Assembly: GCA_029762535.1 (NCBI GenBank)
Contig: JARVGK010000002.1
Location: forward strand, 73,603-137,602
DNA from: Thermoplasmatota archaeon
GTDB taxonomy: Archaea; Thermoplasmatota; Penumbrarchaeia; Penumbrarchaeales; Penumbrarchaeaceae
Length of the DNA: 64,000 nt
Reading direction: 5' to 3'
Shown here: positions 1-64,000 of the stretch, in pieces
How the letters are laid out: each line of letters starts with the position of its first letter
How positions within the stretch are numbered: the first letter of the stretch is position 1
Position numbers and translations under genes: made by a program
Notes under the pieces: model-generated
Seen by the model: only the letters and a program-made list of their open reading frames with translations
The model's database searches: none
What the model was told of the DNA's origin: nothing

Positions 1-288
1 GTCATTTTTGGATCGTTCGATGGCCTGTAGGATCAGGGCCTTCCCGATCCCTCGGTTATGATGGTCCTCCTGGACCGAGACGTTGATGATCTCTCTTGTT
101 AGAGGTCTGGTATCGATCATAATTATTACCCCGAGGATCCTATCTTTCTCTTTATGGACATAGCATATGCTCCTGTCGAGATAGCTATCGATCATCTCCT
201 CCGAAGGGTCCGCCAGCATCAAGAGGTCTTTTGGTATTATGGATTTGTCGCACACTTCTTCGATCATTGGTATTACCTCGTTATTCAT
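1..288 (-). CDS. GNAT family N-acetyltransferase, N-terminal part; the gene continues past the window start
   Basis: Manual minus-strand translation from an ATG at 286-288: MNNEVIPMIEEVCDKSIIPKDLLMLADPSEEMIDSYLDRSICYVHKEKDRILGVIIMIDTRPLTREIINVSVQEDHHNRGIGKALILQAIERSKND. It has a GNAT acetyl-CoA-binding motif (RGIGKAL) and no stop before position 1. Confidence 0.5.
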   Translation of the reverse strand, partial: MNNEVIPMIEEVCDKSIIPKDLLMLADPSEEMIDSYLDRSICYVHKEKDRILGVIIMIDTRPLTREIINVSVQEDHHNRGIGKALILQAIERSKND

Positions 289-350
289 CTATTCCGAAAA
301 GAAGATTCGGTTTTGACCCGAATCTTCTTGAGTTCGATTTACCCCCTTGT

Positions 351-1115
351 TCAAGACGTGAGATCCTCCACGAACGAGGAGAATTTCTTCTCCGTCATCA
401 GTTCATGGGTCTTGAACTCGCCTTGGTAGTATATACCCAGTGTTCCGAAAGGACTACCCAAGTTCTGGGCTTCCTCATGATCTTGGAGTTTGATGGCCTG
501 ATATGGGATTCCTCTGTTCTTCAGTGTGTCCGATAGGAGGTTGACGTAGTCTTCCATGAACGGGCACTGGTTGGAGTAGATGAAGGTGAACCCCTTCTTG
601 TTGGAACAGGTGCCCGTTTTCGCGTTTTGGGTGAAACTGGGAGGTTCTCCCTTTTTTTTAAGGTTGAGGAACAACAGCTCGAAGTAAGGAGTGGCTTTGT
701 CGACCGTTCTGAAGCCGTGTTCGAGGTAGAATTTTTTATCCGTCAGGAAGGGTCTGACCTTGTCGCTGGAGACGACGACGATCCCATCCATACCCTTTGA
801 TTTCGAGTCTTGGATGCAGTCGTTCAAGAGTTGTGTGGAGAGGCCTTTTCCCTTGAACTTTCCCGAGACCCAGAGGCAGTTGATGACCATCATTTTCTTA
901 CCAACGATAGGTTTCCAGACCTTTTCAATTGGCATGTATTCGATGAAGAACTTCCCCCTCTCGTCGAACCTTCTGAAGACCAATCCGTCGCTGAAGCGAT
1001 CTTTCATCCACACTTTTTTTGTTTGGGCCCTTCTCTGATTGTCCTTGTCGTTTCCGATGCAGCAGCAGATATGTTCCGTGTCTATGTTGGTATCGTCTAT
1101 CGATATGATCTCCAT
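351..1115 (-). CDS. GNAT acetyltransferase with a YoaP-like C-terminal domain
   Basis: 254-aa ORF. GNAT motif VSGKFKGKGLSTQLL. The Cys-containing C-terminal half resembles the YoaP-like domain. Ends at TGA. Confidence 0.55.
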   Translation of the reverse strand: MEIISIDDTNIDTEHICCCIGNDKDNQRRAQTKKVWMKDRFSDGLVFRRFDERGKFFIEYMPIEKVWKPIVGKKMMVINCLWVSGKFKGKGLSTQLLNDCIQDSKSKGMDGIVVVSSDKVRPFLTDKKFYLEHGFRTVDKATPYFELLFLNLKKKGEPPSFTQNAKTGTCSNKKGFTFIYSNQCPFMEDYVNLLSDTLKNRGIPYQAIKLQDHEEAQNLGSPFGTLGIYYQGEFKTHELMTEKKFSSFVEDLTS

Positions 1116-1583
1116 TCATGATCCCTCCTTCAGGGTTTTTTCCACAAATCCTCTGGGAAGGGAGGTCATGGTCACGATGTCGTCAATTGACTTCCCCTGA
1201 CCGGACAGTCTCCTGCAGACATCTTCCATGGATTCCCCGATCTCTATGATGTTTCGGTCAGGATCGTAGAACCTCATGACCCTCTGCTGCCAGGGCTGGG
1301 TCCTGATATCGTGGACGAAGTCCACATTGAGGGTTTCTAGTTCGGACCGGATCCGATCCAGATCGTCGTGTTCGAAGTATAGCTCGAAGTTGTTGCCTCC
1401 GGTCGTGACAGGGTGATCCTCGATGAGGCTGGCATAGTGTTCCTTCAGGTGGATGGCGAAATCCCCGTTAAAGACAACGTTCTGGCCGTAATCTTCCTTG
1501 ATGGTTTGGCCGAGTACTTCCTGGTAGAACCTCTTGGACCTCTCCATATCCTCGACCACGATCAATGGACAGATGTATCTCAT
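1116..1583 (-). CDS. VOC / glyoxalase-bleomycin resistance family protein
   Basis: 155 aa. Starts MRYICPLIVVEDMERSKRFYQEVLG, a typical beta-alpha-beta-beta-beta glyoxalase-fold opening. Abuts the upstream gene with no gap. Confidence 0.6.
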   Translation of the reverse strand: MRYICPLIVVEDMERSKRFYQEVLGQTIKEDYGQNVVFNGDFAIHLKEHYASLIEDHPVTTGGNNFELYFEHDDLDRIRSELETLNVDFVHDIRTQPWQQRVMRFYDPDRNIIEIGESMEDVCRRLSGQGKSIDDIVTMTSLPRGFVEKTLKEGS

Positions 1584-1934
1584 CTACGATCCCCCCGTGA
1601 GCCTTTGGACTCTATCTTTTATGGACCGATCGTGTTGTTCGTCGGTGTAGATGGGATCCTTGAGGTCCCTCCAGAGGTCGCAGGGGATCTTTAGGCACGA
1701 TCCGCAGTTCTCAATTGATTTCTTGGTCACACAGTCATAGATGGGGCAGGCATCTGAGTTGACGTACTGTGCCCACCAGACCCTGCCTTTTATCTGGGAG
1801 CATCCCCGGCAGGAGGAATCTTTGTAGTGGGTGCAATCGGTGCCGCATACTGATATGGCATCTTCCATCTGTTCTATCCTCCACGGATGGTTAGTTATTG
1901 ATATCCTTCTATACTTCCTCAAGGGTCTTTCCAT
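1584..1934 (-). CDS. DUF3795-like Cys-rich protein
   Basis: 116 aa. Cys pattern C..C...C..GC...C.IYDC...C..C...PC, characteristic of DUF3795. The true start may be the internal Met (MEDAISV). Confidence 0.45.
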   Translation of the reverse strand: MERPLRKYRRISITNHPWRIEQMEDAISVCGTDCTHYKDSSCRGCSQIKGRVWWAQYVNSDACPIYDCVTKKSIENCGSCLKIPCDLWRDLKDPIYTDEQHDRSIKDRVQRLTGGS

Positions 1935-2035
1935 TTCCTATATTAACCTGATCCACGCCTTCTTCGATAATCTTCAGGATCTTTTCTGACAATCTCGTTT
2001 CTTTTGCCATAGACCATCCTCATGATGATATTGTT

Positions 2036-2302
2036 TTACTTGATACGATGAGGACATCCTGCCCAGCAGCAGGGTCGGCGCTTCCCTTCCAGGAGTTCTT
2101 CTTTCGTGCGCCGGATCCGCCGCGTCCTTGTCTGGGGTTTCTTCGCGTCCTCGATCCAGCAGATGAACTCGTTCCTTGCGATGGGAGTGAGGTCCTTCCA
2201 TAGAGCGAGGACCTCCTCGGAGGAGGTCAGAGCGATCCGTAGATCCTCCGGCAGTTCGTGGGCGATCCCTGCGGGGATCTCATTTTCGGACATATATCTC
2301 AC
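2036..2302 (-). CDS. YdeI/OmpD-associated family protein
   Basis: 88 aa. IALTSSEEVLALWKDLTPIARNEFICWIEDAKKPQTRTRRI matches the YdeI/DUF1905-type family. Confidence 0.5.
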   Translation of the reverse strand: MRYMSENEIPAGIAHELPEDLRIALTSSEEVLALWKDLTPIARNEFICWIEDAKKPQTRTRRIRRTKEELLEGKRRPCCWAGCPHRIK

Positions 2303-2412
2303 CTATCATACTTCCAAGCACCATAGCTTATAGTGGATCATCAAAAAGTGGTAATAAGGACCATAGTTTTTTAAAAAAAGTAGCTTTTCATTGATACTTA
2401 TTTCTTTATTTC

Positions 2413-2919
2413 TCATAATTTTTTTCGATAAACTTGATGGACCTGATCATGGAACAATGTTTCTTTTTCCAGTTTCAATCCATTCTTCTCAGATACTCGT
2501 ATGGATCGTATGTTTTGTTTAAGGATTATGCTTATGATTGATTTGAGTTTCAGTTCATTTTTGGCATACTTAATACATCCTTCAGCTGCTTCGGTCCCAT
2601 ATCCCTTACCCCAAAATTCGTCGGATATCCTGTAAGCGACCTCGATCTCGTCGATCTCATCGATGGTTTGTTTAAGCAATCCACATATCCCAAGAAACCT
2701 ATTATCATCCTTTAGAATAACTGCCCAAAAGGTGAATCCATCTTCATTTTGTCTTCTCTGAATCTCCTTGAGAAATTCCCGCGATTCTATCATGTTCAAT
2801 GTTTTTGGGAAGAACCTATGCACCTTTTCATTTGCCAATAATATCGCCAATTCTTCGAATCTGTCCTCTCCAAGCGTCTCGAGGATCAATCTATCGGTTT
2901 CAAATATTCTCAAGATCAT
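2413..2919 (-). CDS. GNAT family N-acetyltransferase (RimJ/RimL-like)
   Basis: The ORF runs 2413..3060. The internal Met (MILRIFETDRLILE..., about 2919) is the likely start and avoids overlap with the upstream gene. The motif is FWGKGYGTEAA. Confidence 0.6.
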   Translation of the reverse strand: MILRIFETDRLILETLGEDRFEELAILLANEKVHRFFPKTLNMIESREFLKEIQRRQNEDGFTFWAVILKDDNRFLGICGLLKQTIDEIDEIEVAYRISDEFWGKGYGTEAAEGCIKYAKNELKLKSIISIILKQNIRSIRVSEKNGLKLEKETLFHDQVHQVYRKKL

Positions 2920-3010
2920 CTCTCCGATAATGTAGATCGAGGTGTAATGAACGATCCGTACAGTCGAAAGTTGTGCACATGATTCCCGGCCGCTCTTGCT
3001 CTTCTTATTG

Positions 3011-3670
3011 CTACTTTGGTGGAGGATCTGAATAGTTAATTTTCCTGAACACATAGGCATATGCGGTCATGGTGTATGCCGGACCCTTCATTGTCTTTTC
3101 AATTGTTTCTTCATCTATCAGCTTCTTTCCCTTGGGGACGAAATAGGACTCAAGAGCAGTATCCGAATAGCCAAACCTATTCCCATTTCTCTTAACTACA
3201 CCGATGAACTCAAATCTTGTGTCCAGATATGCAAGCGGTGCATCACCATGGCTGTTGTTGGCCAGAAGGATCCCGCCCCTTCTCAAATAGTTCCCACAAT
3301 ACCGCGAAATGGATCCTGCATAGAGGGATATGAGAAGATCGAACGAGTCTTTCTTCTCTGGAAAGCCTTCTGAAAAGTCCGCTTTGTAAAATCTGTAAGA
3401 AGCTGACCGTTCATATTCTTTATTTTTGTTTACGAATAACAATGTCTCGTCTGATCCGAAGAAGGGCTCGCATCTTTTGTCCATATCCACATAAGCCATA
3501 TACGGGATCACAAGTGAGGGCGTAATGTGCACGAAACTGCCGGGATACAACCCGGACTCGATGTTGAACATCTCGGCCAATAAACTGAAAAGTCCGAGCC
3601 TTTCATCCCCCTTGTCGACTAAGTATTTTTTGTAGAGTTCGGGATAAATGGAATTCATTTTGAGTTTCAT
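3011..3670 (-). CDS. hypothetical protein (possibly methyltransferase-like)
   Basis: 219-aa ORF, co-oriented in the same cluster. No secure motif; the function is uncertain. Confidence 0.35.
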   Translation of the reverse strand: MKLKMNSIYPELYKKYLVDKGDERLGLFSLLAEMFNIESGLYPGSFVHITPSLVIPYMAYVDMDKRCEPFFGSDETLLFVNKNKEYERSASYRFYKADFSEGFPEKKDSFDLLISLYAGSISRYCGNYLRRGGILLANNSHGDAPLAYLDTRFEFIGVVKRNGNRFGYSDTALESYFVPKGKKLIDEETIEKTMKGPAYTMTAYAYVFRKINYSDPPPK

Positions 3671-3837
3671 CTTTTACCCCCCCTAAAGGATGAATTTGGG
3701 TCGAACGAAGTGCAACGAGTGGACCACATGGCCGAGATGTAATAGACACGATCGATGGCTGATATTATTCCCCGCCACACAGAAGGAATACACAGCATAG
3801 CGCGAATGATGTGAACGATCAATTATCAGAGACATGT

Positions 3838-4200
3838 TCATTCTGACCAAACTGAGTCTTCATTATCGTCGGGCCGATTAATCTTAAAAACCAGTAGGCG
3901 AAATGGCAGATCCGATCTATTCCAGAGATTATGCACCTCTCTGGGAGAGCACACGAACGCGTCACCTGGTTTCGCAAGGTATTGAGCCTCGTCGATAAAT
4001 ATGTGGCACTCTCCGGATAGGATGTAAAAGACCTCCGTCTGAATATTGTGATAGTGAGCACGCTGTTTGGTGTGGGGAGGGATCGTAACTTCCTGAAGCA
4101 TGTGGCCACCCGGTGGTAGATCCATCGTATCGAACAGTACTCGCTTGGAGTAGTCTTTGCGAACATCTGGTGTGACCGAAGACAGAGAGCTTTGTTTCAT
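3838..4200 (-). CDS. cupin domain protein
   Basis: 120 aa. The cupin motifs are HYHNIQTEVFYILSGE and PGDAFVCSPREVHNL. Confidence 0.6.
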   Translation of the reverse strand: MKQSSLSSVTPDVRKDYSKRVLFDTMDLPPGGHMLQEVTIPPHTKQRAHYHNIQTEVFYILSGECHIFIDEAQYLAKPGDAFVCSPREVHNLWNRSDLPFRLLVFKINRPDDNEDSVWSE

Positions 4201-4229
4201 ATGGGATCCAACCTATTATCAATTGATCT

Positions 4230-4500
4230 TAGAATATTTCCATCAACGGCCGCGAGTATGCGGAGTCCTGGGCGCAGTGATGGATTTGGGTGAGGGGCGA
4301 TCAGCGCCCCGAACTTTATACTCGCGAGTTAAAGGAAACGAACGTAGTTATCCCGCAGGATAACGTATTGAGAGCGGAGCATGGCACGGAGCGAAGCGAA
4401 GTGAGCTTTTCGTCTGCGAAGATCATACAGCTGACGTAGTTATTTCTTGCTCTATTTATCGTTCAGATCCTCCGTGAGGGGGTTCGATACACACTTTTGT
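4230..4500. repeat. structured repeat element, same family as the island repeats
   Basis: Outer stem GCGAGTATGCG / CGAATACTCGCG wait-free reading: 5' GCGAGTATGCG ... TATACTCGCG 3'. Apex is GGATTTGGGTGAGGGGCGATCAGCGCCCCGAAC. It also carries the palindrome GTTATCCCGCAGGATAAC and the tail CCGTAGTTATTTCTTGCTCTATTTATCGTTCA...CCGTGAGGGGGTTCG. Confidence 0.6.
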
Positions 4501-4635
4501 GTCATGGTATTATGGATGTCGGAGAACTCAGATAAAGGAATTGGAGATGGCATCAAATTACCTGACGATGTGCATCAGGCGTAAGCAACGAAAAGTATAT
4601 CTTCATGGCGTCCATGCGTAACACGAATTATAATA

Positions 4636-5271
4636 TTGTGCCACCTGGAGATGACACACATGACGAACCTTGAGAAAATGCTCATTGAGGCGGGCCGGTT
4701 CCACGGCCACATCTGCCCAGGACTGGCCATCGGAGTGGTGGCTTCTTACATTGCTCTTCGTGACGCGCGGCGTTCCGATGACGAGGAATTGGTGGCCATC
4801 GTGGAGAATGATGCTTGCGGTGTTGATGCCATTCAGCACCTCACCGGATGCACCTTCGGCAAGGGAAACCTTGTGTTTCGGGACCATGGCAAGTCCGTCT
4901 ATACATTCCTGAACCGAGCCACAGGCAAGGCCCTGCGCCTTTCTCTCGACCATTCCGCGATCGAAAGCAGCTTGCACGATCGTGAATTGTTCGAAAGCGT
5001 CCGCAATGGAACCGCAACTCCAGGGGAGATAGATGCGTTTCATGTTCGCTGGGAGGAGCGCGCCAGGGAGGTCCTTTACCGTGCTGGATCACTTTTCAAG
5101 GTCGATCAGGTGGACATTGCCTTCCCTGAGAAGGCCCGGATACATGACAATATTACTTGTGATAAGTGCAAAGAGCAAGTAATGGCCACCCGGATCGTGG
5201 AGACGGAACAGGGGCGCAAATTCTGCATACCATGCTCCGAAGAGAAAAAAGAAAAGGAGTATGGAAAATGA
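4636..5271 (+). CDS. FmdE family protein (formylmethanofuran dehydrogenase subunit E-like domain)
   Basis: The FHGHICPGLAIG motif and a C-terminal CxxC...CxxC Zn-ribbon. The start may be the Met at 4660. Its TGA overlaps the next ATG (ATGA at 5268). Confidence 0.65.
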   Translation: MCHLEMTHMTNLEKMLIEAGRFHGHICPGLAIGVVASYIALRDARRSDDEELVAIVENDACGVDAIQHLTGCTFGKGNLVFRDHGKSVYTFLNRATGKALRLSLDHSAIESSLHDRELFESVRNGTATPGEIDAFHVRWEERAREVLYRAGSLFKVDQVDIAFPEKARIHDNITCDKCKEQVMATRIVETEQGRKFCIPCSEEKKEKEYGK

Positions 5272-6362
5272 AAAGAGCAAATCCAAGCTTCGCCACGTTG
5301 GGGCTGCTGCTAACTGTGTCGATCCTCTCCGCAGGATGCTTGAACGTCGAAACGGAAAATGATGGCGAAATGAAGGAGATCACGGACCTGCTTGATCGAA
5401 AAGTTGACGTTCCTGTTGAAGTGGAGCGCGTTGTTGGGGTCGCTTCGGGGACGGTCAGAATGCTGACATACCTTGAAGCAACCGACATGATCGTGGGCGT
5501 GGAGGACGTTGAGACCACGCCTCCCATGACGCCCTACCAGTTCGCCCATCCGGACCTGAAGGACCTCCCCGTTATTGGACCACAGCACGGAGGCGATGCG
5601 GAACTCATAATGGTCCAGCAGCCAGATGTGATCTTCCACTCATGCTCGCAGTTCGAAACGGCCACCGGGGCGATGATGGACGATCTCCAGACGAAGACAG
5701 GCATACCCGTCGTGGCCATAGACCTTGGTGATCTTGGAGAAAGGCGGGCAGTTTTCGATCGATCCCTGCGCCTCATAGGGGATATTCTGGGAAAAGGCGA
5801 TAGGGCAGGGGCGGTCATCTCCTACATCGACAAAGTTCTTGAGGATCTTGAAGATCGGACCTTTGATATACCGGATGACATCAAACCTTCGGTCTACGTT
5901 GGTGGAGTTGCGCTTCGAGGCTCCCGGGACATTCTATCGACGCGGGCGGACTATCCTCCTTTCGAGTACACCAACGTGAACAACGTCGCCTCGTCGGTGG
6001 GCACCGGGCATATGTTCCTCGATAAGGAACAACTTTTGGCCTGGGATCCCGACATTCTGTTCGTCGACTCCATGAGTTACGACCTTGTTGTTGATAGAAT
6101 GACCAATGATACCGCCTATTCCCTGCTGTCGGCCGTTGTCGAAGGCGACATATACACCGTCATGCCATACAATTCATATAACAACAATTTCGCGACGGTG
6201 CTGGCCAACTGTTACTTCGTTGGGTCGGTAGTGTACCCGGATGGTTTTGCAGATGTGAACGTCACGGCCGAGGCAGATGAGATATACTCCGCCATGTTGG
6301 GAGCGCCCGTATATGAGCAGATGGCAAAGAAATACCATGGGTTTGAAAAGATCGACCTTTAA
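5268..6362 (+). CDS. ABC transporter substrate-binding lipoprotein (Fe3+-siderophore / cobalamin / heme class, FecB/BtuF-like)
   Basis: Signal peptide plus lipobox MKRANPSFATLGLLLTVSILSAGC. The body is a periplasmic-binding-protein fold, class III. Confidence 0.75.
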   Translation: MKRANPSFATLGLLLTVSILSAGCLNVETENDGEMKEITDLLDRKVDVPVEVERVVGVASGTVRMLTYLEATDMIVGVEDVETTPPMTPYQFAHPDLKDLPVIGPQHGGDAELIMVQQPDVIFHSCSQFETATGAMMDDLQTKTGIPVVAIDLGDLGERRAVFDRSLRLIGDILGKGDRAGAVISYIDKVLEDLEDRTFDIPDDIKPSVYVGGVALRGSRDILSTRADYPPFEYTNVNNVASSVGTGHMFLDKEQLLAWDPDILFVDSMSYDLVVDRMTNDTAYSLLSAVVEGDIYTVMPYNSYNNNFATVLANCYFVGSVVYPDGFADVNVTAEADEIYSAMLGAPVYEQMAKKYHGFEKIDL

Positions 6363-6389
6363 AATGACTGAAAACTCGGGAAGTTCCAT

Positions 6390-7469
6390 ATGACAGACCA
6401 TAACTCTTCACATAAGCCCCGAGACCCGATCGCACAGCACAGGAGGCAGAACCTCTTAAGGAGAATTTTGCTGCTGACAGGGGCCATCCTATTGGGGCTG
6501 GTGGCCATGTACGCCCTCACCCTGGGACCGTACCCGATGACCATGATCGATGTTTTCAATGCATTCATTGGTAATGGATCGGATGTCCATCGGACCGTGA
6601 TATGGAACATCCGTATGACGCGCATCGCCACCGCCATATTCGCAGGCGCCGCCCTGGCCGTTTCCGGGATGGTAATGCAGAACGTCCTTCGCAACCCCCT
6701 GGCATCACCATCGACACTGGGGGTCTCCCACGCCGCGTCCTTCGGGGCCGCCTTCGGAATCGTTGTCCTCGGCGCGGGCACCACACAGGCCCACTCAGTG
6801 TACTTCGACCACCCCTATTTATTGGCTTTATGCGCATTCGCCGCGGCCATGATTTCCACCGGAGTCATAATCCTGCTAGCGCGGATCAGGGATGCATCAC
6901 CCGAGACCATGATCCTGGCCGGCGTGGCCATGGCATCCCTGTTCACCGCAGGAACCACCTCACTTCGGTACTTCGCCAGTGATGAGGTGCAGCTATCATC
7001 CATCATATTCTGGACCTTTGGTGACCTGGGCCGGACCGATTGGACCTCTGTGTCCATCATTTCTGTGGGCACCGTAGCCACCCTCATCTACTTCTTCCTC
7101 AATCGCTGGCGATACAATGCGATCAACGGCGGAGAGGATGTAGCCCGCACCTTGGGGGTCAATACCAATCGAACCCGCATATTGGGTCTGCTTATCTCAT
7201 CCCTCCTGACCGCTCTGGTCGTCTCCTTCGTGGGCATTATCGGGTTCGTTGGTCTGGTTGTTCCTCACATCGTTCGGCGCGTGGTTGGAACAGACGCCCG
7301 CTTTCTCATCCCCGGGTGCTGTATCGCCGGTGCCCTCCTCCTTCTGGTATCCGACACCGTCGCCCGGACTATGCTCTCACCCGTCATCATGCCGGTTGGG
7401 ATCCTCACCTCATTCCTCGGGGCTCCACTTTTCATCTATCTCATCATCAGGGGGCGGAAGCATTGGTAG
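6390..7469 (+). CDS. FecCD-family ABC transporter permease (BtuC/FhuB-like)
   Basis: 359 aa, polytopic, with FecCD signature motifs. Ends at TAG. Confidence 0.8.
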   Translation: MTDHNSSHKPRDPIAQHRRQNLLRRILLLTGAILLGLVAMYALTLGPYPMTMIDVFNAFIGNGSDVHRTVIWNIRMTRIATAIFAGAALAVSGMVMQNVLRNPLASPSTLGVSHAASFGAAFGIVVLGAGTTQAHSVYFDHPYLLALCAFAAAMISTGVIILLARIRDASPETMILAGVAMASLFTAGTTSLRYFASDEVQLSSIIFWTFGDLGRTDWTSVSIISVGTVATLIYFFLNRWRYNAINGGEDVARTLGVNTNRTRILGLLISSLLTALVVSFVGIIGFVGLVVPHIVRRVVGTDARFLIPGCCIAGALLLLVSDTVARTMLSPVIMPVGILTSFLGAPLFIYLIIRGRKHW

Positions 7470-8260
7470 ATCTCGTCACCCTCGATGATGTCTCGTTCGC
7501 TTACGGGAAGATACAAGCACTGAGTGATATCACTCTTTCCTTTCGGACAGGTTCACTGGTAGGCATGATCGGTCCCAATGGATCGGGAAAGACAACCCTC
7601 ATAAGATGCGTTTGTAGGCTTGTCAGGCCCGAAAATGGAACCGTGACGATCAATGGCAGGGACCTCTCATCACTGAACAGTCTTGATCTGGCCCGCATGG
7701 TGGGGTATGTGCCCCAGATGCAGGAGAAGGCCTTTCCAGTGCCTATATTCGAAGCTGTTCTTGCGGGGCGCATACCTCATCTGGGATGGGCTCCTTCGGA
7801 CCATGATCTTGCCATAGTCAAAAACGTCCTGGAACTCATGGACCTGGAAGATATCTCCCAGAGGAACATCAACACACTCAGTGGGGGACAGATGCAGCGC
7901 GTACAAATCGCCCGCGCCCTGGCCCAGGAACCCCTGGTATTGTGCCTTGATGAGCCCACCAGCAATCTGGACATCAAGCATCAACTGGGGCTCATGCGCA
8001 TGGTACGAGATCTGACCCGGAAAAGAAAGATGCTGGCCCTCATGGCCATCCACGACCTAAACCTGGCATCTCAGTACTGTGACCGATTGGTCCTCCTCCA
8101 GAACGGTGAGGTCTTTTCCTCGGGAACACCACAGGAGGTCCTGACCCGGAAGAACGTCAGGAACGCATTCAATATCAACGTGGCCATTCACACCCACGGC
8201 GATCTGATACACATCGTGCCCGTGGAGAACACTGATCTCAGGAGGCTTGAACATACCTGA
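7463..8260 (+). CDS. ABC transporter ATP-binding protein (FecE/BtuD-like)
   Basis: Walker A GPNGSGKTTL, signature LSGGQMQRV, Walker B LVLCLDEPTS. The ORF track extends it 5' to 7040, but that part overlaps the permease in another frame. The start is probably TTG or GTG near 7463 and overlaps the permease stop. Confidence 0.75.
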   Translation: MVDLVTLDDVSFAYGKIQALSDITLSFRTGSLVGMIGPNGSGKTTLIRCVCRLVRPENGTVTINGRDLSSLNSLDLARMVGYVPQMQEKAFPVPIFEAVLAGRIPHLGWAPSDHDLAIVKNVLELMDLEDISQRNINTLSGGQMQRVQIARALAQEPLVLCLDEPTSNLDIKHQLGLMRMVRDLTRKRKMLALMAIHDLNLASQYCDRLVLLQNGEVFSSGTPQEVLTRKNVRNAFNINVAIHTHGDLIHIVPVENTDLRRLEHT

Positions 8261-8279
8261 ATCTTCTGGCAACCCGGTC

Positions 8280-8525
8280 CAAGGATGGAGTGGGTGCCAC
8301 CCTCGAAGATCCATGGCCGTGGGTTATCCGATCCGAACGGAGTGATCCATTAGGATAACGGGTGGGGACATGCGACGTTGCCGAAGGCAATGTCCCCCTG
8401 GGCGCAGCGGCCCGCAGGGGCGCGGAGGCGTGTCCGCAAGTTAGACAACCCGAGAGAAGCGAGAGCGCAGTGTGGTCGTGCACCGCATCCGAAGGCGAGG
8501 AGCGCAGAAGTTTCTAATTCTCCTG
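8280..8525. repeat. structured repeat element (island family)
   Basis: Carries GGTTATCCGATCCGAACGGAGTGATCCATTAGGATAACGG, the stem GGGGACAT...ATGTCCCC, and the conserved tail GCGAGAGCGCAGTGTGGTCG...GAAGTTT. Confidence 0.55.
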
Positions 8526-8559
8526 AACCACAGGGCTTGGCGTAGTTTTCAATAACCGG

Positions 8560-9942
8560 TTATGTTTCGTGAGGGGGAGTCTCATCCACCACTAACTCAT
8601 ACCAGACATTGTTCCCACCGCCCTTTTTCACAATCTTGCCTTCCCTGATAAGTTCATTCAGGTCACGGAGGGCGGTGCCTCTGTGAATAGAGAAATGATA
8701 TTCAATGTCTTCTGCCATTATTCTCTCTTTAGCTTCAATAAAGTCCATAATCCACTTCAATCGATTTCCTTTGCGTTTGTTCCGCATTTGTATCTGTTCT
8801 TTGTCCGTTCTGTGCCCGATTTCCTTCGGTTCAGCTTCGGATTTGCTTCGGATGTCACGATGGAAGACGGCACTGAAAAAAGAACCAATCTCAAAATCGA
8901 TTCCGAGATCGTACTCTTTCATCGATTTTCTCATCCTTTTAATGCCGGAGCCAGCTTTTTCCACCAGACCAAGTCTGTGAACCATGTCAGTTAAGAGAGG
9001 GTTTCTCTGAGCACTCCGTTTCCCCAGGTCTTCTTCCGGAAACAACAGCTTTCCCGGGTTCACTATTTCCACCCGCTCGGGGCTGATGTGTACCTGGATG
9101 TTCGAGGAATAGAGATAATCCCTGTGTATCATTGCGTTTATGATGGCCTCCCGCAGGGCATCTTTCGGAAGCTCCAGCTTCGCGGTATGTTTCAGGCCGT
9201 CGATGATTATGGCAGTGTTCAGCTTTGACAGAAGATAATTGTTGGCGTCGTTCAGATTGGTGGCGAAGTCTACAGAGAATTCCTTCGAGTCTATGATATC
9301 GATCTGCTCTTTATCGGCATACAGGAAGCAGGCCACCGTCGCATTGGGGAAATGTGATTTTACGTCCTTGGAAAAGAACAGAACGCCGCAGTTGTTCAGC
9401 TTTCCATTGGTCAGCAGGTTCAGGTTGCTCAGAATATGCTCTTTCGACAGGTCGCCGTCCAGCCCTGCTTCCTTCCGGAATCTGGCAAACGCGTCTTCTG
9501 AGAAATCCCGGTCTTTGAAATCAATGGTGTTTCTCTCGAAGGAGATGAGGTTCTCCTTCTGGAACAGTTCCCTAATCTCGTCCCTGTTCAGCTACTGGGA
9601 ATTGGCGCCGTACCTCAGATAGAAGTGGCCGTTCACGGTGTAGGGCTTGTCCTTCCCTTCCGAGACGTATATCACCACCATATCTCTAACCTGCTCGATC
9701 CGGGCATTGAAGGCGGGGTTCATGTTCCTGGCGATGTCTTGGATCTTCGACCTGTCGGAATTGGTCAGCTTGTAGCCTTTTATATCACCGGTCCTATCCT
9801 CAACACCGATTATTATCTTACCGCCGGAGGAGTTGGCAAAAGCACAGATGTCCTTTTCGATGGTACTGCTCAGCGACTCCTTCAGCTCGATGGTGTAGCC
9901 CTCACCGGTTTTCACGACATCAACAAGTTCTTCGTAGTTCAT
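8560..9942 (-). CDS. AlbA_2 (Schlafen-like DNA-binding) + HATPase_c_4 protein, interrupted by one in-frame TAG at 9592-9594
   Basis: ORFs 9592..9942 (AlbA_2-type N-terminus) and 8560..9336 (HATPase_c_4-type C-terminus) are in the same frame (9594-9336 = 258 = 86x3). Manual read-through gives ...GANSQ*LNRDEIRELFQKENLIS... with no other disruption. Confidence 0.6.
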
Positions 9943-10076
9943 ATCTCAACCCCGAGTTGTTCTTCCATCATGATCTCGAACTGCCTTGAGATTAGCAACC
10001 CCTTCTTCTTGCAATGCTCTTTGTATTTGTCGTATAGATCGGAATCCACGCTCAAAGTGACGTTTCTTGACGGCAT
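9939..10076 (-). CDS. ribbon-helix-helix (CopG/Arc-like) small regulator, 45 aa
   Basis: Manual translation: MPSRNVTLSVDSDLYDKYKEHCKKKGLLISRQFEIMMEEQLGVEI. Its TGA overlaps the ATG of the downstream AlbA gene (ATGA). It lies below the 60-aa ORF-track cutoff. Confidence 0.6.
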   Translation of the reverse strand: MPSRNVTLSVDSDLYDKYKEHCKKKGLLISRQFEIMMEEQLGVEI

Positions 10077-10107
10077 GTTATCACATTCACAGGTAAATGT
10101 CTGCATT

Positions 10108-10120
10108 GTTATTTAAATGT
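10108..10120 (-). promoter_or_regulatory. putative archaeal TATA box for the RHH-AlbA operon
   Basis: Minus-strand ATTTAAATA about 35-40 nt upstream of the RHH ATG. Confidence 0.3.
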
Positions 10121-10304
10121 GTATGATCCGTAACCCACCCTCACTCCGGTTATTGAAAATTTAAATCGAGAGTTAGCGAGCCATTTAATGTGTGTTATGC
10201 CTGGTTGCGTAGCAACCGAGTATCTGTTTCTTCTGGTGTTTCGTTAAACGAAGCCAAGCCCGTTTCTGGTGGTTCAGGTTCCACGATTAAAAGGAGGGGA
10301 AAAT

Positions 10305-10480
10305 TAGGATTTTCGGATAACGGACGCGGCTAACCGAAGTTCGTGGGGAGAAGGTGCTTTAGCACCCGAAGCCTTAAAATGAGGTCGAGGCTTCGGTTCC
10401 GAAAATCATCCTGCCGCCGTAGTTTTTTCTTGCTCTGTTTTTATTCATCTTTTCGTTATCCGTCGTGGGGGGTGTTCCGG
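10305..10480. repeat. structured repeat element (island family)
   Basis: Begins TTCGGATAACGGACGCGG. Hairpin GAAGGTGCTTTAGCACCC. Ends with the conserved tail CCGTAGTTTTTTCTTGCTCTGTTTTTATTCATC...GTGGGGGGTGTTCCGG. Confidence 0.5.
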
Positions 10481-10662
10481 TATTCTCTATTCTGCTTGTT
10501 TTTTTCCAAAATGCCTCAATACTCGTATGCTTCATATAATCTCCCAGCGTCCTTCCTTTCGACCGCCCGTGCGTCTGAGCAAACCATCGGATTGCAGTTT
10601 TTGGATGTTTCGTTCTATTGATCGTTCAGTAACTCCTATAAGAGAAGCCAGTTCAGGAATTG

Positions 10663-11940
10663 TTATTGTGTCGTTCTTTTCGATCTCCTGCAATATCTTT
10701 CCTGACGTTTTTCCAACGCTTTCCCGACGCTTTCTCTGGCGATTCCTGTATATAAAAGCGGAATCGCGGTAGTGAATACCGGTCCATCCATATACTTTGG
10801 AACGCCGTCGGGCGTGTAATGAGGTAGATACTTCCCGATATTCATCATCCCGGATCCAATTTCTTCCACCCAGCTCAGTTGTGCAAAGAACTTTGCAATA
10901 ACGGGATTCTTGGAGAAGGGCACCACTTTTTCGGGGTCAAGGACTCCCTCGACCCTGTAGTTGCTTGCGTTAGTGGTTTCTACACGATCTTTGTAAATTA
11001 TCAATCGGGCTGGATGGGCGTTCATGTATTCGCGATGCACCAGAAAATTAGCAATAACTTCCCGGAATATCTTATCGCGTAGACTTATCCTAGCGTCTCC
11101 TTCCAGGTAAAATGGGTCTGGAAGATGTTTGGCAATAAAGGCCATGAGCCGGTCGTATGCTTCAATGAGATTGCAATCTATACGGTCGCGGTCGTCATAA
11201 TGGTCCATCTGAACCCGGCGAACCATGGCATCGATCTTGTAATGAGGTAAAACACTCCGTATGGTCTCGTCTTTTCCCAGTAGCAGGATGGCAGCAAGGG
11301 TATAGCCCTCATTCCCGGTTTCCTGATCCTTTCTGAAAAGCCCGGCCTTGAGCAACAGCTGCTCATCGTCCAATTCTCTCCACGGATGATTCGGTCCACG
11401 GGTTAATATGAGATTACGAAGCCTGGGCAGCATGTCCAAACGCAAATCGTCAAGAGTTGTGGCAGAATAAATTATGTTCTCGGTGTATGTCGCCCGCTTC
11501 CGGTTACTAATCTCCGCGATCCGGTGGGGCTGGGTCACACGGAAATCGCCATCATTGCTTCGGTCGAAGACAACACCGTTGGTTTTATGCACCTAGGAAC
11601 TAGCAGGCACTGAAATATGCATGATCTTCTTTCCATCAAGAACATGTATAACGGGATGGAGGATGAACGGCGGATCCAGCTTTTGAGTATTATTGGAAAG
11701 ATTGACCATATCTGTTTTCATCTTATCGATGGATTGCGGATCGATTCCCAATACCCTTCCTTGATCATCAACTCCGAGAAGAATGTCTCCTCCGTCCCGG
11801 TTCAGCATTGCACATATTGTTTCGAATAAACTCGTGGGAAGAGATTTTCTTGCTTCCTTGTATTCTACCCGGATACCCTCGCCCATTGCAAGCAGATGTT
11901 TAAGGCGAATTTGCATCGGGTCACTTTGCATTTTTCTCAT
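10663..11940 (-). CDS. AlbA_2 + HATPase_c_4 protein (paralog), interrupted by an in-frame TAG at 11593-11595 that is immediately followed by GTG
   Basis: ORF 11593..11940 ends ...HISVPASS. It is followed by TAG, then in frame by GTG CAT AAA (VHKTNGVVFDRS...), which continues ORF 10663..11592. Confidence 0.6.
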
Positions 11941-12070
11941 CCTCTTTCATCTGTTCTTCCATCATGATCTCGAACTGTCTTGATATGAGCCAACCTTTCC
12001 TTTTACAGTAATCTCTGTATTTATTATAGAGATTTTCATCGAACCTTAAAGTAACGTTCTTTGAAGGCAT
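11921..12070 (-). CDS. ribbon-helix-helix small regulator, 49 aa (paralog)
   Basis: MPSKNVTLRFDENLYNKYRDYCKRKGWLISRQFEIMMEEQMKEDEKNAK. Overlaps the start of AlbA gene 2 by 20 nt. Confidence 0.55.
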   Translation of the reverse strand: MPSKNVTLRFDENLYNKYRDYCKRKGWLISRQFEIMMEEQMKEDEKNAK

Positions 12071-12101
12071 TTTAATCACTCACTGCACATACTTACAAAT
12101 G

Positions 12102-12112
12102 CATATAAATGC
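12102..12112 (-). promoter_or_regulatory. putative TATA box for the second RHH-AlbA operon
   Basis: Minus-strand TTTATAT about 30 nt upstream of the RHH ATG. Confidence 0.3.
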
Positions 12113-12139
12113 ATCATTTTTGTTATATGACACCCCCCC

Positions 12140-12445
12140 CACGCCCGTTGAGCAAGAAAAATTTGGGTGAGCGGAGCGAACCATTTAACCGGTGTTATAC
12201 TGGGTTGCGAAGCAATCTGGCACATGTCGTTATTCTCTTTTCGTGTGGGTTAAACGAAGGCGGCAGGAATAGATGATTTTCGCTTGTCTGGCCAATGCCG
12301 GGAGACGAAAAATTTCATTTAACGGACGCGACTATGCGAAGTTGCGTAGCGAAGCGGAGCAATTTGGGTCGAGCGAAGTGCAACGAGCGAGCCGTATAGT
12401 CGCGAGTTATCCGATCCGAGCTATGCGAGGATGAGCATCTTTGAT
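12140..12445. repeat. structured repeat elements (two units)
   Basis: 12150-12200 carries AAATTTGGGTGAGCGGAGCGAACC. 12290-12440 carries TTTAACGGACGCGACTATGCGAAGT...AATTTGGGTCGAGCGAAGTGCAACGAGCGAGCCGTATAGTCGCGAGTTATCCG. About 100 nt are near-identical to the 13185-13290 copy. Confidence 0.65.
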
Positions 12446-12458
12446 GCGAACGTCGGGT

Positions 12459-12881
12459 TCAGTGGTTTTTATTAGCTATATTAAAGAGTTCTTTCGTCGA
12501 GAATCTCTTTAATTTGTCCTGTCTATCAAAATCCTTATCTTCAGTCCATATCCCACTTGCCTTAACCGCCAAACCTAAAGCTAGAAAGGGCGTATCTTTA
12601 ATATCGATATCTTTCATGATTTCTTCAGCGAGTTCAAGATGATCTATGAATACATCCGATGGAATCAATTCGATTCTCTCGAGAATTGATAATAATATGA
12701 TGTCAAATTCTCTATCGGTTAACTTTGATTTTTCGATTAGGTAATGTCGATATTTTTCTATCTCTGTTATTACGTAATCTGGAGCAATAAAATTGAACTC
12801 CTCATTGAAGATGATCTTTCTTGTTTGTGAATCTTTGATCAATCCAGCCATGATTCTATTTGAATCTATGACCATCTTCAT
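12459..12881 (-). CDS. PIN-domain protein (VapC-like toxin)
   Basis: 140 aa. Begins MKMVIDSNRIMAG, with the first PIN Asp in the D-S-N context, plus later acidic residues. Overlaps the antitoxin gene by 4 nt. Confidence 0.6.
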   Translation of the reverse strand: MKMVIDSNRIMAGLIKDSQTRKIIFNEEFNFIAPDYVITEIEKYRHYLIEKSKLTDREFDIILLSILERIELIPSDVFIDHLELAEEIMKDIDIKDTPFLALGLAVKASGIWTEDKDFDRQDKLKRFSTKELFNIANKNH

Positions 12882-13111
12882 GCGGATTGCTTCCTTTTGT
12901 AATGTTTGTAGATGCCTTCTTTGACCTTTTCATCGAGAGCCATGACTTCTTCTTCAGTCAGTTCGCTCTCTTGAGTCAAAGAGTCAAGCAATGCCAACTT
13001 CTTTGCATAATCGGATATTGCCCTTCTAGCAATCTCGCTCCATCTGATCTCGCTGTGTTGTTTCATGATCACATGAATATCTGAAGGTACCGATAGGGTT
13101 ATGTTGGGCAT
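12878..13111 (-). CDS. antitoxin-like small protein (partner of PIN toxin)
   Basis: 77 aa, immediately upstream of and overlapping the PIN gene. The N-terminus MPNITLSVPSDIHVIMKQ is beta-strand like. Confidence 0.5.
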   Translation of the reverse strand: MPNITLSVPSDIHVIMKQHSEIRWSEIARRAISDYAKKLALLDSLTQESELTEEEVMALDEKVKEGIYKHYKRKQSA

Positions 13112-13184
13112 ATGATTACCACACAGGCATATGTGATATCACATATTTATTAATTGCCGTAACCACTGAACCCGATGTCGGATA

Positions 13185-13345
13185 ACGGACGCGACTATGC
13201 GAAGTTGCGTAGCGAAGCGGAGCAATTTGGGTCGAGCGAAGTGCAACGAGCGAGCCGTATGAGCGCGAGTTAAGTTCCCCGAGCCGAAGTTATCCGTAAG
13301 GATAACGTAGGCGAGAGCGCAGCGTGGTCCGGAGTTATCGAAGAT
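13185..13345. repeat. structured repeat element
   Basis: GGATAACGGACGCGACTATGCGAAGT...AATTTGGGTCGAGCG...CCGTATGAGCGCGAGTTAAGT. Followed by GAAGTTATCCGTAAGGATAACG and the tail GGCGAGAGCGCAGCGTGGTCCGGAGTTATCGAAGATAACG. Confidence 0.65.
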
Positions 13346-13370
13346 AACGACGGAAGTTGACCAGGATCAA

Positions 13371-13541
13371 TTAAGAAAACAATATCAAATATACAATGAA
13401 TATCAGTATTATACTAAGGAGAATATAAAAGGGAATACTCTTGCCTTTTTTTGCTAAATAGATTAATAACCCTATAATAGCAAGGATAAATGAAAGAAGA
13501 CAACATCCCGGAATTAATAAAAAATATGTTGGCATTCCCAT
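13371..13541 (-). CDS. small hydrophobic protein, 56 aa, two predicted TM segments
   Basis: Manual translation: MGMPTYFLLIPGCCLLSFILAIIGLLIYLAKKGKSIPFYILLSIILIFIVYLILFS. GGAG lies 8 nt upstream of the ATG. It sits in an AT-rich slot between two repeat elements. Confidence 0.35.
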   Translation of the reverse strand: MGMPTYFLLIPGCCLLSFILAIIGLLIYLAKKGKSIPFYILLSIILIFIVYLILFS

Positions 13542-13571
13542 TAATATTCTCCTGTAAAAATGCTGGTCAAT

Positions 13572-13740
13572 TGAACTTAACGGACGCGACTATGCGAAGT
13601 TTGCGAACGTAGTGAGCAAATTTGGGTGAGGGGCGGGCCGAGCCCCGAACCGCATAGTGGCGTGTTATTCGCCCCGAGCCGTAGGCGAGAGCGCAGCGTG
13701 GTCCGAAGTTATCCGAAGGATAACGAAGGAAGTTGAGGGG
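13572..13740. repeat. structured repeat element
   Basis: CTTAACGGACGCGACTATGCGAAGT...AAATTTGGGTGAGGGGCGGGCCGAGCCCCGAACCGCATAGTGGCGTGTTAT. The tail is GGCGAGAGCGCAGCGTGGTCCGAAGTTATCCGAAGGATAACGAAGGAAGTTGA. Confidence 0.65.
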
Positions 13741-13742
13741 GT

Positions 13743-14141
13743 CTAATGCCCGGATAAGAATTCGGAAGATTGAATGATCCTCACGCTATCATATTGCTTG
13801 ATCTTCAGTAAATGATTATCTCCCGAAATGATATATTCAGCCTTTCCTAAAATTGCTGTTTCCAAGACCATGTTATCCTTTGGATCATCTTCGATGACAT
13901 ATAGAGAATCTGTTATGAAAACGAGATCAGACATCAAGATCAAACTTTGAATGAAAGCATGGATCTTATCATCCGGGACATGGAACTTTTTTCGAAGAAC
14001 CATCTCAGTTTCTGAAAGAATCTGTTCGGAGGTGACAGATCTTATTTTTCCTGACTTGCATCTTGTCAATAATGACCTTTCATTCCCATTCCAGAAAAAG
14101 CCAGAGATGAGAATGTTCGAATCAAGGACTATCCGGACCAA
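13743..14141 (-). CDS. PIN-domain protein (VapC-like toxin)
   Basis: 132 aa. MVRIVLDSNILISG is a classic PIN N-terminus. Ends at TAG. Confidence 0.6.
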   Translation of the reverse strand: MVRIVLDSNILISGFFWNGNERSLLTRCKSGKIRSVTSEQILSETEMVLRKKFHVPDDKIHAFIQSLILMSDLVFITDSLYVIEDDPKDNMVLETAILGKAEYIISGDNHLLKIKQYDSVRIIQSSEFLSGH

Positions 14142-14144
14142 AGA

Positions 14145-14429
14145 TCAATTCTCCTTGGATCTGATTTCCTTTATTGCTTTAAGTACATCTGATTTCTTTA
14201 ACATCTTCTCCTTGGCGAAATCACTTCCCCAATGGAGAAGATTTTGGAAATCCTCATCGGTGGGGATGTCGATCTTTTTCAGGACTATCGTTTCGTTCTC
14301 TCCATACATGGCAAAGAACTCACCGGGTTTGAATCCGAGGAGTTCGCGAAGGTCTTTCGGTATCACGATCTGCCCTTTGGAGGAGAGCCTTGTGATGGTT
14401 ACTTCGGACATGGTAATAAGTAAGACCAT
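14145..14429 (-). CDS. AbrB/MazE/SpoVT-family antitoxin
   Basis: 94 aa. The swapped-hairpin motif is SSKGQIVIPKDLRELLGFKPGE. Directly upstream of the PIN gene. Confidence 0.6.
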   Translation of the reverse strand: MVLLITMSEVTITRLSSKGQIVIPKDLRELLGFKPGEFFAMYGENETIVLKKIDIPTDEDFQNLLHWGSDFAKEKMLKKSDVLKAIKEIRSKEN

Positions 14430-14469
14430 CTTACTATTTCATTTTTTCGGGTACTTGTAGACGATCACA

Positions 14470-14715
14470 TTAAACCCCCGAAATTGCGAATAACGTCCTG
14501 GGGATATGGGAAGTTGGCCGAAGGCCAATTTGGGTGAAGGGTCTGCAAGACCCGTAACCTCATATCCCCATGTTATCTTCCCCGAGCGATAGCGAGAGTG
14601 CAACGGGGTCGAGGCACGAAGTGCCGAAGAAGTTTGAAACCCTGCCGTAAATTCCGTTGTTGCCGTAGTTTTTTCTTACTCTATTCATCGTTCACGTTCT
14701 CCGTGGGGGTGTTCC
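14470..14715. repeat. structured repeat element
   Basis: Stem TCCTGGGGATATGGGAAGT...CCTCATATCCCCATGTTAT. Apex CCAATTTGGGTGAAGGGTCTGCAAGACCCGTAACC. Conserved tail ...CCGTAGTTTTTTCTTACTCTATTCATCGTTCACGTTCTCCGTGGGGGTGTTCCG. Confidence 0.6.
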
Positions 14716-14720
14716 GTTTA

Positions 14721-17318
14721 TCATGCTTTCAACTCTAATTTTTCATTAAATGCTCCAATGAAATTTGTTTTCAGATCTTCATTGTAGAATGGAAGCCCGA
14801 TAATTTTGTATTTCGTATTTTCTGCCAGTATCTCGATTTGATAATTTCCTTCAATGTTTGTTAGGAATTGCTGTTTCCAGTCATCTTTTTCAAGTAAGTG
14901 ACTTCCTTTCGGTTCGATGAAAACCTGGTAATAGAGAATTTGTTTGGTTTTTTTCTCTTTTAAGAATAGGACAAAATCTGGTTCAAGAGAATTTCCATCT
15001 GAAAAGCGATAAAGCTGGAAAATTTTCTGGTTTCTAAGTAGATATATATCTGAATATCTTTTTTGTAATTTATCAATTGCATCGTTTATGAATCTTACAA
15101 AGTATTTCTCTTCTGATGTTCCATAATTTTCTTCATATACATACCAGTCCTTGTTTTTTAGGTCTAATCGTAAATCTAGTTTTAGAGTTTCACTCATCCC
15201 AATACCGATTTCTTTGTCAGATGTGTCATTTACTGCGATATTGATTATTTTGTCTTCTACTAAATCTTTAATTTTGCTTGCTTTGAATAATATAGTCCCG
15301 ACATATTCAGTATAACCAGATTCGATATTGCTTTGAAGTTTCTTCAAAACCTCTGTACATATTTCCAGTTTATCATCACAATTGAGTGAATCTAATTTTG
15401 TAATTGAAGTCGTTACCTCTACCTGAACATCTTTTAAAGCTTCAATGAACTTGCTGATAGATTTTGATTTAGGGAAATATTTTTTCAGGTTATTAAATTT
15501 GTAAAAATCCAACCTGGTTAGAGATTTTCGCATAATTTGAATTCCGAAGTCGTTCAGTTTAAAAATCTTTGATCTTTTCTCTTCAACATCTTTCTTCTTT
15601 TCCCCGTTGAATATAGTAGAATCTCTAACATATCCTGTTCTGAGACCAATTTTATACAATTTATCGATGTCCAAATCTGATATATCCTTGATTTTAGTTC
15701 TATCTGATTTTTTCTTTTCGTTGATGAATATCAGGCCATTAGACCAAAAATCTGATTTCTTAAACCCATCTTTGACTTTCAAATGGATTTCTCGCTTTTC
15801 CGGTGGCATGATGCCAGATTCCACCAAAGCTGTAGTCAATTCTTGAATGTATCTTGGGTTATGGGCACTGTGGTAATAAAGCTCTTCAAGAATTTTCAAC
15901 TCGTTGTTTGGTTCCTCATCGTATTTTCTCTTGAATCGCTCCTGTTCATCTGTTATTGTGAAAGGAAAATATCTAGCGCCTCTCCCGATAAGTTGGGCTT
16001 CTGCGATGGTCGTTTTACCAGGCTTCCCTGCTTTTGCATCTCTAGTATCATAAAGTCTTACAATGTCAAATAGATTGAGAACATCCCAACCTTCGTTAAG
16101 CATACCGACTGCAAAAACAACCCGAATTTCGTTATCTTTATCCTCAAGCGAATTAACTAGTAACTGTTTCTTTTCACTCTCACTTTTAGAATTGACTGAT
16201 AAACACTTATTCTCATGAAATTCTTCTTTAATCTCTGATACCAAATTCTCCAATGTAATGTCATTTTCTTCAAAATAATTAAAAGCCGTATTAAGAATCG
16301 ATTTTTGTTCAACATTGTTTTTTATTTTTGATATGTCGCTAATTTTCAAGGATTTGATCTTTTTCTTAAATTCATCTTCAATAGTGGTAGATTCATCAAT
16401 GGTTCTGGATTTCAACAGGATTACTGGCTTAATAAATTTCTTATGCTTTTCTGCAATCTTTCGTCTATATTGACTTAGGATGACTGACTGTAATGTCCTT
16501 TCTATTGGCTTTAAATCTGCCTCCATCACTTTGACTTCCTTTGAATACCCGTCTAATCTAAACTGTTTTAATGAGTAATCATAGATTATTTTACTATCGT
16601 ATTTATCTCTAATTGCTGGATGACTCAAATCAACGGTGGCGGTATACTCCAGCATGATATTTCCCAGGTTTGAATTGAAGATATTATTTACGGTATGTTC
16701 CCAGGTAGTTTTGGCTAATTTTTCTTCCTTACCCAATTTATTCTTTGTCCAAGCATTGATATGGTGGGCTTCATCGGAAATGATTACGATTTTTTTATCC
16801 TTGAAGTCCTCGTAAGTCATGCTGTTCTCGCGCGGGGTATTCATGAAACAGTGAAGCCCCTGGATTGTGGTAAAATGGATATTGATCGCATCAGGGTTAG
16901 CACCCTCGAAATTTTCTACCGGACTAATGAAAACCTCTTTTTCTCCAAATTTTATGTGTTCGTTGAACAGATATTTTGATGAAAGTAGATTTAAGAAATT
17001 ATCTTTAGTCTTTTCTATGATGTTGGTACTATTCACAAAGAAAAGAAAATTCCGATAACCTTTCTCATAAAGATAGAGAATATTGGCGGCCATCAATAAT
17101 GTTTTTCCGCTTCCAGTGGCCATGTGAAACAGCAATTGCGTTGGTTTGATTCTCCTTTTATCTTTTTCATAATTATAAATGAATCTGCGTATAGCTTCCA
17201 GTTGATATTCTCTCAATTCAAACAAATGATTCAGATTATTTGTAATATTGTCTGGAATCTCAGTACCCAGCAAGCCCTGTTCTGAAAGAACATCATACGT
17301 TTCCTTCAAAGTGGGCAT
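14721..17318 (-). CDS. Type III restriction-modification system restriction subunit (Res; SF2 helicase-nuclease)
   Basis: 865 aa. Helicase motifs LREYQ..., MATGSGKT, VISDEAHH. Positioned immediately downstream of the mod gene, with only a 1-nt gap. Confidence 0.7.
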   Translation of the reverse strand: MPTLKETYDVLSEQGLLGTEIPDNITNNLNHLFELREYQLEAIRRFIYNYEKDKRRIKPTQLLFHMATGSGKTLLMAANILYLYEKGYRNFLFFVNSTNIIEKTKDNFLNLLSSKYLFNEHIKFGEKEVFISPVENFEGANPDAINIHFTTIQGLHCFMNTPRENSMTYEDFKDKKIVIISDEAHHINAWTKNKLGKEEKLAKTTWEHTVNNIFNSNLGNIMLEYTATVDLSHPAIRDKYDSKIIYDYSLKQFRLDGYSKEVKVMEADLKPIERTLQSVILSQYRRKIAEKHKKFIKPVILLKSRTIDESTTIEDEFKKKIKSLKISDISKIKNNVEQKSILNTAFNYFEENDITLENLVSEIKEEFHENKCLSVNSKSESEKKQLLVNSLEDKDNEIRVVFAVGMLNEGWDVLNLFDIVRLYDTRDAKAGKPGKTTIAEAQLIGRGARYFPFTITDEQERFKRKYDEEPNNELKILEELYYHSAHNPRYIQELTTALVESGIMPPEKREIHLKVKDGFKKSDFWSNGLIFINEKKKSDRTKIKDISDLDIDKLYKIGLRTGYVRDSTIFNGEKKKDVEEKRSKIFKLNDFGIQIMRKSLTRLDFYKFNNLKKYFPKSKSISKFIEALKDVQVEVTTSITKLDSLNCDDKLEICTEVLKKLQSNIESGYTEYVGTILFKASKIKDLVEDKIINIAVNDTSDKEIGIGMSETLKLDLRLDLKNKDWYVYEENYGTSEEKYFVRFINDAIDKLQKRYSDIYLLRNQKIFQLYRFSDGNSLEPDFVLFLKEKKTKQILYYQVFIEPKGSHLLEKDDWKQQFLTNIEGNYQIEILAENTKYKIIGLPFYNEDLKTNFIGAFNEKLELKA

Positions 17319-17319
17319 G

Positions 17320-19326
17320 TTATAACACTCCGTAGAAGCGTTTGTTTATTTCTTTGTCCTCGTCTGATACGCCATAATCCTCGTCATCAATTTCGTTGAA
17401 ATTAACATAAAGCTGATTTTTATCCAGACACTCAATTAGGAATGCCTTTTGGTTCTCCAAGTCCAAGTCCTTGAAATCTTGAGCATTTTCATCGAATTGC
17501 TTCGGATCTATTCTGTAACTAAGGAAAGCTTCTTTTTTCATCTTATCCCATATTGCCAATAAATCTTTTATTGTCTTTGCTTCTTGAATTTTATCCATAT
17601 AGGATTCATTCCATTTCATCAGTTCACAATAAATAAATTCACCACCACCTTCCCACTTTACATATTTTGAGATACCAGATTGATCATAATTTTCAATTTT
17701 CTCTATTAATTTACCCTTTGAGTTTGCATTTCCGATAACATTTTTTAATCTCATAAGCGAATCATTTTTACCATAATCCAATTGTTCTATGCCGAGATAT
17801 TTTCTACCCAACTTATGCGCAACTGCACATGTTGTACCACTACCTAAGAAGAAATCCAAAACAATATCTCCCTTATCAGTTCCCATTTCAATTATTCTCC
17901 TTAAAAGTTTTTCTGGTTTTTTACCACGTTTTAATTTAACATTACCTTCATTAGCAATTCCTTCCCAAGGTATATCCGTCCATATATTTGATAATAAATT
18001 TGTTGGAACGAGATTACCATCAATGTTTCTAACCTTGTTATTATAAAAAGTAATTTCTTTTCCATTTAAGATATATCTATCAGTTAAATTATCTCTTCGA
18101 TTAACAAATACTTTATCCAGATTCTTCAAAGATTCTTCCTTTATGTCTAATGTTTCCTTTCCAGCATCAATGTTTATTTCTGTAAATCGAAAGACTCTTT
18201 CCTTATTATTCAAGGCATAGTCCGCTAATTCAGATAAAGTACGATTTGTTCCTAATTCTTTTTTTAAATATCGACTATTTTTAACCTTAAACTTTTCCGC
18301 AATAATATCTTTAATATTTGAATAAGTCCAATTTGATGGGTTTTCTTCAATATTGTCTATCTGAAATGAATAATTTTCATCATAATTAGTTTCTTCGTAT
18401 TGAGTGATGTACTTCCACAACTTTTTAGACTTTGCATAAATTAATATATATTCGGCACTTTCAAAAACTCCCAAATTTACAGTTTTAAAACCAGACGGAG
18501 ATCGAGTTTTTATACTAATAAGATTAATGAAATTATTATCAAATATTTCATCTAGTAATATTCTTAATCTGGATACATGAATGTCGCTAATTTGAATGAA
18601 AATGGCCCCATCCTTACATAGTAATTCTCGTGCAATTTCTAATCTGTTTTTCATAAATGTAAGCCATGTTGAGTAGTTAAAACTATCATTATACTGAAAC
18701 TCATCATTCCCTGTATTGTAGGGAGGGTCAATGTAAATTAATTTAATTTTTCCAGCATATCTTTTTTTCAATGAATGCAAAGCAAGGAGATTATTACCTT
18801 TAATCATGATATTATCTGTTGTTTTAATTTCTTCTATGTTATGCTCTCCTTTTGCATCAATCCGTTTTAAACCAGTCAATACTTTAGGATCGAATAATCT
18901 GTCAATCTCATCAGGAGCAAGAATTTCATTCCAAAATATTTCTTTGCGATTTTTTTCTTCGGGATCTTCCATTCCGCCTTCCAAAACGCAATCTTTGTAT
19001 GGCCAGGATAGAACCACTTCACTACTTTTTGTTAGGTATTCGTTTTGTGTTGTAAGTCCAATCTTGTTTTTGAAAGTGGTGTACGAATCTGGTAAGAATT
19101 CTTTGTTATCAACGAATTTCATGAATTTTTCTTTGTCAAAAATGATTGCTTTATTTACAATTTTAAAGAAATGCACTTTTAATTTTTCGTTTTCAAGAAG
19201 GAGGGAAATCAGCTCATCATCGAGTTTAAGACCAAGTTCGATTATTTTATTTTTCAATAATTTATCATCTGAAACTAAACGTTCATCCTTTTTTAATGTG
19301 TCAATCATTTCATCAATTAACGTCAT
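17320..19326 (-). CDS. Type III R-M DNA methyltransferase (Mod; beta-class N6-adenine/N4-cytosine MTase)
   Basis: 668 aa. Catalytic motif IV IDPPYNTGND precedes motif I FFLGSGTT, the beta-class order typical of Type III Mod. Its start overlaps the upstream ATPase stop (ATGA). Confidence 0.7.
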   Translation of the reverse strand: MTLIDEMIDTLKKDERLVSDDKLLKNKIIELGLKLDDELISLLLENEKLKVHFFKIVNKAIIFDKEKFMKFVDNKEFLPDSYTTFKNKIGLTTQNEYLTKSSEVVLSWPYKDCVLEGGMEDPEEKNRKEIFWNEILAPDEIDRLFDPKVLTGLKRIDAKGEHNIEEIKTTDNIMIKGNNLLALHSLKKRYAGKIKLIYIDPPYNTGNDEFQYNDSFNYSTWLTFMKNRLEIARELLCKDGAIFIQISDIHVSRLRILLDEIFDNNFINLISIKTRSPSGFKTVNLGVFESAEYILIYAKSKKLWKYITQYEETNYDENYSFQIDNIEENPSNWTYSNIKDIIAEKFKVKNSRYLKKELGTNRTLSELADYALNNKERVFRFTEINIDAGKETLDIKEESLKNLDKVFVNRRDNLTDRYILNGKEITFYNNKVRNIDGNLVPTNLLSNIWTDIPWEGIANEGNVKLKRGKKPEKLLRRIIEMGTDKGDIVLDFFLGSGTTCAVAHKLGRKYLGIEQLDYGKNDSLMRLKNVIGNANSKGKLIEKIENYDQSGISKYVKWEGGGEFIYCELMKWNESYMDKIQEAKTIKDLLAIWDKMKKEAFLSYRIDPKQFDENAQDFKDLDLENQKAFLIECLDKNQLYVNFNEIDDEDYGVSDEDKEINKRFYGVL

Positions 19327-21803
19327 TTCTTTTCCTCCTTATTATTCGAAATTAAATTCCAGTTTACGCTTCCACAATTACATCTTACGCCACTTTGTTT
19401 CATTCCATCTGCTGTAATTTTCAATATACCACCACAACTATGACATGAAAAGAGATAATATAAATCTTGAAATGCCTCTTTTATAGGTCGAAAGTCTTTA
19501 TCACTAAAGTTTATCCAATTATTAAAATGAACGTTTGCATTAATTCCCCATTGTTCAGCATATGTGCGTTTATAAATGCTAGAACGCATTGAATCTAATT
19601 CTTCAAATTTTGCCGTCTTTTCTGATTTTTCCCAGGAAACTGATGATTTTTTAGCCTTTTTAATTAAGTCCTTATATCCATCCATTAATGGTATTGTAAA
19701 ATCACCAAGATCTAGCTGGCCGTTTAATTTGTATCGTACTCGTATCTGTAATGAATCACACACTAGCCCAAAATACTCTTCCAAACCGCGTCTTAATCTC
19801 GAAGCAGCAGAAGGAACATCGTTTCTTGTCAAATCTTCTTCAATTTTACTCCAGAGGTCTGCTTGAAGATTTACTTGAGGCCCTGTATCAACTTTCCAAT
19901 TATAGAATTCAACCATGCAACTCTTATTATCAACAACTCCTTCACTTCTCATTTGATTAGCCCATGTCTTATCATGGGTTGTGATTAAAAATTGTCTGTT
20001 TGGGAAATTTGATGCAAGCACGCGACAAATATCTCGCCTATGATTCGAATCCACAGACATTATTACATCATCTAAGATAATGAGGTCAATAAGACCTTCT
20101 GCCAAACGTTCAGATAGAGCCAAATATAAACAAAGCCCCATACTATCTTGATGACCTTCACTGTGGAGGGCTTGTGGAGAAAAAGCCCCTCGGCCATAAA
20201 AATCAACTTCAAATTTTAATGCCGCCCCATCTGGTGAAATAGTCGCGGAAAAATCTTTTTCGTCTGAACCATGTAATTCTTTATATAATTGCACAAAGCG
20301 ATCATTTACATCTTTGTAAAGATTTCCCAATATAGTATCTCTGGAATATTCAAATGTATTTAACAATATCTCTGCTTTTTTATATGAGATACTTGCGTTT
20401 TTAAAATCATTTTTTGCTTTTTCAAGACCTTTTAAATTTTCTTCAAGGCGTGTTAATGTATCCCACGCAGTTTGTTCAGGGGTTATCGGTGGCGCTTTGG
20501 TTTTAACAATTTCTATTAGAGTTTGAAGATTTTGTTTAATTTCCTCAGAAATAAGCATGTGTTTTACTCTGTCGCTATCAAATTCGATCAATGGATATTT
20601 TTCGAGTGGATTAGCTAATGCTATGGATAACTGATTCAAATCTGACGAACATGTTTTCAATTGGATGCTCCATTCCTTTTCCTCAATTTTATTTAATACC
20701 TCAATTATTTTATTTATGCTTCCTCTTGTATTGTTCACACGCTTTGATATGGAATCGGACAAAGATGTAATTCTGTTTCTTTGTTGTGATATTTCTTCAA
20801 TATCAGTCAATTTTGAGGTAAGATATTCATCTAATTTACCGCTTGGCCACTGTGTATCACACAATGGGCAGTTACCCGTGTCATCGATCATAGATTTTCC
20901 AAGTTCAATTAATTGAAATCGATTGTATGTTTTCAATAATTTCGGATTCGATTTTATAGAGTTTAGAAGATTTCTAAGTTCTTTATCAAATTCAATGATT
21001 CCTTTTTGATTCTTTTCGTCAAAGGAATTATGAATATTTTGAATATCTTTTTCAAATATAGTAAGATTGACATGATTGTCGTTGATAATACTGGTAGGTG
21101 GCGTAAGGGCCTTTTTTAACGTATCTGAAGAAACCGAATTCAATTCATTACTTTTTAATGTTTTACGTAATTGATTTACGTAATCCAGTAGCATCTTTTC
21201 ATTAAATGATGTTGTTTGAATTGTTGCGTTAACCTCACCTTTTTTCTCATCTATTGCTTCTTCTTTTGTCTGCTTTTCTCTTTTAAAAGTATTTTCAATA
21301 TTTACAAATGCTTTTCTTATTATTTCAATGTCTGATATATTTAATAATGCTTGAATCTCCTGGGCACGTGTACTACCATCAGAGGTAATATATTTTAAAA
21401 TTTCTCGTCTTGTTAATACATGTTCTCCCCTCGATGCAAGGGATAAAATGGGTTCAAGATTAGGTAAATATTTTTCATCAGATACAACTAACTTAGTGGG
21501 TTGTGCCATATCTCTTTTTATTTCAATAGGAACATTAATTTTTGGAAATTGAATAACTGCACGTACAATAGCATCTTTTGGCTTGTGATCAATATGTGGG
21601 CCACATTCTTTCAATTTGATATTGCGAGTTCCCTCTCCCTTTAAACGAGAAATTCGACCTGTTAAGAGGAAATCAATGGCATCAACAACAGCACTTTTCC
21701 CTGAACCATTTGGCCCCCATATTACTATATTTTTTCCTTGGGGCGTTAGTTTTATATGGGTTATACCCCGCACATTTTCAATTTCAAGCTCAATCAGTTT
21801 CAA
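19323..21803 (-). CDS. SMC/RecF-like ABC ATPase with long coiled-coil insert and C-terminal Zn-ribbon
   Basis: 826 aa. Walker A GPNGSGKSAVVDAI. Signature-like SEGHQDSMGL. Walker B LIILDDV. H-loop TTHD. C-terminal CHSCGG...RCNCG. Confidence 0.65.
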   Translation of the reverse strand: MKLIELEIENVRGITHIKLTPQGKNIVIWGPNGSGKSAVVDAIDFLLTGRISRLKGEGTRNIKLKECGPHIDHKPKDAIVRAVIQFPKINVPIEIKRDMAQPTKLVVSDEKYLPNLEPILSLASRGEHVLTRREILKYITSDGSTRAQEIQALLNISDIEIIRKAFVNIENTFKREKQTKEEAIDEKKGEVNATIQTTSFNEKMLLDYVNQLRKTLKSNELNSVSSDTLKKALTPPTSIINDNHVNLTIFEKDIQNIHNSFDEKNQKGIIEFDKELRNLLNSIKSNPKLLKTYNRFQLIELGKSMIDDTGNCPLCDTQWPSGKLDEYLTSKLTDIEEISQQRNRITSLSDSISKRVNNTRGSINKIIEVLNKIEEKEWSIQLKTCSSDLNQLSIALANPLEKYPLIEFDSDRVKHMLISEEIKQNLQTLIEIVKTKAPPITPEQTAWDTLTRLEENLKGLEKAKNDFKNASISYKKAEILLNTFEYSRDTILGNLYKDVNDRFVQLYKELHGSDEKDFSATISPDGAALKFEVDFYGRGAFSPQALHSEGHQDSMGLCLYLALSERLAEGLIDLIILDDVIMSVDSNHRRDICRVLASNFPNRQFLITTHDKTWANQMRSEGVVDNKSCMVEFYNWKVDTGPQVNLQADLWSKIEEDLTRNDVPSAASRLRRGLEEYFGLVCDSLQIRVRYKLNGQLDLGDFTIPLMDGYKDLIKKAKKSSVSWEKSEKTAKFEELDSMRSSIYKRTYAEQWGINANVHFNNWINFSDKDFRPIKEAFQDLYYLFSCHSCGGILKITADGMKQSGVRCNCGSVNWNLISNNKEEKK

Positions 21804-21993
21804 GTTCTTCCCTCGAAGTAGTTTTTAATACGCTGATAATTTTTTTAGTATCAGCTAATTGTCCTGTTGAATTAAGTTCACGAAGCTTATTGATGGTCAC
21901 CACATTAAATTCATCTTTATCATTGAGGTCTGAAAACATTTTATCAAGTATGTGGTCAATCAATGAAGATGTTTGTATTGTTTCGGGAGTCAT
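21790..21993 (-). CDS. small 67-aa protein, function unknown (operon partner)
   Basis: ORF MTPETIQTSSLIDHILDKMF.... Its ATG overlaps the RHH TGA (ATGA), and its 3' end overlaps the ATPase start by 14 nt. Confidence 0.45.
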   Translation of the reverse strand: MTPETIQTSSLIDHILDKMFSDLNDKDEFNVVTINKLRELNSTGQLADTKKIISVLKTTSREELETD

Positions 21994-22130
21994 TTATTTA
22001 CCTCCTTCATCTGTTCTTCCATCATAATTTCAAATTGTCGGGATATGAGCCACCCCTTCTTCTTACAGAATCCTTTGTATCGTTCGTAAAGGTCTTCATC
22101 AACACTGAGGGTTACGTTCTTTGAAGGCAT
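21990..22130 (-). CDS. ribbon-helix-helix small regulator, 46 aa (third paralog)
   Basis: MPSKNVTLSVDEDLYERYKGFCKKKGWLISRQFEIMMEEQMKEVNK. Confidence 0.55.
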   Translation of the reverse strand: MPSKNVTLSVDEDLYERYKGFCKKKGWLISRQFEIMMEEQMKEVNK

Positions 22131-22161
22131 GATAATCACATTCATCTCCAAATGTCAGCAA

Positions 22162-22174
22162 ATGTATATAAGTA
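22162..22174 (-). promoter_or_regulatory. putative TATA box for the RHH-ATPase-Mod-Res operon
   Basis: Minus-strand CTTATATAC about 35 nt upstream of the RHH ATG. Confidence 0.3.
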
Positions 22175-22189
22175 TTCGCTTTTTCCGTT

Positions 22190-22620
22190 TCTATTCGTTG
22201 TTCGGAACACCCCCCACGTCCATAGAGTAAGAAAAAATTTGGGTATTCGCTTTGCGAATCCGTTTAACATCCGTTAGCCGAGAGTCTGGACTTGTCCAGA
22301 TTTTGGTGGTTCTTTCCGTCTTGTTTCCGTTAAACGAAGGCAACAACGTCATGAATTTACGGTCTCCTTTTCATAGGCATGGTTTCAAATTGAAGATAAC
22401 GGAACGCGGGTATGCGAAGTGAATATGTTTCCAGTGCGGTTCCTCAGCAGAGTATTCATTTGGGAGAGCGAGTGCAACGAAGCGAACCGCATACCCGCGT
22501 GTTAAGTCCTCCGAATGAAGTTATCCTACGGATAACGAAATGAGAATGCAATGAGATCGAGCACCGCAGACCGTTAGGTTGAGGAGCGGAGAAGTTGGCC
22601 AGCCAAGAACGTTGTTCGGG
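22190..22620. repeat. structured repeat elements (two units)
   Basis: 22200-22330: AAAATTTGGGTATTCGCTTTGCGAATCCGTTTAACA. 22390-22620: GATAACGGAACGCGGGTATGCGAAGT...CATTTGGGAGAGCGAGTGCAACGAAGCGAACCGCATACCCGCGTGTTAAGT. Followed by GAAGTTATCCTACGGATAACGAAATG and the tail ...GAGCGGAGAAGTTGG. Confidence 0.6.
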
Positions 22621-22832
22621 ACACGGTGGATTTTTTACTACCAATCTACCCCACAAGGGTTATAGGTCGAGGGTGTCTTGCTTGTAAGTCGAGGGGTTTG
22701 AAATACTTGTCAAACCAAGATTTGACCATGGCGAGGTTTACTATCTTTTGGGTTATCGTTCTGACCATTATTATTTTAGAGTTGCAATATGATTTGTTCA
22801 AATTTTCTGATGAATTCGTAAGTAAAAGAGAT

Positions 22833-25800
22833 TCAATCCTCCTCCTTTATTGGTTTGATGGTTCGAAGGTTCAAAGAAAAAGATCGCCCCTCGATATTTT
22901 CTTCTGGGATATCATCATATCTCGTTATAATAACCTTATCATCAACTTTATCACTGAGGTTTTCCACATTCCATAACTCCCATCGATCCCCACCTTCTTC
23001 CTGACTTAAAAGGAATTCCACATATTCCCTAGAGGTTATGTTTACAATTTTGGAAGAACCTAAATGTGCCTTGACTTCGATCTTAATTTGTTCTCTATCA
23101 CGAATAGCAATGATATCATAGCCTGGATTCTGTTTGGGCATTTGTTCAACTTCGAATCCTTTTAATTCTAACTCTCTTTGAGCAAATGATCTTCCTTTAG
23201 TTTCTATCATCTCATTGTCCTCATATGATGTTCTGTTCCCAGATTTGCCACCACCACCGCCACCAGATGAACCCTTAGTTTCCTCATCAACTCTCTCCTC
23301 TGTATTAACTTCATATTCAGAGTCGTCATCCTTTAATTGAATACCTTCATCTTCCTCTGAATCTGGAGTTCTTTCTTCTCTATTTTGCTCATCAAGTAAT
23401 TTTTCCTTATTGTCTTCTTCACTTTTTGTCGGTTGTTTCGGCTTTTTAGGAAGCATACCAGGAAATGGCTTCTTCGATGGTGGAGTTGACTTTTGTTGAT
23501 CAGAGTCTTTGTGTTTTACATAGTCGTTATTGAATTCTAAAAAAGAGATATCGATCTGTTCATCTGATATTCCGCTGGAAGTCAATTTTTCTCGTCTTTC
23601 GTAATCATTATTACACCTTAAAAGATTTTCATAAGTGTCGGCTTCTCCTGGCACTCCTAAATAAAACGATATTGATCGAGATATTGTAGTTACACTTTGT
23701 TTATCTTCACTTATGAATATTGTTGAACCAACAATGTAAAAATCTCCGGATATTTCGGTTTCATACTTATCAAGTAGTATCAATTTTTTTCGAATTTCCT
23801 TTTTTACTTTAACTTTGATATTTTTAATTCTTTGAATCAATTTCTGATGATCTGATAGTTTATCCGATCTTATCACATATATGTATGAAAGACTGTCAAT
23901 TAGATTTTTCGCCAATTCCGGTTTCAATTGTTTCTCATCATCATTTGTCTCAATTATTTCTTCCTTCAATATATTCTTATCACTAATTTGACGTTTTCCA
24001 AAATACTTACTTACAAACTGGTGATATCTTCTAGATATATTGAAAAAATAAACATCATTATTAAAAGCATTTTTAATCTCCACATCATCATTAATGAATA
24101 TCTCTTTGCTACTTATAATTTGAAATATATTGCTTCTTTCACATAAAAGGGGACAATCATGAAGCAATAATTCAGGAAGTGCTACCATCAAACTATTTGT
24201 TGTATCTAAACATCTTTCGTAGATTTTCATTATTTTGAATCTTAATTCTCGATTATCATTTATATCTTCATCTGAAATGAATTTTATTAATAGGTTGGAT
24301 AATATTTCTTTCCATTCTTCAGGTTTTAATTCATCAATATTTGTTCTAATAATTTTCACTTTATTCTTTAACCAATGAAAAATATTATCCTTTGAACTCT
24401 CAAAAAGATTTAAATTGATAACTGGTAATAAATACCCTATTTCAAAATTATCTTTTTCATTTAATATCCAACATTCTTCCAATGGTTTAGGATCTAGATA
24501 ATGTGTAAGAGGAGGTATGAACTTTGTTTTTAAATCAAACCACCATGATGCATCTGAGTTTCCATAATATAATGCTCTGTTGTATGGTCGATAGTGTACT
24601 CGAATATTCATATATTCTTCATAGTATTCCCAATTGTTTGCTATTAACTTTAATAAGGATATTTTAGATTTTTCAGGCAATTCGTCTAAATTTATTTTAT
24701 CAAATCTTTTATTATAACTGATTTTTTCAACATTATTATAATCTTCATTCACATGTATCGGAATTTCTTCTGTAGAAATTAATCGGGGAAATGTTTTACA
24801 CCCTAACCATCTTAAGATATCTTGATCAATTATTTTCTCTAAGCTATTGTTTTCTTTTTGTACCCATTGTATATCGTAATGATTGCGAAATAATGAGTTC
24901 AAATCACTATTGCCCCATTCTTTTCCCATATATCCAAATTTGGCTTTTATCCATATAACATCTTTTTTCCCCTTCCTTCTAGATGGAATTGGACAATTTC
25001 TAATTCCTACGGGTGCATTTTCTTCTTTCATCAACCATTTATTTTTATAGATATATCGATAATATATTGAGGGATTATCTTTTTGATTCTTGTTCCTACT
25101 ATCCCAATAATTCTCAATAGCTTTAATTAAAGCTTTTTCTGTAACATTTTCAATTCTCTCTACACCCAATGTTGCTAGGATTTTGTTGACTGAATGATGG
25201 TTTTCCAATAACTTATCCCCAAACCATTCATCAACAAACACTATCGGCATCCATTTAGGTACGAGATTTTTCTTGTCTTGATCAGATTTCCAAGTGATGA
25301 TTTGACCCTTTGAATTGGCAATTGATATCAGATGATTACCAACAGGAAGTATTGGTAGACTTTTTATAATCTCAATTTTCTCCTCTTCATTGATTTCATC
25401 TGAATCATGATTAGCCCAATTAGAGAGCCATTTCCAACAAGTCCAAATCCAATCAATATTTCCTGTATTTTTAGATGACTCTTCATTGATTACACTTAGT
25501 AACGTATTATCATCAATCAAACTGCAGTTCATGGATTTTAAAACGTTATATGAAACTTCATTCTCCTCATAACTGAAATGTAACAAGTTGTCACTAATAT
25601 TTGATGTATTTAAAATTTTACGGGCGTTTGTCAAATCACATGTTGTTGATATAAGCTTTATATCAGAGAAATTTAATAATTTTTCTCCATTAATATTGCC
25701 GAATTTTAAAGTGTTCTTTGAATAATCAACAATCACATCCCAAAATAATTTGGTGATTTCATGACTGTTTCTCTCCTCAAATGGTGATAACAATGTAATA

Positions 25801-26930
25801 TTATTTGCTGGATCACCTTTTAAATATTGCTCATCCACAAATTCAACTAATGTATGAACGAGATTATCCATTATCCATTTATTTAGATTATTATTCTCTA
25901 TCGGAAGAATTTCCGTTCTATCACTTTTTACAAAAAAATCCGCATGAAGAAGTATTGGAACTGGGGAGTAGTGTTTTGTCGGATAATACACATGGATTTT
26001 TGGGTAATCGGTCATAGATCTGATTTTACCATCAATGACATATGTACCAACCAGGAAATTAATTCCATCTTCGATAATTCTCGCATTATCTTCTTTATCA
26101 AGGTTAGATAAGAAATAAGGTGGAATCATATCACCCGACATCGTTTTTCGTTTGATTTTCCATTTCGTTACATCTTCAACGCCATCAATGGTATCATTGA
26201 TTACATTTTCCTTATCTATTGTTATTTTCCTTAAGGTTTTACTTGAACCAACAGCATCAATTATCTCCAACATTCTAATATGATGAAATGTTAGGAGAGT
26301 ATAATTTTTCAATGAAATTTTATCAAATAATACTTCGTTATCAATTTCCTCAAGATAATTCAATTTAACTACAGTTGACCAATCCGATTGAGAGGTTAGA
26401 TATTGATCATTCAAAGAAATATCATCCCAGGATATCGAAAAAGGGATCCATTGATATGGTACATCATCATCTGGAAAACCATTATTTTGTAACCATTGTT
26501 TCGCCTTTTCAAATGAGAATTCTACTCCCTCTCCTCCTATGCTAAATATTTGTGGATTATTTGAAATCTCATAAACAGCTTTGAATCCTAATCCCTTTCT
26601 TCCGATGGTCCCAGATTTTTTAATTGAATAATCCGTTCCACACAAAGATTCAATAGCATCTGGCTGTAATCCTACTCCCTTATCCAAGATATAGACCGAT
26701 TTATCGGTCAACAAAACCTTTACCTCTTTAGATTCTGCATCATCACAATTTTGGAATAATTCGTAAAACCATCGTCCAGTGTGGTCAGAAGTTACTCTTT
26801 CTGCACTTCTTGTGTCTCTGATGATTCGTTTGGGATCTCCTTTATATGTCCCTTGTAATTTTTGGTTGAATAAATCAATTGCCTTTTTAATAGGTTTCAA
26901 TATACTATCACCATCGACATACACAATCAT
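22833..26930 (-). CDS. 1,365-aa protein: N-terminal sacsin/Hsp90-like GHKL ATPase domain, long middle region, Gly-rich linker, C-terminal DUF3883-like (PD-(D/E)xK-fold) domain
   Basis: N-terminus FYELFQNCDDAESKEVKVLL and GRKGLGFKAVYEISNNPQIFS match the sacsin-repeat ATP-binding signature. C-terminus is GSSGGGGGGKSGN followed by NPGYDIIAIRDREQIKIEVKAH (the EVK motif of DUF3883). Very AT-rich. Confidence 0.6.
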   Translation of the reverse strand: MIVYVDGDSILKPIKKAIDLFNQKLQGTYKGDPKRIIRDTRSAERVTSDHTGRWFYELFQNCDDAESKEVKVLLTDKSVYILDKGVGLQPDAIESLCGTDYSIKKSGTIGRKGLGFKAVYEISNNPQIFSIGGEGVEFSFEKAKQWLQNNGFPDDDVPYQWIPFSISWDDISLNDQYLTSQSDWSTVVKLNYLEEIDNEVLFDKISLKNYTLLTFHHIRMLEIIDAVGSSKTLRKITIDKENVINDTIDGVEDVTKWKIKRKTMSGDMIPPYFLSNLDKEDNARIIEDGINFLVGTYVIDGKIRSMTDYPKIHVYYPTKHYSPVPILLHADFFVKSDRTEILPIENNNLNKWIMDNLVHTLVEFVDEQYLKGDPANNITLLSPFEERNSHEITKLFWDVIVDYSKNTLKFGNINGEKLLNFSDIKLISTTCDLTNARKILNTSNISDNLLHFSYEENEVSYNVLKSMNCSLIDDNTLLSVINEESSKNTGNIDWIWTCWKWLSNWANHDSDEINEEEKIEIIKSLPILPVGNHLISIANSKGQIITWKSDQDKKNLVPKWMPIVFVDEWFGDKLLENHHSVNKILATLGVERIENVTEKALIKAIENYWDSRNKNQKDNPSIYYRYIYKNKWLMKEENAPVGIRNCPIPSRRKGKKDVIWIKAKFGYMGKEWGNSDLNSLFRNHYDIQWVQKENNSLEKIIDQDILRWLGCKTFPRLISTEEIPIHVNEDYNNVEKISYNKRFDKINLDELPEKSKISLLKLIANNWEYYEEYMNIRVHYRPYNRALYYGNSDASWWFDLKTKFIPPLTHYLDPKPLEECWILNEKDNFEIGYLLPVINLNLFESSKDNIFHWLKNKVKIIRTNIDELKPEEWKEILSNLLIKFISDEDINDNRELRFKIMKIYERCLDTTNSLMVALPELLLHDCPLLCERSNIFQIISSKEIFINDDVEIKNAFNNDVYFFNISRRYHQFVSKYFGKRQISDKNILKEEIIETNDDEKQLKPELAKNLIDSLSYIYVIRSDKLSDHQKLIQRIKNIKVKVKKEIRKKLILLDKYETEISGDFYIVGSTIFISEDKQSVTTISRSISFYLGVPGEADTYENLLRCNNDYERREKLTSSGISDEQIDISFLEFNNDYVKHKDSDQQKSTPPSKKPFPGMLPKKPKQPTKSEEDNKEKLLDEQNREERTPDSEEDEGIQLKDDDSEYEVNTEERVDEETKGSSGGGGGGKSGNRTSYEDNEMIETKGRSFAQRELELKGFEVEQMPKQNPGYDIIAIRDREQIKIEVKAHLGSSKIVNITSREYVEFLLSQEEGGDRWELWNVENLSDKVDDKVIITRYDDIPEENIEGRSFSLNLRTIKPIKEED

Positions 26931-27252
26931 ACTTTAATCGTGGACCTTTGTTTATTTTTGCGGTCATAAACATCATTTTCCGAACTTGTTCTATGCTTTT
27001 ACCATATTTATAAGCTTCTTTGCTTTCACCCAAGCTCCATGTTATTACACCCTCAACCTATTCTTTCCAAAAAATCCACCGTGTCTTTTTACCCCGAAGT
27101 CTGGCTGGCCAATTGGACTTAACTCCTATCATGCGATGTGTTGGATCGGATACTTTCACTTTCACATGGTTATTGCGAAGATTTATTAACCCGGGATCCT
27201 CCTTTGGTTTCATGGGATCATACCCGGACATGGATAAGGAGATGGTGAATAT

Positions 27253-28053
27253 ATGAATGTTTCCGAAAAGGGCAGGGAGAGAATGCTGGCTCGGCTGGAT
27301 GAGGAGATGAGGCTTCGGAAGTATTCGCCTGCGACAATGAAGCAGTATCTCGGATTCATCAAGAGGTTCCTTGATTCCGGATCCGATCCCCGGAGCTTCA
27401 TGCTGGGTCTCTCCGACAGATGCTCACGATCCACGGTCCGATCCGCTTACTTCTCCCTGACGTTCTTCTATCGATATGTCCTTCATCAACCCTTCGACGA
27501 GGGGATCCCCCTCGCAAAGCGCGGTGGGAGGCTTCCAACGGTACTCAATCGCGAAGAGGTCCATTCCATGATCGATAGCGCCGTGAACGTTAAGCACAAG
27601 GTCCTGCTGATGCTTCTGTATTATGGTGGCCTAAGGCTCAGCGAGGCTCGATCCCTGCGCTGGGAGGGTCTCGATTTCGAACGGGGGATCATCCATATAA
27701 AGCACGGGAAGGGGGATCGGGATCGGGTCGTCTTTCTCCATTCCAGGCTTGCAGAGGCGCTTTCCGTATTGGGGGTTAAAAGCGAAGGTTGCGTATTGAT
27801 CTCTTCGGTCTCCAAAGGAGCCTATACACCAAGGGGTATCCAGTTGACTGTCGCGGATATCGCTAAACGGGCGGGGATAAAAAAGAGGGTCAGTCCCCAT
27901 ACGCTTCGGCACAGCTTCGCGACCCATCTCCTTGAGGCCGGGGCTGACGTCAGGCACATACAGAAGCTTCTGGGGCACAGGAACCTGTCGACAACACAAG
28001 TATACACCCACATCGCCGACCGGGAAATGATCAGGATAGTTTCCCTGCTCTGA
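27253..28053 (+). CDS. tyrosine-type site-specific recombinase (Xer/XerA-like)
   Basis: 266 aa. R..., HTLRHSFATHLLEAGADVRHIQKLLGH, and the catalytic Y in STTQVYTHI. No IntI-type extra domain. GC is like the host. Confidence 0.75.
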   Translation: MNVSEKGRERMLARLDEEMRLRKYSPATMKQYLGFIKRFLDSGSDPRSFMLGLSDRCSRSTVRSAYFSLTFFYRYVLHQPFDEGIPLAKRGGRLPTVLNREEVHSMIDSAVNVKHKVLLMLLYYGGLRLSEARSLRWEGLDFERGIIHIKHGKGDRDRVVFLHSRLAEALSVLGVKSEGCVLISSVSKGAYTPRGIQLTVADIAKRAGIKKRVSPHTLRHSFATHLLEAGADVRHIQKLLGHRNLSTTQVYTHIADREMIRIVSLL

Positions 28054-28200
28054 CATGCTAAAACAATGACCAGCTCCAATACGGTACATAGCCTTAGCTA
28101 GGACGCGGGTCCTTTCTTCACCGCCCCTTTCACAGGGCTCCGTTCAGATGCCGCTCCGGGTCGCATAGATGAGTGTTATTTGTTATCCAGTTGTACCTCC

Positions 28201-29298
28201 TCAGCCGTCCTTGAGATCTTTGTCCATCGACTTCTTCTTTTTCTTCTTCGGCGGTGGATGAGCGATCCCTGGCAGTTTCGAGCCGCTCTTTGGGCCCGAG
28301 GGTTTCGCGCTCGCGTTCGAGCGCTTCACGGCCCAGACTATCAAGGCTATGATGATGATCACGGCCATCATGGGAAAGATCATCAATACCAATAGCGGTA
28401 GCAAAGTGAAGAGCATCATGAACACGAATAATGCCAACATCGCCTCTTCATCCATAGGATCAAATTCCTGCGATGGAACTATGAACATGGTCAGGTTGTA
28501 TCCGCCTCTGCCCCTGACCGATACGGTTACTGAGGTATCATAATAGTAGCTACCCTCCAACACGTCGGAATCGTTCTCGTCGGGTCCGCTGACGCCGAGA
28601 GATATGTCCCAGCTAGAGGGGACCTCCACACTTCTGGAATATGTCTGAAGATATACCGTGCCCGTTTCGTTATCCGTCTTCTCGAGCGTGATCTCAAGGG
28701 CCTCCCCGGCCGGCACCATGATCCTGTAGTAATGTGACTCGGCAATATTTGGATCCGCATCGTGGACGTATCCCGAATAGGATCCCTCGTCCACGTACTG
28801 GGCCTGCTCCCAACTATCGTGCCTCTGCGGCGGGGGCGGGACCTCCTTTATGGGGGTCAAATTGACATTCAGATGGTAAGTGCCGTTCCCCTCGACGACC
28901 AGATGGACCCTCGATCTGGAATTCTGAGAATTCTCCCACCTGCCGATAAATACCTCCCCTGGAACGCTGAGGACCATGTCCAGAGGGGAATGGAGCCTCA
29001 TTTTTTCCTCATCGTATGTCCTGATGCTGATCGCGTGAGGGCCCAGATCCGTCTTCTTGAAAGATAGTTCAAGAACGTGCTTCATCTCGACATCGACGGC
29101 GAAGATATCCCTGTCTATCTGTATCGGTCCGGTCGCGTCGAACGATGAACTAACTTCTCCCTCCAATTCGCCAACGGTCAAAACCTGTGGCGAGTCGAGC
29201 GAATCGTTGGGCTCCAACTCCGCTTGCGCCCCGCATGATAAGGGCAAGGCCAGGAACAGAAGGACCAGGCCTATCAACCATCTCCTTCCCGGGAACAT
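28201..29298 (-). CDS. secreted type-I membrane protein with a Lys-rich cytoplasmic tail
   Basis: N-terminal signal MFPGRRWLIGLVLLFLALPLSCGAQA. C-terminal TM region followed by PPPKKKKKKS. Confidence 0.5.
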   Translation of the reverse strand: MFPGRRWLIGLVLLFLALPLSCGAQAELEPNDSLDSPQVLTVGELEGEVSSSFDATGPIQIDRDIFAVDVEMKHVLELSFKKTDLGPHAISIRTYDEEKMRLHSPLDMVLSVPGEVFIGRWENSQNSRSRVHLVVEGNGTYHLNVNLTPIKEVPPPPQRHDSWEQAQYVDEGSYSGYVHDADPNIAESHYYRIMVPAGEALEITLEKTDNETGTVYLQTYSRSVEVPSSWDISLGVSGPDENDSDVLEGSYYYDTSVTVSVRGRGGYNLTMFIVPSQEFDPMDEEAMLALFVFMMLFTLLPLLVLMIFPMMAVIIIIALIVWAVKRSNASAKPSGPKSGSKLPGIAHPPPKKKKKKSMDKDLKDG

Positions 29299-29343
29299 GT
29301 ATATTGCAACGTTTCTTCGATATTTAATCGTTCCCCGAAGCGG

Positions 29344-30846
29344 TCAGGGAATGATCGAGATCTCATCAAGCATATCCGTGGCACACATGGAATAACCCCT
29401 TCTCTCGAACGCCGCCTCTCCCGCCTTCCCGTTGAGATAAGCCCCCAGGCACGCGGAGTCGAATGTGGACATGCCCCGCGCCATCAGACCTGCACAGAGG
29501 CCTGCGAGTACGTCCCCCGTTCCTCCCTTGCTCATCGCAGGATGCCCCGAAGTGTTCCTCCTGACGAGGAGCGGCTCATCATTGAAGGGTGTCTGTATAT
29601 GCTTTCCAAGACCGTGAGGTCCGTGCCCGATGATGAGATCCACTTGACCCTTGCACAGAAGAACGTAGCCGGACCGCGAAGCGAAGTACATGGTTGCTTC
29701 CTCGAGGTCCTCCACTCCTTTGGACTTTGCACCAAGCAAGGCCTTGAGCTCACCCGCATGGGGAGTTATCAAGACATCCCCAATTATGGCAAGAGGGTCC
29801 GCGGCCATCGCATGTATGCCATCGGCATCTACAACGATCCTCTTTCCCTTTCCGGATGCCTCCCTCATGGCAAGCAAGAGCAGCTCAACGGTACCGTGAT
29901 CCCTGCCCGCACCCGGACCGATCAGGACCGTATCGGACCATTCTATCAACTGTACTATTTGGGCCATGTCCCTCTCCACAAGGCGGATCGATCCTTCCTT
30001 CCCGACGCCCTCGACTATGATGTCGGGGCTGTATCCGGCAAGGACGTTCCTAATCCCGGTGGGAACCGCTGCCCTAACCAGGTCCGCCCCCGCTCTGAGA
30101 GCGCCCATGGAAGAGAGCAGTGGGGCTCCCGTGTAAGGGCCGCCCCCGATCACCAGCACCTTGCCCATGTCCCCTTTTTTGGAGCTTTTTACCGGTATTG
30201 GATAGCGTAGGAGGTCCCCTGGACCGACGACCGTTGCGGCCTCTTCGGGGATCCCTATGTCCGAGACCGAGATCCTGCCGCATTCCGGCAGGGGATCTTC
30301 TCCCCGGTACATATTGGACTTGACGTCATGGAAGGTCACGGTCACTGCAGCCTTGATGCAGGGATCGTATCCGATTCCCGAGGGTATGTCTATTGATACG
30401 ATATCCCTTCCCGACGAGTTCATGGCCTTGATAAGAGATGCAGATATACCTTCCGGGGCACCTCTTGCGCCCGCCCCCAGGAGCCCGTCGACGATGAGAT
30501 CACAACTCCCCATCAAACCTTCGATCTCCTTTTGGGACATGCCTTTGGCTTTGAGAGGGACGATGCCAGACCACACAGCTGCCGTCCTGGCCAGGTCAGT
30601 TCCCGGATCGCCCGCGGAGAGTACCGCCACATCGTATTCGGATTCCTTGAGATATCTTGCGGCTACGTAGCCGTCGCCGCCGTTGTTGCCCTTGCCGCAG
30701 ACGAAGAGAACGCCTGCGGGGGCTTTAATCATCCTCATTATCTCATCTGCGAGGGATCTGCCAGCATTGTCCATGAGCGTGGAAGTTTCCATCCCCAAGG
30801 CCATCGCGTTCCTGTCGAGGATCTTGACCTCCCGCGGATCGATCAT
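29344..30846 (-). CDS. nnr: bifunctional NAD(P)H-hydrate epimerase / ADP-dependent dehydratase
   Basis: YjeF N-terminal domain (GNNGGDG) plus the carbohydrate-kinase-like C-terminal domain (GPG.G....G.GDVLAG). The ORF extends to 30930, but the internal Met (MIDPREV) is the likely start. Confidence 0.7.
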   Translation of the reverse strand: MIDPREVKILDRNAMALGMETSTLMDNAGRSLADEIMRMIKAPAGVLFVCGKGNNGGDGYVAARYLKESEYDVAVLSAGDPGTDLARTAAVWSGIVPLKAKGMSQKEIEGLMGSCDLIVDGLLGAGARGAPEGISASLIKAMNSSGRDIVSIDIPSGIGYDPCIKAAVTVTFHDVKSNMYRGEDPLPECGRISVSDIGIPEEAATVVGPGDLLRYPIPVKSSKKGDMGKVLVIGGGPYTGAPLLSSMGALRAGADLVRAAVPTGIRNVLAGYSPDIIVEGVGKEGSIRLVERDMAQIVQLIEWSDTVLIGPGAGRDHGTVELLLLAMREASGKGKRIVVDADGIHAMAADPLAIIGDVLITPHAGELKALLGAKSKGVEDLEEATMYFASRSGYVLLCKGQVDLIIGHGPHGLGKHIQTPFNDEPLLVRRNTSGHPAMSKGGTGDVLAGLCAGLMARGMSTFDSACLGAYLNGKAGEAAFERRGYSMCATDMLDEISIIP

Positions 30847-30850
30847 GGGA

Positions 30851-33421
30851 TCACTCCAGTATCTCGGCCTCCACCGGCTCTTCGCCCAGGGCCTGCCTCG
30901 AGAGCATATCGGCCCTCCTGACCGACTCATCGTCTGGCGGAGGGCTCAGAGGTCTTGTGCTCCCGCTCGAGGGCCTCTCCTTAACCTCGGGGCTGGCTTG
31001 GGGCTTCTGCTGGACGGATTGTTTCTTTCCGAGCCTGAAGTATGCGAACGCCCCGACCATCGCCAGAAGGACGATGAACACCGATATCGAAATGATCATT
31101 ATCAAGTCCGTGTCGAGCTTTTGCTTCTCGCCTTTGGAATGGATCTCGAGAGGGAGGGACGATGTATTCCCTCCGGCTGTGGCCTTCACGGTTAGTTCGT
31201 AGTTCTCGTCCTTTTCCGAAGCTGGGAGTGATATCTTCACCATCACATCGCCGGAGTCACCCGGTGCGAGCTTTAGCGATGTGGGAGTGATGACGCCTAT
31301 AATATCTTCCGGCGTCTCAAGGGAGAGGGATACGTCCTCGTTATAATTCCCATGGTTCATGACCGTAATGTTGTCCACCGCCTCCGAACCAGCCTTACCC
31401 TCGATGGGCATGATCCTATCGATGGTCATTTTGATGTCGGTCACCCTCGGTATTTTGACCTCGAGGTCCAAACTGGAATCGTCTCCTATGCCTTCCATGG
31501 AGACGGTCACGGTCTTCCCCGCTGAGGGGGTATGTTCCTCACCCCTTGCGGGAGTTACCGAAAGGTTGTAGGCGGCGTTCTCCCCGGGCGCAAGCTCCAT
31601 GCTGGAGAAGTCACCGGACACGTCCCAACCTTCCGGCCCCGTGGATGTGACGTATACCAAAGCCGAGGCGAGTGTGGGGTTGTAGAGGTCCAGTACGAAC
31701 GACAGTTGCCTGTAGGCGACGGGGTAAGTGTTCCCGGACCTCGAAGCGGTATGAGAGACGGTCCCACCCCTCGCAGAGATGGTCGCTTTTTGATCGTCCA
31801 CCACTGTCAGTGTAAGGTAGGCGTAGCGTTTTTCCGTCTCCCCCCTCTGGCGGGCGAAAGCCCTCAGATCGTGCCGGCCTTCGTCCGATCCTGTGCCGGC
31901 AGTGACGTTCAATGCCAGGTCCAGGATCTCCCCCGGCCCCACGTTCACGCTCCAGTAAACGGCGCCTTGTGTGACGCCTTTACCCGAGAAGGTCGAAGTC
32001 ACCCCACGGGGCGGATCCTCGAGTGAGAGCTCGTAGCTGTTCGAGGAGTTCTCGATATTGCGCAGCTTCAGCCCATATGACGCCGTTGTGCCCTTGAGAA
32101 CGGCGGCTTGGTTCTGGCCAATGACCTCAAGGGAAAAGGTCGCGGCCTTGGCCACTATCGCCGATCCGGTTGACTCGTACTCCTTGCCGGAATTTCGCGA
32201 ACCGGCCTTGAACGTCAATTCGTCCTCGGTGCCCACCGGGGCATCTATGGGAACGCTGACCCTGAACGAGACGATGATCTCCTCGCCGCCTGCGATCTCG
32301 CTCTCGGGGGGAAACTGTATCGCCCAACCCCTCTCGCTGGTCCCGGAGAAGGTCACCCTGTCGCTCGAGGTCCCGCCGTTGATGACGCTCGCTTCGAACT
32401 CTGTCACATCGCCTGCGTCAACGTTCCTGGGCGAGGGATCGATCAGGCTGAATATCAAGCCGGAGGTGACCTTGAGGGTCATCTCACCCAGAGCCTCCTG
32501 TCCCGTCCAGGACCTTCCGGTCGCCCTGAGGTTGTAATCGCCTTCCGGCAGGTTCTCGGGTACTGTATACGTATGGTTGAAATAAGCCCACTCCTGTCCG
32601 CCCGATGGCTGGGGATCGTCCGTGGTTACGTCCAATATCACGTCCCCCGCACTGTTCGTGAGGTTGATCTCGATGCTTTCCAGGTCATAGGCCCCGAAGG
32701 CGTCTCGGACCCCGGCGGAAAATATGACCGTCCTGGCGTTCGCCGGACCGTTGGGCATCACCTCGTCCACTTCCTGGCCGTCCCTGAAGACCCCTACTTT
32801 CACACCATCTGCATGGATCGGGTCCGCCAGCATCTCGACGAAGGAGTGCTCGCCTCCGCTCGAATAGAGGAACTGGAACGTCGGGAGAAGCCCGCTGCCC
32901 TTGGTGATTGTGATGCGCAGCCTGAGATAGGATCCCTTGGCAGCGGCCTCGGAGCTGCCGATCATGGCCATCTCATAGTCCGAAGATGTCATTGAGGACT
33001 GTTCTATCTCGGCCGAGGCGAGCGTCCTCTCTCCATCGCTCTGATCGACCTCGAGAAGCTCCATGGTCATCTCCATGCCGCTTGTCCCAGGAGTAATGGT
33101 GGGAGACTCCAGATGGAGTTTTATCATATTGGCCCCGCCCTTGAGCTCTCCGGAGATCTCAAGTTCGGTCGTGAGAGGGTAAGGTGTGTCGTAGCTCACG
33201 CTCCCCCCTACCGCGATAGTCTCCAGGGGGGATGTCAGGCCCGCTTCCGGGATCTCGGTCGTCAGGATGCGCGGCGACCTGACCAGATATAGTTTGGTCT
33301 GGTTCAGGGGTATTCCATCGGCATCCTGCGAACCGAGTATGAACACGAAGGCTCCGATAATTAGCATGAACATGATCATCGCTTGAACGAATGAGCGTTT
33401 CATTTCTACCGCCTTCTCCAT
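30851..33421 (-). CDS. large secreted surface (S-layer-like) protein with C-terminal TM anchor
   Basis: 856 aa. N-terminal signal, Thr/Ser/Gly-rich beta-rich body, C-terminal LIMIISISVFIVLLAMVGAFAYF followed by a cytoplasmic tail. Confidence 0.55.
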   Translation of the reverse strand: MEKAVEMKRSFVQAMIMFMLIIGAFVFILGSQDADGIPLNQTKLYLVRSPRILTTEIPEAGLTSPLETIAVGGSVSYDTPYPLTTELEISGELKGGANMIKLHLESPTITPGTSGMEMTMELLEVDQSDGERTLASAEIEQSSMTSSDYEMAMIGSSEAAAKGSYLRLRITITKGSGLLPTFQFLYSSGGEHSFVEMLADPIHADGVKVGVFRDGQEVDEVMPNGPANARTVIFSAGVRDAFGAYDLESIEINLTNSAGDVILDVTTDDPQPSGGQEWAYFNHTYTVPENLPEGDYNLRATGRSWTGQEALGEMTLKVTSGLIFSLIDPSPRNVDAGDVTEFEASVINGGTSSDRVTFSGTSERGWAIQFPPESEIAGGEEIIVSFRVSVPIDAPVGTEDELTFKAGSRNSGKEYESTGSAIVAKAATFSLEVIGQNQAAVLKGTTASYGLKLRNIENSSNSYELSLEDPPRGVTSTFSGKGVTQGAVYWSVNVGPGEILDLALNVTAGTGSDEGRHDLRAFARQRGETEKRYAYLTLTVVDDQKATISARGGTVSHTASRSGNTYPVAYRQLSFVLDLYNPTLASALVYVTSTGPEGWDVSGDFSSMELAPGENAAYNLSVTPARGEEHTPSAGKTVTVSMEGIGDDSSLDLEVKIPRVTDIKMTIDRIMPIEGKAGSEAVDNITVMNHGNYNEDVSLSLETPEDIIGVITPTSLKLAPGDSGDVMVKISLPASEKDENYELTVKATAGGNTSSLPLEIHSKGEKQKLDTDLIMIISISVFIVLLAMVGAFAYFRLGKKQSVQQKPQASPEVKERPSSGSTRPLSPPPDDESVRRADMLSRQALGEEPVEAEILE

Positions 33422-33546
33422 ATGTGGGCCGCCCTTAAATAATTGGCCCGTATCCTCATTGCCTTAACTTGCGTATAAAGTTTTTTTTCCGCAATAGATA
33501 TGTAAATGGATTCGGATACGCCGCAAACCCCGGAAGTGAGCCTACC

Positions 33547-35631
33547 ATGGTCCAGAAACGCATCGACGATCATCCGATCCTTTCGCCAAAAGACGAAAGG
33601 GAAGTGCGCTTCAGTTGGAACGGAAAGGAGATGACAGGCCTCGATGGCGAGATGATCTCCTCCGCATTGATAGCGAACGATATCCACGTTTTCGGCCATC
33701 ACGAGAAGGACAATAGCCCTCAGGGAATATTCTGTGCCAACGGTCAATGCTCCCAGTGCCTGGTCCTCGTCAACGGCAGGCCCCTCAAGGCATGCATGAC
33801 TCCTCTGTGCGGGGGCATGGACGTCCGATCCGTCGATGGACTGCCATCCATACCCGAGGATACGGACAAGGCGAAACCCCTCGACACCCCGCTCAATGAG
33901 GTCGATGTGCTGATAATCGGCGGAGGCCCCGCGGGATTGTCGGCATCGATAGAGCTGGGCGAACGCGGGGTCGATGTCCTGCTCATAGACGATAAGGATC
34001 GTCTAGGTGGCAAGCTTGTACTCCAGACCCACAAGTTCTTCGGTTCTGTGGAGGACTCCTACGCCGGCACCAGAGGATACGAGATCGGGAAAATACTCTC
34101 CGAAAAGGTAAGGGCGCTTGAAAGCGTCGAGGTCTGGCTCGAGACAACGGCCGTTGGCGTGTTCTCCGACGGGATCGTCGGGGCCGTCAAGGGGAGCGAA
34201 TACAGGCTGATAAGGCCGAAGAAGCTTCTGGTGGCGACCGGTGCAAGGGAGAAGATGCTCTCGTTCCCCGGCAACACGCTGCCGGGCGTTTACGGAGCTG
34301 GGGCTTTCCAGACCCTTGTGAACCGGGACCTCGTCAAATGCTCCGAGAGGGTCCTTATAGTGGGCGGGGGCAACGTCGGACTGATAGCTGGATACCACGC
34401 CATTCAGGCCGGGATCGGGGTTGTGGCGCTCGTGGAGGCACTGCCCCAGGTCGGAGGGTACAAGGTACACGCCGACAAGCTCAGAAGGCTCGGCGTTCCG
34501 ATACTGACAAGGCACACCGTTTTGGCCGCCCACGGGTCGGACAAAGTCGGATCCGTGACGATAGCGGGGCTGGACGATAGCTGGAAGGTCGTACCGGGCA
34601 CGGAGAGGACGTTCGAGGTTGACACCATATTGATCGCCGTGGGGCTCTCCGAGGTGAACGAGTTCTACCTCAAGGCGAATGAATGGGGCATAGACGTCTA
34701 TTCGGCAGGGGACGCCCAGGAGATAGCCGAGGCCTCGGCCGCTATGTTCACGGGGAAGATAGAGGGCATGAGGATATGCAGTGCGCTGGGGCTCGATGTG
34801 GGGGAGATCCCCGCCGAATGGGAGGAGAAAGCGATCATACTCAAGTCGAAACCCGGACCCGTCAGGGAGTGGATACCTCCGGAGAGGGAGGAAGGCGTTT
34901 TCCCTATCTTCCACTGCACCCAGGAGGTGCCGTGCAATCCCTGCACCTCCGTTTGCCCGGTCGGGGCGATCCGGACCGAGAACGATTCCATAACCGGGCT
35001 GCCTTACATGCCCGACCTCTCAAAATGCATTGGATGCTTAAGCTGCGTCGCCATATGCCCGGGCCTCGCGGCGACCGTTGTTGATTACCGGAAGGACGCA
35101 AAGAACCCCACCGTCACCCTGCCCTACGAGATCTGGAGGAAGGAAGTCGAACCGGGGACAAAAGTGCCCGTATCGGACAGGGACGGGGCAGTTCTAGGAC
35201 GTTTCCCGGTGGAGAAGGTCATAGCGAACCCCAAGTATCCCGGGACGCTCATGGTGCAGGTGAAGCTTCCACGGGATGCGGCCAAGAGGGCCGTGGGCAT
35301 CTGGGTGCAGGAGGAGAACCGCGAGCCCTCCGAGCTCTACGAGAAGGAGCCGCTTCCCGATTCCGCCGTGATCTGCAGGTGCGAGAGGGTCACTGCCGGG
35401 GAGATAAGATCCGCGATACGCTCCGGGGTGAGGGATATGAACCAGCTCAAGGCCCTGACCCGCGCGGGGATGGGCGCCTGCGGCAGCAAGACCTGCAGGG
35501 TGATGATACACCGTATCTTCAGGGAGGAGGGAATAGATGTCTCGGAGGTCACGGACAGGACCGACAGGCCCCTGTTCGTGGAGGTGCCGATGGGAGCCCT
35601 TGCCGGTGAGAGGAGGGATGGAATTGAGTAG
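33547..35631 (+). CDS. FAD/NAD(P)-binding oxidoreductase, alpha-type subunit (sarcosine oxidase / proline dehydrogenase-alpha like) with [2Fe-2S] and 4Fe-4S ferredoxin motifs
   Basis: GGGPAG dinucleotide motifs. CxxC....CNPCTSVCP and CIGCLSCVAICP clusters. C-terminal BFD-like CRCERVT...C..C. The ORF runs from 33469; the start is likely the Met at 33547. Ends at TAG. Confidence 0.65.
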   Translation: MVQKRIDDHPILSPKDEREVRFSWNGKEMTGLDGEMISSALIANDIHVFGHHEKDNSPQGIFCANGQCSQCLVLVNGRPLKACMTPLCGGMDVRSVDGLPSIPEDTDKAKPLDTPLNEVDVLIIGGGPAGLSASIELGERGVDVLLIDDKDRLGGKLVLQTHKFFGSVEDSYAGTRGYEIGKILSEKVRALESVEVWLETTAVGVFSDGIVGAVKGSEYRLIRPKKLLVATGAREKMLSFPGNTLPGVYGAGAFQTLVNRDLVKCSERVLIVGGGNVGLIAGYHAIQAGIGVVALVEALPQVGGYKVHADKLRRLGVPILTRHTVLAAHGSDKVGSVTIAGLDDSWKVVPGTERTFEVDTILIAVGLSEVNEFYLKANEWGIDVYSAGDAQEIAEASAAMFTGKIEGMRICSALGLDVGEIPAEWEEKAIILKSKPGPVREWIPPEREEGVFPIFHCTQEVPCNPCTSVCPVGAIRTENDSITGLPYMPDLSKCIGCLSCVAICPGLAATVVDYRKDAKNPTVTLPYEIWRKEVEPGTKVPVSDRDGAVLGRFPVEKVIANPKYPGTLMVQVKLPRDAAKRAVGIWVQEENREPSELYEKEPLPDSAVICRCERVTAGEIRSAIRSGVRDMNQLKALTRAGMGACGSKTCRVMIHRIFREEGIDVSEVTDRTDRPLFVEVPMGALAGERRDGIE

Positions 35632-36775
35632 GTACGACGTCATCGTGGTGGGGGCGGGGTCCGTCGGAGTGCCGACGGCCCTGGCGATGGCAGAGGCGGG
35701 ACTGAAGGTAGCGGTGATCGACAAGTACCCCTCTCCCGGACAGGGCGAGAACAAGCACGCCATAGGCGGGATCCGCGCTACGCACTCCGACGCGGCAAAG
35801 ATCCTAACGTGCGTGAGGTCCCTTGAGATCTTCTCCACATGGGAGAACAAAAGAGGGGACGACATTGAATGGATCCGGGGAGGCTACTGCTTCCCCGTTT
35901 ACAGGGATATCGAGGAAAATGCCCTCAAGTCTTTACTGCCCATACAGAAGGAGCATGGTCTGGACATCGACTTCGTCGGACCTGACAGGATCCAGGAGCT
36001 GATCCCGGGGATCGAGAAAGAGGGCTTGATCGGAGGGACCTTCTCCCCCGGGGACGGGTCCGCCTCCCCTCTGCTTTCGGTGAACGCGATGTACAGGGCG
36101 GCCGTATCCGCCGGGGCGGAGTTCCTGTTCAAGCATGAAGTGAAGAGGATACACCTCAGCGGAGGCAAGGTGAATGGTGTCGACACCCCCGCCGGACGCA
36201 TGGAGGCAGATGTCGTTGTGGACGCGGCCGGGCCGTATTCACCGGAGCTATGCCGCAGCGTCGGGGTCGATCTCCCGGTCGTTCCGGATTCGCACGAGGG
36301 GGCGATTACCGAGCCGGTTAAAAGGTTCTTCGAGCCGATGGTCGTCGATCTCAGGCCCGCGCCGGGGTCGAAGAACTACTACTTCTATCAGAACAAGCAC
36401 GGGCAGGTCGTGTTCTGCATCACCCCGGACCCCCCTATAGTTGGAACGGACCACAGGGAGACGTCCGTTTTCCTCCCTCAGGTGGCAAGGAGGATGCTAT
36501 TTATTCTCCCCCGGTTGAGGCATATACGGGTCAGGCGGGTATGGAGAGGGTTGTATCCTATGACCCCTGACGGATCGCCGTTGGTGGGATGGAACAGGAA
36601 GGTCGAAGGACTGCTCCATGCCACGGGGATGTGCGGGCAGGGCTACATGATCGGCCCCGGAATAGGCGAGGTGATAGCAAGGCTCGTTACAGGGTCATCG
36701 ACACATGAAGACGGACCTATACTGGCCGGATTCGACCCCTACAGGCAGTTTTTGGGGGCGGAGGCCCTCAAATGA
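35618..36775 (+). CDS. FAD-dependent oxidoreductase, beta-type subunit (sarcosine oxidase-beta / DadA-like)
   Basis: MELSRYDVIVVGAGSVGVPTALAMA is a Rossmann GxGxxG. Its start overlaps the alpha gene's 3' end. Confidence 0.7.
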   Translation: MELSRYDVIVVGAGSVGVPTALAMAEAGLKVAVIDKYPSPGQGENKHAIGGIRATHSDAAKILTCVRSLEIFSTWENKRGDDIEWIRGGYCFPVYRDIEENALKSLLPIQKEHGLDIDFVGPDRIQELIPGIEKEGLIGGTFSPGDGSASPLLSVNAMYRAAVSAGAEFLFKHEVKRIHLSGGKVNGVDTPAGRMEADVVVDAAGPYSPELCRSVGVDLPVVPDSHEGAITEPVKRFFEPMVVDLRPAPGSKNYYFYQNKHGQVVFCITPDPPIVGTDHRETSVFLPQVARRMLFILPRLRHIRVRRVWRGLYPMTPDGSPLVGWNRKVEGLLHATGMCGQGYMIGPGIGEVIARLVTGSSTHEDGPILAGFDPYRQFLGAEALK

Positions 36776-36797
36776 TCCGAGTTCCGGCCCCGCCTTA

Positions 36798-38102
36798 CTA
36801 TGCCTCGGAACCCTTTGCGAACAGGAACACATGGACCGGGACCACGTTCTCCTGGAACGTGTCTTTGGACAGTACTACGAATCTCTTGAAATGAGCCCTG
36901 TTGTATTGGTCTTTTGATGTGATCCGGGTTTGGTACTTCACCTCGATCCCGAGGTCCTCTTCGATGACGAAATCCGTCTCCTTCTTGATCTTCGTATAGT
37001 GAATGGTCTTCATGGGATCAGCAGATTTGATATTGGATGCCACGATCCCTTCGATGACCTTTTCCTTATCTACCTGGATGTTCAGCTTCTCGGAGAGGAC
37101 TCGAAGTATGAAAGGGTCGTAAAAGTATAGTTTCTTGTTCTTCACGTGATCGGTTTTCTTGGATCCGATATCGAAGAAATAACAATCGATTATGACGAAG
37201 ATATGTGTCAGCACCTCTATGTAGGAAGCGATCGTGACATGACTCCTCACGGACGATCTCTTGGCCAATGAGTCCCAGGAGATGGGAGTGCTGTAGGTTT
37301 GAAGGATCCCCTTCATCACCTCTTTTAGCGTTTGCTCGTTCTTGCCTTCCTTTATCACATCGCCAACGATCCAGGAGTAGTAGAGATCGTAGATGAAAGG
37401 GGGGAACTCTCCATTATCCGAGTATTCGTTTATGGCCAGAGGTATTCCACCGGTATTGAGGTATCTCTCGAACAATACCTTGAGCTCGGAACTTTGATAT
37501 CTCAGCTCTGCCGGGCCTTTCTTCTCGTTTCGGGCATAGAATTTCGGATCGGTCAGTCGGACGTATTCCCTGAAGGTCAGTGGAAGCAGGAAAAGGTCCT
37601 TACCATGCTTTCCTCTCCTTCCGGGAAGCCTCTCCGATCCCTTCTTGAGGTCCATCGAGTTCGATCCAGTGAGGATGAAACAGGCATCAGGGGCTAGATC
37701 AATGTCAATGAGGAACTTTATGGATCTCTGCCAGTCACCGATACCGGTGATCTCGTCAAGGATGATGAACTTCGGTTCGGATCCCATCACCTTGCTGAAC
37801 TCGACGTAGTCCTCGATCAATCTCTGGAGATCCTCCCTGTTGGTTAGATTGTCACAGGTCCAATAGAAGATGCCCTCCTTGGGGATCCCGTTCTTGAGGA
37901 GCTTTCTGATCAGCATCTTGAGGAACGTTGTCTTTCCGATCTGGCGGGGACCTCGGATGATGTAGGTGTTTCCTCCGAGGAAATCCACGTCCAGCAGAGA
38001 GGGGATGTGGACATACTTTGACCTTTCGAGCTCCATAAGATGCTTGTCCCTCTCGATCGCGTTCTCGTGATCCCACCAGGGGTTCAATGTCTTGATATTC
38101 AT
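36798..38102 (-). CDS. AAA+ ATPase with DUF4143 (COG1373-type)
   Basis: Walker A RGPRQIGKTT. Overall architecture matches this widespread archaeal/bacterial family. Confidence 0.65.
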   Translation of the reverse strand: MNIKTLNPWWDHENAIERDKHLMELERSKYVHIPSLLDVDFLGGNTYIIRGPRQIGKTTFLKMLIRKLLKNGIPKEGIFYWTCDNLTNREDLQRLIEDYVEFSKVMGSEPKFIILDEITGIGDWQRSIKFLIDIDLAPDACFILTGSNSMDLKKGSERLPGRRGKHGKDLFLLPLTFREYVRLTDPKFYARNEKKGPAELRYQSSELKVLFERYLNTGGIPLAINEYSDNGEFPPFIYDLYYSWIVGDVIKEGKNEQTLKEVMKGILQTYSTPISWDSLAKRSSVRSHVTIASYIEVLTHIFVIIDCYFFDIGSKKTDHVKNKKLYFYDPFILRVLSEKLNIQVDKEKVIEGIVASNIKSADPMKTIHYTKIKKETDFVIEEDLGIEVKYQTRITSKDQYNRAHFKRFVVLSKDTFQENVVPVHVFLFAKGSEA

Positions 38103-38446
38103 TGTTAATGATAATAACAGTCTCTTTATATAAGGATTGTTAATGTCAATAACAACCTCGTCTTGATCATCTCATCTCCATCAACCTTCCCATGGGCCGG
38201 ATCTGACCAGTCTCGCTTTCTTGTACCTTGGGAAAAAGAACGATGGAAATCGATCTCGAGGCCTAGAAATAGCATTGGTCGAAGGACCGATGAGGGATAA
38301 TGGTATAGAACGGCCTGCATGGTTATAGCAGGGTCTTTGATGACAGGGATGTCAGGAAAGTGTTTTCCGACCAGTCGGATCCGATCCGGTCAGAAATAAT
38401 GGACCTCAGACACAATGTGGCATCGAGCCGATATCCTTCAGGACGA

Positions 38447-39388
38447 TCAGATCATGCTCGTCCCGGCCCTGCCCTCCAAGGCCTCGAAGCCGTCCTTGAT
38501 GGAGGATATTATCACTTTTTTCCCCCCTCCCTCGAGGAACTGTATTGCCGACTCGATCTTTGGACCCATGGACCCCTTCGGGAACTGCCCCTGCTCGAGA
38601 TAGGCCTTTGCTTCCTCCAGTGTTGCGTTGCGGAGCTTTCTCTGGTCCGGAGTGCCGTAGTCGAGGTACACTCCGTCCGCCTCCGTGAGGATCAGAAGGA
38701 TCTGCGCCCCGATGTTGAGACCGAGGACGGCGGAGGCACGGTCCTTGTCTATCACGGCATCGACGCCCTCCCAGCGGCCGTCGTTCTCCCTATACACCGG
38801 GATCCCGCCGCCTCCGGCGGCGATGACGATCTTACCGGAGTGGACCAGATCCCTTATCGTTTGGCCGTTGATTATCTGAAGGGGTATCGGCGAGGGTACG
38901 ACCCGCCTCCATCCCCGACCCTTGTCCTCCTTTACCGTCCATCCGAGCCTGTCTCTCAGTTTCAGGGCCTCCTCCTCCGTGTAGAACTGGCCCACGAACT
39001 TGTTCGGGTCCTTTATCGATGGATCATCGCGGTCCACCTCCACCTGGGTTGCTATCGTTACCACGTCCCTTTCAACGCCTTTTAGGATCAGCCCGTTCTG
39101 CAGAGACTGCTCTATCATGTAACCGATCCCGCCCTGTGTGTCGGCGACGAGTACGCCCAGGGGCAGGTCCGGGGCGACGCTTCTGGCCATCTCGACCCTC
39201 AACAGTGCGTTCCCCACCTGCGGCCCGTTCCCGTGTGTGATCGCCATCCTGTAGCCCTCCTCTATCATTTTGAGGATGGGGGGCAGGCTCTCCCTTGTGT
39301 GCCTGAACTGGTTCTGTATGGTGTCGGGGATCCCTTTCCTGGTTATCGCATTGCCGCCGAGGGCAACGACAACGGTCTTCCTCTTCAT
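38447..39388 (-). CDS. arcC: carbamate kinase
   Basis: 313 aa. MKRKTVVVALGGNAI...THGNGPQVG and the C-terminal AAGGGGIPV are carbamate kinase signatures. Confidence 0.75.
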   Translation of the reverse strand: MKRKTVVVALGGNAITRKGIPDTIQNQFRHTRESLPPILKMIEEGYRMAITHGNGPQVGNALLRVEMARSVAPDLPLGVLVADTQGGIGYMIEQSLQNGLILKGVERDVVTIATQVEVDRDDPSIKDPNKFVGQFYTEEEALKLRDRLGWTVKEDKGRGWRRVVPSPIPLQIINGQTIRDLVHSGKIVIAAGGGGIPVYRENDGRWEGVDAVIDKDRASAVLGLNIGAQILLILTEADGVYLDYGTPDQRKLRNATLEEAKAYLEQGQFPKGSMGPKIESAIQFLEGGGKKVIISSIKDGFEALEGRAGTSMI

Positions 39389-39467
39389 GTATTTCCTCCC
39401 TTTTAGGCGGAGTTGGGTGTTAGGTAGAACGTATTATTTATAATGGATTGAGCCGTTTTGTCAAGAT

Positions 39468-39818
39468 ATGACGAGAAAGGTGGCGTTGTTCGCTTTCAAC
39501 GGGGACCAAATGTGCTTCGTTCATGTCCTCCTCAACAGCCTGGACATGGCAGATAGGGGATACGATGTCAAGCTGGTCATCGAGGGATCGGCAACGGGAT
39601 TGATCCCCCGCTTCTCGGACCCTGCCGAGCCTTTCAAAGCCCTCTATTCCAGGGTCCTCTCCGAAGGATTGATAGACAGCGCCTGCAAGGCGTGCTGTAG
39701 CAAGATGGGGACATTGGGTTCCGCTCGGGAACAGGGGATCCGCCTCTCCTTTGATATGTCGGGCCATCCCTCTATAGCGAGGTACATCGAAGATGGATAC
39801 GAGATAATGACCTTCTGA
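39468..39818 (+). CDS. DsrE/DsrF/TusD-like sulfur-relay family protein
   Basis: 116 aa. The fold-typical N-terminus is KVALFAFNGDQ, and there is a conserved Cys. Confidence 0.4.
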   Translation: MTRKVALFAFNGDQMCFVHVLLNSLDMADRGYDVKLVIEGSATGLIPRFSDPAEPFKALYSRVLSEGLIDSACKACCSKMGTLGSAREQGIRLSFDMSGHPSIARYIEDGYEIMTF

Positions 39819-39871
39819 GAGGGGTCAGCTATATCTCCATCCAGTGCGATACCTCTTATGGAGGGACCTCC

Positions 39872-40297
39872 ATGGACGATGATAAAGAGCTCGAGATGAT
39901 ACGAAAAAGGAAGATGGAATCGCTCATGAGGGAGATGGAGGAAGCGTCCCACAAGGCGCCCTTCCCCGACCGTCCAATCGACGCGACGGACCTGGACTTC
40001 AAGGATGTGATATCCAGATACGAATTGGTACTGGTGGATTTCTGGGCCCCGTGGTGCGCACCGTGCAAGATGGTCGCCCCTGTCATCGAGAAGCTGTCCT
40101 CCGAGTTGAAGGGAAAGGTCGCTTTCGTCAAGGTCAATGTCGATGAGAACCCCCTCACCGCAAGGTCCGATCAGGTCATGAGCATACCTACAATGGTGAT
40201 CTACTCAAAGGGAAGAATGGTGGACCGCTTCGTCGGAGCTCAGAGCAAGGCGGCCATCGAGGAGAGGCTTCGAAGGCACATGCCCAAAAGTGAGTGA
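39872..40297 (+). CDS. trxA: thioredoxin
   Basis: WAPWCAPCK active site and the thioredoxin fold. It has an N-terminal approximately 35-aa charged extension. Confidence 0.75.
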   Translation: MDDDKELEMIRKRKMESLMREMEEASHKAPFPDRPIDATDLDFKDVISRYELVLVDFWAPWCAPCKMVAPVIEKLSSELKGKVAFVKVNVDENPLTARSDQVMSIPTMVIYSKGRMVDRFVGAQSKAAIEERLRRHMPKSE

Positions 40298-40956
40298 TCA
40301 CATCCCTTATCACCCTTAAATACACCTTCACCCTTGGATGTGGTGTGGTCCGGATGATCCGCTACCCCGAGCACGGACTTACGCCTCGAGAGATCGAGGA
40401 TATGGAGCCGAGGCGCAACATCATCAAGGCCGCCGTCATGCTGATGCTCATTTTCATATTGTCCCTGGTCCTGAGCTATCTGTTCAAAGGTGAGCTCGAA
40501 GCGGCTGGTCTATGGCTCGTTGAGAGGCTGGGCTTCTTCGGGATGTTCCTGACGGTCCTCATCATGGACACGTTCATAATGCCCGTCTCTCCGGACATCG
40601 TGATATTCGTCTCTATAGCTGGCGACATGAACCCGCTCCTCGCGCTGATTGCTATGATATCCGGATCTATCTTAGGCGGGAACCTCGGATATCTCATCGG
40701 GAGATACATCGGCAAGACCAGATCGGTCCGGGTCATGATGGGGCGCAACTACAACAAGGGGGTGTACCTGGCCTCGAGATACGGCATGAGGGCCGTTGTG
40801 CTCGGGGCGTTCACGCCGGTGCCTTTTTCAACGACATGCTGGCTGGCAGGGATGTTCCAGTTAAGGTATGTCGAGTTCCTCATAGCGACGACCTATCGGA
40901 TGCCCAGGTTCCTTCTTTGGTACCTGATAATAGGGACGGGCTTCAATTTCATCTGA
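40294..40956 (+). CDS. DedA/VTT-domain (YqaA-like) membrane protein
   Basis: Polytopic. The motif is GGNLGYLIGRYIG. Overlaps the trx stop (ATGA). Confidence 0.45.
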   Translation: MITSLITLKYTFTLGCGVVRMIRYPEHGLTPREIEDMEPRRNIIKAAVMLMLIFILSLVLSYLFKGELEAAGLWLVERLGFFGMFLTVLIMDTFIMPVSPDIVIFVSIAGDMNPLLALIAMISGSILGGNLGYLIGRYIGKTRSVRVMMGRNYNKGVYLASRYGMRAVVLGAFTPVPFSTTCWLAGMFQLRYVEFLIATTYRMPRFLLWYLIIGTGFNFI

Positions 40957-40957
40957 A

Positions 40958-42040
40958 TCACGGGATGATCTCGCAGCCGTCGTTTATCCTGGGATGGTCA
41001 AAGCTGTCAGCGGGCAGTATCCCTTCATCCAGCAGGTGCCTGACCTCGGGAAGGGCCTCGCGGAGGAGGTCTATCATCCTCCCGGTCGATACGCATACCC
41101 TGTCGAACAGTTCCCGGCCCCAAGACATCGTCATATTGGAATACAGGCAGCGTCCCCCGCATATGTCCAATATGTCGCACTCCGTGCATGGCGAGCCAAC
41201 CGGACGGGACCCGGCGATGTCAGAAGGGCGGGATGAACAGATGTGTCCTACGAGCGAATAGGGCAGCTCCGGGGCGATGGGGCACGCGTGTATCTCTCCC
41301 GAGGTCATTATCGAGAACGAGTCGATCCCCGAACCGCATCTGAGGGACGAGGGGATCCCGGTCAGAAGCGTACTCATCAACGGGATGAAAGGCACGATCC
41401 TGGGCCGCCCCCCCTTGCGGAGGTGATGCAGGAAATGATCGACAAGCCGGGATATGCCATCGTCGTAACGATCGAGGAATCCTGTTATGTCCTCCCTATT
41501 CTCTATCTCCGACCAGAAAACATCGAGCTGCCAGTGGACATGGTCGAATATTTCGTTCCCGGCATCGAGAAGATGCGTCACGTCCCGAAGTATATCTCCC
41601 CCGTCCGAGAACGCCATCCTTGCAACGAGATCCCCCGTAAAACCCCTATCCCTCATATCCATGACGTTATTCATGACCCTGTCGTACGTCCCCGCACCCC
41701 TGTTGTGATCCGTTATCTCCCGGGATCCGTCTATGGAGACCAGGATCGAATGGAGACGCTTGAGATAGGCATCGGGCAGGCTCTTGAGCAGGGTCCCGTT
41801 CGTCTGCAGCGTGAAGGCCCTTGCAGGGATACGGTCCATTATCTCGACCATCCGATCCACGGCCAGGAGGGGTTCGCCCCCGTAGAAGCCTATCACTGGA
41901 CCGTCGTCGAGGGATAGGAACCGGCCAAGCTCCCCGATGTCGTAGGATATGTTCAGGGGCAGGTCCGGTATGTTCCTGGTGCCTCCGCAGTAGCGGCAGG
42001 AGAGATTGCACCTCTCGGTCGTTATGACATGATACTGCAT
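40958..42040 (-). CDS. radical SAM protein with C-terminal SPASM-type Cys-rich domain
   Basis: CNLSCRYCGG (CxxxCxxC). C-terminal cluster C...C....CxxC..C..C. Confidence 0.65.
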   Translation of the reverse strand: MQYHVITTERCNLSCRYCGGTRNIPDLPLNISYDIGELGRFLSLDDGPVIGFYGGEPLLAVDRMVEIMDRIPARAFTLQTNGTLLKSLPDAYLKRLHSILVSIDGSREITDHNRGAGTYDRVMNNVMDMRDRGFTGDLVARMAFSDGGDILRDVTHLLDAGNEIFDHVHWQLDVFWSEIENREDITGFLDRYDDGISRLVDHFLHHLRKGGRPRIVPFIPLMSTLLTGIPSSLRCGSGIDSFSIMTSGEIHACPIAPELPYSLVGHICSSRPSDIAGSRPVGSPCTECDILDICGGRCLYSNMTMSWGRELFDRVCVSTGRMIDLLREALPEVRHLLDEGILPADSFDHPRINDGCEIIP

Positions 42041-42100
42041 CGGCCCACCTCATACCGATCCGGATAATATCGGTTGCGGAATCTTCGAGGGCCTTTTCGA

Positions 42101-42583
42101 TCATACCGTCGATCCTATCTCCTCCAGACGGTCCATTACGTCCTCCTCAAGGGCCCTGTCCTTCAGATAATCCATATCCAACCGGTCCAAGTATATGCCG
42201 TAGAGGTATCTGGCCTGCTCGCAGTCGGTGTTCGATCTCCACCATTTACAAGCGCACAACCTGTCCACAAGAAGGTCCTCGACCGATATGACCCTTATCA
42301 CATGGTCCGTCCCCTTGATGGCGATCTCATTGTATCTTCCGTACAATCTGGATCCCACTATATCGATGAAGATCTTGTCCTTTATGAAGTACCTGCCCTC
42401 CTTTGAAAAACCCAAAGTGAGCAGGATCGGGGCGATCTCCTTGGAATTTCCGACGATGTCAACGTCTCCGGTCGTGTACATGCCTCCAGTGTAGAACTCG
42501 ACCGCGCTGCCCCCTACCATCACCGGACTTCTCCTTGCGGCATTGGATATCTCCGACAGGAGTTCGATAAGTCCGCTATCCAT
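42101..42583 (-). CDS. minimal nucleotidyltransferase-like protein
   Basis: GGSAVEFYTGG...TGDVDIVG resembles the hG[GS]...DxD Pol-beta NTase motif. Confidence 0.35.
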   Translation of the reverse strand: MDSGLIELLSEISNAARRSPVMVGGSAVEFYTGGMYTTGDVDIVGNSKEIAPILLTLGFSKEGRYFIKDKIFIDIVGSRLYGRYNEIAIKGTDHVIRVISVEDLLVDRLCACKWWRSNTDCEQARYLYGIYLDRLDMDYLKDRALEEDVMDRLEEIGSTV

Positions 42584-42836
42584 TCAGGTCGACCTCCACG
42601 ATCATCCCGTTTTCCCAGACCACGTTCTTCCTGGCCCAATCCCTGGAGGCTTTGATCATGGCTTTAAGCTTTTTTGGATCCCTTCTCTTTTTTTCCCCAT
42701 CCCTCTCAAGCCTCTCGGCGATGTCGATGAGCTCCCCCAGGTATTCGTCATATGTCTTCCTGAACTTCAACCTGTAGAGGCGATCCCTTGTCGAGGACCG
42801 TATCTGTATCGTCGTCATCCTGTCATTATTTTCCAT
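42576..42836 (-). CDS. small basic protein (possible DNA-binding partner/antitoxin)
   Basis: 86 aa. Overlaps the downstream NTase-like gene by 8 nt. Confidence 0.3.
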   Translation of the reverse strand: MENNDRMTTIQIRSSTRDRLYRLKFRKTYDEYLGELIDIAERLERDGEKKRRDPKKLKAMIKASRDWARKNVVWENGMIVEVDLNG

Positions 42837-43018
42837 AAGATTATATAACTTATATATTATATAAATAATTTTTCTATCATATAGGAGATCTCAAAGTCTC
42901 GCCTTCCACCCCTGAATCTCCACTTCCAGATCGAGATCCGCCCCAATCCGCCAGCGGAGGGAAGGAGAGGGCCCCTGCATGTTACTATCAGAAGATCGTT
43001 CCTCCCCATCGAAAAACA

Positions 43019-45037
43019 TCATGTAACTACCTCCTCGACCTTCCCCTCGAGGGAGGCGAGGATCCCCTTCTTGATCCTCTTCACCGCCTCACCTTCCTTA
43101 GGAAGGGCGGACATGTCCATGCCCATCTTCTCGGACATGATCATGAACATCAACGATTCGAAGGCGGAATACGATCCCTCCCCCTGGCCGATGACCATTT
43201 TTGGAACCACATCCACTTTGGACTCCTCTATGGCCCTTGAAAACCTGTCCACGCTCTGCTGGAGGACCTGATATCTAGGCCCGCCGTAGGCGCGGACCTT
43301 CTCCTGTATCGCCAAAGCCTGGGCTATGCCAACTCTGGCCTGACGTTCGGCGCTCGCCTCGGCCAGTGTCCGGATCCTCATAGCCTCCTGGACGGACCTC
43401 TCGTACTCGGCCCTTCCCTGGTTCTTCTGGATATCTATGCCGATCTCGGACTCCGTCAGGAACTCCTGCTGTTTGGCCCTGGCCCTGGCCTCGTTGAGCT
43501 CCCTTTCCTTCACCGAGGCCTCCTGCTGCCTCTGGAAGGTCTCGAGCTTCTCCCTGGCGATCTGCCTGTCCCTGAGCTGGACCAGGATCTGCTCGATCCT
43601 ACCGTCATTGGTGGAGGAAGCAGGCGTGCCTATGAGCACCTCCTCAAGCTCCAGATCATAGTGGGCGAACTTCTCCTTCATATCGCTGGAAGCTGTAGCC
43701 TGGATAGCGGAGCGCTCCTGGATCAGTTCTATCAGTGTCCTGGTCTGCCCTATGTTCTTGAAGTAGGCGGCAACCATCGGGTCGAGTGTCTGGTCCACCA
43801 GCTTCTTCACGTCCCCGAAACGCTGGATCACAAGCGGGGCCCTCCTGTAATCGATGTGTATTACGACAGATAACGGCAGTTCCGGCTCGAAAGCGTCCTT
43901 AGTGATCAGGTCGATGGCGGAGAGGTTCTCGTCCAATTTATGAGATCCTATCACATTCTTGATCCACTTGAGCACGATGTTAGTGGTTGGAACAAGGATC
44001 ACCATACCAGCGTAGATGTTGAACGGGTACTTTCCTGGCATCAGGGAGTCCTTCCATACGCCTTTCTTCCCCACTTCGACCAGTTCCCCGTGTTTGTAAT
44101 CTATGCCGGATTCATCGATGCCCTTGGACCCGACATATGATACGACGACACCAACATATCCTACGGGGACTATGGTCTTGGGAACTATCTCGACCGTTGC
44201 GAACAGCCTGTTGATGAAATAGGTCCCGTCCACCAGCACCTGGTATTGCTTACCGCGGCGTCCCCCGCTCTCAAGGAAGGTCTCGGGGTCCTGGAAATGG
44301 TTATGGTTCGCCTTGGATCCTGGCACTTCGGCCCCGACCAGCGGGGCTATTATCTCCCCCGGGCTGAGAGGCGGTCCGTCGTGGACGGTGACGATCCCTA
44401 TGTTGTCCTCACTGCCCTGGATCGTGATCGGTCTGAAACCCTTCTCCCTGCGGATCTGCTCGGACATCCATTCGAAGGTCTTGCTATCATCGTGCCCGAT
44501 CTGCCAGTAGTATATCCTGTTCTCGAGGATCACGACGAACTGGGAGAGGTTGATTGCGTAGGTCCCCTCCCTCAATATCCCTCTTTGGGGGCCTCTTTGG
44601 CCGTTGTTCTCCAAGAATCCCCTTACCGATTGAAAATCATGGGACTCCTCAACGATCCTTCCAAGTGTTTGGGATGGTTTCAGAGGGACCCCGTCCCTGG
44701 CGAAGACGTAACCTATCTGGCCCCTGGGTATGGTCACCAAGGGGATCTTATGGATGCTGAAAATGTATCTGGGTTTGATATGCAATCCGCCCCTGAGGAT
44801 CTCCGGCTGATAGCCTGCCTCTTTGTTCAGGGCGATTATCCTATCCTTCAGCGAGCCCCTCGAGGACATCCTCTTCTCGACGATAGCGCAGAAATTGTTC
44901 GGAATTATCCTTATCCCGGCCATCCAGAAGAAGAATATCAGGATGGCGCCCATAAATAGAAAGACGATCTCCCACATTTTGCATTTCCTGGGGGACGATA
45001 TCGCCCCTTGGAACGATGATATTGGGATCTTTTCCAT
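43019..45037 (-). CDS. SPFH/band-7 (flotillin-like) membrane protein
   Basis: 672 aa. N-terminal TM, SPFH core, long C-terminal coiled-coil (EA repeats). Confidence 0.65.
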   Translation of the reverse strand: MEKIPISSFQGAISSPRKCKMWEIVFLFMGAILIFFFWMAGIRIIPNNFCAIVEKRMSSRGSLKDRIIALNKEAGYQPEILRGGLHIKPRYIFSIHKIPLVTIPRGQIGYVFARDGVPLKPSQTLGRIVEESHDFQSVRGFLENNGQRGPQRGILREGTYAINLSQFVVILENRIYYWQIGHDDSKTFEWMSEQIRREKGFRPITIQGSEDNIGIVTVHDGPPLSPGEIIAPLVGAEVPGSKANHNHFQDPETFLESGGRRGKQYQVLVDGTYFINRLFATVEIVPKTIVPVGYVGVVVSYVGSKGIDESGIDYKHGELVEVGKKGVWKDSLMPGKYPFNIYAGMVILVPTTNIVLKWIKNVIGSHKLDENLSAIDLITKDAFEPELPLSVVIHIDYRRAPLVIQRFGDVKKLVDQTLDPMVAAYFKNIGQTRTLIELIQERSAIQATASSDMKEKFAHYDLELEEVLIGTPASSTNDGRIEQILVQLRDRQIAREKLETFQRQQEASVKERELNEARARAKQQEFLTESEIGIDIQKNQGRAEYERSVQEAMRIRTLAEASAERQARVGIAQALAIQEKVRAYGGPRYQVLQQSVDRFSRAIEESKVDVVPKMVIGQGEGSYSAFESLMFMIMSEKMGMDMSALPKEGEAVKRIKKGILASLEGKVEEVVT

Positions 45038-45122
45038 TATACCATTTTCATTTCGAGAGGGGATTTTTATTCATAAATTCACGTAAATTCCATACTGTTT
45101 AATATCAGAAGGATCTTCCATC

Positions 45123-46334
45123 ATGGGAAGCAGCATGAAGAAGCGGCGGGGAAAGCAGCCGGCCAAGCCCGATATGGGAGAGGCCATGAAGGAGAGGTCG
45201 ATATCCCTCAAGGGAAGGCAGAACTCGACCATGAACATCCCGATGATATACAGAAGGACGTTCGAATGGACCGAGGAGAACGTGATGTTCAGGCCCGTGA
45301 ACAAGAGGAGCTTCATAGTGAGCCGGCCCGATATACCGGATGAGGAGTTCAGGGCCGAGAACCACCTAAAGAGGGACCTGGACCTGTCCGATCTACCATG
45401 GTATCATAAGGAGAGGGCCCGATCCGAAACGGACGATCCCTCCGACATGGAAGAGCTCAAAGAGATGCTTCTTTCCATGTCGCTCAAGGACAGATATGTG
45501 GACATCAACATCAATAGGCCCGCGGACAGCGGGCTCAACAGGAAGCTCAGGAGCGATCTCGAGAGGCTCTCGAGGGATCTGGGCTTCAAACTGCATTTCA
45601 AGGACCCCGTATACACATGCTCCTTCCTCTATCCGAAGCACAGCATGGTACAGATGGAGGCGATGTGCTCCGAACTACTTCTGAGATCCATCGATGCGGC
45701 ATCGTCCTTCGCCGATTCGGTGTACGAACTGGATATAGAGGGATCGGGATCCGCCCTCTCGGACCTTCTGTACTCGATACAGACCGTTGAGAGCTCGATA
45801 GACGCAGTTTTCACCGATTCGCTGAACCTGCTCTGGGATCCGCCCCCGCTCGAGCCGCCGGGCCATTTCCTGCTGATACAGGCTCACGAGGCGGTGAACG
45901 ATGAGATAGAGAATATGGCCAAGGACTCTTTGAGGTTCCTGACTCTGCTCCCGCGCAATGACAGGGACATATGCGATCTGATATGGGACGAGTTCCTGCA
46001 GGTATGGAGGACATCCGTTCTTCCCTCGTTCGGCCTGTACAGGCGGCTGATCGCCGGAGAGGGGGATCCGGAACAGAGGGCCCTTGAGAGGATACGCACG
46101 CATCGCATATGGAAGGAGAGAGAACCTTCCCCGCATACGGATTACATATCGAACATGGCTCAAAGGGTGGAGTCCACCGCAGCCAGCAGATCGGGGAAGG
46201 AGAGGATACTCGCCACCTCAGACTGCATTAAGGCGATGCAGTGCCTGTTCTCGATTAACGATTCCGCCTCCCGGATAGAGAGCATATCGCAGGTTGCAGC
46301 GACGATAATGCTATACCTTTCGAGATCGGCATAG
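45123..46334 (+). CDS. hypothetical protein
   Basis: 403-aa ORF with host-like composition and no recognised motif. Confidence 0.4.
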
Positions 46335-47120
46335 CTTCTTCGTTATCAATACTGCAATGACGGAGGCCGAGACCAGGGCCGTTGGGAACGGAAGGGTTCT
46401 GGCCTCTCCCTTTTCGACGGGCTCATCCTCCGTTTTATTGTCCCATTCGCCCTCGATGATGTAGACCTTCGTCATAACGATATCATCTACGGGATGGTCC
46501 TTAAGCAGAGGGCGCCTGTTACCATATGTTTCGGTGGCGGCGATCCTTTTGGCAACGTCCAATCCCTCTATCACCACGCCGAAGACAGCATATCCATGCC
46601 CATTTCCAGCATCCATCCGGGGCTTGTCATCTAGACCATGCTGCGGCCCGTCGCATATGTAGAACTGCGAGGACGCGCTGTCCGGCTCCGAGGAGCGGGC
46701 CATGCCCAATGCCCCGTCGATATGGGTCGCGTCGTGGTTGATCTCGAGGGGGATGGTCTTTCCGGAACCGCCCATGCCGTCATCGTATGGATTTAGGTTC
46801 CTGGTGTTCGGATCCCCCGTCTGGGCTACGAAATCGTCTATGCATCTGTGGAACTTGATCCCGTCATAGAAGCCCGACTGGGCGAGATCAATGAAGTTCT
46901 GTGTCGTGATAGGGGTCATGTTCTCGTATAGCTCGAACTTGATGATGCCGTGGTCCTTGACCTCTATCACGGCGATCCTGTTAGGGCGGCCAATATCTTG
47001 GGCCTCGGTATATATCACACCATCCTCATAAGGTGCGGCCGAGGCGGATCGGACCATGGCGAGGGCCAACAGTGCCAGGACCAATACCGCATATGCCGCT
47101 TTCCTCAAAGGGGGTGCCAT
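46311..47120 (-). CDS. cyclophilin-type peptidyl-prolyl isomerase, secreted, C-terminal TM anchor
   Basis: Cyclophilin core [15 protein letters not shown]...GGSG. Likely signal-peptide start at [21 protein letters not shown]. The ORF extends to 47279. Confidence 0.65.
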
Positions 47121-47221
47121 ATGGCCTCTTACATGGTCGGTAATCGTCATAAAGATTTCCGAAGCCTCCACAGAAGGATTAATTCCCTTTGACCGCATGA
47201 GGATGGCTGCGAGGCATATAT

Positions 47222-48328
47222 ATGACGTCAAAGGTATTCTTCGCCGATCTAAAGAGCAGGTCCGAGGAGGGAAATACACAGAACAAGCTCGTCAGGCTTT
47301 TCGATATGGCCGGAATGGACGGGATCATCGAAAAGGGAGACCTGGTAGCGTTGAAGCTGCATTTCGGCGAGAGCGGATGCGATGCACACATAAGGCCCTC
47401 GCACGTCGGGAGGATCGCCCGGAGGGTAAAGGAACTCGGGGGATCCCCCTTTGCCACGGATACGAACACTTTATACAAGGGTTCGAGGCATAACTCGGTG
47501 GACCATCTGAGGACCGCCGTGGAGAACGGGTTCGATGCTGCCGTATTGGGATGCCCCGTGATCATAGCGGATGGGTTGACGGGCAAGAATGCTGTAAGCG
47601 TGAAGGTTGACCTCAAGAGGATAAAGAGCGCAAGGATCGCAGGAGACATATTCCACGCCGATTCGATGATAGTGATGACGCATTTCAAGGCCCATATGGT
47701 GGCGGGATTCGGAGGAGCGATAAAGAACGTGGCGATGGGATGCGCCACCGCGTACGGAAAGATGGACCAGCATTTCGCGAGGCCCAATGTGGACCCCGAC
47801 GTCTGCATCGGTTGCGGCCTCTGCACCGAGGTGTGCCCCGTATCAGCCCTCAAGGTTATCCAGGGTAAGGCCAGGATCGACAAGGCGACTTGCATAGGCT
47901 GCGGCGAGTGCATGACGGTCTGCGAGAACGACGCCATAGGTCTCGATTGGGGATCGGAGATCCCCCCCTTCAACGAGAGGATGGTTGAATATGCCTTCGC
48001 CGCCGTCAAGGACAAGAAGGGCAAGGTGGGCTACATCAATTTCCTCATGCAGATCTCCCCCGACTGCGACTGCGTTCCCTGGAGCGACAGTCCGATCGTC
48101 CCCGATATTGGTATTTTGGCATCGATGGACCCTGTCGCCCTGGACCGTGCATGCTTCGACCTTGTCAACGCCCAGGAGGGGATCAAGGGATCCCATCTTA
48201 AGCGAAACCTCGCCCGGGGAGAGGACAAGTTCAAGGGGCTGAGGCCGAATACGGACGGTTACCATCAGATAAGATACGCTGCCGGGATCGGCCTTGGATC
48301 CGAGGATTACGAACTGGTCCCGTTATAA
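47222..48328 (+). CDS. DUF362 domain protein with 2x[4Fe-4S] ferredoxin domain
   Basis: [12 protein letters not shown] and [12 protein letters not shown]. Confidence 0.65.
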
Positions 48329-48368
48329 CGCATCACATATGAATCCCGGGATGCCGAGTGGATGATCA

Positions 48369-49197
48369 ATGGGATCCAAATCCCTATCGTCAATTTCTAG
48401 TGTTACATCAATGAGTGTTACTTTGATGAGAAGATGTTGGTGCTCCCGACGGAACCTTTGGATCGTCCTCACATTGACGGGAAATCAGATCCAAAGGTTC
48501 AGGAAAATGCCCAACGGGCATTTTTCGTATAAAAGCAATGTTAAGCATCCATTTCCGGGAACTTTACTATTTGACGGAAGGAAATGGATGAGAGAAGGGA
48601 GCACACTTGTAAGCAATGAAGATGTTGGTGCTCCCGACGGAATTTGATGCTTGGAAAGTCACCTGTGACTTTCCGCATCTCGCGAGATGCTGATCGTCAA
48701 ATAGAGATACGCATCTCACGAGAACCCGGACTGGTCAGTGATCAATTGGTGGGATTCAAATCCCTACCGTCAAATCCTAGCGTTACATCAAGGGGTATTA
48801 CATCTATGATAAGATGTTGGTGCTCCCGACGGAACCTTTGGACTGTCCATAATATGACGATAATTCAAGTCCAAAGGTCCAGGAAAATGCCCAACGGGCA
48901 TTTTTCGTATAGAGGCAATGTAAAGCATCCATTTCCGGGAACGGTAATATTTGACGGAAGGAAATGGATGCGAGAAGGGAGCACACATCTAAGCAATGAA
49001 AAATTTGGTGCTCCCGACGGAATTTGATGCTTGGAAAGTCACCTGTGACTTTCCGCATCTCGCGAGATGCTGATCGTCAAATAGAGATACGCATCTCACG
49101 AGAACCCTGACTGGTCAGTGATCAATTGGTGGGATTCAAATCCCTACCGTCAAATCCTAGCGTTACATCAAGGGGTATTACATCTATGATAAGATGT
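48369..49197. repeat. tandem repeat array (A 188 bp + B 192 bp) x2 in front of tRNA-Glu; each unit begins with the tRNA 3' end (TGGTGCTCCCGACGGAA)
   Basis: Unit starts at 48438, 48626, 48818 and 49006, then the tRNA at 49198. Unit B holds perfect palindromes GCATCTCGCGAGATGC and GGAAAGTCAC-CTG-TGACTTTCC, plus a T-arm-like GGGATTCAAATCCC. Unit A holds the hairpin AAAATGCCCAACGGGCATTTT. Confidence 0.8.
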
Positions 49198-49273
49198 TGG
49201 TGCTCCCGACGGAATTTGAATCCGTGTCGCTGGCTCGAGAGGCCAGCATGATTGGCCACTACACTACGGGAGC
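49198..49273 (-). tRNA. tRNA-Glu (anticodon CUC), CCA encoded
   Basis: Minus strand: GCTCCCGTAGTGTAGTGGCCAATCATGCTGGCCTCTCGAGCCAGCGACACGGATTCAAATCCGTCGGGAGCACCA. Anticodon stem CTGGC/GCCAG, loop CTCTCGA, T-arm ACGGA-TTCAAAT-CCGT. Confidence 0.75.
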
Positions 49274-49333
49274 AACCCTTTGTCGTGGTAGAAGCGCCCA
49301 ATGAAGAGGTCCTTTATAAATCTTATCGGAACA

Positions 49334-50998
49334 TCACTTGCCTTTGACCTTGGCCCAGGTGTCCCTCAGCGTTATGGTCCTGTTGATCACGAGCCTGTCG
49401 GGATCGCTGTCCGGATCGATGCAGAAGTAACCTAACCTCTCGAACTGGAAACGTGAGAGATGTGGAAGCTTCCCGACGATCTGCTCCACCTTGCACCCCT
49501 TGAGGACCTTCAGCGAATCATGGTCGATATACTCTGTGAAGTCCCCGGGCATCGAGAGGGGATCCTCAACCGTGAATAACTTGTCATACTGCCTCACCTC
49601 GGCATCGATCGCATGTTTGGCCGACACCCAGTGCAGGGTGGACCTCACCTTCCTGCCGTCAGGGGCATCCCCTCCCCTGGAGGCGGGATCCACCTTGCAC
49701 ACTATCTCTTTCACCTCGCTCCCGTCCTTGACCACATTCGTGCAGGTGACGAGATACGCGTTCCTCAGCCGGACCTCCCTTCCTGGAGCCAGCCTGTAGA
49801 ACTTCGGGGGTGGGTCCTCCATGAAATCCTCCCTTTCGACATACACCTCGCCTGAAAAAGGGACCTTCCTCCTGCCAGCGGATGGGTCCTCGGGATTGTT
49901 GATGACATCCATCTCGTCCTCCCCTTCGTAGTTCTCGATCCTCATCAGCAGGGGGTCAAGTACGCCCATGTAGCGGGGAGACGTCCTGTTCAGGTCCTCC
50001 CTGACGGCGTGCTCCAGCGTCTCTATGGCGATCGTGGAGTTAATCTTCGCGACGCCTATCCGGGAGCAGAAATCCCTGATGGACGCGGGAGAGTAACCTC
50101 TTCTTCTCATACCGCTTATCGTGGGCATCCTGGGGTCGTCCCAGCCGGATACCAGCTTCTTCCGGACCAGTTCCAGGAGCTTCCTCTTGGACATGACGGT
50201 GTATGTCAGGTTAAGCCTTGCGAACTCTATCTGCTGGGGATGATATATCTCAAGTTCGTCCAGGAACCAGTCGTAGAGCGGCCTGTGGTTCTCGAACTCC
50301 AGAGTGCATATCGAATGGGTGATACCTTCTATCGAATCCTCCAACCCATGAGCCCAATCGTACATGGGATAGATGCACCATTCGTCCCCGGTGTTGTGAT
50401 GCGTCGAGTGCAGGATGCGGTACATGACCGGATCCCTCATGTTCATGTTGGGATGCGACATGTCGATCCTGGCCCTCAGGACCTTCTCTGCGTCCCTGAA
50501 CTCCCCTTTTCTCATCCTCTCGAACAGCTCTAAGTTCTCCTCAGTGCTCCTGTTCCTGTACTCGCTCTCTATTCCAGGGGCTGTCAGCGAACCTCTCATT
50601 CTGGATATCTCATCGGCGGTATGGTCATCGACGTAGGCCTTGCCCTTCTTGATCAGGTCCACTGCCCATTTATACATCTGCTCGAAGTAATCCGAGGCGA
50701 AGTACAGCCTTTCCTCCCAGTCGAAACCCAGCCATCTCACGTTATCCTTGATCGAACTGACGTATTCCTCCTCCTCCTTGGCGGGGTTGGTGTCGTCGAA
50801 GCGCAGGTTGCATTTTCCCCCATATTCCCCTGCGATCCCGAAGTTCAGGCAGATCGACTTCGCATGCCCTATGTGCAGGTATCCGTTGGGTTCGGGCGGG
50901 AACCTGGTATGTATCCTCCCATCGAACCTGCCCGAGGCGTTGTCCTCGTCTATGATCTCCCTTATGAAGTCCTTCGGGACCATTTTTTCCTCGACCAT
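49334..50998 (-). CDS. glnS: glutamine--tRNA ligase (GlnRS), bacterial/eukaryotic type
   Basis: Signatures: [23 protein letters not shown] (HIGH), [42 protein letters not shown] (KMSKS), [17 protein letters not shown], and the C-terminal anticodon-binding RLGYFCID. Collinear with E. coli GlnRS as recalled from memory. Confidence 0.8.
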
Positions 50999-51135
50999 TA
51001 CGGGTCACCAGTACAGCTAATGCCATGGTACTAATTATATCTGTCAATCGTCGAGTGGGGATTTTGAATAAAGGTCCGAACAATAACCCTGCCGCACAGC
51101 CAAGTATTTATCCCTTGATGTTCGCTCCGGGTCCG

Positions 51136-51975
51136 ATGAAAAGGCTTCGTGGCATGCTCTCCATAATCAGGCCCGAGGACTGTGCCATAAGCTCGATCGC
51201 GGTGTGGGTTGGCCTCGCTGTGTCCTCGAGGAGATTGGTCCCTTCAAGACCCCTGCCGCTATTGATGTGGGGCTTGTCCACGTTCTTCCTTGTGGCGGCC
51301 CTGAACATACTTAACGACATGGGGGATCTCGAGATCGATCGGATGATACACGAGAAGAGGGCACTTGCTTCAGGGAGGATCTCTCTGAGGCTGACCGAGA
51401 GATACCTCCTGGGAGTGATATTGGCCTCGCTCTTATTCGCTTTTATCGGAGCGATGGTCGGAAAGAGCGCTCTGCCCATGCTCATATACATCATCGGTTT
51501 GGGACTGGGATTGTTATACGAGATCAAACTCAAGCGGTTGGGGTTCCTGGGCAACATCGCCATTGCGGTGCTTTTCGCTTTCCCCCTCCTTCTGGGAGGA
51601 TCCCTCGAGAGGATCACACTGCTTCTCGTCATACTATGCTCCATGGCGGTCGTCAACGGGCTTGCAAAAGAGGTGATCAACGACGTCAAGGACCTCGAGG
51701 GGGATAGGGGAAAGAGGCCCACTCTACCGCAGTGGATCGGGGTGAAGCCATCGTTGTCCATCGCAGGGACCCTGATCATGGCGACTGTGGGTATGAGCAT
51801 ACTGCCTTTGACATTCGTTGGATGGAGCATATCCTACATCATCCTGATCTCCATCTGCGATGCGATCCTGCTATCGGTCATCGTACTTTCCTTCAGGAGG
51901 CCGATGCTGGCGCATAACGTTCACAGCCTGGGGATGCTCGCATCACTTCCAGCCTTCCTCTCGCTTTCGATCTGA
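51136..51975 (+). CDS. UbiA-family prenyltransferase (possibly a DGGGP-synthase-like archaeal lipid enzyme)
   Basis: Asp-rich NDMGDLEIDR and a second DVKDLEGDR, with 8-9 TM helices. The ORF runs from 51025. Confidence 0.6.
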   Translation: MKRLRGMLSIIRPEDCAISSIAVWVGLAVSSRRLVPSRPLPLLMWGLSTFFLVAALNILNDMGDLEIDRMIHEKRALASGRISLRLTERYLLGVILASLLFAFIGAMVGKSALPMLIYIIGLGLGLLYEIKLKRLGFLGNIAIAVLFAFPLLLGGSLERITLLLVILCSMAVVNGLAKEVINDVKDLEGDRGKRPTLPQWIGVKPSLSIAGTLIMATVGMSILPLTFVGWSISYIILISICDAILLSVIVLSFRRPMLAHNVHSLGMLASLPAFLSLSI

Positions 51976-52027
51976 GTAGGATTTGATCTTCCTCCAGTTC
52001 GAACTGGTCGGTTTAATTATAATGTAA

Positions 52028-52399
52028 TGGTAGCCCCGCTAAAATTTCCCCGAAATTTTAGAACACAAGAAAACGGATCCCCACCCCGAAAGAGGCTATG
52101 ATTGTGCAGCCACTATTCCATATAGCCTTCACATTAATAGAGATGGAATAGTGGTAGCCCCGCTAAAATTTCCCCGAAATTTTAGAACACAAGAAAACGG
52201 ATCCCCACCCCGAACATGGCTATGATTGTGCAGCCACTATTCCATATAGCCTTCACATTAATAGAGATGGAATAGTGGTAGCCCCGCTAAAATTTCCCCG
52301 AAATTTTAGAACACAAGAAAACGGATCCCCACCCCGAAAGAGGCTATGATTGTGCAGCCACTATTCCATATAGCCTTCACATTAATAGAGATGGAATAG
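52028..52399. repeat. 3 x 124-bp tandem repeats in front of tRNA-Gln, each starting with the tRNA 3'-terminal 11-mer (TGGTAGCCCCG)
   Basis: Copies start at 52028, 52152 and 52276, then the tRNA at 52400. Copy 2 differs by GAACATGG versus GAAAGAGG. A T-arm-like CCAGTTCGAACTGGTCGG sits in the opposite orientation at about 51997. Confidence 0.8.
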
Positions 52400-52475
52400 T
52401 GGTAGCCCCGACCAGATTCGAACTGGTGACAAGAGATCCAGAGTCTCCTATGCTAGACCGCTACACTACGGGGCT
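52400..52475 (-). tRNA. tRNA-Gln (anticodon CUG), CCA encoded
   Basis: Minus strand: AGCCCCGTAGTGTAGCGGTCTAGCATAGGAGACTCTGGATCTCTTGTCACCAGTTCGAATCTGGTCGGGGCTACCA. Anticodon stem GGAGA/TCTCT, loop CTCTGGA, T-arm ACCAG-TTCGAAT-CTGGT. Confidence 0.75.
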
Positions 52476-52596
52476 ATGCTGTCGGGGCGAGGGATTATTC
52501 AAAATATATATTACCCTTGCGGTCGGGGTAGATCCCTTCAGGATAACATCTCCTGCGATAATGTTAATAAGAAGCAGCATGTTCGCCTCCCCGATA

Positions 52597-52827
52597 TCAA
52601 TGGCCGAGGAAAAAGAGATCAAACTGCCAGACAACATAATAAAAGGGCTTTTCTTCCTTCTGATGCTCGCCGGGATCCTCCTGCTGGTCATCTGGACCGC
52701 CGTGGCCCTCATCCCCCAGGGGATATTCTTCGACCTGGGTCTCTACTCCATAAGCTCGGTCATGATCCTAGGCGGCCTAACAGGATGGCTCCTCTACTCC
52801 CACAGGGAGAAGCTCCAGTCCTCCTGA
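52597..52827 (+). CDS. small membrane protein (2 TM), hypothetical
   Basis: C-terminal part of ORF 52399..52827. The 5' portion of that ORF overlaps the tRNA and is discounted. Confidence 0.25.
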   Translation, partial: SMAEEKEIKLPDNIIKGLFFLLMLAGILLLVIWTAVALIPQGIFFDLGLYSISSVMILGGLTGWLLYSHREKLQSS

Positions 52828-52876
52828 TCCATCTCCGTTACTTACGATCCATTCCACATTCGCGGCGGGATCGCAA

Positions 52877-53482
52877 ATGGGATCGGAACATGTTAACGGT
52901 TCGTTCGACAGTATCGCTTCCGCGGCCGGATGGCTGCACCTATCCGAATTGGACCCGTCCAATTTCGGCAACATCTCGGTCCTGCATCGTAAGTCCTCAT
53001 GTACCGCTCCAGCCCTTGAGCGCTTCGATGTTCCTGGAGACCAAACAGAGCTCATCGATTCATTACTGTTCATCACGCGGGCGGGGTCCACGATGAAGGA
53101 GGTCATGGAACGCCCGTTGTTGAACATCGGTGCATATCGTATCGAACAAGGTTCCTCGATGTCCCTCATCTATGGCGTCGGACCGCCATCCTCCGAGATC
53201 GCCGCCCATCTGGAGATCTACAAGGCTCTCCTCTTGGACGAAATCTCGATCCTGCACTTCCACGATGATCCCCTCCTTGAGAGGATCTCCTCCATTTCGG
53301 ATCCTCCGGACTGGATACGTATGATACCAGAGCTATTGCCGGGATCCCTCGAGCTCGCCAAGACGTCCGCGGAGGAGGCCTCGTCATCCCGCCTGCTTGT
53401 CTGGAGGGGGCATGGATTGACCGTGATATCCGAAAGCATCGAGGACGCAATCATAATGGTGGAAAGGGCAATGGCCATCTAG
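52877..53482 (+). CDS. class II aldolase/adducin-family protein
   Basis: GNISVL and HGLTVISESIEDAIIMVE resemble the class II aldolase signatures. Confidence 0.4.
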   Translation: MGSEHVNGSFDSIASAAGWLHLSELDPSNFGNISVLHRKSSCTAPALERFDVPGDQTELIDSLLFITRAGSTMKEVMERPLLNIGAYRIEQGSSMSLIYGVGPPSSEIAAHLEIYKALLLDEISILHFHDDPLLERISSISDPPDWIRMIPELLPGSLELAKTSAEEASSSRLLVWRGHGLTVISESIEDAIIMVERAMAI

Positions 53483-55858
53483 GCAGTGAGCCTGTTCCTG
53501 ATGTGCAGGGCTATCTGGAGTTTTCCGATATGCCATGCAGAAATGAAGGCAGTGGTCAAGCCCGTCAACAGGGCGATAGCCGCCGTCGCGAAATAGACCA
53601 AAACAGGGACCTCGAGCACGAAATACATGATGTCCCGGGCAATGTAGGCAAAGGACCATACGGTGGCGTAATAAGCGAGCGGGAAACCGATAATGAAGGA
53701 TGCCAGGATCAAGCCTGCGGTCTCGAGGACCAGCATCCTCCGAATGCTCATGGGGCGGACTCCCATCGCTCTCAGGTTCACGAGATCGTCCTGGCGATCG
53801 AGGATCCCGAGGGTGACCGTTGTCCCAATGAAAAGGACCTCGGCCAGGACCCCGAAGAGGATGAATATGTAGAGTATGGCGGTGATCCCCTGCATCATCG
53901 CCTCCATCCCATGGAGGACATCGGATGAATATACGATATTGGTAACGTTGAGACCGCTCCTCAGCGCCTCCTCGAACAGGGGTTTGTCCCCCTCGTCCAA
54001 ACCTCCAACGACGAACGTATCGATCCGTTCCCCATCGCCTCTAAGGGAGATGACATTCTCGAGTTCCATCATTATCGAATCGTCCATGAGCTCTCCCGTG
54101 ATCCCGACGATCATCAGACTGGCATTTGAGCTCCCCAGTCCTATTATGACCTCGTCCCCCACCCCTAAAGAGAGGTCCCTGGCCAATTTGGACCCCATCA
54201 ACGCCCCTCTTTCGTGGTCCTGTGACCCTTCGATGACGTTGTATCTCCTCAATTTCGTATCCCTGGTGTATGCCTGCAGCCTGACGAAATGCATGCCATC
54301 GGAGTCATACAGCGGAACGAACTCCTCCAATGCTGGCTCGTAGATGAGGTCCAGTTCGCTCGCGTTAATGGCTTCGCGTATGGATGAACGGTCCACTCCC
54401 TCGGACAGGACCACTCTGGCATCGAACATCTCGTATTCCTCGTAATTCCTCTCAAGAGGCCTGGTGAACCCCACTACCATGCTGATGCTCGCAAAGACCA
54501 GTACGAGGGATACGGACAGAGCGCACACTGTCATAAGGGTCCGTACCCTGTGACGGGAGATGTCGCGAACGATCATCCTGGGAAGGACCCTGTTCCCTAT
54601 GAACGGCTGTAAGAATCGCTCCATGAAGGGTTTCTTGTTGAAATCCACGGTGCGATAGCTGGAATACAGGGCCTCCCTCGGTCCTATCCGGAGTATCCTG
54701 AACGCGCTCAGGGCCGCCGCTGCCGTCGAAATGGCCACTCCAAGTATGACGAATATCAGAGGGTATGCCGGATTCAGATCTGTCACGGGGTCCACCAACC
54801 CGATGACGTCGGCGTACGCGAGGACGGTGACGTAGGAGAGGATGTATCCGAACAGGATCCCGGGCACAGCCCCGGCCAGCCCCAGGAAGGACCCGAACAA
54901 TGTGTAATGTGACACTATGTATCCCTTGTTCCCGCCCATGGCCATCATCACTCCGATATAGGTCCTCTGTGAATGGATCAGCTTGGTCAGCGAATTGTAT
55001 ATGACCACGCCCGTGACGATCATGATGATGATCCCGAAAGCCCAACCGGTCTGCCCCATCGCCTCGGCATCGGTCCTCGAGAACGCGTAATCGGGGCTCT
55101 CCGATCCCGGAACTGCTGAGCGGACGGTGATCCCTTCAGCTATGAGCGTCTCCAGTATGGCCCCGGTAGCTTCCTCGTCCATATCCTTTTCAAGATCGAT
55201 CACGATCTGGTTGTATGTGCCGTTCTCAAGGCCGAAAGAAGCCCATGCCACCTGGTCGGAAACGAAGACAGGGGCCAGTAATGATGGCTGTGGCCAGCCG
55301 GCCTCGTCGATGACATAGAGATACTCCGGAGATGCCGCGATGCCCACTATGATCAAATCCACGGGGTCCGAGTCCGAGAAGAACGATATTCGATCCCCCA
55401 AACCCACCCCTCTCTCCCTGGCGAACTGGTTGCCTATGATGCATTCCCTCGCATCCGGGGTTGAAAAATACTTGCCCTTGACGAGCTGAATGCCGTTCAC
55501 CGAAGCATAAGGCGGTTCCGGATCGAAAGCCGATGAGATGATATGGGCCTTGTAAGTCGAACCGGAGTATGCAGCCCTGGTCAAGATGAAGTTCCTGGGC
55601 AGGGAATGCTCGACCGATGGCAAATTATCGATCTCGGATACATCGATCGCGGACCGGTCGAAGTTTATCGACAGGTCCATGTAGTTGGTGGCATCCAGAC
55701 GCTCATCGAAGGACCTTATAGCGCCGTACGTGGCGTTCACCAGGCCTATTCCCAGTGCTACCGAGAGCATGATCGCAAGGACGATCGAGATCGACCTCAG
55801 TTTGGACCGCAGCATGTCCCTAAGGGTCTTTCTCACGAGCAGCCTCACATCCCTCACC
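53479..55858 (-). CDS. ABC transporter permease, FtsX/MacB-like (two FtsX 4-TM bundles with large extracytoplasmic domains)
   Basis: About 790 aa. The start is probably the GTG overlapping the ATPase TGA (GTGA at about 55855). Confidence 0.65.
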
Positions 55859-56534
55859 CCTCGTAGGTCTTGCCGTCCCTGATCCTGATGACGACATCCG
55901 CAAGACTGGATATCTTCGGGTCGTGGGAGACGACGATGAAAGTCTTCTTCTCCCTGGAGCATATATCCCTCATGAGAGAGGCTATGGTCATACCGGTCTC
56001 CTGGTCGAGGTTACCCGTCGGCTCGTCCGCCAGGACTATCCTGGGCCTTTTGACGAGCGCTCTGGCTATGGCGACCCTCTGCTGCTCCCCGCCGGAGAGC
56101 TGGGACGGAAAGCTGTCGACCCGGTCCTTCAACCCGACATGTTCCAGATACTCCCTCGCCCTCTCCATCATATCTTTTCGATCCCCGGCCATGTCCAGGG
56201 AGAGAGCGACGTTCTCCAGAGCGGTCAGGGACGGGATCAGGTTGAAGAACTGGAATATCCATCCGACGGAATCCCTTCTGTACGCGGACAGCCTGGATTC
56301 AGGGTATGCCGCTATATCCTCACCGTCGATGATCACCGATCCGGAATCAGGTGTATCTATGCCGCCTATGACGTTCAAAAGCGTGGTCTTTCCCGATCCG
56401 GAGGGGCCCAGGACCACGACGAATTTCCCCCTGTCTATGACAAGGTCCACGCCGTCAAGTGCCTTGATATCCACCTCTCCCATCTTGAACGTCTTTTTAA
56501 CGTCCTTCAATACTATTCGCTCAGCCATTTCCAC
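55854..56534 (-). CDS. ABC transporter ATP-binding protein (MacB/LolD-like)
   Basis: Walker A GPSGSGKTTLL. Signature LSGGEQQRVAIARAL. Walker B IVLADEPTGNLD. Confidence 0.8.
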   Translation of the reverse strand: MEMAERIVLKDVKKTFKMGEVDIKALDGVDLVIDRGKFVVVLGPSGSGKTTLLNVIGGIDTPDSGSVIIDGEDIAAYPESRLSAYRRDSVGWIFQFFNLIPSLTALENVALSLDMAGDRKDMMERAREYLEHVGLKDRVDSFPSQLSGGEQQRVAIARALVKRPRIVLADEPTGNLDQETGMTIASLMRDICSREKKTFIVVSHDPKISSLADVVIRIRDGKTYEG

Positions 56535-57243
56535 CCCTCAGATCGTATAGTATGTCCCTCATCACCTTTTCCCTGCAGGAGCTTGTGAAGAAGGCATGCC
56601 CTCCTTCGAATTCGCTCTTCCGGCATGGGGATCCCTCAATGAGGGAAGTATCGATGATGTTATCGGACCTTGAATAGTATATGGTGTCTTCGGTATGCGG
56701 AGGCGGCATGCCCACCTGAGCCTTACGGAACTGGTATATGGTCCTGAGGGATATCCTCCTCGGGATCGCCTCCATATCCTTCTCCGTTGTGATATCCCCT
56801 ATCTGGGGCCTCTCATAGCCTCTGTAGAAGAGAGGGATGCCAGAGAACCTGAATGTGGAGAGGATAGGCCCCATGAGAGGTATTCGCCTGTGCTCCGGGA
56901 TCCCCCAGAAGGGACTGAGGAATATCCTCTTTTTGGCCCATTCCATATATCTCCCGGCGATGCACCCCATGCTGTGGGCTACAAGTATCGGGGGATCGCC
57001 CTCGGAGGTTAACTCCCAGACAGGATCTATGACCTCCCTCTTGAAGTCCCGGATAACGACGGGGATCCTTACGGCTGTGACGGAGTAGTTCATTTCCTTC
57101 AGGCGTTTCAGGAACCAGAGTATCCCGGGTTGATCGAAGTCGTTCCCCCACCCCATGACGAAGAGGACGTGTTCGATCCCGGCTTCGTACCGTCTTACTT
57201 CATACCCTGAATGCCCCATGGATACCGTATGATCTCTCCCCAT
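56521..57243 (-). CDS. alpha/beta-hydrolase fold protein (paralog 1)
   Basis: Nucleophile elbow AHSMG. Paralogous to 59270..59962. Confidence 0.5.
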   Translation of the reverse strand: MGRDHTVSMGHSGYEVRRYEAGIEHVLFVMGWGNDFDQPGILWFLKRLKEMNYSVTAVRIPVVIRDFKREVIDPVWELTSEGDPPILVAHSMGCIAGRYMEWAKKRIFLSPFWGIPEHRRIPLMGPILSTFRFSGIPLFYRGYERPQIGDITTEKDMEAIPRRISLRTIYQFRKAQVGMPPPHTEDTIYYSRSDNIIDTSLIEGSPCRKSEFEGGHAFFTSSCREKVMRDILYDLRGGNG

Positions 57244-57430
57244 ATTTACATACCCTCCTTCCTCTTAGGGATCGCCCTTACCGGGACATTATACTGTGTA
57301 GAAAGAGCAGGATGGGGGCATGTAGGGGGCCACTGAAGATATGGAGGGTACAACGATCGTAAATCTATCCATGCCTCTTCATGACACTGCGGACTTTATG
57401 ATCGCCGATGTAGAAAAGTGAGAAAAAGTA

Positions 57431-57889
57431 TCAGGCGAGGATCATGGCCAAGCCTTCGGCTGGCCTGATACATTCCACTTTGCATCTGTCGGATCTGTCG
57501 ATCTCGCTCTTCAAGGGTCCATCCTGGGAAACGATCGGTCTGTCGAAGAACCTTGCTATCGGAAGAAGGAACCGATCCTTTTGGTTGATATCTAAGAAAT
57601 CCAGATGATGTTCCGATCCTTCGCCGCAAACATCCTCGGGACAATATTCAATTCTATCGGAATCGATCAGGACCCTCTTTATCACTTTGAAGAAGTTGAT
57701 CTGGGAATAATCTTTACCCAGTTCCTCCAAATGACCCCAATACCTCCTGTACAGTTTCTCATTCAAACAGAATATCGATCTCGACATGATGAATTCTTTC
57801 ATGAAAGGCGATGAATCCCCTTCGTCCTTGACGAAGAATATGATCACGTTCTCGTCGATGACAAATTGACATTTTGCCAAATCGATCAC
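57431..57889 (-). CDS. small partner protein of the AAA ATPase (TOPRIM-like / DUF4276- or RloB-like?)
   Basis: 152 aa. Acidic IIFFVKDEGDS near the N-terminus. Its start overlaps the ATPase stop (ATGA). AT-rich. Confidence 0.4.
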   Translation of the reverse strand: MIDLAKCQFVIDENVIIFFVKDEGDSSPFMKEFIMSRSIFCLNEKLYRRYWGHLEELGKDYSQINFFKVIKRVLIDSDRIEYCPEDVCGEGSEHHLDFLDINQKDRFLLPIARFFDRPIVSQDGPLKSEIDRSDRCKVECIRPAEGLAMILA

Positions 57890-59202
57890 TGGTCCCCGAA
57901 GAAATCCTTCATCTCCAAAAGATCGGCTTCGAAGAAACCGGGAAGGCCTCCCTTGACCATACCCCGATCGTTTATCTCCACATTTGAGGTTCTAACAGCG
58001 CCGTCTTTCATTTCAAAATAGATGATGGCCACATCCTCTTTCTTAAGTTCTCCACGGGAGATGGATGAAAGTATCGGATAGATCATGTGTTCGGAATGCG
58101 TCGAGAAAATGATCTGCTTGTTCTCATCCTTCCAGACTTTGATGAACAATTTCATCAGGTCCGATTGTGTCCTCGGATGAAGATGGATCTCCGGCTCCTC
58201 GATCAATATCGTATCCAACTCATCGGACAAGGCGATGGGGATGAGCATATGCAGCATCTGCTGGGATCCCAGCCCTTCGTTTATCAGCAAATTGTTCTTA
58301 TCTGATCTGATCTTCAAAATCGACCTCTTGTCACCGACCAGTTCCGCATATACATCGATCTCCAGTAGCTCCTTGAACCATCTGGATATCTTGTCAGCGA
58401 CATCCTTATTCGAAAGCATCATGGCGGATATTATCTTTGATCTGATATCGAGTTCCAGGTATTCCGTTCTTTCCTTGCTCCACCCGTTTATCAATTCCTG
58501 CGTATGTGTCTCGAAACCTCTGATCCCATAAATGAACGTCCATGAACGAACAAGATTTTCAAACAATCCAAGCATCTGTTTTGCCATGTGAGAATATCGC
58601 TTTTCATCATTTCTATCCGGAACCTTAACATTATAATGGTTGGTCGGCCTCAGGAAATTTGGAGAATAGAATAAGACAATATCAACGTCACTATTTTGGA
58701 CGGTTATATTCATGTTAGGGTCGTTCAAAGCATCCTTGTTTCTTATGTCAATGATATATTCATTGTCCATTTTTCCGTAGTAATCACATTTTGTTATCTT
58801 CAATTCTTCATCGAACTCATAAAATACCTCTGAATAACCTTCTTTGAACCCTATTCTCTTGCTGATGGTGTCTTTGATCAAAGCATTACCCTTGATTTCG
58901 ATCGAGATCCCTCTCAGAATATCATTTATCATATCCTGCGGTTTTGAACCAAGGTCGACCAGCCTTGACAAACTATCATTCGTATTCTCACTGAATGATC
59001 CTTGGTCCATTGAATACAACACTTCTTTGTTCAAGTACAATTTTTCCTTGAACAGGAGAAGTAACTGAAAAATAGTGGATTTCCCCGAATTGTTCGGCCC
59101 TATGAAAACGGTGATCGGTTTGAGATCGAGATCCGTATCCGCATGTGCCTTGAAGTTCTTTACCGCGAGTTTTGTCAGCACACCGATCACCAGTTCAGGC
59201 AT
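57886..59202 (-). CDS. AAA_21/OLD-type ABC ATPase (defence-associated)
   Basis: Walker A GPNNSGKSTIF. Walker B and H region LIEEPEIHLHP and FSTHSEHM. AT-rich. Confidence 0.6.
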   Translation of the reverse strand: MPELVIGVLTKLAVKNFKAHADTDLDLKPITVFIGPNNSGKSTIFQLLLLFKEKLYLNKEVLYSMDQGSFSENTNDSLSRLVDLGSKPQDMINDILRGISIEIKGNALIKDTISKRIGFKEGYSEVFYEFDEELKITKCDYYGKMDNEYIIDIRNKDALNDPNMNITVQNSDVDIVLFYSPNFLRPTNHYNVKVPDRNDEKRYSHMAKQMLGLFENLVRSWTFIYGIRGFETHTQELINGWSKERTEYLELDIRSKIISAMMLSNKDVADKISRWFKELLEIDVYAELVGDKRSILKIRSDKNNLLINEGLGSQQMLHMLIPIALSDELDTILIEEPEIHLHPRTQSDLMKLFIKVWKDENKQIIFSTHSEHMIYPILSSISRGELKKEDVAIIYFEMKDGAVRTSNVEINDRGMVKGGLPGFFEADLLEMKDFFGDQ

Positions 59203-59269
59203 TCAGGCATCAACTGCTATTTATACCTTTTTTAAGCCTGGTAATGTCAAATTTTGGTGACTTGGGCCA

Positions 59270-59962
59270 TTAGAGGGTAAACTCCAGGATCGATAGGATC
59301 TCATTAAAGATCGCGTCCCTTTCCTTTACTAGGTGGACGAGATGGCCCCCCGAGTATTCTCTTAGGTCCCCGCCCCTTGCATCTATCGCATCGTGGCAGA
59401 TTATCCTGTCATCCTGGAATCGATACACAACATCATTCTCCCTCGGCGGCGGGATCGCTTTCTGCATGCTCACCATCTGGTAGAGGGTCGAGAACGAGAG
59501 AAAGGCGGGGATCCCGACGATATCCTCGTGAACGGCATGGTATCCGGCGTCCTTCCTCGTGAACGTGCGCGGCAGGAACCTGAACCGGACCTTTTTTAGC
59601 TTCTGCAGCGCAAGGTCATAACCCATGTAATGGAGGGATCTACTGACGCCCCAGAAAGGGCTCAGGAACACCCTCCGCCTCGGCCTGTCCATGTATGCTC
59701 CGACAAGACCTCCCATCGAAAGACCTACCAGCGCATGTTCTCCCAGCTCATCCTCGATCTTGAGGCAGGGCTCGAACAGGTCCGTCCGGTGATCTTTCAG
59801 GTCCGTGGGCAGTCTCACGAATGTGGTCCTGAGCCCACGCTCGGAAAAAAGGTCCATTAGCCATTTCGTCCCCGGCTGCTCGAACGTTATGCCATAACCC
59901 AAAAGGAAGAGCACGTCCATGCCCTCTCCTACGGTCTTGACCTCGATGGGCATCGATCTCAC
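59270..59962 (-). CDS. alpha/beta-hydrolase fold protein (paralog 2)
   Basis: Nucleophile elbow GLSMGG. Shares FLSPFWG with paralog 1. Confidence 0.5.
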   Translation of the reverse strand: MRSMPIEVKTVGEGMDVLFLLGYGITFEQPGTKWLMDLFSERGLRTTFVRLPTDLKDHRTDLFEPCLKIEDELGEHALVGLSMGGLVGAYMDRPRRRVFLSPFWGVSRSLHYMGYDLALQKLKKVRFRFLPRTFTRKDAGYHAVHEDIVGIPAFLSFSTLYQMVSMQKAIPPPRENDVVYRFQDDRIICHDAIDARGGDLREYSGGHLVHLVKERDAIFNEILSILEFTL

Positions 59963-60942
59963 CTCGGATCATTCCATGGCAGTTTCGAGAGGTCCACGTT
60001 TCCACCCGAAAGTATGATCCCTATCCTCTTTCCAAGGAGATCTTCCTGGCCTTCCAAAAGGGCGCCGAGCGTGACGCAGGCCGAGGGCTCAACGACGATC
60101 TTAAGCCTCTCCATGATGAGCCTCATAGCCTTTATCGTGGAGGCGTCCTCCACCCTCACAATCCTGCTCACCGATCTGGATATGATATCGAAATTCAATT
60201 TCCCCAATGATGTGAGCAAACCGTCGCATATCGTATTAGGATCCTCTGAGGGCACTATACGGCCCCGTGCAAGGGATCTGTAGGCGTCGTCCGCGCCTGA
60301 AGGCTCGGCAGCGATGACCGCAACTCTCTTCGATGTATACTTCGCAGCCAGGCAGGTGCCGGAAAGTAGCCCCCCGCCTCCTACGGGCGTCATCACCGCA
60401 TCGAGGTCCTGCACATCCTCGAAGAGTTCGATCGCCGCCGTAGCCTGTCCAGCGACGATCCTCGGATCGTCGTACGGAGGGATGAAGGCGGCTTTGGTCC
60501 TACTTACCACCTCCTCCAGAGCTTCCTCCCTGGCCGCGAGCGTAGGCTCGCAGAACACTATTCTAGCCCCATAACCCCTGACCGCTTCCACTTTCACCAG
60601 GGGGGCGTTCCTGGGCATGACGATGTGGCAGGGGATCCCCCTCAGTGATGCGGCATAGGCGAGGGCCTGGGCGTGGTTGCCCGATGAATGGGTTGCGACA
60701 CCTTTTTTCGCCCCATTTTCATTCAGTGACATGACCGCGTTGACGGCCCCTCTGGCCTTGAACGCCCCGACCTTCTGCAGGTTCTCGCATTTGAAGAAGA
60801 TGGAGGATCCGGAAATGGAATCGATCGATCCGGAGGTCATCACCGGGGTCCTGTGAACGTGCGGCCTGATCCTATCGTGGGCCGCCCTTATATGTTCAAG
60901 AGTGGGATGAACAATGTCTCCGCTCATGAGGATGGATCGCAT
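59959..60942 (-). CDS. PLP-dependent threonine/serine dehydratase (threonine ammonia-lyase-like)
   Basis: PLP lysine motif CENLQKVGAFKARGA. Motifs HSSGNHAQ and GGGGL. Confidence 0.75.
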   Translation of the reverse strand: MRSILMSGDIVHPTLEHIRAAHDRIRPHVHRTPVMTSGSIDSISGSSIFFKCENLQKVGAFKARGAVNAVMSLNENGAKKGVATHSSGNHAQALAYAASLRGIPCHIVMPRNAPLVKVEAVRGYGARIVFCEPTLAAREEALEEVVSRTKAAFIPPYDDPRIVAGQATAAIELFEDVQDLDAVMTPVGGGGLLSGTCLAAKYTSKRVAVIAAEPSGADDAYRSLARGRIVPSEDPNTICDGLLTSLGKLNFDIISRSVSRIVRVEDASTIKAMRLIMERLKIVVEPSACVTLGALLEGQEDLLGKRIGIILSGGNVDLSKLPWNDPR

Positions 60943-61205
60943 ATACGCTAATTAAACCCTTTACATGGCCAATACGGGATGGTCCGATCATTCGACATTG
61001 GAGGTGCGGTTGGGGTACCTTGTGGCCTTCAAGGAGATCCGCGTGTCGCAGAAGGGGCAGGCTTTTGTGGTCGCCTCCTCCACCTTCTCCTCTTTCTTCC
61101 TCATCCCGGCGAAGGCCTTGATGACAAGGAAATGGAAGAACGCTACGATCTCAAGATCGACCCCTCCGCTTTTCCCATGCCATTCTCCATCCATGATCAT
61201 CGTTA

Positions 61206-61586
61206 TTGGAGATGGACCATGCTCTGCCCGAGAGCTATTCATCATCTAACCTTGAAGGGATATCACTCTGCCCCAATCGAAAACGACAAAAAGGAAAATG
61301 TCCTTCATGGTCCGTAAAGGGCATTGTTTCAAAGGTTTCCAGCCCCCCAATCCAGGAAACCCTCCGGGGGCCTGATGCCTTGGAACTGCTGCGGAACAAA
61401 TGGTTCTACGTCGCGACATTTTCGCTGATATTCATACTATCGATAGATCTATGGACTTGGGGATCCACCTCCCCTGCGTTTTTCGGACTGCCCCATGTGA
61501 TCATCTACACGATGGCCCTCGAGGGAGTGCTGTTCATTTCTTTCATCCTTTTCGCAAGGTACTTCTGGACAACGGAGGGGAAATGA
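61206..61586 (+). CDS. small membrane protein coupled to the SSS transporter (DUF4212/YhdT-like?)
   Basis: The C-terminal approximately 70 aa form two TM helices (WFYVATFSLIFILSIDLW, VLFISFILFARYFW). Its stop overlaps the transporter start (ATGATG). The true start is uncertain. Confidence 0.35.
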   Translation: MEMDHALPESYSSSNLEGISLCPNRKRQKGKCPSWSVKGIVSKVSSPPIQETLRGPDALELLRNKWFYVATFSLIFILSIDLWTWGSTSPAFFGLPHVIIYTMALEGVLFISFILFARYFWTTEGK

Positions 61587-63019
61587 TGGACATCGCCCTG
61601 GTGATATTCTGCTCCTATCTCCTCCTTCTTCTTGCCATCGGGGTCTACTCCCACATCAAGTCCAAAAGGACCACGGAGGATTATTTCCTGGCCTCAAGAA
61701 GCATTGGGCCTCTCGTCCTCTTCTTCTCCCTTGCCGCCACCAATTTCTCGGCGTTCACGTTCTTCGGATTCGCAGGGGCATCCTACAAGATAGGATTCGC
61801 CTACTATGGAATAATGGCCTTCGGGACCGGGTTCATGGCCGTATCCTTCTACTTCATAGGAAGGAAGCTCTGGAAGCTCGGAAAGCAGAAAGGCTACATA
61901 ACTCCGCCTGAGCTGATAGGAGACCGAATGGGTTCAACCACTCTTCGCCTGATGTTCATGGCAGTGATGGTGGTCTTCACCATCCCCTATCTTGCGACAC
62001 AGGCGGTCGGGGGGGGTATCGCCCTGACTCAGCTTACGAACGGTCTAGTAAGCTACGAGGGAGGGGCGGCGATCATAACCCTGGTCATTCTGGTGTATGT
62101 CCTGTTCGGGGGTATGAGAGGGGATGCCTATACCGATGTATTGCAGGGGATCGTGATGTTGGTAACCATCATATCGGCGGTTGGGATAGTCTCCTGGGGA
62201 CTGGGCGGTTTCACATTCGCGAACACCCAGATCGCCGAAAGGTTCCCCGATCTGATGACAAGGCCAGGCGGTGGGGGTTTTTTCACCGTTAAGGTCTGGA
62301 TCTCCTACATGCTGCTGTGGACGCTCGCGGACCCCATGTTCCCGCAGCTCTGGACCAGGTTCTACGCCGCCAGGGACGAGAAGGCGATAAGGACTTCAAT
62401 GGTGCTCTACCCGATCGTTACGATGGCATTGTTCCTGGGACCCGTTCTCATCGGGGTCTGGGGAAACCTGACGTTCCCAGGACTTATCGGCTCGGGGCCG
62501 GACTCGATCCTCCCCATGATGGTCGCCGAGTACGCCCCCGCTTGGGCGGCCGGGGCGATCATGGCCGGGGCCTTCGCTGCGCTCATGTCCACGGCCGATT
62601 CACAGCTTCTTGTCTTGAGCTCCATGCTCACGAGGGACGTATACGGGGTGTGGTTAAGGAAGGGATCGAGCGATAGGGAACAATACATAGCAGGGAAGGT
62701 CTTCGTTGTGGGGCTCGCCCTTTCAGGGCTCGCCATCGCCCTCTTCAGGGTGGAGGCGATATTCGACATTCTGACCAGGACCACGTTCACGGGGCTCGCG
62801 GTGCTCTTTCCTACCACGATCGCCGCCCTCTACTGGAAAAGGGCTACGAAATGGGGCTGCATATCGTCGATCGCCATAGGGGAGCTGACCTATGCCGGAT
62901 TCTATTTCGGATGGATACCCGATGCCTTCTCCTTTGGATTCCTGCCTGTGGTCCCTGTTTCAGTGGTCGCTGCCGGAGTACTGATCATCGCCTCGCTGCT
63001 GACAAAACGCCGGGATTGA
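61583..63019 (+). CDS. sodium:solute symporter family transporter (PutP/PanF-like)
   Basis: About 478 aa with 13 TM segments and SSS family motifs (GGMRG, FGGAG). Confidence 0.75.
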   Translation: MMDIALVIFCSYLLLLLAIGVYSHIKSKRTTEDYFLASRSIGPLVLFFSLAATNFSAFTFFGFAGASYKIGFAYYGIMAFGTGFMAVSFYFIGRKLWKLGKQKGYITPPELIGDRMGSTTLRLMFMAVMVVFTIPYLATQAVGGGIALTQLTNGLVSYEGGAAIITLVILVYVLFGGMRGDAYTDVLQGIVMLVTIISAVGIVSWGLGGFTFANTQIAERFPDLMTRPGGGGFFTVKVWISYMLLWTLADPMFPQLWTRFYAARDEKAIRTSMVLYPIVTMALFLGPVLIGVWGNLTFPGLIGSGPDSILPMMVAEYAPAWAAGAIMAGAFAALMSTADSQLLVLSSMLTRDVYGVWLRKGSSDREQYIAGKVFVVGLALSGLAIALFRVEAIFDILTRTTFTGLAVLFPTTIAALYWKRATKWGCISSIAIGELTYAGFYFGWIPDAFSFGFLPVVPVSVVAAGVLIIASLLTKRRD

Positions 63020-63079
63020 GTTTCGTTCATCCCCCACTCGATGCTTTATATGCGACGACCGTATTGGAGGGGAGATAAT

Positions 63080-64000
63080 ATGCTAATGGTCACAACATGG
63101 TACGGCACCTTCCTGTTAGAAGGGGATGCACGTTCGGTGGTATCGTTCTCGGGCGCGGGAAAGGAACCGTCATCCATCGCCGAGGACCTGTCAGTGATCT
63201 CATCCGGCGGGATCCTCCCCAGGGAGAGGGAGCTTGCTCTAACGAACGAACTAACCCTCGTCGCCGAGGAGAGGCTAAGGGCGCTATCCCCCTCGGCGCT
63301 GTTGTTCAACGTCTCGAACCTGGACATACCCGGCCCCCTGGAGAAGGGTTACGGGTTCGATCTCCTGACCGGGGCGAACCTCATTCTCGCCGGAAGACGA
63401 AATGACATGATCGACGATCAGAGAGTTCTGTCTCTGGTGGGGGCGCTAACGGACATCGACACCTCCTCGAACCTCCTGGAGGAGAGGATAACCGAGTGGC
63501 TGTCCAAGACCTGGGAGGCCCCGGCCTCCCATCTCAGCGATGGCGGAGTGATGGCATCCCTATCCGGTTCCGGGACCTTCGGCGAGTTCCTCACCGCTTT
63601 GAAGGAAGTGAACGCGGACCTGTACCGGCCCCTATCCGTAGCCTGCCCCGATCCCGAAATATCCCTAGAGGGGATCGGCGCTTTAGCCTCCTCCCTGTTG
63701 GAGCTGAGCTCTGCAAGGGAGCGCATACAGGGGCTCATCGACGATGAGATGGGATCGATTGCCCCCAACCTCAAGGCGGTAGTGGGTCCCATCATCGGAG
63801 CGAGGCTCATACACAGTGCGGCAGGTATCAAGAGGCTGGCGATGCTGCCCTCATCGACGGTGCAGGTGCTCGGGGCCGAGAAGGCATTCTTCAGGTTCCT
63901 CAAGGAGGGCGGTAGGCCTCCCAAGCACGGGATACTGTTCCAGCACCCTGCAATCCATTCCGCCAGGAAGGACCTGCGAGGCAAGATCGCCCGCACCATG
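63080..64000 (+). CDS. Nop5/Nop56-family box C/D snoRNP protein, 3'-truncated by the window end
   Basis: Manual translation from the ATG at 63080 (GGAGGGGAG RBS-like upstream): MLMVTTWYGTFLLEGDARSV...LGAEKAFFRFLKEGGRPPKHGILFQHPAIHSARKDLRGKIARTM. This is the NOP-domain signature. No stop occurs before position 64000. Confidence 0.7.
   Translation, partial: MLMVTTWYGTFLLEGDARSVVSFSGAGKEPSSIAEDLSVISSGGILPRERELALTNELTLVAEERLRALSPSALLFNVSNLDIPGPLEKGYGFDLLTGANLILAGRRNDMIDDQRVLSLVGALTDIDTSSNLLEERITEWLSKTWEAPASHLSDGGVMASLSGSGTFGEFLTALKEVNADLYRPLSVACPDPEISLEGIGALASSLLELSSARERIQGLIDDEMGSIAPNLKAVVGPIIGARLIHSAAGIKRLAMLPSSTVQVLGAEKAFFRFLKEGGRPPKHGILFQHPAIHSARKDLRGKIARTM

Follow-up and report, generated by a model that had tools for sequence, protein, structure and literature searches.

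Head-to-tail repeats that start inside the 3′ end of a tRNA gene are best known from the tyrT/tyrV locus of Escherichia coli, where a trailer repeat of 178 bp in 3.14 copies, known under the names rtT/RttR and tpr, is said to have been described by Egan and Landy in 1978 and by Rossi et al. in 1981. Our TRF run on E. coli tyrV found 3.1 copies of a 178-bp unit downstream of the gene. Each unit contains the last 18 nt of tRNA-Tyr, including CCA, plus flanking sequence, and in 4,700 E. coli genomes the unit had 1-9 matches in each. The rtT/RttR sRNA is encoded by one unit (PMC3318445), and the rtT/tyrT repeat was treated by Bosl and Kersten (1991), as cited in that paper. Duplicated attachment (att) sites of integrative elements are also described at tRNA genes, both in archaea, where the integration of elements is known to produce partial tRNA genes (PMC9897764, PMC3293823), and in bacteria as CIME/accretion arrays (PMC5812530).

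The window analysed here, a whole stretch of 64,000 nucleotides from a Thermoplasmatota archaeon, holds a comparable array behind a tRNA-Gln(CUG) gene. We give a probability of about 45% to the reading that it is a tandem repeat of unstable copy number within the 3′ trailer of this tRNA, a counterpart of the tyrT/tyrV repeat formed by partial tandem duplication and unequal recombination. On the plus strand, the UbiA stop codon is followed by an inverted T-arm, an AT-rich spacer, three units of the 11-nt tRNA end plus a 113-bp cassette, named U, and tRNA-Gln. The features of the locus are as follows.

49334-50998, minus strand: bacterial-type glutamine--tRNA ligase (GlnRS; NCBIfam glnS, 716 bits)
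51118-51975, plus strand: UbiA-family prenyltransferase (Pfam PF01040 on the called gene; NCBIfam)
51994-52011, plus strand: inverted tRNA-Gln T-stem/T-loop/T-stem with the first acceptor bases (CCAGTTCGAA-CTGGTCGG; CCAGTTCGAACTGGTCGG), from the sequence and a repeat search
52012-52027, unstranded: 16-nt AT-rich spacer (TTTAATTATAATGTAA) from the inverted T-arm to the outermost core, from the sequence
52028-52038, minus strand: outermost core, the 3′-terminal 11 nt of tRNA-Gln (CGGGGCTACCA), by exact-match search
52039-52151, minus strand: cassette U copy 1, 113 bp, 41% GC, no ORF
52039-52061, unstranded: hairpin A of U, a perfect 10-bp palindrome (CTAAAATTTC CCC GAAATTTTAG) adjoining the core, by inverted-repeat search
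52110-52154, unstranded: hairpin B of U, a 12-bp stem (CCACTATTCCAT ... ATGGAATAGTGG) with a 21-nt loop, read from the sequence
52152-52162 and 52276-52286, minus strand: inner cores, the same 11 nt, by exact-match search
52163-52275, minus strand: cassette U copy 2
52287-52399, minus strand: cassette U copy 3, abutting the tRNA-Gln gene
52400-52410, minus strand: fourth core, the own end of tRNA-Gln, by exact-match search
52400-52475, minus strand: tRNA-Gln(CUG), intact and canonical, with encoded CCA (ARAGORN; Rfam RF00005, 59.5 bits)
52501-52517, minus strand: TATA-like box, putative tRNA-Gln promoter (GGGTAATATATATTTTG, minus strand), read from the sequence

The 124-bp unit is composed of U and the last 11 nt of tRNA-Gln (CGGGGCUACCA), and three units are present as assembled. 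TRF placed the repeat at 52028-52410 (period 124, 3.1 copies, 97% matches, score 745), and CGGGGCTACCA had exactly four exact matches in the window, at 52028, 52152, 52276 and 52400, all on the minus strand, the chance expectation being about 0.9 matches with one mismatch allowed. ARAGORN, Rfam, TRF and the four exact cores bore out an earlier note on this DNA, which had described tRNA-Gln(CUG) with three 124-bp repeats, each holding the 11-nt tRNA end. The array starts inside the 3′ end of the intact tRNA-Gln, every unit carries the terminal nucleotides including CCA, and three cassettes go with four cores (n cassettes, n+1 cores), the closing partial unit being the tRNA-end piece alone. The note had let the repeats precede the tRNA; since tRNA-Gln is on the minus strand, they lie 3′ of it, in its trailer. 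It was right about the roughly 113 shared bp and a small substitution cluster in copy 2: there is no difference between copies 1 and 3, and copy 2 departs from them at three positions, all within 52212-52219 (GAACATGG versus GAAAGAGG) and in the segment mirroring the tRNA 5′ acceptor strand.

Both hairpins of U recur at +124 and +248. Hairpin A is present in both predicted folds and is identical in L084 and L098, two of the related contigs described below. Hairpin B takes the TGG (antisense CCA) of the following core into its right arm, its last copy pairing with the CCA of the real tRNA-Gln, and a 9-bp version of this stem appears in the predicted folds. Within U there is no ORF of at least 60 aa and no clear archaeal promoter; a small ORF was rejected on account of the dense stop codons and of a unit length, 124, that cannot be divided by 3. 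No copy of U was found outside the tRNA-Gln array in the window and 95 loci, Rfam returned the two tRNAs only, with no match for U, at gathering thresholds and at E <= 10, and Infernal gave no extra tRNA-like match at E <= 10. A scan of the region for sigma-70 promoters and intrinsic terminators was uninformative, as this model is not applicable to archaea.

The tRNA-Gln gene is identical to that of L098 over 76/76 positions, and a 40-nt query from its 3′ part has an exact match in L082. The TATA-like box, some 25 nt ahead of the 5′ end of tRNA-Gln and kept in L098, L082, L085 and L092, is a putative part of the tRNA-Gln promoter. A C/D-box-like match upstream of tRNA-Gln in L085 is weak and far below threshold. 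The UbiA gene is convergent with tRNA-Gln, its stop codon 18 nt before the inverted T-arm. GlnRS sits between the tRNA-Gln array and an array at tRNA-Glu, and 79 of its best 80 genome matches are bacterial, as judged by title.

Clade-wide in related Thermoplasmatota contigs, which carry L numbers here, tRNA-Gln and tRNA-Glu flank the block of bacterial-type GlnRS and UbiA, and behind each tRNA come short, palindrome-rich cassettes set apart by copies of the 3′ end of that tRNA. Eight relatives have this punctuated architecture with differing cassettes and copy numbers, which agrees with the claim that the two tRNA loci are alike by a lineage-specific process and not by coincidence. At the tRNA-Gln site, the cassette type (U, V1, V2/W) and the copy number (0-3 cassettes among the relatives compared) both vary. 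With X for the tRNA-end copy, the site reads X-V1-X in L092, X-V1-X-V1-X in L082 (164 bp x 2.3, copies 94% identical), X-V1-X-V2-X in L085 and X-V2-... in L096; in L098 it reads core-U in at least two copies and then (core24-W-X) x 2 (112 bp x 2.3), L102 has a 112 bp x 2.3 array as in L098, and L001 has no array. Copy-number differences among relatives are thus 1 versus 2 for V1, 0 versus 2 for W and 0 versus 1 for V2. The window and L098, at 95-96% nucleotide identity, differ by exactly two 112-bp W units with 24-nt tRNA-end repeats as boundaries, and such indels fit the earlier proposal that copy-number change is seeded by the tRNA-end core. Since other units and other copy numbers occupy the same spot in relatives, as at tyrT/tyrV, the array is a real recombination hot spot and not a new kind of system.

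Inheritance of U, V1 and V2/W is largely vertical. The U of the window and that of L098 are identical at 110/113 positions (97%), far above neutral sites (P = 2e-5), and the first 24 nt of U are identical in L084; conservation above the neutral level argues for function or recent lateral exchange and against junk. The note had named conservation of the repeat near the tRNA in relatives as a reason for doubt; U is indeed conserved there as a part of the trailer, but not as a promoter. Between the hairpins of W and V2, nine compensatory pairs keep the pairing, and W or V2 with the 24-nt core makes 79-80 nt with two hairpins, which ARAGORN calls tRNA-like only at the 80% threshold.

Assembly error, in which one U copy or a strain mixture was expanded to three, is a very improbable source of the array. 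Gap-free multi-copy arrays are present in assemblies from other samples (2.3 x 164 bp in L082, 2.3 x 112 bp in L098 and L102), L098 has at least two U units, and even the breaks and N-gaps of relatives' assemblies at these arrays, which could be taken as signs of artefact, include contig ends that themselves point to repetition. It is true that 124-bp units are hard to resolve with short reads, and that a strain bubble could mimic a copy 2 that is off by one cluster between identical copies 1 and 3. A Logan contig (SRR24067139), with GlnRS and UbiA proteins identical by length and gene positions, spans the window from about 52057 to about 49244; one of its ends lies about 30 nt into the first U unit and the other within tRNA-Glu, as expected because the assembly graph meets repeats there. 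The 124-bp repeat is independently supported by this contig and by ENA contigs L084, L098 and L102, which also carry the U unit.

The inverted T-arm is kept in all relatives examined (L001, L082, L084, L085, L092, L096, L097 and L098), 13-16 nt downstream of tRNA-Gln, including the array-free L001, and some other lineages repeat it together with the rest of the unit. As it is found in every relative examined, even one without an array, it is by sequence comparison a conserved ancestral trailer element. The inverted T-arm that the note had pointed out at the array edge is real, but was misread as a remnant. The 16-nt spacer represents the ancestral trailer of the tRNA and diverges fast among relatives, in which its richness in T on the tRNA strand makes it probably a terminator. 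Because this spacer and the inverted T-arm still follow the last core, X-U-X does not come from a duplicated ancestral trailer, and is therefore inserted DNA from upstream (whole-gene duplication) or from elsewhere.

For the unstable trailer repeat, we propose an origin in which the region of the tRNA gene was duplicated in tandem, from the upstream leader/promoter through the CCA end, which would have put a second gene copy between tRNA-Gln and its ancestral trailer. The body of this distal copy would then have decayed or been remodelled into palindromes, and its ends would have survived, namely the 3′ 11 nt and, in L098, a 9-nt 5′ boundary (CAT|AGCCCC). In the U of L098, CATAGCCCC lies 73 nt before CCA, the distance in the real gene being 79 nt (P = 0.03 for the longest match and P = 0.05 for a local alignment), the unit length of 124 bp is close to that of promoter plus tRNA, and in L082 the end of V1 that faces the tRNA resembles the tRNA leader (P <= 0.003). 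On the other hand, the cassette interiors are only weakly similar to the tRNA body, with P = 0.13 for the window's U against the tRNA-Gln gene, and simple decay does not explain perfect ends around an unrecognisable interior. The idea of a tRNA promoter copy in V1 was rejected, being significant in L082 only and not in L085, and global alignment of W/V2 to the tRNA 5′ part was not significant (P = 0.12-0.44).

Once direct repeats exist, first the tRNA-end cores and then whole units, they would misalign in replication or recombination, and unequal recombination would add, delete or swap units; such gain, loss and swapping would be the reason why the site holds different cassettes, in 0-3 copies, from one relative to the next. 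An 11-nt core is, however, short for homologous recombination. The tRNA-Gln of the window has no T-run directly after CCA, and the primary transcript probably runs past CCA into U and reaches the TTTTCTTGTGTT tract. In this read-through transcript, the first stem of U would sequester CCA, and U may act as a trailer/terminator and possibly yield a processed small RNA, by analogy with E. coli rtT.

This last step touches on a different account, that the units are functional RNA genes, either for a structured small RNA with a tRNA-like acceptor end or with a plus strand antisense to the tRNA 3′ end. U would give a cloverleaf-like RNA of about 70 nt, AGCC(C/U)C...CGGGGCUACCA, cut by RNase P and tRNase Z from the read-through transcript, with a role as tRNA mimic, decoy or sponge. 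We consider this unlikely. U is kept well above neutral sites, the minimum-energy fold of L098's U is cloverleaf-like, compensatory pairs occur (nine in W versus V2, five in a tRNA-Glu trailer hairpin), and E. coli rtT is cut from one repeat unit; but no clear archaeal promoter and no Rfam match were found for U. On paper, 3/3 U variants can form a 6-bp acceptor-like helix despite their sequence differences, and this helix is part of the minimum-energy fold in L098's U and in window copies 1 and 3, not in window copy 2, yet 70-nt fold energies are no better than shuffled (z = -0.65 to +0.44). G.U pairs favour the plus strand, whose unit fold has z = -2.1, as compared to z = 0 for the minus strand. 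The many perfect palindromes with 0-3-nt loops fit DNA-level symmetry or snap-back synthesis better, and cassettes come and go between close relatives, so that no single cassette is essential.

The sister array behind tRNA-Glu bears on a further alternative. It was placed as follows.

48345-49273, minus strand: tRNA-Glu(CUC) with its trailer array, whole locus
49198-49273, minus strand: tRNA-Glu(CUC) gene

The locus is more intricate than a 380-bp repeat, with five copies of the tRNA-Glu 3′ end (48438, 48626, 48818, 49006 and 49198) spaced by 188/192 bp, cassettes Va and Vb and a 68-nt inverted-T-arm module. One trailer hairpin keeps five pairs by compensatory changes. ORFs of 92 and 127 aa that run across the units are artefacts of reading frame due to the repetition. 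In the distant L084, Vb is the same at 102/102 positions, with the boundary of identity exactly at the tRNA-end core, which looks like discrete cassette exchange; 4-fold sites between the window and L084 are 46% diverged.

Exchange of this kind would be expected of miniature integrative cassettes, moved by a site-specific recombinase encoded elsewhere (a tyrosine integrase, or a XerA/integron-like enzyme) with the tRNA 3′ end as attachment site. Integration would regenerate the tRNA and move the old 3′ end outward, and tandem copies would arise by repeated integration or by attL x attR exchange between sister chromosomes, like CIME-type accretion. An intact tRNA with direct repeats of its 3′ end bracketing an insert is the classic signature, the length of the repeated block is cassette-specific (11, 16-18 and 24 nt at Gln; 17 and 22 nt at Glu), and in every case the block starts somewhere in the T-loop, T-stem or acceptor and extends through CCA, with many junctions at the palindromic T-loop TTCGAA. 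Cassettes are also present or absent independently among relatives, and the 100% identity of Vb despite the 46% divergence begins exactly at the core. We hold this account to be less probable than the trailer repeat but a serious rival to it. Against it, U, V1 and V2/W are mostly vertical, geneless cassettes of 55-171 bp would make implausibly small double-stranded circles, and no inverted core-binding sites flank the 11-nt core at the U-core-U junction. Although a XerA/integron-integrase-like recombinase of 266 aa is encoded in the window (27253-28053), it is the only one there and 24 kb from the array; no integrase was found in or beside any array at nine loci, and no recombinase adjoins the arrays of L082, L085, L092 and L098. 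Elsewhere in the window there are no tRNA-end cores, and no island att sites resemble tRNA ends. In the viral, phage and plasmid records searched, at a sensitivity of exact words or about 65% identity, no attP or cassette match was found, neither in IMG/VR viral contigs with exact words (hairpin A, U centre, Vb, Gln and Glu tRNA ends) nor by blastn of U against phage and plasmid collections. The integrase activity that the earlier note had offered as one option is thus not supported, with no ORF in the cassettes, the sole recombinase of the window far off and U absent from the virus and plasmid records searched.

We regard as quite improbable a previously undescribed archaeal system, in which cassettes are inserted, exchanged and amplified at the tRNA T-loop/acceptor and its inverted copy by an integron-like process or as single-stranded hairpins, and give acceptor-mimic or antisense small RNAs. 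Other identities were rejected. MITE or IS derivation does not fit U ends that share only CTA and lack terminal inverted repeats, a duplicated block of no fixed length (11 to 85 nt) and no dispersed copies; in a CRISPR, the 113 bp between cores would not be alike in every unit, without unique spacers; type III toxin-antitoxin RNA repeats do not agree with a unit too long and no adjacent toxin gene. A T-box-like or primer-binding-site-like role was considered for the plus-strand complement of the tRNA end, but this complement follows trivially from the duplication, and breaks from restriction cleavage at the T-loop TTCGAA fail for tRNA-Glu, whose T-loop is TTCAAAT.

The tRNA 3′ ends of this Thermoplasmatota clade are fast-evolving recombination hot spots, and the classic tyrT architecture of E. 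coli is not confined to bacteria. The tRNA-Gln and tRNA-Glu arrays break short-read assemblies, many relatives' contigs end exactly there, and trailer length polymorphisms at strain level could serve as markers. If the cassettes are transcribed, they would be an archaeal source of tRNA-trailer small RNAs; if they are exchanged site-specifically, they would represent a new way for tRNA genes to become landing pads for non-coding DNA. Between the two arrays lies a bacterial-type GlnRS gained by horizontal transfer, which raises the question whether the hot spots helped its entry or spread.

As compared to att duplications of integrative elements, the archaeal arrays share the intact tRNA, partial 3′ copies downstream as direct repeats, and a hot spot whose inserts differ among strains. 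Those elements are of kilobase size with an integrase or its remnants, whereas the archaeal inserts of 55-171 bp are geneless, have no mobile-element homologue, are tandemly amplified and are partly conserved across species. Integron/VCR-type attC arrays likewise have short units split by recombination-prone imperfect palindromes and strain-variable content, but the archaeal cassettes are geneless, their punctuating repeat is a tRNA end without the RYYYAAC...GTTRRRY frame, and there is no adjacent intI/attI; the resemblance to integrons is an analogy and no more. Elsewhere in the window there are an integron-integrase-like gene and attC-like palindromes. The tyrT/tyrV repeat is bacterial and has no sequence similarity to U by blastn; its core is about 18-19 nt as compared to 11 nt in the archaeal array, and it has two tandem intact tRNAs, an annotated sRNA and a small ORF in the repeat, whereas the archaeal locus has one intact tRNA and no ORF, and its clade has several unrelated cassette families, two tRNAs and a conserved inverted T-arm. 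In both systems, a head-to-tail repeat stands behind a tRNA and starts inside its 3′ end, each unit carries the terminal bases of the tRNA including CCA, and the units are non-homologous filler with hairpins whose copy number varies between genomes. In both, the 3.1 copies reported by TRF amount to three cassettes and four tRNA ends.

The tRNA-Gln(CUG) gene is on the minus strand, and Tandem Repeats Finder reported a repeat at 52028-52410 (period 124, 3.1 copies, 97% matches) next to it. The sequence CGGGGCTACCA, which is the last 11 nt of the tRNA, occurs in four minus-strand copies at 52028, 52152, 52276 and 52400, and about 0.9 matches to this 11-mer are expected by chance with one mismatch permitted. 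These results confirmed the three 124-bp repeats carrying the terminal 11 nt of tRNA-Gln that were described in the earlier note. The repeats had been placed before the gene; because the tRNA is on the minus strand, they are actually downstream of it, within the trailer.

Layout of the tRNA-Gln array (plus-strand order)
51975: UbiA stop codon, where the layout starts, followed by 18 nt
51994-52011: inverted T-arm CCAGTTCGAACTGGTCGG, an opposite-orientation copy of the tRNA-Gln T-stem and T-loop
Next: AT-rich spacer of 16 nt, up to the outermost core
Next: three units of 11-nt core (the repeated tRNA 3' end) plus 113-bp cassette U, then the tRNA's own core
52039-52061: hairpin of cassette U, a perfect 10-bp palindrome adjoining the core
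52110-52121 with 52143-52154: 12-bp stem of cassette U; the following core contributes its antisense CCA to the right arm
52400-52475, minus strand: tRNA-Gln(CUG), CCA encoded (ARAGORN and Rfam)

Copies 1 and 3 of cassette U are identical, and copy 2 differs at three positions, all inside 52212-52219. The GC content of the cassette is 41% as compared to 55% for the neighbouring genes. It contains no ORF and matches nothing in Rfam with the threshold relaxed to E <= 10, and no copy of it was found elsewhere, whether in the window or among the compared loci. The U array is probably transcribed as the tRNA trailer; since the 12-bp stem includes the antisense CCA, the CCA end would then pair with the trailer in the tRNA-Gln transcript, judging from the sequence and from predicted folds.

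Nine informative loci of relatives were obtained from a metagenome scan and from homologue look-ups of UbiA and aldolase. Their architecture is listed here, with X standing for the inverted T-arm, a 16-nt spacer and the 3'-terminal 16-24 nt of tRNA-Gln, and with V1, V2 and W as further cassette types.

Architecture at tRNA-Gln in contigs of relatives
L001: glutamine--tRNA ligase (GlnRS) 68% identical; tRNA-Gln without CCA; array absent
L092: X-V1-X
L082: X-V1-X-V1-X (Tandem Repeats Finder 164 bp x 2.3, copies 94% identical)
L085, L086, L087: X-V1-X-V2-X
L096: X-V2-..., V1 absent
L098, L102: outer flank and U as in the window, U in at least 2 copies (N-gap); ahead of the tRNA, two additional 112-bp units of 24-nt core, W, inverted T-arm and spacer
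L084: outer flank and beginning of U, then contig end

The same punctuated layout recurs in this comparison, so the architecture punctuated by tRNA ends is clade-wide. The tRNA-Gln cassettes belong to at least three unrelated families, whose presence and copy number differ among the relatives, for example one V1 in L092 and two in L082. For L085 and L098 the copy numbers are minimum values, because N runs (L085 7818-7926, in the tRNA-Glu array; L098 3143-3261, in the U array) mark repeats left unresolved by the public assemblies. Several contigs of relatives are only 2.7-3.4 kb long and stop, on one or both sides, at or close to one of the two arrays (tRNA-Gln or tRNA-Glu), and so does a Logan contig with identical GlnRS and UbiA proteins. 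The inverted T-arm, called a remnant in the earlier note, is indeed present at the array edge, but it is no scar left by the array: L001, which lacks the array, carries GTTCGAATCTGGTCA 13 nt downstream of tRNA-Gln, matching that genome's own tRNA. It is an ancestral conserved element of the trailer.

The bacterial-type GlnRS (49334-50998; NCBIfam glnS, 716 bits) and UbiA are flanked by tRNA-Glu(CUC) at 49198-49273 and tRNA-Gln(CUG), a synteny kept in relatives. All but one of the best 80 genome matches of GlnRS are bacterial genomes or MAGs by title, at 60-70% identity; the host is archaeal, with a UbiA-type prenyltransferase and a Thermoplasmatota MAG as the closest GlnRS relative. Repeats trail both tRNAs in the window. 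The trailer of tRNA-Glu is more complex than its 380-bp period in Tandem Repeats Finder indicates: five exact copies of the tRNA 3' end are spaced by 188/192 bp, and between them are cassettes Va and Vb and a 68-nt module that opens on an inverted sequence resembling a T-arm. In the window's clade, tRNA-Gln and tRNA-Glu encode CCA, which is absent from the tRNA-Gln of L001 (5338-5411) and the tRNA-Glu of L092 (4712-4785), L085 (8005-8078) and L097; every pseudo-copy in the arrays mirrors the CCA state of its own tRNA.

The tRNA-Glu array (48345-49214) has a mosaic make-up: over 109 nt, its outermost unit agrees at 98% with the close relative L098, and its two inner units carry Vb 100% identical to that of the distant relative L084 (L084 1-230 and L098 1-276 compared), which is evidence of lateral cassette replacement. 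Between the window and L084, 46% of four-fold degenerate sites differ, yet Vb is identical at 102/102 positions and so are the first 24 nt of U; identity falls to 73% directly beyond the 22-nt tRNA-end core bordering Vb. The much closer L098 has a divergent Vb' at this position, with two stems differing by compensatory changes. A perfect copy in the distant relative and a divergent one in the close relative mean lateral exchange of Vb rather than sequence constraint. Between the window and L098, 14.8% of four-fold sites differ and the flank from UbiA to the core is 83% identical, as compared to only 3/113 differences in U (P = 2e-5). The evolutionary rate of V1 is close to background, with conserved stems and variable loops.

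The sharp-edged exchange of Vb, the variable lengths of the identity blocks and the junctions at the T-loop are what would be predicted if an integrase had placed the cassettes at tRNA 3' ends, so this origin is kept as a strong rival. In archaea, integrating elements are known to give rise to partial tRNA genes (PMC9897764, PMC3293823). However, the tRNA-targeting integrase suggested in the earlier note was not borne out by any positive evidence: no integrase was found at any array, the sole recombinase of the window is 24 kb away, resembles XerA and integron integrases and scores under both curated cut-offs, no tRNA-end copies occur in the window beyond the arrays, and exact-word scans of viral contigs (for U, Vb and the tRNA-Gln and tRNA-Glu ends) and blastn searches with U in phage and plasmid collections gave no match. 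The other part of that suggestion, a lineage-specific mechanism rather than coincidence, stood: the comparison shows a process that recurs in this lineage and has the tRNA-end repeats as its seed.

Every cassette is palindromic in make-up. W (L098) and V2 (L085, L096) have only short end motifs in common but form the same two hairpins, with 9/31 predicted pairs altered on both sides. In the trailer of tRNA-Glu, a hairpin with a 12-bp stem and a 24-nt loop has five pairs changed on both sides across three sequence types. After it comes another inverted repeat, formed by GGGAGCAC and by GTGCTCCC of the tRNA itself, likewise with a loop of 24 nt; conserved inverted repeats with loops of roughly 24 nt are found at both tRNA-Gln and tRNA-Glu. 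G.U pairs are more frequent on the plus strand than on the minus strand, and on the plus strand the predicted fold of the U unit is more stable than that of shuffled sequence (z = -2.1), which does not hold for the minus strand (z = 0). Many stems are perfect palindromes with 0-3-nt loops, as is commoner with symmetry at the DNA level or snap-back synthesis than with RNA helices under selection. At the 80% threshold, ARAGORN made a weak tRNA-Arg(ACG)-like call on V2 plus the inverted T-arm in L085 (11084-11154, plus), on the strand opposite tRNA-Gln, so the inverted T-arm might be what is left of a convergent tRNA that has decayed, namely its T-arm.

As for the origin of X-U-X, duplication of the trailer is excluded, because the ancestral spacer and inverted T-arm still follow the last core; the additional DNA came either from upstream, the whole gene and its leader being duplicated together, or from another source. 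Whole-gene duplication is favoured by CATAGCCCC, the tRNA 5' boundary, which occurs in the U of L098 73 nt before CCA (79 nt in the real gene; longest match P = 0.03, local alignment P = 0.05), and by the 124-bp unit length, which approximates promoter plus tRNA. In its favour, too, a 70-nt segment of U could form an acceptor-like helix, and its minimum-energy fold in L098 is cloverleaf-like, with stability not above shuffled sequence. In L082, though not in L085, the end of V1 nearest the tRNA matches the tRNA leader (P <= 0.003), and W or V2 plus core measures 79-80 nt and is tRNA-like to ARAGORN only at the 80% threshold. Against this duplication are the window's U (P = 0.13), W/V2 compared with the tRNA 5' part (P = 0.12-0.44) and Infernal, which found no tRNA-like match in the cassettes.

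Elsewhere in the window, an imperfect palindrome of about 90 nt, starting ..TAACGGACGCGACTATGCGAAGTT and ending ..CGTATAGTCGCGAGTTA, occurs in four copies (10313, 12315, 13178 and 13573; 10313-13667 in all) and resembles integron attC sites (..AAC / GTT.. frame). The best NCBIfam models of the 266-aa tyrosine recombinase at 27253-28053 are integron integrase and archaeal XerA, both below cut-off, and the two regions together may be an archaeal integron-like region. A low-GC island (14700-27000; 27-34% vs about 55%) adjoins the recombinase and contains:
14721-17318 and 17320-19326: type III restriction-modification pair, Res and Mod
19323-21803: SMC/AAA ATPase
22833-26930: HATPase/NOV_C protein, 1365 aa
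In L089 and L090, too, such an integrase adjoins a variable region, which contains HsdM in one relative and UvrD in the other. At 57431-59202, in a local GC dip of 41%, a 438-aa AAA_15/AAA_21 ATPase and the small ORF downstream of it are possibly another defence gene pair.

The likeliest account of the tRNA-Gln array is a trailer repeat like that of E. coli tyrT. The array would have arisen when the region of the tRNA gene was partially duplicated in tandem, and unequal recombination between the repeated ends and units, plus occasional lateral replacement, would account for its flux. In E. coli, a 178-bp unit lies after tyrV in 3.1 copies, each with the tRNA-Tyr 3' end and CCA; RttR sRNA and tpr are annotated in overlap with these units, and rtT RNA is encoded by one unit (PMC3318445). 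Across 4,700 complete genomes of E. coli, a single unit matches at 1-9 places in each, with a median of 2. The E. coli locus has no sequence similarity to the repeat of the window, but the geometry is the same: three cassettes, four tRNA ends and "3.1 copies".
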